A program made the position numbers and the translations under genes. From Chrysemys picta bellii (Eukaryota): a DNA stretch of 64,000 nucleotides. Positions within the stretch are counted from its first letter, which is position 1. Each line of letters starts with the position of its first letter. This document shows positions 1 to 64,000 of this stretch, piece by piece. The DNA is taken from assembly GCF_011386835.1 (NCBI RefSeq), contig NC_088813.1, positions 10,726,001-10,790,000 on the forward strand. Reading direction: 5' to 3'. The notes below the pieces were generated by a model that searched no databases, was not told the origin of the DNA, and worked only from the letters and a program-made list of their open reading frames with translations.

Positions 1-1130
1 ACTGGGGATCAGCCCCAAAAGAAGGATGCAAACCTACAACAGCCAAATGTTAACATGTGTCAGCAGGGTTTTCATCTGACTGAATTGACTTCTTAGCTTC
101 TGACCCAGCCGGCCGGTTTCATCATTAGCCCCTGGGTGCTTTTCCAACTAAGCAGACATTTAGTACTTCAGAGTCACCCCTAAGGCTGAGCGCTGACAAA
201 ATATAAGAATGGAAAAGAATTTTCATGTGCTTATTTTGACATCACTCCGCTCGCAGGGTGCGGTTTCAGCTCACGTACACAAAACCAAGCAAGCTTTAAT
301 CTAGTTAGTTCAGGAACTGGAGCAGCAAAGGTGCGGCAGTGCAGGCTATACATGCGCACACGGAATCCTGGGTAATTACTTGCGCTCTAACGTACCCTGC
401 TGCAATTTCACCAGTCTGGTCCTGAGCTAGCTTTAATCTAGCAGGTGTGTCTATGTGAGCGGCGATGGATCCCTGTGACTGCACTGTAGTCACCACCCTG
501 CAGGACTTCTGGGAAAACCCTGTTCACATCCCAGACAGCAGCACAGCAATGATTGTCATTTCTCCCACTGAACAGCTACAGGGAGGCAGCAGAGAGCTGT
601 CCTTCTGGGCAGAGTGTGTATGCCCAAGGCTGCTGCAGGATTGGTTTATGGCTATAAAGGCAGCTAGGAGAAAGACCAGTTCCCCCACACCCCACAGAAG
701 ATGCATTAGGGATGAAGTTAAGTAGGCGGGAAATTTCTCTAGAAGATTAAGGCACTTCAGTAGCAGTCCACTTGCTGCTCTCCACATTCAGAGCATCGTT
801 AAAGGGATAAAATCCTAAGGCCTCATCAAGACTAGCATTTTCAGAACCCAGTTTTAGCATCACCTTTTTTCCAGCCTGTTGGCTACTGAAAGACATCAGT
901 GGCCTATACCTGAGCAATGCAGACCTGGTTACCCGAATGGCCACACACTATTGATCCGGGGCAGAACCATATACATGGTTGTTGCAGATAAGCCTGTAAC
1001 ACTGTACTTCTAGGGACAATTGAACAGTGCTACTGGCGTAGCAGCTTGTCTATGAACTCCACAGACTTCCTCTGAACACTTTTGTGCAATCAGTAAGGCC
1101 AGAATATTCAGAAGGAATCTGCTTGGATTG

Positions 1131-1136
1131 TTTATT
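1131..1136 (-). terminator. Candidate CEP85 polyadenylation signal AATAAA
   Basis: tttatt on + strand about 390 nt past the stop codon; usage not shown. Confidence 0.4.
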
Positions 1137-1525
1137 TACCAGAAGCCATGGCATCCGCTTCCTTTTCAGGTCAGTTTGAATCCTTGTGTTTCCATGTTCA
1201 GTATTTGACATACTTGGAAGAGAACTAGTAACTCACCCACCAGATCGAATCGGAGACTGCACCGAATCCAACGGCTCAAAGTTGCTGCAAAGTCTGATGA
1301 ACAGCAAAGATCCTAAATCGTTCCAGTTAGCCAATCAGCAACTAAATGACCTTGGCATCAGAATCCCTGATTTCCTCTTGTGGATAAGCACCAGCATCTT
1401 GTACCTAAAGCATGGAGATGGTAAGGTGCTTGATAGTTTTTTCCACTACATGGGCTCTAATCTCCTCAGATTTTCAAGTATTAATTTCCAGTTGTTCCTA
1501 TGCTATCCTGGGGAGAGCTTATCCA

Positions 1526-1689
1526 TCACTGCGTGATGCAGTTGTCCCCCATATCCTGTGCATATCTGTCAGATATTGCAGTCCGTAAGTCCTCGATCTC
1601 TTTGTGAAGCTGTTTCGCCTCCATCCGTTTTTTTGCAAGCACGTCTGGGTTCAGCAAGTCATCCTTCTCCTTAAGTGAAGATTGCACAG
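1526..1689 (-). CDS. CEP85: CEP85 last coding exon
   Basis: [18 protein letters not shown]...[17 protein letters not shown] at 1528-1526. Confidence 0.96.
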
Positions 1690-4600
1690 CTGTATAGTTA
1701 GAGAATTAAATCACATCAGAGACACAGTTCTGAACAGGAGTCATGCATTAGTGAATACATCACTTTACACCAGACAAATTATGCACAGTACATGGCATTA
1801 GTTAACACCCAGCAGATCCATACAGGGAATTCAAATCTTTAAAGTCTGTGAATCAGAGGTCTGAACAGAACGACAGAGCACAGAGAAAGGCAGGCTGGCT
1901 TTTAAGACTTTTCAGCATCACCCAGCCCAGCCCTGTTTCCTGCCCCAGCTCGGGTGGAGACGGGGAACGCGACCCTGAAAAAAGTTTAGGGACCACTGAT
2001 ATAAACAAATTATTCTATTCCACCCAGTGCATGAACCAAAGCCCCCCCCCATACACACACAGAGTCCTTTGTGTACTTACAGTGAATGCCCAGGAGCAGG
2101 GAAAGGTTGGGATCCTTGCCCTGTGCTCTTTGAGTCACAATGCTGTAGACAGACTGCAAATCCTGTAGGCAGCTGGCCAGTTCACTGTGTAACTCATGGG
2201 CGAGATGTGCTGTCCCTACAGGAAGCGGTTGGTTCATCTCTACCTGCTGGAGGTGCTCCTGTAGGGTCAAATTCTTCTCAATCAGATCCTGGTTCTGCAC
2301 TGAAAGCTGAACAAACAAAAGTCACGTTAGCCAAGTCCTATGTCAGATAGGCCGTCTGATTCTAATGGCCCCTCAGCGTGGAGCAGGCATTACAGACTTT
2401 GGTTGCATGTATATGTTTGGGAACTGTACAGACACTGTTCTCTGAATCAGGATGTTTTCTTTTCACGGGACTGGAACTTTGTGTCTTGCCAGAAGGGGTA
2501 TATACCTTTAGCTGTGTGGATACTTGGTGGTGGTGGTGACCAGAAGAGTGGGTTTATATTAAGAATGTCCTCTGGATTCAAACCCAGCTAGAACAGTTTA
2601 AAGGTCAAATTTTGGGCCTGACCACCACAACACTAGTTTTTTTTTTAAATAGGAGCCTGCTTCTCTCAAAAGGGAAGAATATAAAATCAACAGGACAGGA
2701 AGCGCTTATCCCACTAGCTCCCTGGCGCCCTCAGTCTGGATAATAATGCAGTGGCTTCCAAGGGATGCCTGTGCTCTTTCCCCCTTCTCTTTGCCCAACT
2801 TGATGCAGGGTGAATTCTCCCTCAGGAGAGGCACTCAGTACTTGGGTCACTTTAAGACATCAGATGGAATTCAACCTAGAATCTTTCACTCAGGGCTTAT
2901 GAAGCTCTGGTATATAGCTGTGGTGAATAAGACTTCTTTACTGCACCCTGGTGGTCACATCAGTAACTACAATCACAATCCACACTAAGTTGGGAGTTAG
3001 GGAGACAAGCTGCTGCATGGGAGCCAGGCACAACCAGATCTCAGGCATTACAAAAGCAACAACTGGGTGGCGAGATGGATGAAAAAGAGAAATCATGGTT
3101 CTAAAATAGAGACCAGGAACCCCCTTTCTAGAGCACTGTCAGGGCAGCTAGCAGACTCTGACAAGATGCAGTGAAGGAGGACCCAGCAACTGCACGTTAA
3201 GTCCCCCGCTACAAGGCAGTTCATTGTTCATTCAGCTACTGGGTTCATACACAAACTCCAATTCAGACCTCTTTCACGGCAGTGCGTAGCTGCTGCAGTG
3301 CGTTTTCTCTTCGCGTCGCCTCCTCCTTCAGAGCCTGACTTGTCCCCTCTTCCTGCGACACCTGTTCTTCCAGGCTCTGCAGCAGACCCAGGGTGAGAAG
3401 TTAGTTCAACGTATTTTATCAATGCTCCAGAATTCCCAGACCTTCAGCATTCACACCTCTCACCTTTATTCGTGAAGACAACTGCTCCAGCTTCTTCTGC
3501 TGTTTGTCCACAATCTGAAATCAAAAGCAGATGCATCTCAGAGCTGAACATGCCCAAACGTACTCAGTAATACCACTTGGGATTCTTCCTTTGATCGAAT
3601 AGCTACAAATCAGTTTTTAATCACTTTAAATTACAGCCTGGTTTGTAAAGTGCTTTGAGATTCCCTAGTGGAAGGTGCTAGTAGGAATAGCAATTATGTA
3701 CTGAGACTGGAGAGGCTGCATTCTTGGGGTTCCCCCTCCCTACCTGCTTCCTTTTCTGGATTCTTCAGTTTCTCATCACTTTGATGTTTAAGAGACTACT
3801 ACAGAATTGTAGAGTATTCACACCAAGAATGGCTATCAGACCCCTCCAGGCGTGGCATGCTGAGAACTACTAGCGCATAGCACTTGTATAAGTACATAAG
3901 AGTTTGAATGTTAAACTTGAACCCCTGTTTTAATGCCTGATGTGGAACAGTCCAAGGAAGGAGAGAAATCTGAGTTAGTGTGGGGTAGTCTCACCCATGT
4001 CTGAGTTGTATATTCAGAGTTACCTTCCTGAGACAATCACAGTCTTTCTGCAGAGAATCATTTTCTGATTTCTGTTTCTCCACCTCCTGGACAGGTGACC
4101 CTCTGCCTGCACTCTTCACACACTGCTGCACTCTGTCCTGCAAGCTGAGATAAACAGCTCATCAAATGAACCGGCAAATATAAGAAATTTCAACAACGTG
4201 GCAGTGGTTCCCTTTTAAAGGGACAATAGGAGAAACTGACATCCTCTGCCACAGAACAGATACAGACGGGAAAAGCTTTTTCCACTGCCCTGTCAATGAT
4301 CCTCCATGTGACTTGAGGCGATTTATTTCTAAGGAATAGAGGGGAGCAATCACCCCCCGTGACCCAGTCAACCATTGCCCTCTTGGCTGAGGCTGTCACA
4401 ATGGGATGCTCAATTGTATCATGTGTGATATAGACACACATCCAATGGGAACTAGTCCGAGGCCACAAGCTGCTTTCACATAGCTTCAGTAGCCTCTGAT
4501 GAATACGAACCAAGGGACCTGGAGCAGAAAGGCTTCATGCGTTTCCCTGAGCCAGACCTCCATTTTGGAACAGCCACAAGTTATGGTCATTCAATTTTAT

Positions 4601-7600
4601 CTAGAAGTTACAGTCGAGCACAATATCCAGAGACTCAATACAAGCCCAGTTCATAACTACGCTGCAGTAGAAAGATGCGCTCTAGCGTATTCCACTTCTC
4701 TGTTCTCCGTCCTCAGGATTCTAGAGCTACTGCCTTCGCTCCTAGGCAGAAGTCAGGCTCGCCTTCATCTTTGGGGCTTTACCTGTGAACAGTGGAAAGC
4801 AACTCCAGTTCTTTGCGTTTTTGTGTTTCTAGCTGCATCTCCTGCTCTCTGCAGGCAGCCCGGACATCTCCAAGCTCTCTTTTCAGCGCCGTCACGGTTT
4901 CCTGCAGAGCAGAACTCTTCAGTTCCGATTCCTTTAACTGGAACAGAGAACATTGCTCAGCACTAACAAGTCTAGAGATCCTTTGCCATGTGCCACATTA
5001 GGGCTACCCTAGTAGTTGACAGGGATTTCTACTATCGCTGTGGCAATTTACAGCCCATAGCTCAGAACATTTCTCTTTCAGAAGGACAGATTGCAATTCT
5101 ACTAGCCTAGTGTCTGGATTATTGGCAGCAGTAAATTGTGGCATCCAGGCTAATGCCTCAAACGCAGCACTATACAAAGGATGTCATTTTACCTGCTGAT
5201 TCTGTTTCTGATGATCCTCCAGTGTTGGCAGATCAGCCAGGTAGCGCTCCAGGGTCTCAATTCTCTGCTGTCTCTCCCGGTTTTGCTCAGACTCCTTTTG
5301 GCATTTCTTTTTCAGACTGTTAATGTGTTTGTCTCTTCCCTTTACCTGCATGAAGAGACATCTGAAGGTTTGATTTGCTTATGTTATAATTTCCGTGTGT
5401 GTCTCTCTCTCTCCAGCTTATCTATCTAAGCATTTATGCAGCACCCATCACCAAGATAACAAATTGCCGCATCTCAGCACCTTTTCTTTTCACTGTTATC
5501 TGAAAGTGAACTTCATCCACTGGAAGTTATATGCTAGTTATCTGGTCAGCACATGAGCTCCTAAGCCACCCTCTGTAATTGCAGGTTTTTATTGCTGGTG
5601 AACCCAAGCAAGGAGCAGTTTCTGTACTCAAAGAAAGGATGTGCAAATACACTTGGAATTTAAAAGTTATCAAGTGCCACACACACACACACTTATAAGA
5701 TGCTGCACACAATTAAAAATACAGTTAAAATTCTGAAATATAAAAATAATTAAAACCAAGCAATATGAGGTCATTAAATACACAAATTTAACACAGCCCG
5801 CAGACTCTTAGCAAGTTGCAAATAAGGTTCTGAGTGTCGCAATGCGTGTGTGCTCCTGTCCTCTGAGCTCTCTTCAAATAATCAGAGGAACTTGAGAAAA
5901 TGCCACTTTGACTGAACAAACCTCTAAGGCAGCAACATAGGAGAGTTTCCCACTTTAGGAAAACTATGGGGCTCACCTAAACCCACTCCCCACAAACTGC
6001 AGATTTATGTATCATTTGTTTTTAGAACTGTAAAAATAGGATCACTGCATTTACAGGGAACAAGGACGAATAGGGCTGAGACGAACAAGAGAAGAGCGCC
6101 TCCAAATGGAGCACTCTTACTAGTACAAGGCAAGAATGGAACAGGCAGTTCTACTCAGGGTGTGACATTTATATTCCAGAATGCACAAGAAAAATAAGTA
6201 AAGGTTTAGCCTCAAAACACAACATTTTATTAATTAAGCCAAGACTCTTTCCTCACTGAATAGATCGTTTCAGCGTGTTTAAGTGTGATCCATGTGACAC
6301 AAACGTGGATCCATAAGTCAGACTTTACCTCGAGCAGGGGAAGGACTTTTATGTCAAAAGAGGGAGTCCAACCTATTTCTTGTACTAACCCTTAAATTCT
6401 CCTTCACAATGAAGCCTTAATTATATTGATTTGCTAATTATAATTAAGAGAGTGTGTCTAGACAAGTCACTGATGTTACAGTGATACACACTGAAGAAAA
6501 TTAAGGGGCAAAAGAAAGGCCACTCCAGATGTTTTTCTTTGCTTCTTTTTGAAAGCAAGTTGCTCCCAACTACAGCCTGATGGTGGCTGAGGTTTCTCTT
6601 TGGGGGCTGCAAGAGAAGAGAGCAGGCCCAATGACTCCACACAACAGGTGGTGGTGCCAGGAATGGCTCCTTGGGCCAATGCCAGTCACTGGGCCAACTC
6701 CCCACCCTTAAGGGGAAAAAAAAAAGGCATTGACGCAGTTCCAGAGCACCAACAGTCATACCCTCTCTTCTTGTTTCTTCAATTCTTCTGCATGCTTCTG
6801 CACGGTCTCCTTCAGTGTCTCCCGAATCAGTTTCGCATCCACCTCTGAAGCAGCCAGCTTCTTCTCCAGTTCAATCTTTTCCTTACTGAGGGATTCAGTC
6901 TTCTCAGTAAACTGTGCTCGCAGGAACGAGTTCTCCCGCTGCAGCTCCTGCCAACAGACACCCAGCAACCAGCGTAAGGGTTCCCATTGTCCACTAAACA
7001 TAGCAGACCCTATTCTCCAGAACAGAAGTTACAACTCTGATGTATTATCCACCCTTCACAGCTCCCAAAGATCTTTACAGCCCCTCTTATGCACCTGCAA
7101 AATCAGCTTGCACACTGGTGCTGTTAGCCACCGGCATTAGTAGCATGACCACTGCAGTTTGTTCAGAAATCAAAGGCTCTAAATGTCAAGACCACAGAAA
7201 AACCCAGATGGGCCAGATGAATTGGCACCAGCAGACACACCTGGAATGGACTTTTACCTTGCCCACCCCTCCTATGCAGAAATAACCTGCTAAAACAAGC
7301 ACACTGCAGCAAGTGGATTCAGTGCTTGCTATTTTCAACCGACTTCTTGCTGTTCCTACTTACCTGCATTCTCAACATGCAAATATCTCCATAGGGGGCA
7401 GCACAGCTAAGAAGAGCACTGTGAACCTGCAGCTCACTCTCACGCACTTTCTGCTCCAACTGGGAGATGTGCTGCCTCTGCCTGCAAAACAAATAATCAG
7501 ATCAGACAATACATCCTTCTCAAACATACCCCATAGTTGTTGCCCTAGCTGATAGGACAAGGCACTCTGCCAGCTATGTAAACCCAGTACAGTCAAAAAA

Positions 7601-10600
7601 CACACAGCTCCTCACTCAGGGCCCTCCATCATGACAAAAAACACAACTACATAGCTTAAAAATAGCCTGCAAAGGAATAACAATTTTTAAAGGCTTGAAA
7701 GCGTTTTTGTCAAAAACATGCTTGTTTTTCACGTTAAAAATTCAAGTCTTGTCTGCCCTGCAAGTTTCTACGGCGACTGGAGAATTTACTGGTGAAATTG
7801 CGTATGTCAGAAGAGTCAAGCTGAGCAAATGACCTGGGTAGGGATTTTTAGTCCAAATGTTTAAAACTTCACGCGTGTTAACACCTGACATCAATAGTCA
7901 ATAAGCACTTTGGAGAAAGGAGAGATTTGTTAAAGACTCACCAGACCCAAATAAACATCCCTGAGATCCCAAAGAGGTCCTCCAGCAAAACTAGGAAGAG
8001 CAGACTTGGCATTCCAAATGTTTCTCATGTAAACAAACAGGAGAACACATTTTAAAAGCGTTTAGCTCTTCCTTCTCTGTCACAAAGCAGGAAAAACGCA
8101 CAAAGGCAGTTTTTAAAAATCCTTTGCAGATCCTCTAAGTTAGCCACTGCTGCTAAGGAATCACTTGTCTCACTTCCTCACTATTCGCTTCCATGGGAAT
8201 CGCTCTGAAATCTCATGGAAGACAAGGGCATTTCTTCAAACGTTTTCTTACAAGTACTATGTTATTTGTTAGTGTCGATAAAAACCCACAGGATAACACA
8301 TTTCTTTTTTTTTTTTCTTTATTGCTCTCTCCTGAAATACCTCCTACCTGTCAATGAGGATCTCTTTTTCCTTAAGTAGATTCTCACTGGTGTTCAGGAT
8401 ACTGACCCATTGGGCTGGATCAGTGGAGTGCAGTGAAGTAGCATACATTGAAGGCTGGTGGCAAGCCGCCGCTCCATTTTGTAACTGAAAGAGAGTAGGA
8501 AGGAGAGGCATAGGGTTCACAGAAGGTAACTGCTGGGGCTATTTTGTACGCTGTGTGCTCATCTGGCATGCGAGCACGCAGAAAGTTCATCTAGTACGGC
8601 GCTATTCCAGCCTGTTTCTGGGCTCCGGGAACAAGTCATTTTGGCTGAGCTCAGGCACTGAGTTTATTGAATAATTTTAGACCACTGTGCTGGGTCACTG
8701 GAAGCCATTGGTTTCTAATATTGCTACTCACCAACTGCTCACTAAACAAATGGCTCCCCCTCCAGTGAACGCCTGATATTTTCATAAAAATCTACTTAAA
8801 ATTGTTCCACAAGTCTAGATATGGAGCGAGGTTAGTCTGCTAGTTGAAATACTGAGAACCACCACCTTCTATCTGCATATGTTTCCCCTGCACTTCCCAT
8901 CGGAAAGGGTAATCACCACCTGATTTAAACTATTGTGTAGCATTGCTGTGTTACGTTACATCAGGGGTGGGGAACCTACGGCACGCAGGCCAGATCCGGC
9001 CCGCTGCTTCATTTCATCCAGGCGGCAGCAAGTCTCCGCGCCACAGGCCTTGAGCCGCGGTGTCCCCTGCAGGGCTGGAGCAGCAAGCGCTGGCTCGCTG
9101 GGTTGCCAGAAGTTCAGTCGGCTTCGCGCAGCTCCAGGCATGTCCCTGTGGCCCCTGGGAGCAGGGGCAATCAGGGAAGCTCTGCACGCTGCCGCCAGCG
9201 CCAGCTCCGCAGCTCCCATTGGCCAGGAACCACGGCCATTGGGAGCTGCAGGGGCGGCGCCTGAGGGCAGCAAGCACACACAGAGATCCCTAGTCCCAGT
9301 GGGCAAGGAACCTGCCTTAGCCCCACTGCACCACCGACCAGGAGCCGCCTCAGGTAAGCGCCGCCTGGCCGGAGTCTGCACCCCGAACCCCCTGCCCCAG
9401 GTCAGAACCCCCTCCTGCACCCTAACTTCCTCCCAGACCCCGCACCCTGATCTGCATCCCAAACCCCTGCCCCAGCCCGGGGCCCCAGCCCGCACTCCAA
9501 ACCTCTTGGCCCCTGCCTGGAGCCCCCTCCTGCACCCCCAGCCCCACACCAGAGCCCAGAGCTCCGGGGTGGGGCCATAAATGAGGGGTTCAGGGTGTGG
9601 GAGGGGGTGCAGGAGGGGGCTCCAGGCAGGGGCCAAGAGGTTTGGAGTGCGGGCTGGGGCACTCCAAACCTCTTGGAGCCCTCACCTCCTCCCGCATCAC
9701 AACCCTCTGCCCCAGCCCAGAGCCCCCTCCCACACCCTGAACCCCTCATTTATGGCCCCACCCCGGAGCCTAGGGGAAGCCCCAAGCCTCTGTGCCCTCC
9801 CCCTCTCCAGGCTGGAGCCTCGAGCGCTAGCTTGCCCACTGGCGGGGGGGAAGCCCCGAGCCTCTGTATTCCCCCACGGGGCTGTGTGTGGCCCGCCACT
9901 GATTTTTTCTGGGGTCAGTGGACCCTGATAGAAAAAAGGTTCCCCACCCCCGTGTTACATGGTTGCCACATTTCAGTGATGTGAGGAATGACCTGTATAT
10001 GTAGATAGTTTTGAGATAATTTGTATAAAAATGTGTAATAGAAGCATAAGACATTCCGCCCCCTTACTGCATTAGTCAGGAATTGTGATGACATTACATA
10101 CAACTCCGAGAGAGTGGAGAGGGAAGGAGAAAGTGATTTCAAAGGGTTTTGTTGTTTAAAAAGTGGATCTTTTTCTACCTGCATCTGTTCTACTTGCAAC
10201 CGTATGTTGTCCAGCTGCTGCCTCCAAGCACTGAGTTCACAGGCCCTCTGATGTGGATGCAAAGTGCAAGGCTCCTGCCTCCACACCTGAGACTGAGCCG
10301 CCATTGGTTTCGAAAAGACGTTATTGGGCTGAAATCCCAATGGCATCAGTCTGCTCCCAGTGGGCCAAGTACCATTTCGTGGCTCACAGGCTTCACTGGC
10401 CCCAGTTGCTGGTTTAGTCTCTGGCAGCACTTTGTAAGTGGAAATCAAGCTTGGATCCTGGAACTTGTGGGCCGGGTCCGCGTGCAGCGTATCCAGCAAA
10501 CCAGATTGATTAAGGGTAGGCTCAATGGCAGGAGTGTCAAATTTTCGAGTGTCTTCCGCTCTCAGATGATCAGAAACAGGAAACCAGGACTGCTCAAAAC

Positions 10601-13600
10601 CATTTCCCCCAGACGTCCCGTAGAGATGCAAGAGATCCACTTGAGAGGATTTCACAGCAGTAAAACCTCCACTTCTTGTCAGCCCTCCATTTTCAGTGGA
10701 CGATCTTGGTACAGCTGGTTTGGATGAAACTGGGGCACTCTGCAAAGAGCTCGGCTCACCTGTTGAGTAGAGTGTGGCGGGTGACGTACCCAACGTAGAA
10801 GGCATGACATGGGCTGTGGGGATGGTCACTTGGGTTTTGATGGGCTGAAACGAGGAACTGCTACTGGAATTCCAAAATTCTAGGGAAAGAATTTCTGAGA
10901 GTTAGAATTAAAGCAACACTTTTCAATTACAAGACAATTGCCACCTTTTCTTATCCTACTAGGAACATTTCCTAGGGTCGAGGGGCTGGGGGAGACCATA
11001 CACAGTAGCAGGACAAGGGCACACTTGCACATCTGTTTTTTCCTTTATTGAAAGTTCCAGGTGCCCCATGATATTTATCTGCCCGAGTAAATGCAAAAGG
11101 GCAACAACTGCTATCATTCATCCTAGACCATTACATTTTGGTGTTAAAATTTTTTAATCAAAACTTATCGATAAACTTATCTGTCTAGTCACTTGTCAAT
11201 AAATCCTGAAATTGAGTAAAAAGGCTGAAACTTACTCAAGAACTGAAAACTGAGACCATGGTTACGTTCTGCTCATCCCACAGCACAGCGACTCTGCACT
11301 GTAACTAAAAGCAATAGGAGCTAAGCCCATGATAAGCTGTAAGCCTTGCTGAGCACACACCACAGAGCCCTTGACCTTAGAACTCCCCTGGAACATGGCA
11401 ACAAAACCAGCCGTTCCTAGAACTAAAAGTAATGGCCCTGTCCCACAGTCACAGGAAATGAGATCAAGTGCCGATCCGTCATCTCACGCAGCTACCAAAC
11501 CTGCCTCCATGGAAGTCTGAAGTTATTCTTAGTAACTCTCAGGTTTCAATAGAGCAACAACAAGAGCTCAACTGGGCAAATACTGAAGAGCCTTCTTTCC
11601 CAAGGTGTTGATTTTTCCACTTCCCCCTATATTTGGGTACCAATGTCATGTTTCCTCGGGCTAGCCTGTTTTCTCAATGCATTGGCATAAGGCCCATCCT
11701 GATGTGCGATTTCTCCAGCCCAGCTTTGGGACAGCGAGCTCGCATTCCCATATGTTTTTAACATCAGAGTGTTGCTATGGGAAGGAATGAAGTCACAATT
11801 TTAAAGTAACTGGAATGAGGAACTATGCAGGACCCTGTCAAATGTCTCGAGCTACATAAAAGATAATATGAAGGAACGTCATCTCTCAATGTTAACAAAC
11901 GGGGGGCGGGGGGAGAATCCCTACAGATATCAGCCCCACCTAGGACTCCTTCAAAGAGGAAACAGCCCTCCAAATAGACAAGAATACACATTTCAAACAG
12001 ACTGAGGAGAGTCAGTGCCGATTTCTTCTTTCAAGTCTCCTAAGCTTAGATTGCAGCATCATGGTCAGGAGCTATTGAGTTCTATCCACTAGCAATGGAC
12101 TCCACTGGGAATGAATCAGTCCCTGGAAGCATGGGAATGACCACCACAGCCAGTAGCATCTTATAACAAGTACGCTGATTTTAAGTCAAAATAGGATTCT
12201 AATAACTATCAGTATTGCAAGTCAATCTGGGCTCTTCGGAGAAGGGACATTGTCTTGCTGTATGTTTGTGGTGTTATCGACACCACCACCCCACTTTGAG
12301 TGCAACTGGAAATTTTCTTGTGCTGAGAAAGACTAGATGGGGAACCTCAAGGTGCAGGCATACAATACTTTGAAAAAATTATTTAAGAACACCTTGATCT
12401 TGAATCTTGTGTTGTTAGAAAATATGGCAAGTTTCAAATGGTACCATACACCTGAAGACGAATGGGAAAGTGAACAAGAAGCGTTTCTTCTAAAGAGCAA
12501 TACAAGTAAACCCTCCTTATTTGTGACTGAAAGGAGCTTCAGGTTAACGAGCAGTGTCCTATGCCAGTGGTTCTCAACCTTTCCAGGTTCCTGTACCCGT
12601 CCCAGGAGTCTGATTTGTCTTGCATACCCCAAGTTTCACCTCCACTTAAAAAGCTATTTGCTTACAAACTCAGACATAAAAATACAAATGTATATCAGCA
12701 CACTATTACTGAAAAATTGCTTACTTTCTCATTCTGTCTGTATGAAATTTTAGTTTGTACTGACTTCGCTAGTGCTTTTTATGTAGCTTGTTATAAAACT
12801 AGGCAAAGATCTAGATGTGTTGATGTACCCCCTGGAAGAGCTCTGCGTACCTGTGGTTGAGAACCACTGTCCTACACAAGCCTGACTACTGCCTCAGACC
12901 ACACATACACAAGAGTTTGTCTCATCTAGCACGAGGGAAGGCGCAGTTTCCTATATTGCTGTAGAGTACATTACTTGCATACAATTCAAAAAGCCAACAT
13001 GATGCTGTGGAAGTGTAGAAGCCTGAATTCAAACAACAGAAGGACAAGAAGTGGATCAGTTTCTCTCCCCCATTAAAAAGCAAAAACATGATTATTGCCC
13101 CATTGATAGCAATGTCAGTTTCCCGTGCTCTTAAAGTCATGGCCTTCTTGGGAAGCCTTGTGCTGAAAGGAGAACTCCAAGCTAACAATCCCCTGGTTAG
13201 GACTGGATGCAATATGAAAAGTGACCTCGCAGAATGCATCTCACTACACAATCAAAATGGTCAAGTCTAGATATCATTGAGAACTATTACACAAAAATTC
13301 CCTTGTTCTGTTTGCAGCTCAAGAGCCACAATATACCAGTCTCTATCCATTTTAATAAACGGACCATAATTCTTACAAAATACAGGTAAAGAGGAATATT
13401 GAGGCAATAGTTTTGTCCGGCATATTGTGTACAGCGAGATCCTCACACACTTTCTACTGGAAAGTATATTAATGTGAAGCAGAGGCTGAAGCTCAAGGTG
13501 TTCAGAATCCTTGTGCATCTTAAAGATTATTAATCTACCTCTGTCAAAAGTCATTTTAATTGACAAACTTGTAACTACCGTTGAAGCTAGAAATTGTAAT

Positions 13601-15101
13601 GCAGTTTGGCTAATCCCCTTTCAAGCTTTAGATAAGATAATGAATCTCTAAACCAATATATATTTGTTTACATTTTAGGTTACAAAACTGACGGCTAAGT
13701 GTGAAAGTGTACAATAGTCTCACTACAGGATAGGTCGTCTTCCCCTCCATTTCATACGCTAGGGCTGTTTCTGTATCGGGAGGTTCTTGACGCTTGGTTT
13801 ATGTTGTAAGAAGAACTAGAAAGAATTCTGCACTTTTACTATAAGGATCAGACATTCAGACTCACCCTCTGTGCTGTCTGAGCAGGAGGTCCCGATTGCT
13901 GTATCCCCACTGTCAGCCATACTTGAACAGTGACCAAAGCGACTCTGGAACTTCACAGACAGAGTTGGGGTTTTCCAGTCGGTCTCCAAAGAACAGCTCT
14001 TTTGACCTGTATTAGAGTCTGGGAAAGAGTCACACTGTGGGCATATATATAATTCAGAGTACTACCTATCAGTATTACACCGAGAGAGTGTTCCCCAAAG
14101 ATCAACCTTGAGAACCTACACTGAGGGGAAAGTATCCCCAGCCTGTTCCACCTGCTCAGAGATATTTGCCAGTGAAGGAGACTGAAAGGTAATAAATGAA
14201 CAAGATGACTTTGCAGCTGATTTCAAAGAAATAAAGTTTCAGATTTATTTATAGGAGACGGCAAATGGAAGAGACCTATTAAACCCATCCTTGTCCTTGC
14301 CCCTGCTGGGGTGAACGGAGGAAATATTAGAAATTAATTTTACCAAGGAGACCAACAAGCCAATTTAATTTATCAAATGGAGTTTGAACTTTTGGTTACA
14401 AAATCGTTTTTCCAGTTTAATTTAAATTCATTAAAAAAAAGAAGTGGATCTCTCCAGAATGATTAGCAAGTCAATTGCTTGAGAATCAGCATTAAGCTGT
14501 ATTCACACATTTCCTTACTGGGTGGATATGAATTGTTCTTTGTTTGATTCCTCTGAAATATCACTGCTTGTGAAATCTCTTTCCTTATGGCAAATCTTCT
14601 AGCAACAGGCACAGAGGACCTAAACCAAGTCAGCAAGAGAGGAAAGGACACCACTATGGAAGATAAGAATGCAATGCATATCTCGCTGGTATCACTATGC
14701 ATGTGCTCCGAAACTGAAGAAGTGGCAGAGTGACAGTGTTTGCATACGGAAGTACAGAGATAATACTGGTGATGGTAAAGATGCATTGCAATATTATCAT
14801 GTTATGAACTCCCCCTTTGCTGGGTTTTAAGAGAGGTTGGTGTATGTGTAAGTGACGATCTGTCCCTGGACAGTCATGCAATTGTTTTGCAGGCACAGGA
14901 TATTAACAGATCAAATAATTATTTTAAGATTTTATTTTTAATAAAAAGCTTTTGGTAAATAAGCCACGTCCTGGGTTTCCTAAGGAATCTCCTCCCAGGA
15001 TATGGCAGGAGTATGACTTTTAAGGAAAACAATTCATAATTCAAACCTGTTGGACTTGTCTGCTGGAACCTCAGGTCTGGGCATTTCTCAAGGGTGGCCA
15101 T
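1526..15101 (-). CDS. CEP85: Centrosomal protein of 85 kDa, complete spliced CDS (13 coding exons, 2328 nt, 775 aa)
   Basis: join on minus strand: 15101-15047, 14018-13866, 10879-10179, 8484-8348, 7481-7364, 6947-6762, 5345-5193, 4937-4783, 4144-4024, 3514-3464, 3376-3269, 2306-2081, 1689-1526. All introns GT-AG, phases compatible. Translation [10 protein letters not shown]...[17 protein letters not shown]...[13 protein letters not shown]...[20 protein letters not shown]...[14 protein letters not shown] matches CEP85 as recalled. Confidence 0.97.
2081..2306 (-). CDS. CEP85: CEP85 coding exon 12
   Basis: [19 protein letters not shown]...[17 protein letters not shown]. Confidence 0.96.
3269..3376 (-). 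CDS. CEP85: CEP85 coding exon 11
   Basis: [36 protein letters not shown]. Confidence 0.96.
3464..3514 (-). CDS. CEP85: CEP85 coding exon 10
   Basis: [17 protein letters not shown]; followed by an 87-nt intron. Confidence 0.93.
4024..4144 (-). CDS. CEP85: CEP85 coding exon 9
   Basis: [40 protein letters not shown]. Confidence 0.92.
4783..4937 (-). CDS. CEP85: CEP85 coding exon 8
   Basis: [18 protein letters not shown]...LELLSTVHS. Confidence 0.94.
5193..5345 (-). CDS. CEP85: CEP85 coding exon 7
   Basis: [51 protein letters not shown]. Confidence 0.96.
6762..6947 (-). CDS. CEP85: CEP85 coding exon 6
   Basis: [20 protein letters not shown]...KKQEER; AG/GTATGA. Confidence 0.96.
7364..7481 (-). 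CDS. CEP85: CEP85 coding exon 5
   Basis: [24 protein letters not shown]...CMLRMQ; AG/GTAAGT. Confidence 0.96.
8348..8484 (-). CDS. CEP85: CEP85 coding exon 4
   Basis: [11 protein letters not shown]...[22 protein letters not shown]; AG/GTAGGA. Confidence 0.95.
8962..9952. mobile_element. Non-autonomous hAT-type DNA transposon (MITE), 991 bp, with internal duplicated C-rich blocks
   Basis: 16-bp TIR CAGGGGTGGGGAACCT / AGGTTCCCCACCCCCG (1 mismatch); 8-bp TSD cgttacat / tgttacat. Confidence 0.9.
10179..10879 (-). CDS. CEP85: CEP85 coding exon 3 (large, 701 nt)
   Basis: [26 protein letters not shown]...[12 protein letters not shown]; core of ORF 9915..10829. Confidence 0.96.
12565..12869. mobile_element. 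hAT-type MITE
   Basis: TIR CAGTGGTTCTCAACC / GGTTGAGAACCACTG; TSD tcctatgc / tcctacac (6/8). Confidence 0.88.
13866..14018 (-). CDS. CEP85: CEP85 coding exon 2
   Basis: [18 protein letters not shown]...[16 protein letters not shown]; AG/GTGAGT. Confidence 0.95.
15047..15101 (-). CDS. CEP85: CEP85 coding exon 1 ([18 protein letters not shown])
   Basis: ATG at 15101, acceptor AG upstream (exon starts 15119), donor GTTTGA, phase 1. Confidence 0.88.
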
Positions 15102-15997
15102 CACAGCTATTCCAGTCAACTATAAAATTAAAGAAATAGAATCAACATAATCCAATCCATTTTTGCCACTGGCCAAGCAAGTATACAAATCCTACACTGA
15201 CATAAATACTACAGCTACTCTTCGCTATAGGAAACATTTATCTTTAATACCATGTTTCACATTTAATTAGCACCTCCTTTCCACTACTTTTCCACTATAG
15301 AACAGCAGTTAACACTTCAAGAAGTGCAATTAGTCTGGATTAACACACTTTTCAGAAATGGAAAATGTTCTGGTTTGTAACACTCTTAAAGTGCTCAGCA
15401 TAAAACCTGGCCACATGTTATACTATCTTGGTTATTTATAGGGCATCAGCCACCATAGTATCTAGGTATTCGTTCTATATCTATAGATATTCAAAATTTC
15501 CTTTTACAAACCTCAGCACTTGGCCAGTTTATTTCTGCCCTCTGAAGATTACTTTATGCAGCTACACCCAGAAACCTGGTCAGTCAGTCATAAGTGATGT
15601 TACACCATCAGCTATGATCATGCTCTATCCAGAGCATTGGTTGACTTTATTGTATATGAAATCATCTCAAACACATGAATCTCCTGCCCAGAGTATGACT
15701 ATAATATCTAGCACTTGCAAACTTCTTCATTATCAAATTCAAGCTCTCATTTCCTTCAACCCTGTGAAATAATAACTCCCTATTATCCAGTCCTTGCAGG
15801 CCCCACTTTAATTAAGTAAATTTGTCATCCAAAGTCCTCATGGAAAATATTTCTATTTTGAAAACAGAGCTAATGATTTGGCACCAGTCACATGGTGAGA
15901 CAGTAGGGAATGCAATGAGATATGGGGAGAAGTGGAGTTCCATTCTGAGCAAAGAGAAACAAAACTTGGTGGTTAACTCAGGTTAATGGATTATGTG

Positions 15998-16720
15998 TAT
16001 GGCTCTACCAAATTCAAGGGCCATTCTGGGCAATTTCACAGTCATATGATTTGAAAATTAGTCAATTTCATCTTTTCAGAGGTTTTCAATGGATATTTCA
16101 GTGTTGTAACCATGAGGATCCCGACCCGAAAGGGGGTCATGGAGGGGTCGCAAATCTGTTGAGTGGGGGGGGGGGGGGAGAGTGGAGGGAGGTGTCATGG
16201 GATTGCTACCCTCACTTCTGCGCTGTCAGCAGCCCCAGAGCTTCCTGCAGCCAGCTCCCAGAGATGGAGGTGAGTCTGATCTCCTCTGTGCTGCTGGGAA
16301 CACCCCAGCTGGTGGCTCCTAGCTGTGAGTTGGGCCATGCTGGGGAGGGACAGGACTTGCTCTTCCCCTGCACAGCTGCTCTGGGAGGGGGGTGGGTGAT
16401 CAGACCCCCCTCAGGGAATCTCCCCCAGCTGCAGGGCACTCCTAGCAGCACAGGGAGATCAGACCTATCTCCACTTCTGGCAATCTCTTGCAGCTGCAGG
16501 AAGCCCTGGGGCTGCTACCCAGGTCAGGTACCCAGAAGTGGCTGTGCAGAGGAAGAGTAAATCCAAACCCTCCCCAGCCCGGAGGGGATTAGTAGCTGGA
16601 GACATGGTAGGAGCCCCAGCTGGGGCACTCCAGCCCTGCCCCTCCCCTCCAATTTCACAGAGAAAGTCTGATTTCACCTCTGACACTTTTTTTCATGGTC
16701 GTGAGTTTGGTAGGGTCCCA
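15998..16720. mobile_element. hAT-type non-autonomous element in CEP85 intron 1
   Basis: Degenerate TIR TATGGCTCTACCAAATTCA / TGAGTTTGGTAGGGTCCCA; perfect 8-bp TSD attatgtg. Confidence 0.82.
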
Positions 16721-17230
16721 ATTATGTGTTTTGACTATGGTTTTTGGTTATTAACTACAGCCCGGTTCAAACAGAAAGACATGCAGCCGACTGACATTAG
16801 ACCAGTCTCTAGCAGCCGTCAGGCACAGCAGCAACTATCCAGAGTAGACCAGCCCAGGTCATGCTAAAGAGTGCAGGAGATATGAAGTGATGGAAATAAC
16901 CTTAAAATCCCTCAAAATGCCTTGTCCCCACCCCCCGCTGGGGCAGCCTGGCTGCTGCTTTAAACCCCCAGCCTTAAGCTACCGGCCCAGAGCTCCAGCC
17001 AGTGTTATTCATCTGGGCGGGCAGGAATCGGGGTGAGCAGATTCAGCCCAGGACCCCAGAGCCCCGACCCACTCGAGAGAGGGGCAAAGCTGGGACTGGA
17101 TGGCAGCACTTCGTGCCGGAAGTGGGCAGGGGGGAGCTGAGGGGCAGGGTTGGGGGGTGCCCCAGGATGAAGGGAGGGGTATTAGCTGACCTAAGGCGCA
17201 GGGGTGGCTGGGGAGCCTGGGGCCTGTGCG

Positions 17231-17630
17231 CGGGGGGCAATGGGGGGGGGGGTGGTCTGGCCGGTGGACGGGGGGCAATGGGGGGGGTGGTCTGGCCGGT
17301 GGAGGGGGGGCAATGGGGGGGGTCTGGCCGGTGGAGAGGGGGGTGGTCTGGCCGGTGGAGGGGGGGCAATGGGGGGGGTCTGGCCGGTGGAGAGGGGGGT
17401 GGTCTGGCCGGTGGAGAGGGGGGTGGTCTGGCCGGTGGAGGGGGGGCAATGGGGGGGGTGGTCTGGCCGGTGGAGGGGGGGGTAATGGGGGGGGTGGTCT
17501 GGCCGGTGGAGGGGGGGCAATGGGGGGGTGGTCTGGCCGGTGGAGGGGGGGCAATGGGGGGGTGGTCTGGCCGGTGGAGGGGGGGCAATGGGGGGGTGGT
17601 CTGGCCGGTGGAGGGGGGGCAATGGGGGGG
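17231..17630. repeat. G-rich minisatellite, 12 copies of core TCTGGCCGGTGGA in units of about 24 or 32-37 nt
   Basis: Core counted at about 17256, 17291, 17323, 17347, 17379, 17403, 17427, 17462, 17499, 17532, 17566, 17600, separated by G-runs with or without GCAAT. Confidence 0.95.
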
Positions 17631-17639
17631 TTAATCCCC

Positions 17640-18350
17640 GGGGAGAGCGGCAGGGACCGGGGCTCCAGCCCCCGGGGGTATATCTAGGGGCAGGGGCGTA
17701 GCGGGACTGGGGAGGGTCGGAGCTAGGCGGGGGGTCCCGCGTCGGGCTGCGCCCCTAGGGGGAGGCCCGGCGGGTGCGGGGAGCGGACCCCGCGGGAGGC
17801 CGGGGGGGTTACCCGGGGGATAGCAGTTACCGGGGGGAGGGGCAGAGGGAGTTTACCCGCCCCCTCACCTGGCTCCGCTCGGCTCTCGAGCTCTCACTGT
17901 CTCGCGGCGCGGACGCGCACGGAGTCGACGACCGTTACAGCCGTGCCGGGGGGCGGGGGCACCAGGCTAGCTAACCACGCCCCCACGCCGCGCCGAGCCT
18001 ATCCGGAGCGTCGGCTCCGCCTCGTGCCCTCCCACCCCCTCGCCATTGGCCCGCGGGATCCGCTCCCCGCCCCAGATACATGAGCTCCGCCTTCCCGCTG
18101 GGAGCGCTGAATAACGGCAGCGCATCACGAAGAAATGTCTGCCACAGCGACCCGTAAGGAAAGGAGGCGGGGCCTAGGGCTGCCGCACCATTGCCCCGCC
18201 CCCTTCCCAACCCTCGCCTACCCCTAGCCCGCCCCTGACCCTTCTCCTCCCAAACCCCAAGTCCCACCCCTAGCCTCTGCCCCCCGCCTTGCAGCCCCAC
18301 GTGGCATTGCCTGGGCTGGCCCAGGCCCCGCCCCCTAGCCCTGGGGCCAC
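17640..18350 (-). promoter_or_regulatory. CEP85 CpG-island promoter and non-coding first exon (donor after 17869)
   Basis: Very GC/CpG-rich; CCAG|GTGAGG donor on minus strand at 17868-17867; CCAAT box (18045-18049) and GC boxes upstream; exact TSS unknown. Confidence 0.75.
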
Positions 18351-18526
18351 TCTCAGTTGCAGGTTTTGCAGCCAGTGTTGGAGGCTCCTCAACATCTGTT
18401 CCCTGCTCTCCTGCCCCGCCCCCCCGCCGTAAAACATCTGCACTGCCCCGTCCGCCTAGGCCAATACAGGGGTTGGTCCCCCCAGAACTCAGAGTCACCT
18501 GGTATTGCTCAATGCCGCACAACCCA

Positions 18527-18759
18527 GGGCTTAGCTACCCTTGAAATGCTACAGCGGTGCCGCTGTGTGACCACCACCCACATCCACGGGAGGGGGTCTC
18601 CCGGCCGCCCCCCAGAGAGGCGGTACCTGGGCCAATGGGAGAATTCTTCTGCTACGCCATGGCTCGGGTTAGCGTAACTACAGCGCGCAGGGGTGTGGAC
18701 TTTGCACGCCGCTGAGCGACGTAGCTGGGTCGAGCTCACATTTTAGTGTAGACCAGGCC
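18527..18759. mobile_element. Non-autonomous DNA transposon with ...AGTGTAGAC.. terminus (PIF/Harbinger-like)
   Basis: Ends in agtgtagaccaggcc; degenerate inverted start ggcttagctaccc; related copies near 300-495, 23490-23770 and 52420-52670. Superfamily inferred. Confidence 0.55.
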
Positions 18760-18998
18760 TATATCTCTACAAATGCACTGGAGAGATGCACTGGACTGCA
18801 GCCTGGTTAGGGCCTCTGGGCACTACCCAGTACCAATAACCAATACCAATAATACGTTATCTTGAGAAAGAAACTGTAACCTCGTTAATAACCCCCTTAC
18901 TGCAAGCTAGGGGACTGGCCTGAGATGAATAGCCACTGGAACATGCTTCTATTCCAGAGCACTAAGGCCCGGAGCAGTTTCATAGCTAACAAAATTTA

Positions 18999-19100
18999 TC
19001 ATAGAAATGCAGGGCTGCAAGGGACCTTTAGAGGTCATCAAGTCCAGCCTCCCGCAGTGGGGCAGGACTAAGCCAACCTAGACCACCCCTGACAGGCGGA
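18999..19100 (-). mobile_element. CR1 LINE 3' end fragment
   Basis: tcatagaaatgcagggctgcaagggacctttagaggtcatcaagtccagcc is the reverse complement of the CR1 3' tail. Confidence 0.7.
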
Positions 19101-21035
19101 TGCACTTCTATAGCCTGCTTTACCCTTAGCGCTAAGCACCAGATTGTAAAAAGCCATTTAGGCACCTAACTACCATTGCAGTGTTGTACCGAACAGTAGA
19201 CCAACCCCTGTAGGACAAAATGCTTCAGTGACCTGCCAGCATTCCTTTGGCTTCAATGAAACCACTCCCTCCTTGAAGGTAACTGATTGTTGTATCAACA
19301 GGACTTTATTTTTAAAGTGGAAACCTCTTTACCAAGCTGCTGCTGCACCCTCTGTAACTCTCCCTCCGCCTCCTCAACTCCTCCCCCCTCCTTCCTGTTT
19401 CCTGGCCTTTCACACTCCCAACAGCCAGTGCTCCCAGTTCTAATAATCACAAGCAACATCTAAACACCACACTGATCATACAAGCTCCCACCCCTGAGAA
19501 CTTTCTCCCACAGTCATGTTCAAGATACAGAAAAGTTGGATCACTTGGCCAGAGGGTCCTTTTTGTAACCTAGGCAGGTGCTGCTGGCTGAAAGGGACTA
19601 TAGCAGGACAAAGTATTTCTACCAAGCAAACCTGTACCGTGAGTGGAGGAAAGCTCTAAGCATTTTCAGCTACCAACTGTGAGAAAGATGCCAAAGTTGT
19701 TATGTAGGTTTAGAGCTACTGTTTATACCACAGAGCACCAGTTGGGGGGGGGGGGGGAGGGAGAATGCTGCCCTCTGCTCAGCAGGCCTTCTCACACCTG
19801 GCAACGTTTGAGAAGTAGAAATAAGGACACTTGGGAAGACAAACATTGGCACCTTGCTCCTTTAAATACATGAGGCTAGAAGAGCAGAGCAGGGGGGAAA
19901 GGTCCATAGCAGAGCCAGGCCTAGAACCCAGTTGGGCGGATTCCTTTTCTGTTGCACCAGCCAACTTCTGTCATGTGGGGAAAATCTAGAGTAATGGCCA
20001 TTCCCTCTCTGGAGTTACACTAGGTTCATGCTGGGGTAACTGAGAAAGGATGTTAGCCCACTGCCTAGATAGAGTGTAGAGTGCAGTGTGTGCGGTACAT
20101 TGTGTACAGCACCGTGCACAGGATGGAGCCACCCGGCATCTTTAATAAGGAACATTTCCATGGCAATGAGAACCTGGAGCCTGCAGCTGCCAATTCACGG
20201 ACACCTGCACAGCGATTCTAGTCTCCCCTCCCGCCACGTCCATCAGTCTTCCAGAGCTCCCATTCCTGTACACTCCCAGCCAACCCGACACACCCAAATC
20301 CCCTGTCCCACCACCCAATCTCTCCCAGGTCCCCTTTCCACACACCCCTTCTCCTAGACCCATCCTCCACCCAGACACATGCCCTCTTGCACAACGCAAA
20401 TGCTGGCGTTCATCACCCCTCTCACACCCTTCCCCCACCCCAATCCTCCAACCTCTTTGCCCTTCACGAAGCTATTGGGCCAAGTTCATCCCTGGTACAG
20501 TCAGAAGTATCATGGTGGGGCTGATGCGATCCAAGCAGCATAAACGGTCTAACTGAAGGTGCTCTCCGTGCAGTTACCCCTGGTGGAGGTCAATAGAGCA
20601 TTGTTCACTGGGGCCCCTTCCTGGTGCATATTAATGATTAGAGCCTTTCGTTATGTCTGGCCACGCACTAGGCCCAGAGCAGAACGAGGGGCGACGTTAA
20701 TGTGTAACCAGGGGGTATGGGAATGGGGGTCACTTAACATTTAATCAACAGGCTTGAAATGTTAGGAAGGAAACGTGTTCGCGACAGGATTTACAAAGTC
20801 AAGGTGATGCGGACAGTAGAACCATAACCAACAGCTTCACTTGGGCTCCAGCAGCCTCCAGCCCGGCCCGAGAGCGCCCTGGAGACGAGCGACGACTTTC
20901 TCCTTTCCGCTCCAGGCTGGGTGCACTCCAGAAAACGCCTTCCCGATTGCACAGCGTCTTTGCCCGACTCTGCATCCCAGCCCGAGGGAGCTCCCTTGAA
21001 GAGACTAAGAGACCAGGGTCCTTTCTCATCAGACC

Positions 21036-21635
21036 ATGGCAACTGGCTCCATGGTGCTTGGACTGGTGGTGGCTCCCATGGGATGGGTCTTGCTGCTGGC
21101 AGCCACGGTGACCCCGCAGTGGAGAGAATTCTCCAGGCGGCCCGGCTTCCCGTGGGACGTTTCCTTCAGCGACGGTCTGTGGGAAAGCTGCGTGGAGGTG
21201 ATCAGCGTGCCGGGCAGGGTGTGCCAAGCCATCCCCCAGGAGACGGCCATCTCCTGGCCCATGCAGATGCTGAGAGCACTCACTGTCATCTCAGTGCTTA
21301 CAGGGGTCCTGAGCTACTCTCTAGCCCATGTGGGGGTACGCTGGTGGACACACCAGCCCAACCCCAAGCTTACGGGAACTGCTGGACTCCTGCTGGTTCT
21401 CTCTGGAGCCATGTATCTATGTGCCACATCCTACATGGCTTACAAAGTCCTAGAGAACATGGCCAACCCCCAGACCCCTGCGGGGGACAAGTTCCGGCTT
21501 GGGACCTGTCTCTACCTTGGCTGGAGTGGCGGAGTCGCTGAGATCTTGGCTGGGATCTGCCTGGCCGTCAGTTTCCAAAGGAAGCAGGAAAGCAGCCCAG
21601 GGAATGTGGCTGCTCCATATGAGGTGGATTACTGA
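21036..21635 (+). CDS. Claudin, CLDN23-like, uninterrupted CDS, 199 aa
   Basis: accATGG Kozak; claudin signature W29...GLW47-49..C52...C63; four hydrophobic helices; LGLVVAPMGW..T.TPQWR and GVRWW..QPN..L.G..G recall CLDN23; acceptor-like ctttctcctttccgctccAG at 20914-20915 suggests a 5' UTR intron. Confidence 0.93.
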   Translation: MATGSMVLGLVVAPMGWVLLLAATVTPQWREFSRRPGFPWDVSFSDGLWESCVEVISVPGRVCQAIPQETAISWPMQMLRALTVISVLTGVLSYSLAHVGVRWWTHQPNPKLTGTAGLLLVLSGAMYLCATSYMAYKVLENMANPQTPAGDKFRLGTCLYLGWSGGVAEILAGICLAVSFQRKQESSPGNVAAPYEVDY

Positions 21636-23489
21636 GGAGGGGCTACCAGGCCAGCGCCGGGAGAGGAAACTGAGGGACTGTTCTCCGGGAGACTACAACT
21701 GTCTTTTCCTTGTGCACTGAGTCCACGTGGGTCTCCTGCTGTAGCTGCTTGAGCATGACTGTGCCTTTACCTTGCTGCGCCAGGATCAAGCCGCACATCT
21801 TCAACCCCGCAGGACTGGCATTGCTGGTAACAGGGATGTACGGGCCGGCCAGGCAGGGAAAATCACCCCCCTCAATCAAGCCAATTTTAAAGATGGGCTG
21901 ATGATCGTTTCCCTAATGAGGTGTCTCAGGGGCCCTGCCAGCTTTGGGGTTTTACCAGCCTATAGGTTTGTCTTCCTGATGCTACTTGAAAACGCCGCCT
22001 CCCCCCCCCCCAACTCAGGGGAAGGGGCTGAGGGAGGGTGCAGCAGAAGGGGAGTGCATGCTTCCAGCTGTGTCACATCTGTAAGGGGTGGGGGCAGCAT
22101 CGTGAGGGCAGCCCAGGGGGGAGCTGGGGTGGAGAACTGGCAGCGGAGGCTGGCCCAGAGGTGATCCAGCTGAGGCACATTGATAAGGGAGGAGCACAGC
22201 TGGCAGCGGAGTCGGGACTTTCCAAGCACAGATTTGATAGGGGTGGGATGGTGCCTGCTGCTGCTGGGGGAGGGTGGGAAGGAGACATGCAAATGCTTCT
22301 GGCCCTCAGGCAGAAGCCAGCAGTGCTCAGCTGCTCTCCCTGGGCTATGGGGCTCTGCTCTGGGGCCCCGGAAGTGCTCAGATAACACAGCACATGATGA
22401 CATCACCCACCTCCAGAACACCCTGGCATAGTCCCTGTCTTTGAAGTCATCTTATTTCCTCCTGAGAGGGGCTGAATATCCCTCAGGGCAGGAGAGGCCA
22501 GCCCCTGAAGCGAGAAGAAGGCAAGGAAAGAGGGATGGAGAAAGACTATTGCACAGAGGGGTTTGGTGAGACTCAGGGTCAAAGTGGGGGTGGGATCCTG
22601 TCTCTCTGGAGCCAGCTACTCCCTGCATTTTAGAGACACTTAAAATCCAAGAAAAGGAGGCAAAGCTGGACCTGTCATCAACACAGTTTTATTCATGCCC
22701 CAAGAAAACCAACCTTGCCTGCTTCAAACAACCCCTGTCTATTCCAGCTCTAAGTGGCTAGATGCAGAGAGATTGAGGATGGAACAAAGAAGTGGTTTGA
22801 TCATATATAAAACCTAATCCTCCCCGTATACAAATCCGGCAGGGGAGAGTGCTTAGAAAAATAAAACAGCTTTGACAATAGAAAAACAAAAATATAACAA
22901 TGGCTGCTTTCCTTTCCCCGAAGCTCGAAAGGGATGGAGGGATTTTCCCCCCTCCCAACAGGAACGAGGCCCCAAGCCTGTAGCCAAGCTGAGACTGGAG
23001 GTACTGAATTAGAGAGGGGGCGAGTAAGGGAATGCTAGGGCAGCAGAACCAAGCAGCGAGGGTGGTAACTTTAGGGTGAAGGCAAGCTCAGGCACCAAAG
23101 CCTATTGAAAGCCATAGGAAAACGCTCACTAAGCTTCGAATTGGACGCCAGTCCTGGCAGCTGCTGACGAGAACGAGATGATGGAGGCTCAACCGTCTCC
23201 TGCCCTAAGCAGCCAAGGAAATGCCCTGCTAACGCACTGCCGTTAGCCAGAGGCAGCTTCTGGTTCACATGTAGGGGGACAGGGTGGGTCCATTTCATTG
23301 GAGCAAACCTTGGTTCCTATAAGAGTCAAGGTTTAGCTAAAACAGGCCCTGAACTGATTTGTCAGCAAAGGACGGGGACTTGGGATCAGGCACTTGCAAA
23401 ACAAAAAATAAAAATGGACAGTTAAAATGCTAGACAACAGCTGGCTATTTTTAGTTAAAATTACTGGCAGGGCTGCAGCGAGCCAGCTG

Positions 23490-23770
23490 GTGTCAGCCTG
23501 TCCATGCTGCATCAGGAGTGAGCCCCCCAGCCCGCCTCCTCAGACTTGTGTTAGTGCTGCAAAAACAGCTGTGTAGACACTGCGGCTCGGGCTGGTGCTT
23601 GGGCTCTGACAACTGGGGGATGAAGGGGGGTGGGTGGGCACGAGAGCCCACGTCACAACGTTAAAGCAACATCGACCCGGCCAATTTTAGAGCGGTAGCG
23701 TGAGCCCTGCTAGCACACGTCTGGGGAGGTCAGCGGGGAGGCTTGCTTTCCAATGCAGTGTAGACAGGTC
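23490..23770. mobile_element. Non-autonomous DNA transposon (..AGTGTAGAC.. family) in presumed CNKSR1 3' UTR
   Basis: Terminal gcagtgtagacaggtcc and internal gctgtgtagacactgcggctcggg motif. Confidence 0.5.
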
Positions 23771-24732
23771 CTGGATGTTTAAACAGAACTCACTCAACGA
23801 CACATCCATCCAGCGAGGGGAGCTGGATCAGAACTTTCCCCTGGCTAACCAGCCTACATCTGTAACGAGGCCTTGCAGCAGAGGATCTCAAAGAGCTTTG
23901 GCCCCATGAATTAATGAAACGACACAGCAGCTTTATGAGACAGATCAGTCTTATCCCCTTTTAAATACAGGGAAACTAAGGCAATCGCCCGAGTCACACG
24001 CGGGAGTTAGCAGCAGAGCAGAGAATGGCACCTGAGTCCAACTCTGTCCACTAGCAAACACTGTAACACAATTATTTGTACATGGATGAAAACCAGCCTC
24101 TCTCTTTATCAAATGAATATCTACCACCGCAAGCGGAGCCAGAGGGGGGCCAGGCAGCACTTCTATCCATAAAAGATCTTCCATCACACGGGTTCTTGGT
24201 TCCGATCGGGCTCTAGATGGATGTCGAGTGATGAGAAATGCCAAGGCATCAACATGTTGAATATCCCAATCTCAGAATTGTCCCCAGAGGGACCGTCCTG
24301 GCCTCACAGCGCTGGGGTCAGTTACTCAGTGAAGTATATGGATGCATATTCATTAAGCATCACTGGGAAATGGAAACAGCAGCTCTTTTAAAACAAGCAA
24401 GACTCTCTAGACCCAACCGAGGATCCATTCTGAGAATTCCTCCCTTGTCCTCAGAAGGACAAGGCTTTGTCAAAAGTGGGTCCCTACATAAAAACCTGCT
24501 TTCAGGGGAGAGCCTCAAACGGTGTCTTTAAAATGCAGCCTACTTTCCAGTTAAATTGACGCGCTGCGTGTTGTGAGCGAGCACCATTCCTCCTTGCTCT
24601 CAGAGCATCGCGTTTCTTACTGGGACAGAGACGACAGGAATCTCTCTCCGGAACGAGAGAGGGACGGGTTATTCCCTGCACTGAGGTTTATGAAGGGAAC
24701 GTTATTGCCAGGATCTGCCCCGTTTCCATGTG

Positions 24733-47158
<22,426 letters not shown>

Positions 47159-48247
47159 GCCCAGCTCTGCTCCCCAGCTGGGACTTCCCTGTTCCCGGAA
47201 AGTCTGTCCAGGGGCAGGCCTCCCGGACACACCTGAGCTGAGGCAGCCCCACCAGGTAACTCCCAGCCGGCTCTGGGGTTGGTGCAGCTGCCTGTCGCTC
47301 AGCAGAGAGAGGCCCGCCCCCTCTGGAGGACCCTTGCTCCCCTCCCCACGGGGAATTCCAAACTCTTAGCAACCCAGCTCAGAGCTCTGCCCAGCCTCCA
47401 ACCCCCCCAGTCTCACTGATTCAACAGGCTTACACACCCAGTTCCCCCAGGCTGTCTCCTGACTCTCTTAAAGGCACAGACCCACAGTAGGTTGTTTACC
47501 TCGGCCCTGGCCACTGAGGGAGTGTTCCCTAGTGGGCAGAGGGCAGGACTGGGTGCTAGGAGCGCCAAGTGCCATCAGATTCCGCATCTGATCATGGACG
47601 AGTCACTAACACAACACCTGCTATCTCGGCTGACATGCCCGGCACGGAAAGGAGGACTTGCAGAGCTAAAAGCAGGAGCGGCTACAATTTGAACTAAAGA
47701 AGCAAGGTCCCTGAGCAGGGGCTGTCACAGGTATCGTCTGTAGCTCCGGCATCTGTAACACACGCTCACCATTGACATTCCGTGCCTCAGTTTCCCCACC
47801 TGTAAAATGAGAATAAGTACGACTGGCCTACCAGCTCATCGCAGGGGGATCATGAGAGTTTAAGTCTGTAACGTGCTTTGAGATCCTTACATGGAATATG
47901 TTGTAAAAGTACAAAGTATTATTACTAACAGAGTGTGGCTAAACATCGCATCCTCACTCTAAATATTAAAGCAAACACCGTCCTTGCTGACTGCATATCC
48001 GGGAGCGTGTCCGACTGGTTCACGCAGAGGCTGGCAATCAGAAACTCCTGGATTCTATACCCAGCCACTGTCTCAGTGCGTGAGCATGGGCATGTCACTT
48101 AGCCTCAGCTTCCCTCTCTCTAAAATGGATTCACCTTGGTAAATACTTGGAGATCACAGAATCTTAGAAATGTAGGACTGAAAGGGTCCTCGACTGGTCA
48201 TCTTGTCCTATCCCCTGCACTGAAGCAGGACTAAGTATCACCTAGAC

Positions 48248-48519
48248 CAGTGGTTCTTAACCTTTACTGCAGCCTGCACCCCTTTGGTTCTCAAAATATG
48301 TTCTCGCACCCCTTAAACCTAGATATATTTTTGTTTGTATATTACAGTAATCGTTAAAAAATGTATAATGTTAATAAATACATAGGTTTGATTAAACAAA
48401 GTAGTTGTACTTACGTGCCTGTGCTAAATTGGTGTTTTCGATGATTTACCTTCTAAAAAAATCTGGCCTGTCTTGCACCCCCAGAAAGGGCATCTCGCAC
48501 CCCAGGCGAAGAACCCCTG
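48248..48519. mobile_element. hAT-type MITE inside CR1
   Basis: TIR CAGTGGTTCTT / AAGAACCCCTG; perfect TSD acctagac. Confidence 0.92.
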
Positions 48520-48552
48520 ACCTAGACCATCCCTGACAAGTGTTGTCTAACC

Positions 48553-49024
48553 CAGCGATACTCAGACTGAAGCTCACAAGCTGCAAGTGGCTCTTTAATG
48601 TGTCTCCTGCGGCTCTTTGCAGCACATGATATTAAAACACCGTGTGATTGAATTATTAACCAATCTAAGTTCTTAACCAATCAGAATGCTTTTACTATGT
48701 TATTAACCAATTGTAGGTGATAAAATAATAATACTGGGTCTGTCATTTTGCTGTGAGAATCATATATATATATATTATTATATATCTACCCCGATATAAT
48801 GCGACCCGATATAACATGAATTCAGATATAACGCGGAAAAGCAGCGCTCCAGGAGGGCAGGGGTTCGCGCTCCGGCGCATCAAAGCAAGTTCGATATAAC
48901 GCGGTTTCACCTATAACGCGGTAAGATTTTTTGGCTCCCGAGGACAGTGTTCTATCGGGGTAGAGGTGTAGTAAATGAAACAATGAATTCACACTACTGT
49001 GACTCTGAGGTCTGATTATCACTG
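48553..49024. mobile_element. hAT-type MITE inside CR1, itself carrying an insertion
   Basis: TIR CAGCGATACTCAGAC / GTCTGATTATCACTG; perfect TSD gtctaacc. Confidence 0.9.
48781..48970. mobile_element. Tc1/mariner (Tigger/pogo-like) MITE
   Basis: Inverted ends TCTACCCCGATA / TATCGGGGTAGA, TA-bounded, internal gatataacgcg repeats. Confidence 0.8.
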
Positions 49025-49761
49025 GTCTAACCTGTTCTTAAAAACCTCCAGTGACGGAGATTCCACAACCTCCCTAGCTAATTTGTGCCAGTGCTTAACT
49101 ACCCTGTCAGTAAAGAAGTTTTTCCTACTGTCCAACCTAAACCTCCCTTGCTGTAATTCAAGCCCATTTTTTCTTGGCCTGTCCTCAGTAGATAAGGAGA
49201 AAAATTCATCACCCTCCTCTTTATAACAATCTTTTACATACAGGGTGACTGTTATGTCCTCCCTCAGTCTTCTCTTCTCCAGACTTTTGTCAATATTTCC
49301 ATGGAGATCATGTTTTCTAGACCTTTCGTCATTTTTGTTGCTCTCCTCTGCACTTTCTCCAATTTGTGGAGGGCGGTGCCCAGACCAGGACACCGTACTC
49401 CAGTTGAGGCCTTATCAGCCTGGAGTAGAGCGGAAGCATTACTTCTCGTATCTTGCTTACAACACTCCTGCTCATACAGCCCGGAATGATGTTTGCTTTT
49501 TTTGCAACAGTGTTACAGTGTTGACTCATATTTAGTCTGTGATCCACTATAACCCCCAGATCCTTTTCTGCAGTACTCCTCCCTAGACAGTCATTTCCCA
49601 GTTTGTATTTGTGCAATTGATTACGCCGTCCCAAGGGGAGTACTTTGCATTTGTCCTTATTGAATTTCTGCCTGTTTATTTCAGACCATTTCTCCAATTT
49701 GTCAAGATCATCAAAACACCTGTCACAAGAGTTAGCAGTGCACATCCCAGATCGTAACAGA

Positions 49762-49980
49762 CAGGGTCAGCTCCAGACACCAGCCCAGCAAGCAGGTACT
49801 TGGGGCGGCCAAGGGAGAGGGGCGGCACATCTGGCTCTTCGGCCGCAATTCGGTGGCGGGTCCCGCAGTCCCTCTTGGAGCGAAGGACCAGCCGCCAAAT
49901 TGCTGCTGAAGAGGCGGCGGTAGAGCTGCCGCCGAAGTGCCGCAGATCGCGATCGCGGCTTTTTTCGTATCTGCTTGGAA
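49762..49980. mobile_element. Truncated hAT-type MITE related to 34360-34603
   Basis: Starts cagggtcagctccagacaccagc; internal aattcggtggcgg / gccgccaaatt inverted motifs; right TIR not found. Confidence 0.65.
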
Positions 49981-50404
49981 AGTGTTTTGCAATCCTAGTG
50001 AAGCATGACAGCGGAGGACAAAGTAAATGTTAAAGCCACACTCCAGCTGAAGCACTGGGAAAGACCTGACTCATTTCTGTGGCCATTGTTTGGTTCTGTG
50101 GAAGCAGCGCCCCCCGGAGTCCAATTCTCCTAATTGCATTGGGAGTTCCAATTGAAATTGGAGTTCCAACATGGAGCCGAGTGGTGACTCTTGGTGTCTA
50201 GCCTCCCCTCTGCAGCACAGGTTTGAAGGACTGACGTGTTTCCTCTTTCCTAGTACCCTGGATGCAGCGCATTCCCCCCCACACCCTCCTCAGCAGTGCA
50301 CGTAGCCGCCACCTTAATCACCCCTCCCCAGATCCTCACTGGGTTCCTTGCTCTACAGTCCCCTCGGAGGCAGGAACTCCGCTGAGGAAAGAGGCCTGAT
50401 CTGA

Positions 50405-50540
50405 GCATAGGACTGGGTGCCAGGAACACTAATCCCTGGTCTGACAATGATTTCCTCTTTGACCTTGGGAAAATCACTCACCCGCTCCATGCCTCAGTTT
50501 CCCCCTCTATAAATAGAGATAATACTTGCCTATTTCCCAG
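50405..50540 (+). mobile_element. MIR/CORE-SINE-like fragment (similar ones near 23950, 33240, 39000, 43350, 47780, 48040, 51420, 52240, 55920)
   Basis: ctttgaccttgggaaaatcactc...gcctcagtttccccctctataaatagagataatac core; boundaries approximate. Confidence 0.65.
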
Positions 50541-53500
50541 GCGTACAGGCTTCTTCCATGTTAGGCCTGGCTGTGCCAGTCAATGACAGTCCCTAGATAA
50601 TGTCCGCAAAATACTCAACTCTGTTCTCCAGCGCCTCCCCCGCCCCCACAGTACAAGAACACCCCTCCCCCGTTTGGTCTTGTCTTGTCAAGCCCTCTCC
50701 CACATGCACACACCCGCCCAGTGAGTTCCCTGCCCCCAGGACTGCCTCACCCCCCACCCACTCACTCTGCTCTTTGCCCTGGCGGTCTGCAGGGGGAAGG
50801 GGGGGAGGGGCGGAAGCTTTTCCCCTTAGCAGCTCCACAGCCCCGTTCAGGGCTCTGCAGGCCAGCCCGGGAGTCCCACAGAGGAAGGTAGAGTTGCCCA
50901 CTTTTTCTGTTCTTTTACCCTTCGGAAAACATTGCTGCTCTGCTGAACGAAGGGGCAGGTCAGCGTGCAAGATGCGCCAACAGAGATGCACCTGACCCTG
51001 CAAAGCCTCTCCCAGGCAAGTCGACCTTCTTCCCCTGAGCAGGCCCCACTGAAGCCAGCTCAGCTCCCCAGAGGTTTTGCAGGATCCGGCTGTTGCAGCC
51101 AGGGCCAGTCACTGACGGGATCCAGGCTGGAAGAGCCACATGACTCCTCTGGGAAGTCATCTACAGACCCCTTGAGCACTCACCCAGCAGTATCTTCCCT
51201 CCTGTGCGGTTGGTGGTGCTGCAGATACTGGTCACCCTGCAGGGCAGAGCGCAGACTGTTTGTAGCATGCACGTGGGGTGAGATCTGCAGGGGGAGGAGG
51301 AGAAGTTTGGTTGTAGTCAGGCGAGGAACGGAGGAGGGGGTGAAATCGCTGTAAATACCCTCTTGTGGTGGGGGTTCCTCATGGGTAGAGGGCATCAGTT
51401 CCCCAGAACAGAAGGATGGTCTTATAGGTTAGGCCCTGGGCTGGGATTCCGGTTCCCAGCTCTGCCACAGACTCCCCTGCATGACCTTGTCACCTCATCC
51501 CTCCATGTCTCGGTTCCCCACCTGTCAAATGGGGCTCACACTTTCTTCTGCCCTTTGTCTATTTCAATGGCAAGCTCTTCGGAGCAGGACTGTCTCTTCC
51601 TCCAGGTCGTAGCACAAACAAGCCCTGATCTTGGCCGAGGCTGTTAGGCTCCACTAATACAAACCATGGCAAAGGGAGCCCATTTCACAGATGCTCTAGA
51701 ACTGCGGCTCTTAGTCCCTTAGGGCCAGATCTTTACGCACCTAAATACCTTTAACAATCTAGCTCCCTAGGAACTAGCCCTGGGACGGAAAACCCCGACA
51801 TCCCATCCGTACAGGGCATCACACCCTAGGAGCCTCCTGAGGACATGCCGACAGGCGATTTGCTTTCAGCCGCTTTAGCTGACACATTCCTTGCCTTGTT
51901 ATGGGGAGACACCCGAATTGCTCGCCATTCTGACTCCAGCAAGGAGCTTTACCCCACCCACTCCACTGCAGGCTGGAGCCCTGTCTGACAACTGGCCTAG
52001 AACAATTGTTCTGAGCTCAGGTTTTGCATCCGTAGGTGCTTTATTCTGCTTTTGTAAATACAAAGGGAGGATCAGGCAGGGATAGAAGGGGCTGGGCGTC
52101 TGGCTGATTGTCCAGCTCCACACTCCAGTATCTGCAGGGGCGTTTTCCAAACCTTTCTAATCAGAGAGGAGGCTTTGGCTTTATTCTTTAGGTTTCTCTT
52201 CAGCGTAGCAGCAGCTAAAGCGTTAGCCTGGGACTCCAGAGAGGTGAGTTCTATGCCGAGTTCTGCTGCTGGGTGAGTTTGGGCATCTTTCTGTGCCTCA
52301 ATTTCCCCATCTGTAAAATGGGGCTAATTACACTGGCCTCCTTTGATGAGAAGTTCCCCTCAAGTGAAGGTAATGCTGGTGGAAGGTGCAGTACGGACAG
52401 GGACGGGTCGCTGATATTGCCTATGCTTGATTGCACTTAAACCTTATATCAGCATAGCTCTGTCAGCCAGGGGGAGTAAAACCCATACTCCTGACCAACG
52501 TAGCTAAAAACCCCAGTGTAGACGCTGCTGTGTCCATGGAAGAGGGCTTTCGGCGCCACAGCTAAGGGCTTTCGGGGAGGTGGTGTCGTCCCTACACCAG
52601 CAAAAACCTCCTTCTGTCAGTGCAAGCTGAGTCTATGCTTTGCTAGGGGGCTATGCCGGCAGACATAGCCTATACAGAGCATGGGCACCAGCTTCTCCCA
52701 CCCTGCCCTCTGGAGTGCCCTGGGCCTGCTCAGGAGCGCCCCCTCAGGCGGTGAGAGGGGAGTTCAGTCAGTCCTTGGCCTTTCTGCTGCCCGGACCCAC
52801 GGGGAGCCTCTAGCGCCAGGGGTGGTTGTGATTTTTGTGACGCAAACACCTGCAGAGCGCTCTCTGCGAGGAAGGCTCACGGCACTACCATGTGTGCTCT
52901 GCAGATCGAGTGACTCGCCCACGGTCACACAGGAAGTCTGTGTCTGAGCTGGGAAGTAGGCGGGGCCCCGTCTGGTGTCCAGTCCATTAGACCACACTTC
53001 CTTCCACCCACCCCGGCTCCTACTGTCCTCCTCACCCTTGCCCAGAGCCCTTGGAGCTGTTTGATGGTCTCTCCTTCACGCCCCATGTTCTTTCAATGCT
53101 GGGATGCTGACTGCTCCTCTCTCGGAAGCCATCCCCCCATTGGAAGGACGCAGCTGTCATGGGATGGACGAGGAATTCAGTCTTCAGCTGCTTCCCTCTT
53201 CGCTGACAAAGGGGAATTCATTCTTGATGCTCATCCAGTTCTGGACACGCACCTCCCCCAACACATCACCAATGAGCTCTCACCTTGACCTGGAGGCTCC
53301 ATCCTCTCCTGGGCTGGAGGGGAAGATGCTCTCTCCACCTTCCTTCAATCCGGGGCTTCCATACACAGCTCCTCCTGCCCTGCAGCAATTGTCTGCCCCT
53401 CTTCCCCAGGGAGCGAGGCCGGATTATCAGCATCTGCCACTGTGCTTCTGGATTTCCCAGGCGGGCTCAGATTAAGGCTGCTGCTGTCATGAATTTGACC

Positions 53501-54071
53501 CCAGTCTAGTGCTGGGATTGTTTTCATGAGATAATCTCCAGCTGTCTAAACTGATTGGGAATGCAGCAGGGGGTTGGGGCGGGGCGGAAAGCGAGTTTCA
53601 GCTTTGGTGGCGTGATCAGAAAGTTTCCATGCACTGAGGCTTGGACAGGCATATCCCACCCCAATGGCTCACCATAAGGTTCAGACTTCATGCCAGATCC
53701 CTGTCCCCAGGTCCCAGCCCAGTGCTTTAACCACAGCACCAGTCCATCCTGCGTCTCACACCTGCCTTACCCACAAGGCAGCTGGATCCCAGCCAGGCGA
53801 GGGCGCCCCCTGTTGGTACGTGTAAGATTTTTCCATCCTCATCTCTCCAGATCCGTAACCTTCAAGCGAAGCCCTCAGCCGTTCTCTTGTGCCCGGCGTG
53901 ATTCTTTGCTTCCCTCCTGCTTGGCGCCGTGGCCCCTCTTTAGCGGGCACTGGAGGAGATTGCAGAATGATATATACAGTATGAAACGCTTTCTTGCCCG
54001 GCAGATGCCTCTCCCTCTCAGCGTCTCTCTCGCACGCGCTCAGCGAAGCAGCGAGCGCTGATCTCTTGTGA

Positions 54072-54206
54072 CAGCTGCTCCCGGGGCTGGCTGTGGTTGG
54101 GATCGTCATCAGGGCGGGTGTGTGTGTGTGTAATATTTAAAAGCTCCACAACACAGCTGCCTGGGAGTCTTGCTGCCTGGCACTCAGGGACTGGAGTCTA
54201 ACACAG
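54072..54206 (+). promoter_or_regulatory. Putative promoter and non-coding exon 1 of the microprotein gene
   Basis: CAGCTG E-boxes 54072-54077 and 54154-54159, GC box near 54111, TATTTAAAAG 54134-54143, consensus donor CAG|GTAAGT at 54207; matching acceptor cttcctcctaCAG before 54704. Confidence 0.6.
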
Positions 54207-54791
54207 GTAAGTGATCAACAATGAGACCCATCCCCATTGCATTGAGAGGAAATTGTTTCTATTGGGGGAAGGACAGGCTGGGGTCCAGGAACCGGTTCAG
54301 AGCAAAGGGGAATTTAGATAGGGATTCCCCTCACAAAATGGGGTGGGGGGAAACACATGCTCCTCTCACCCCCAGCCTGGGAAAAAGCCATTAGCTGTCG
54401 CTTGGGGTATAAGTGCCAGTGCTGGGGACTGGGAAGGCGCATCTAAGGGGAAACACTAATGACGTGGTTCTAATCTGGGCCTAACGATGGAGCGCTCAGC
54501 CACTGGGCTGGGGGGGGGGTGCATTTTGGAAACACTGGTTTGGAGCAGGCTGGGGGAGTGAGGGGGGCAGGCTGTTTCCCAGTGATTTCCGTGGGCCAAA
54601 GAACACGTCTTTACGGCTGTTCATCTGGATGGAGACTGCTCTCTGCTACCCGGTTCCTGAACACCCTCCCTGATCTTCAGCTCTGCCCATCTTCCTCCTA
54701 CAGCCGGAGGCAGTCAAGGCAACTCTGTGAAGTTGCCTGACTACAAGCAGAAGGCAGCACCTGACATCCACCCCTCCTCCTCCTGGGAGCT

Positions 54792-54842
54792 ATGATCATC
54801 CGCCTCAGGCACTTAACCCCGGGGTACTTCCGCTTGCTCCAG
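54792..54842 (+). CDS. ZNF593OS: ZNF593OS coding exon 1
   Basis: MIIRLRHLTPGYFRLLQ then GT; first ATG of the inferred mRNA. Confidence 0.87.
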
Positions 54843-57280
54843 GTAACACCCACCTCCCATTCAGTAGGGCTGTTGGTTTGCTTGGATGCTCCAGCCAGTC
54901 CATGAGCCTTTATCGATGCCTCTGTTCCCCCTCTTCCTCACTGATCTTCCTGGGATGCAGTTCCAGGGCCTGAACCCTCTCTTGTCCAGTGACCAGAGCA
55001 ATCCCGGGGCCTGGGGCGCTTTGGATTGGAGCTCTGATAGGGTTGATCCCTTTGCTTCTCTCCTCCTGCCTGTCTTGGTGTTTTAGACACGAAGCCAAGA
55101 GTTAGTTCTCATCGAGTGCACCAGTCCTCCCTGGCCTGTCCAGGATCAGTATCTGGCATCCCCGGAGCCTCTTCTGGGGGAGAGGGAGGGCAGTCAATTG
55201 CCACACAGCAGTTAGGAGAGGGGAAATTTTAATCAAGAATGTTGGAGCAACTCCCCGCTCTTCTGAACAGAGCCTGGGGCATGTTCATGTCCACACGGAA
55301 TAGCCAGGACTTGACGGGCCCACACCCACTAAACTGCCTCCAACTCCTCTGAGTGAGGAGTTGAGCCTGCTGTGATTTGTGCCTGTGGGTCTGGGGCACA
55401 TCTCAGCCCTGCTGTTTAGGCTGCTAAACCACCCCCGGCCCCCAGCTTATAGCTCTGTGAACAACAGTACTTACAGGTACGGGGCTCGCAGCTTTGCCTC
55501 AATCACCCAGACTCAGTGGCAATCGCTGCCCAGCTCCGGCAGATCGAAATGTGAGATGCTAATACCTCCCCCGACCCTGCCCCATCAGTTCATCCTGAGC
55601 CAGGTCTGGCAACAGCCTGTCCACGCTGGCTCCATGTGTGCCAGGCATGCTCTGTGCCGCCTGAGCAGTGATGCCCTACATAGGGCACTTTGCGTAGACA
55701 CCGGTGAGCGGAGAGCGAATGTCCCTGCACCACTGATCATGCAGCATCACACAGGAGAGGGAATTGCTCTCTGCTGTCCATACCAGTGGCTGGGATAAGG
55801 CCAGTTTGCCGATTCCTCCTTCAGTCCGTCCCAAGCACGCAGCCGAATGCAGCCAGGCAGGCACCGTCACTGTCTTGCCCTGGTGAGTCGCTGCTCCAGC
55901 AAGAGAAGACAACTCAGAGCAGCTCAAGAAGTGTGGGCTAGTGGTTAGAGCAGGGGACTGGGAGTCAGCATTCCCGGGCTCCATCCCCCACAGGGGCATC
56001 ATCGGCGGCGCTGAGCTCTAACTGCACCTGCTGTCCGGGGGTATATTGTGTATGATGGCAAGTTCTGCCTTGGGAGGCTGTGAGCATGCGTGGGGAGGGA
56101 AGTGGCAATCACCCACCAGGTGTATGCAGGTTTCAGATCACTAGCTTCAGGCTAGGAGCGCCGCTGCTTTGCTCACAGGGGCGTTTGCCTAAATGGCTCC
56201 ATGTAAGGAGCGGTGCTGAGCATTTCAGCTGGTAAAGTGCAGGGTGACGCCTGCCCCACAGGGCATTATTATGGCTTCTCTGCCAGTACCTGCAGAGCAG
56301 CTGGTTATCGTTCCCGTCATCCCCCCTTTGAAAGGGACAGAACCACTCCCGTGAAAACTGTTATAGACTTTGTCTGTCTGTTCTCCTCCCCCTTGCCACT
56401 GACGACACTGCACCACAGAAAGTGTCTCTTTTGGAAAAGCTGGTTGTCAAAATGGGCAGGTTGCGTTTCAGACCCAGACTCTGTTCTCGGGGCCACAGGG
56501 GCCTGGATTCCCCATCCCAAATGAGAACACAGCTGAGAAACAGACCCTCCCACTAGAGCATAAGAGAAACCCTGATCAGCGGTTAATCTGAGGCACAGTC
56601 ACTAATGAGGGCTGAGAGAATGGTTCTGCACAGAAGGGCAGCGATGCCTAGATATGTTCAGCAACAGGGTTCACTCCGCTAGAGCACAGAGTTGAAGAAT
56701 TTACAGCCAGCCTCTTGGTCAGAAGTGACAGCACCGGCCGCTCGCACACTAAATCCAGTCATTCAGGGAGCCAGGCATGGAGAATGCTTTCTAAGATTTC
56801 CTGGGGTGGCTTTGAATGGACATAACTGGGTATCAGCCAGGAGTCAGCTGGTGTTCCCTGCTGTCTGCATCCCAGGAAAGGTGTCCCCTGGGGCAGGCCC
56901 CTAGCTAAAGGAAAGCATGCACTGCAGATAGAAATGGTTCCAGTTCTAATTGGTGCAGATCACTGAATAGACTCCTGCCATCCACAAGGAATATGGGGTT
57001 ACTTCAAGTTCACAACCCACAAGGGTTGATGGGAGACCGGCTTCCCTTGTCCTTCAAGCATTGAGACGATCAAGTTCCTCTCCCCTCAGTCTGCCTCGCC
57101 TGTTCTAAAAAGCTGCCTTTTCTCCTCTCATAGATGCAGCTGGCCGGGGGGCTGGAGTCCGAACCTAAAGACCGTCTGGTGAATCACTTGGCTCTAGTCC
57201 TGGCTATCATGGGGCTAAGTCTGTCCTACTACAGCGTCCGCCAAATGACCGAGCCGGTTAAAACCCCACCAGAACAGTGA
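54792..57280 (+). CDS. ZNF593OS: 65-aa single-pass transmembrane microprotein, ZNF593OS ortholog
   Basis: join(54792..54842,57134..57280): MIIRLRHLTPGYFRLLQ | MQLAGGLESEPKDRLVNHLALVLAIMGLSLSYYSVRQMTEPVKTPPEQ*. Donor CAG|GTAAC, acceptor ttctcctctcatAG, phase 0. Aligns with the recalled human sequence [26 protein letters not shown]...VLAVLGL; sits opposite ZNF593 as in human. Confidence 0.87.
57134..57280 (+). CDS. ZNF593OS: ZNF593OS coding exon 2 (TM helix)
   Basis: Follows a long polypyrimidine tract and AG; hydrophobic LVNHLALVLAIMGLSLSYYSV; TGA at 57278-57280. Confidence 0.87.
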   Translation: MQLAGGLESEPKDRLVNHLALVLAIMGLSLSYYSVRQMTEPVKTPPEQ

Positions 57281-60219
57281 GGCTCATCCATGTGGATGGA
57301 GTGCTCTAGATCTAAGGAGATTCCAGCAGCTCTGAGGTGGTGGTGGGGACTAGGTCTTGGGTCTGGCATTCACTCTGTGACATCATGCTCCAGTCCTGCT
57401 CTCATACTAGGGTCAGCTACATCCTCCTCCCTCAGTCTGTAGTGGAAGGTTAGTCGCAGGCTTCCCTCGCACTGCTATCCTGGACCCAGGCTAAAAGAGT
57501 AGCTAGAAGCATCTCCCAACTTGCTTTGTGCTGGCTTGAAAGGGATCGCTCGGTACATGCTCTCCGGGCCATCCTGCTTTTCCTAGCCTCTCACTGTTGT
57601 TGCTGTCCAGGGTCCTTGAGTAAGTGAAGCAAACAACACCTGTCACACCCCTTCCAGAGTTTCTCATGGAGTTACACCAGTTTGGGCCAATGGATTTCAT
57701 TGCGAAGTCCTACCCCATCCACTGACCACCCCAGCACCTGTCCATGCTCTGTCCTTCCACTACATGCAACTAAGCTACTAAATGAAAGGCTAGACCATCT
57801 CCCTGAAGCTCTACCAGAGCTCATGACAGAAGGCTGGGGAACCTACTTCCATATGGGAGGCCGGATTCTAAGCTTCAGTGGGAGACCTCCCACTTTATAC
57901 AGAAGTGAGATCCGACTCGGGCCCTGTGGGAGACAGAAGACAAGACTCATTCCCACAGGTTGGACAGATATATATAAAGTACGATCTGCAGGAACTGAGG
58001 CTGAAAGGGTAGAAGGCATCCTCCCAGGCCAGGGGTAGAATCCACCTTGGCAGCTTACCAGTCACCCTGGCTTATGAGACTTCCAGCAAGAGGTTTCCAG
58101 ACAGCAACTTCCACCTCACTGGCTGCACTTGTGTGTCCCTCTCTAAACCAGTGCGATGGGGTATGACAGGCGGAATGCGCTGCATTGACAGCAAGAGAGA
58201 ATTTTACACATGGTTGACTGAGCCCTTTTATCATCTCCTCCCCCCGCCCAGCTCAGCCAGGAGCAGTGCATCATAGGATAGCAAAACAAGCTGGAACAAG
58301 GTCATTGCCGATTGCTGTTATATAACAGCGCACACAATGAGATGGCTGGGACCTAAATCATGCTGTTAAACTACAGATTAGAAAGGGGGATTTTCAAGAA
58401 GTCCAGACTGGCCGACATGGACTACTTAATTGCAGCAATTGCGTGAGGACACTTTCATGGAGCAATTAGTACATGTCTCTTCCCCCCCGCACCAGGGACA
58501 GGTACACTTCACCTTCTCAGACAGCATCAGGCTAATCTTCACACCCATCACCTCTATGAAAACTTCTACCGCTGTGGCCCGCCTGCTAGGTTTAAGCTGC
58601 TAACAGGGAAGTCTAGATGTTAATACAAGACATTTCTAAATTTTGATCATCTATCTCACCCTCCCTTATACCTGGGGAGGGGAGAACTGAGGAAATAATT
58701 TGGTGTATGTTAAATAAATCCCTTTATATTAAGTGACCTGCCTTGTCTCATCCTTTTGCCACCCCACCTCCATGTGGCCAGTAGAGTATACACGGTCAGG
58801 TGATAAAAACGTTACAAAGACCTGGGGTGGGTTCCCCACCCTTGGGGGGGGGAGAGGGGAGAACTGAAGATGTTTAATCTCCACTGACACACTGCGGTGG
58901 CCGGCATTAGTTGAACTTGCTTTGCAGGGACTTACAGCAGACAGTGGCATTCCCCACATTCCACCCTGCAGATCAAGCGATTATCCTAACACAGGCTATG
59001 TGTTTTCTAGAAAGCGCCTCCCTGTTTGAGGGGCTCAGTAAAAATCCAATTCAGATGCTCAAGCCAAGTACCCAGCTATGCTGTGGCAGCATATGGGCAT
59101 GTGCCAGCCAGTATTATCCGACATCTGGTGGAACAGGGCTGAATTTGTTAGTCCCCTACTTGTAAAGTGGGTCAGCGCGGACTCTGCCTACCCTCTCTAT
59201 GAGCAGTGTGTCCCTCCTCTTAGGCAACTGATCTCACCCAAAACAGCTCCCTGGCTGGAAGGCGATCTCCCACAATCAAATGACTCTCAGTGGGTTTTAA
59301 ACAGTTTCATATGCAATTTGTATCCATCCCTAGCAATGTGATGAGGTTAGGCTCAGCTGGGTTGGGGCAGTCTTTCAGCGCACTCCTCTTGATAGAAGAG
59401 AAGGGAAGGAGCTTAGTAAGTCATCCTCCCATATCAGGGAAGAGTTAACTAGACGCACGAAGAGGGCAGAAAGGAAATTGTTTGAGATGTTAGAACATCT
59501 GCCAAAGGAAATATATTAAGAATAAATATAGTGGGAATTTAGCAGTGACCAAGCTGCAAGGCTGCTCAGACCTCTTTTCTAGGCGCCCCACAAACAAGGA
59601 TAGGCGACTTCAAGCAACTAATTCAAACAGTCATCATGAACGATCAAGCTGGTGGCATTAGCCCCAGTCCAGGTAGCTGGTTGGTGAAAGGGCTGTTTTT
59701 GCTAACAATTCAGCTCAGCTCATTTTCCAAACTGAGTCCCTACAACTCAATCTGGATCAAACTGGCAAGGAATGTTCTACAGCTCCTTCAGCAGCGGCCC
59801 GCTTGATTGCTACAATAGTTTGATGGGTGATTTCAGAGGTCACACTCTGAGCCAAGAGCTGCATCCACTGCTTAAAATACCAACACAAAGAGAAAAGACT
59901 GTAACAATCAGGTCACTATCACAGCAGGACGTTGCTCATCCTTTCCCTGGACCTCTGGCTGCACTGTATGTCCATGTTGCCAATGAAAACATAATGCACA
60001 ATATCTGCCAAAGCAAGAGGGTCCAAAGGTCTCCACTGGTCAGTGCTCTACTCCTTGCTGAAGAATTAATGAGAACAGCGGAGTTAGCTGTTATGCCTTG
60101 TTGCAGGGGGAGTGTTTTTAAAGACATTTGCTGAACTCAGAAAAGACGCTGCCACAAAGTGGGGCTTTAATCAAGGGCACTTTCTAATGGATCAGAGAAC
60201 AATCTCTGGGCCTCCGTAT

Positions 60220-60349
60220 TCAGCCAGATTCCTCCATCTCAAGCGGTTGAGTCTGTACTTCTATCTTCTTTGGAGGAATGTAGGATCCCATCCCAGCTGC
60301 TCTCTCTGCCTCCTCCTGGGTATAAGGCTCCTCACTCAGCTGCTTCAGT
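60220..60349 (-). CDS. ZNF593: ZNF593 exon 3
   Basis: [42 protein letters not shown]; ATTAAA signal at 60171-60166. Confidence 0.96.
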
Positions 60350-61618
60350 CTAAAAGAGAAAGAAGAAACCCAAGCGAGGCACATGGGTTCCGATCTTTAA
60401 TGTTCCCCCTGTAAGCTGAGCACTTTAAAAAACTATCACAAACCCAAACCAGCGAAAGCCACATTTGACATTGCCAGGATATCCAGACTAAGTCTCAGGT
60501 GCTCAAATTTCAGAGTGGGATTGAAGAACAGCAGTGGGAAAGCTATCAATGCTGCACCACCTGTTCTGTGACTAGATGGACACTTTCAGCCACCAGCTGA
60601 ATTAAACTATCTTTAGAAGACTGAAGGAGCCATGAAGACTGGTGGGGTGGGAAGAAGAGATGGAAAAATAGATTTTTCAAATAACTTTTTGAAGGGAAAA
60701 GGGAGTGTGGGGGGGTGTTTCTTATTCATAAGAACCCCAAATAAATCAGATTTTTTTTCACACTAATAGTCTTCTAAGAAAAATATGCCCTCATAACAGA
60801 ATTTACATTACCTTCTTTTGTGAACTTTAGATTTGAAATGTTCCTTCATGCTATTCAAATCTACAAAGTATCGCCTGTCAGGAGAGAAGAAAGGAGTTCA
60901 GGCAGTTGAAAACAATAGTGCCCTTTCCATGAAAGAGTCAAGTTAAGAACTAAACAGGGGGCTTTGGAGACTCAGACTGAGGAAGACAGGGTTGAAGGCT
61001 CAAGATACCAAAGGTCACTATTGACCAAACATTTTTTCTATCAGAAGGTGGGGAAAGGGGCCTGATGAAGTTAAGTATTTGGTCCCGGGGCCCACTGTGC
61101 AAACATGGGGGAAGGCCGGCTGGGGCGCCTCTTCTCAGTTAGCCCGGCTGGGGCGCCTCTTCCCAGTTAGCCCAGGGGACTGGGCTCTCTGATTTCAGGT
61201 CGGGCCCTGGGAACACTCCCCTCACACCCCGCAGGCCGTGGGCAGCCCCTGTGCCTGCTGTGGTGGATGCACTGCAGCTGGGCTCCCATGTCTCTCCCCA
61301 CTCCCGGGACAGGCGCAGCAGGAGGGGAGGATGGACCGGGGGGGTGTCCCTGGAGGGGCCACTGCGACGCCCCCAGTTCACGCGCAATGCCCCCCCCCCG
61401 CGCGCACACTCTCTCACGCACGCGCAGTGCAGGCAGTAGTGCTGCGCGCTCCCGGGCATGTCGGGGTCCGGCTCCTGGTGCAGCAGCCTGGCCGCGTTGT
61501 CCGGCTGCAGGTCCCCGTGGATCTGGTCCAGGTCCCGGCGCCGCCGCTTCGCTTTCCACTGGCGGGCCAGGGAGCGCGCCTTGTGCGAGCCCGTCTGACG
61601 AGAGCTCCGCGGCGCCAT
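60220..61618 (-). CDS. ZNF593: Zinc finger protein 593 (Bud20 homolog, pre-60S factor), 3 exons, 129 aa
   Basis: join on minus strand: 61618-61422, 60874-60812, 60349-60220. [34 protein letters not shown]...HYCLHCA|[21 protein letters not shown]|[23 protein letters not shown]...; C2H2 finger CLHC...H...H. Confidence 0.97.
60812..60874 (-). CDS. ZNF593: ZNF593 exon 2
   Basis: [20 protein letters not shown]; AG/GTAATG. Confidence 0.96.
61422..61618 (-). CDS. ZNF593: ZNF593 exon 1
   Basis: cccATGG start; donor GC|GTGCGT fixed by the phase of exon 2. Confidence 0.95.
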
Positions 61619-61619
61619 G

Positions 61620-61780
61620 GGTGAGACTGGGAGAGAAAACGGAACTGCCTCGTCCTCCCCTACTTCCTCTTCCGGCCGGCGCCGGCTTGTGACCTCATCA
61701 CAGGGCGACCCCCTCCTGGCAGGGGAGCGAGCCCAGTGCGCATGCGGGAAACGCACAGGGCCAGAGTGGGAGCTGAGCTC
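61620..61780 (-). promoter_or_regulatory. ZNF593 CpG promoter
   Basis: Tandem ETS/GABP-like CCGGAAGAGGAAGT (61675-61662) and NRF1-like TGCGCATGCG (61737-61746). Confidence 0.65.
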
Positions 61781-61789
61781 AGGGCAGGC

Positions 61790-62535
61790 AGAGGGAGGCT
61801 AGAGACACCATCCCTGCCCATCCTGGCTAAGAGCTACTGATGGGCCTGTCCTCCATGAACCCTGTTATAGTCTTGGCCTGTACAACATCCTCTGACAAGG
61901 TGTTCCACAGGTTGCCTGTGCATTGTGCAAAGAAATACTGCCTTTTGTTTGTTTTAAACCTGCTGCCTATTAATTTCATTGGGTGACCCCTAGTTCTTGT
62001 GTTATGAGAAGGAGTAATTAGCATTTCCTTATTTACTTTCTCTACACCAGTCATGATTTTATAGACCTCATCATATCCCCCCTTAGCCGTCTCTTTTCCA
62101 AGCTGAAAAGTCCCACTCTTATTAATCTCGCCTCATACCCAGAAGCTGTTCCATACCTCTAATCATTTTTGCTGCCCTTTTCTGAACCTTGTCCAATTTC
62201 AATATTTTTTTTGAGATGGGCTGACCTCATCTGCACACAGTATTCAAGGTGTGGGCATACCAGGGATTTATATAGAGGCAACATGATATTTTCTGTCCTA
62301 TTATCTATCCCTTTCTTAATAATTCCCAGCATTCTGTTCACTTTTTTGACTGCTGCTGCACATTGAGTGGATGTTTTCACAGAACTATCCACAATGACTC
62401 CCAAGATCTCGCTCTTGAGTGGTAACAGCTAATTTAGACCCCATTATTTTATATGTATAGTTGAGATTATGCTTTCTAATGTGCACTACTTTGCATTTAT
62501 CAACATTAAATTTCATCTGCTATTTTGTTGCCCAG
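61790..62535 (-). mobile_element. CR1 LINE 3' fragment
   Basis: ORFs 62159..62404 and 61827..62054 give GVIVDSS.KTSTQCAAAVKK.NRMLGIIKKG...LVCPHLEYCVQ and [23 protein letters not shown], degenerate CR1 ORF2. Confidence 0.92.
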
Positions 62536-62854
62536 TTGCCCAGTCAACCTCCTCTGATAGGCTGCTTTTTCCTTTTCTGCCAATCAGGGGTGCTTTGGGA
62601 AGCAGGCTCTGCTCTCTCCCCCGTCCCAGCAGGCCCCATTCTTACAGGAGGCAGGTAGGAGAAGACAGAGTTTGGTGGCTTGCGGCAGTTTTGCGCTTCC
62701 CTGTCCTCTACTCCTGTGACAAGGGGATGGCTCTTGTGCCTTCTCCTCTCCCTCCCTGGCCTGTGTGAGGGGGGTGAACTGCAGGAGGAGCAAAGGTGAG
62801 CCAAGGTTGTCCCACCTCCATCCCTTTTGACATCTAATGGCACTGTGTTTAAAC

Positions 62855-64000
62855 ATGGCAGCAAAGAAAAGGAAAGTCGACACCAAAAACCATTCGTTTA
62901 AAGCAAAGTGGACCGACACTTACTGTTTTATTTTGCCACAACGTCCAAAGGGTCGACCAGTATGTTTAATTTGTACAGAGACTGTGGCTGTTGTAAAATG
63001 TGGGAACCTCAAATGGCACTACGAAATGAAGCACATGGATTTTGACCTCAAATATCCACTGGACTCCCAATTAAGATCAGACAAGATCGCTTCATTGAAG
63101 GATACATATTTTCTGAGCACAAATATTATTTCAAAGGCTACTTGTGCTTAGGAAAAGGCAACTGAAACATCACAGAGATATGTGTGGATAACAGCAAAAC
63201 ACAGGAAACTTTTTGCAAATGCAGACCTTATTAAGCAGTGGATGGTTACTACAGCTGAAATCCATTTTGCAGAGGAGAAAGACATTGTTGATGCCGTCAG
63301 ACAACTGCCGCTTTCGGACCCAACAGCTATTAGGCGTACTGAGATGATGGCACAAGACATTTTCAAGCAATTGTGTATGAAACTGAAAATTTTCCATGGC
63401 AGTGGAAGTGTCCCATGATATCAGGGACACAGCACAGCTAGCATTGTATGTCCGTTTTTTTATGGAGAGAAATTTGAGGAGGAGTTGTTGTCCTTTATAC
63501 TGCATAACAGTTGCACGGCAGGCAAAGCTTTGTTTAATTGTGTTCAAACTATTTTGTCTAATAAAGGTCTTGACGTAACTCAGATTGTGTCAATTGCAGC
63601 AGATGGTGCTCTTTCCATGATTGGCACTCACAGAGGGCTTGTGAAACGTCTGCAAGATCTGAACCCCAATTTGATTTCCTATCACTGTGTAATTCACCAA
63701 ACAGAACGTTGTGCGAAGCTTAGCGATGAGTATGCAAATGTATTGTCAATGGTGATTAAACGTGTCGGCTTCCTTCGGTCCAAGTCATCACTGCAACACA
63801 GACAGTTCGAAAGCTTTCTTTCAGAAGTATCTGCCGATTACAATGACCTGTTGGTTCATAAAGACATCTGCTGGCTGAGCAGAAGGCAAGTACTAAGAAG
63901 GCTATGGGAAATTCGAGTTCATGTGGAAGAATATGTACATAACATTCCAGGGAAAAAGACAGAAGAGGTACATGCATTTTTGAGAGATGCCGCAAGCATG
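62855..64000 (+). pseudogene. Decayed hAT (SPIN/Charlie, GTF2IRD2-type) transposase, truncated by the window end
   Basis: MAAKKRKVD NLS; zinc finger CLIC-x12-H-x4-H; in-frame TAG at 63149-63151; frameshifts near 63390 and 63460; AVEVSHD..DTAQL (first catalytic D altered), ADGALSM, HCVIH and WLSR motifs; last frame open to 64000. Confidence 0.88.

Follow-up and report, generated by a model that had tools for sequence, protein, structure and literature searches.

A single-exon claudin between CEP85 and CNKSR1 in Chrysemys picta bellii belongs to an unnamed lineage related to CLDN23

Introduction

What is the claudin that is encoded between CEP85 and CNKSR1 in the turtle Chrysemys picta bellii? 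The open reading frame lies in a stretch of 64,000 nucleotides (RefSeq assembly GCF_011386835.1, contig NC_088813.1, positions 10,726,001 to 10,790,000, forward strand), referred to here as the window. Claudin catalogues and nomenclature rest on the mammalian set, and the orthologous group to which the turtle protein belongs, called clade A below, has no mammalian counterpart in the databases searched. A paper describing or naming a claudin between CEP85 and CNKSR1 was not found in searches of the literature. Public annotations already predict the gene and give it names that do not agree; it is an unnamed new member of a well-known family. An earlier note, made from the letters of the window alone, had proposed that it is an ancient paralog of CLDN23 kept in turtles and lost in mammals.

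Gene Model

The claudin coding sequence runs without interruption on the + strand from the ATG at 21036 to the TGA at 21633-21635 and comprises 199 codons (Table 1). An identical protein is encoded on record CM062340.1 of GCA_011386835.2. The uninterrupted frame and the strong Kozak context (accATGG) were both part of the earlier reading and both stand. The start methionine is aligned with the N-terminal methionine of the orthologs and of other claudins, and an in-frame TAA at 21006 excludes an N-terminal extension within the claudin exon. Given that the same 199-aa frame is likewise intact in more than 30 other species, its integrity is far beyond chance. A run of about 15 G occurs in the intergenic DNA 5' of the claudin (window 19745-19759), and nothing in the Chelonoidis locus is aligned to window 19036-19535, a short way 5' of this run.

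Table 1. Features of the claudin locus, in window coordinates
Feature	Position	Strand	Evidence
CEP85 exons, upstream neighbour	2013..15688	-	blastn collinearity with annotated CEP85 of Morus and Chelonoidis
Closest in-frame upstream stop, TAA	21006..21008	+	10 codons 5' of the ATG
Start context catcagaccATGG; A at -3, G at +4	21027..21039	+	sequence reading
Claudin coding sequence, single exon	21036..21635	+	open reading frame, PF00822, claudin fold, no indels vs three turtles
Cytoplasmic tail; PYEVDY at 21615-21632	21579..21632	+	alignment
Candidate polyadenylation signal, first AATAAA 3' of the claudin stop	22860..22865	+	pattern match only
Second candidate AATAAA	23407	+	pattern match only
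CNKSR1 exons, downstream neighbour, convergent with the claudin	24799..47159	-	blastn collinearity with the Morus, Chelonoidis and caecilian loci

Neighborhood and Synteny

The window is collinear with two annotated ortholog loci, that of Chelonoidis abingdonii, where DNA identity is about 90%, and that of the gannet Morus bassanus. This collinearity puts the CEP85 exons of the window at about 4.7-15.7 kb and its CNKSR1 exons at about 24.8-47.2 kb; the Morus locus has a further match at 54.8-57.3 kb. A weak match to CC4_CEP85 is found at 2013-2318 on the - strand (E 2.6e-4). The annotated CNKSR1 of Morus and Chelonoidis has CRIC, PDZ and PH domains, and a PH-domain exon at 29750-30007 of the window (- strand, E 9.6e-7) falls inside the CNKSR1 range. 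The position between CEP85 and CNKSR1, as first claimed, is borne out by these matches and by the collinear loci.

Synteny in other vertebrates had been proposed as a check, and the order is kept beyond Chrysemys. CEP85(-)/claudin(+)/CNKSR1(-) is found in three other turtles (Chelonoidis, Dermochelys and Emydura), in the anole Anolis sagrei and in Morus; in these five sauropsid loci the interval from CEP85 to CNKSR1, which corresponds to window 15700-24800, holds no further annotated gene. In the caecilian Rhinatrema, the 3' exons of CNKSR1 lie downstream of the claudin. From the tetrapod ancestor at the latest, clade A has kept its place between CEP85 and CNKSR1. In the shark and bichir loci there is no called neighbour within 10 kb of the claudin. 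In human, CATSPER4 lies between CNKSR1 and CEP85.

The annotation of Emydura shows a further arrangement. On its contig (L010:8584-20600) the CNKSR1 model, on the strand opposite to the claudin, continues beyond it and takes it into the CNKSR1 range, an arrangement that points to 3' ends that overlap or to an alternative terminal exon.

Claudin Fold and Family Membership

The turtle protein matches PF00822 (PMP22_Claudin) over residues 5-174 with E 3.7e-15 and 56.7 bits (cut-off 26.7). The signature of the first extracellular loop (ECL1) of claudins, W-(x)n-G-L-W-x-x-C-(x)8-10-C, is present as W29, G47-L48-W49, C52 and C63; among 114 aligned claudins there is no variation at W29 or C63, and conservation is at least 90% at G47, W49 and C52. 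Sequence matches to solved structures in the PDB are claudin-19, -15, -4, -3 and -9 (E 1.7e-18 to 3.4e-14), with claudin-19 as the best.

An AlphaFold2 model built on the alignment of the 114 claudins (mean pLDDT 88, pTM 0.80) has helices at residues 4-25, 74-101, 110-143 and 157-186 and an extracellular sheet formed by four ECL1 strands and one short strand of the second loop (ECL2). When the model was compared with the PDB by Foldseek, the best 19 matches were all claudins (probability 1.00, TM 0.74-0.89), headed by claudin-4, -19, -3, -9 and -15. TARP, GSG1L, Cav gamma and MP20 were matched with lower scores (E 1e-11 for claudins versus 1e-6 for TARPs). The claudin identity, the W-GLW-C-C signature and the four transmembrane helices that had been read from the letters are thus recovered by profile, alignment and model.

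The classic -Y-V PDZ-binding C-terminus is absent from the turtle protein, which ends P-Y-E-V-D-Y. Some accepted claudins, e.g., CLDN12, also lack the -YV end, so its absence is no bar to membership in the family.

Tail and Conserved Residues

The tail, QRKQESSPGNVAAPYEVDY, comprises 19 residues and ends PYEVDY, in agreement with the earlier reading of it as non-canonical: the -DY end differs both from the classic -YV and from the LPCDSDL of CLDN23. It is conserved from coelacanth to birds, with PYEVDY or a close variant in coelacanth (AYEVDY), caecilians (PYEVDY or PYEVNY), lizards (PYEVDY, PYRVDY and PYDVDY), turtles and birds; a salamander has PCDVDY. Among the aligned clade A proteins, an end of this type is absent from those of sharks, bichir and bowfin, which have unrelated ends. 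The V-D-Y sequence fits a putative PDZ ligand of the hydrophobic-x-hydrophobic kind.

Across clade A, 25 residues are invariant, those of the claudin signature included. One position stands apart from other claudins. E54 (window 21195-21197), two residues past the first ECL1 cysteine, is invariant in 28 of 28 aligned clade A proteins, while the position is unconserved in CLDN23-type and other claudins; it adjoins the position aligned with the claudin-15 pore residue D55. This hints at a charge-dependent role for E54. At the position that follows the second ECL1 cysteine, the residue (Q64 in the turtle) bears no charge and is not conserved.

Distribution of Orthologs

A word-index protein search with the turtle claudin returned 37 proteins of the group at E 1e-50 or better, almost all of them 194-205 aa long. 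Identity to the window protein is 74-96% in turtles, 62-70% in lizards and geckos, 60-68% in birds and alligator, 55-59% in caecilians and a salamander, 55% in coelacanth, 50-52% in two sharks, and 48% in bichir and bowfin. Beyond clade A there is a gap, followed by claudin-23-type proteins at 37% identity or less. The same gap is seen with other searches. An exhaustive HMMER search of 1.84 billion representatives gave only three proteins at E<1e-30, all of clade A, with the next at 2.7e-24, and a profile of clade A found 36 group proteins at E<=8e-70 and then 2.7e-28, a gap of 40 orders of magnitude. The closest named proteins outside clade A are all claudin-23 or claudin-23-like. The automatic database names of the clade A proteins themselves conflict (claudin-1-, 3-, 7-, 19- and 23-like).

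In the word-index, HMMER and clade A profile protein searches, no clade A protein was found in mammals, frogs, teleosts, lungfish or snakes. For mammals, the search extended to about 15 billion predicted proteins, including open reading frames called on Logan assemblies, and it yielded no member among these proteins. Loss in mammals, as proposed at the outset, agrees with these results at the protein level. The companion claim, that the gene was kept in turtles, is correct and too narrow, for it is also kept in lizards, birds, alligator, caecilians, a salamander, coelacanth, sharks, bichir and bowfin.

Within birds and squamates the gene seems to be unevenly distributed. The match lists contain no clade A protein from a snake, a galliform, an anseriform or a named passerine; snakes, galliforms, anseriforms and passerines do have an annotated CLDN23. 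The patchiness suggests that some lineages can do without the gene. The bird locus is very GC-rich (64%), and assembly gaps could therefore account for the pattern as well as repeated loss. Two gene models are unusual. The Pelodiscus model is 288 aa long, is flagged 'LOW QUALITY PROTEIN' and carries an N-terminal extension of 88 residues, and the Alligator model (187 aa) stops short of the PYEVDY tail; assembly problems or lineage-specific damage may be the cause in both.

Three Claudin-23-Type Lineages

Relationships were examined with IQ-TREE (LG+C20+F+G4, 56 rows; supports given as bootstrap / SH-aLRT) and with FastTree (155 rows, 95 of them outgroup representatives), and the two trees agree. 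The outgroup consisted of the claudin types found among the best 150 HMMER matches; more distant types, which score lower still, were left out. All claudin-23-type proteins form one superclade (100/98 in IQ-TREE, 99 in FastTree), and representatives of snake CLDN7, rodent CLDN25, CLDN10, CLDN15-like and claudin-4-like proteins all fall outside it. In FastTree a lamprey 'claudin-4-like' protein comes out, with weak support (78), as sister to the superclade; it was assigned to the outgroup in IQ-TREE, where it is set apart from the superclade by the 100/98 branch.

Three lineages make up the superclade. Clade A (100/97) contains the window claudin, and its inner order (sharks; coelacanth; bichir and bowfin; amphibians; amniotes) agrees with the species tree. 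B1 (100/99) contains proteins of elephant shark, gar, smelt and cyprinids, labelled claudin-23 or 23-like. B2 (100/97) is the true CLDN23, from ray, elephant shark, teleosts (cldn23a/23.1), amphibians, sauropsids and mammals; the mammalian CLDN23 rows (bat, pangolin and lemur) are in B2, and clade A is outside it. B1 and B2 group together (98/94) as the sister of clade A. Both a true CLDN23 and a clade A protein are present in each of Chelonoidis, Emydura, Carettochelys, Morus, Grus, Alligator, Anolis sagrei, two geckos and three caecilians. With chicken CLDN23 as the query, mammalian and sauropsid CLDN23 likewise group together, at 47-51% identity.

Since cartilaginous and bony fishes are present in each of A, B1 and B2, both duplications predate the jawed-vertebrate crown. 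Three claudin-23-type lineages were, on this sampling of proteins, already present in the common ancestor of jawed vertebrates, and the timing would fit the two early vertebrate genome duplications. A claudin-family phylogeny had been named as a check on the original proposal. Among the claudins sampled, it reveals no direct orthology of clade A to a named one, and the proposal of an ancient paralog of CLDN23 rather than an ortholog is upheld, with clade A apart from B2 and true CLDN23 in the same species. That proposal implied two old CLDN23-type lineages; the great age of clade A is confirmed, and with B1 the number has to be raised to three.

Databases label the members of B1 'claudin-23', yet they are not orthologs of mammalian CLDN23, and it is teleost cldn23a/23.1 that represents the true ortholog group. 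B1 has been seen only in elephant shark and ray-finned fishes.

Selection and Damaged Copies

The 600-bp coding sequence has no indel relative to Chelonoidis, Dermochelys and Emydura, with identities of 96.5, 94.0 and 90.3%, respectively. In the flanking kilobases the corresponding identities are 86-94, 84-93 and 73-85%, with many gaps. For pairs of turtles, dN/dS is 0.23-0.49, and for pairs from different sauropsid lineages it is 0.15-0.35; the deficit of nonsynonymous changes is significant (p 2e-2 to 1e-11). For pairs chosen with paths that share no branch, the deficit has p 6e-3 for the window versus Chelonoidis, 4e-3 for Dermochelys versus Emydura, 4e-3 for Morus versus a second bird, and 1e-11 for the window versus Anolis. 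This is a coding gene under purifying selection, and the constraint is moderate. The turtle dN/dS of 0.3-0.5 seems high for a claudin, an impression formed with no other claudin as yardstick, and for this reason the constraint is described as only moderate. Relaxed selection, which had been set out in advance, together with a lack of transcription, as an outcome that would count against the original proposal, is not what the values describe: dN/dS is 0.15-0.5 with a significant nonsynonymous deficit and no indels in the coding sequence.

Bird orthologs were also examined on two Logan contigs (L007 and L008), which are genomic and collinear with gannet intergenic DNA and CNKSR1 introns. In L007 (SRR25169925, positions 634-1239) a TAG replaces a Leu codon at about codon 21, and a C run at about codon 147 contains an insertion of 1 bp. 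In L008, which comes from another run and is 95.6% identical to L007, the claudin frame is intact. Many of the differences are C>T or G>A. The damage in L007 represents either a lineage-specific pseudogene or sequencing or assembly errors. A partial, frame-shifted match on the same contig was considered as a possible mammalian remnant and rejected, the contig being that of a bird (85% identical to Morus over 5.9 kb).

Function and Alternative Explanations

Taken together, the results are probably explained by a functional single-exon claudin gene of the unnamed clade A, the sister of B1 + B2, with a role in barriers or strands that is predicted from its relatives. The gene is presumably expressed, and the protein would insert into the apical junction like other claudins, and its extracellular sheet would pair in cis and in trans with other claudins, so that the paracellular path is sealed or tuned. 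CLDN23 is one of the non-classical claudins and strengthens the barrier via cis and trans contacts with CLDN3 and CLDN4 (PMC10556055). This behaviour of CLDN23, together with the lack of a conserved charge after the second ECL1 cysteine, makes a barrier-forming or strand-modulating function likelier than a charge-selective pore. Without -YV, anchoring to ZO-1 and hence recruitment to the junction cannot be assumed; the PYEVDY tail probably docks a cytoplasmic scaffold in a manner other than the classic contact of -YV with PDZ1 of ZO-1.

Three other explanations bear on different parts of this one. One is that the turtle gene, having changed its position or its sequence, is orthologous to one of the named human claudins (CLDN23, or CLDN1, 3, 7 or 19). 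The names given in databases, among them claudin-7-like, claudin-19-like and claudin-23-like, would suggest so, and claudin-19 is the best match by sequence among solved structures. These names, however, are mutually inconsistent, and identity is no more than 37% to any claudin outside clade A, yet about 50% to the shark orthologs. A true CLDN23 exists in the same species, and in the tree mammalian CLDN23 belongs to B2 (100/97) and snake CLDN7 and the classic claudins lie outside the superclade (100/98), with clade A separate from both (100/97). Displaced orthology is therefore exceedingly improbable. It is also highly improbable that the frame is an untranscribed or decaying relic that happens to be open. 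The moderate dN/dS of 0.3-0.5 among turtles, the apparently pseudogenised copy in one bird and the 'LOW QUALITY PROTEIN' model of Pelodiscus are what a relic might leave, but more than 30 taxa, from sharks to birds, keep the frame of about 199 codons open, 600 bp are free of indels between flanks that have many, independent pairs show a significant nonsynonymous deficit, and the invariant residues of clade A, 25 in number, include the claudin signature.

The remaining alternative accepts a functional protein with a claudin fold and denies that it builds strands. Some non-classic claudins and other proteins of the PMP22/claudin superfamily act as membrane regulators or adhesion partners, and the turtle protein could do the same. 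It has a tail without -YV, it belongs to the non-classical CLDN23-type branch, and Foldseek also matches it to TARP, GSG1L, Cav gamma and MP20, albeit with lower scores. In addition, CLDN23 was found by modelling to interact with CLDN3 and CLDN4 in preference to itself (PMC10556055). Against such a role, the W-GLW-C-C signature, ECL2 and the TM4 LYLGW that claudins use in their contacts are fully conserved, and true claudins are far better matches than TARPs (E 1e-11 vs 1e-6). An activity apart from strands is thus unlikely, and a claudin that takes part in barriers or strands is preferred.

A bolder reading of the lineage and its tail can be formulated. Clade A would be a CLDN23 ohnolog from the era of the two genome duplications (2R), and PYEVDY would be a class II-like PDZ ligand, with V at -2 and Y at 0, and its scaffold would be one different from ZO-1. 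Conservation of the tail would go back more than 400 million years. CNK1, the PDZ protein encoded by the convergent neighbour CNKSR1, might be such a scaffold, since the two genes have been linked since the tetrapod ancestor. The combination is a long shot; if it were true, loss in the mammalian stem would have removed a distinct link from junction to signalling.

The jawed-vertebrate ancestor had, to judge from the tree, three claudin-23-type genes, of which clade A has been kept in sharks, coelacanth, caecilians, salamander and sauropsids. Naming clade A would mend misleading labels, e.g., claudin-7-like and claudin-1-like, and would give studies of reptile and bird epithelia one more barrier gene to include.

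Comparison with Known Claudins

The closest named relative of the turtle claudin, both by HMMER rank and in the tree (superclade 100/98), is CLDN23. Both are single-exon, four-pass proteins with common features in TM1 and ECL1; both have a V-R-(C/W)-W...P motif after TM2, and neither has a conserved charge after the second ECL1 cysteine. In contrast to these likenesses, CLDN23 and clade A split before sharks and bony vertebrates parted, and they are only about 30-36% identical. After TM2, clade A has W-W where CLDN23-type proteins have C-W; TM4 contains LYLGW in clade A versus LVLGY in CLDN23, and ECL2 of clade A is like that of classic claudins. Clade A is found at the CEP85-CNKSR1 locus, with no mammalian protein in the databases searched, whereas CLDN23 has a separate locus (8p23.1 in human). 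The tails are also quite different: 19 residues ending PYEVDY in the turtle claudin versus about 60-130 residues ending LPCDSDL in CLDN23. A tail of 111 aa has been given for CLDN23 (PMC10556055). Being short, with a conserved non-canonical end, the tail of clade A lends itself to comparison with that of CLDN23 when the role of the tail is in question.

The fish lineage B1, the third member of the superclade, also consists of short proteins (200-247 aa). Its bony-fish members have tails with a Y-E-(V/I/L) motif like that of clade A (YEVNC, YEISC and YELN), so that an end of the Y-E-V type may be ancestral to the superclade. B1 differs from clade A in that it groups with true CLDN23 (98/94), is found in fishes only, and has a shortened ECL2.

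Classic claudins (CLDN3, 4, 9, 15 and 19) have the same fold as the turtle claudin (TM 0.74-0.89), the same W-GLW-C-C signature, the N-P motif of ECL2 and G-x-x-L-Y-L-G-W in TM4. The turtle protein is nevertheless only 25-30% identical to them. The spacing between the ECL1 cysteines is ten residues rather than nine, W-W occupies the place of C-T after TM2, and the C-terminus is -DY rather than -YV. The hybrid of CLDN23-like and classic features described at the outset is real though ordinary. The N-terminal half is nearer to CLDN23-type proteins (32-35% identity, versus 25% to other claudins) and ECL2 is nearer to other claudins (29%, versus 14-18% to CLDN23-type proteins). A recombinant or chimeric origin was considered for this pattern and dropped, as it fits retention by clade A of ancestral ECL2 and TM4 features that were lost in the CLDN23 lineages.
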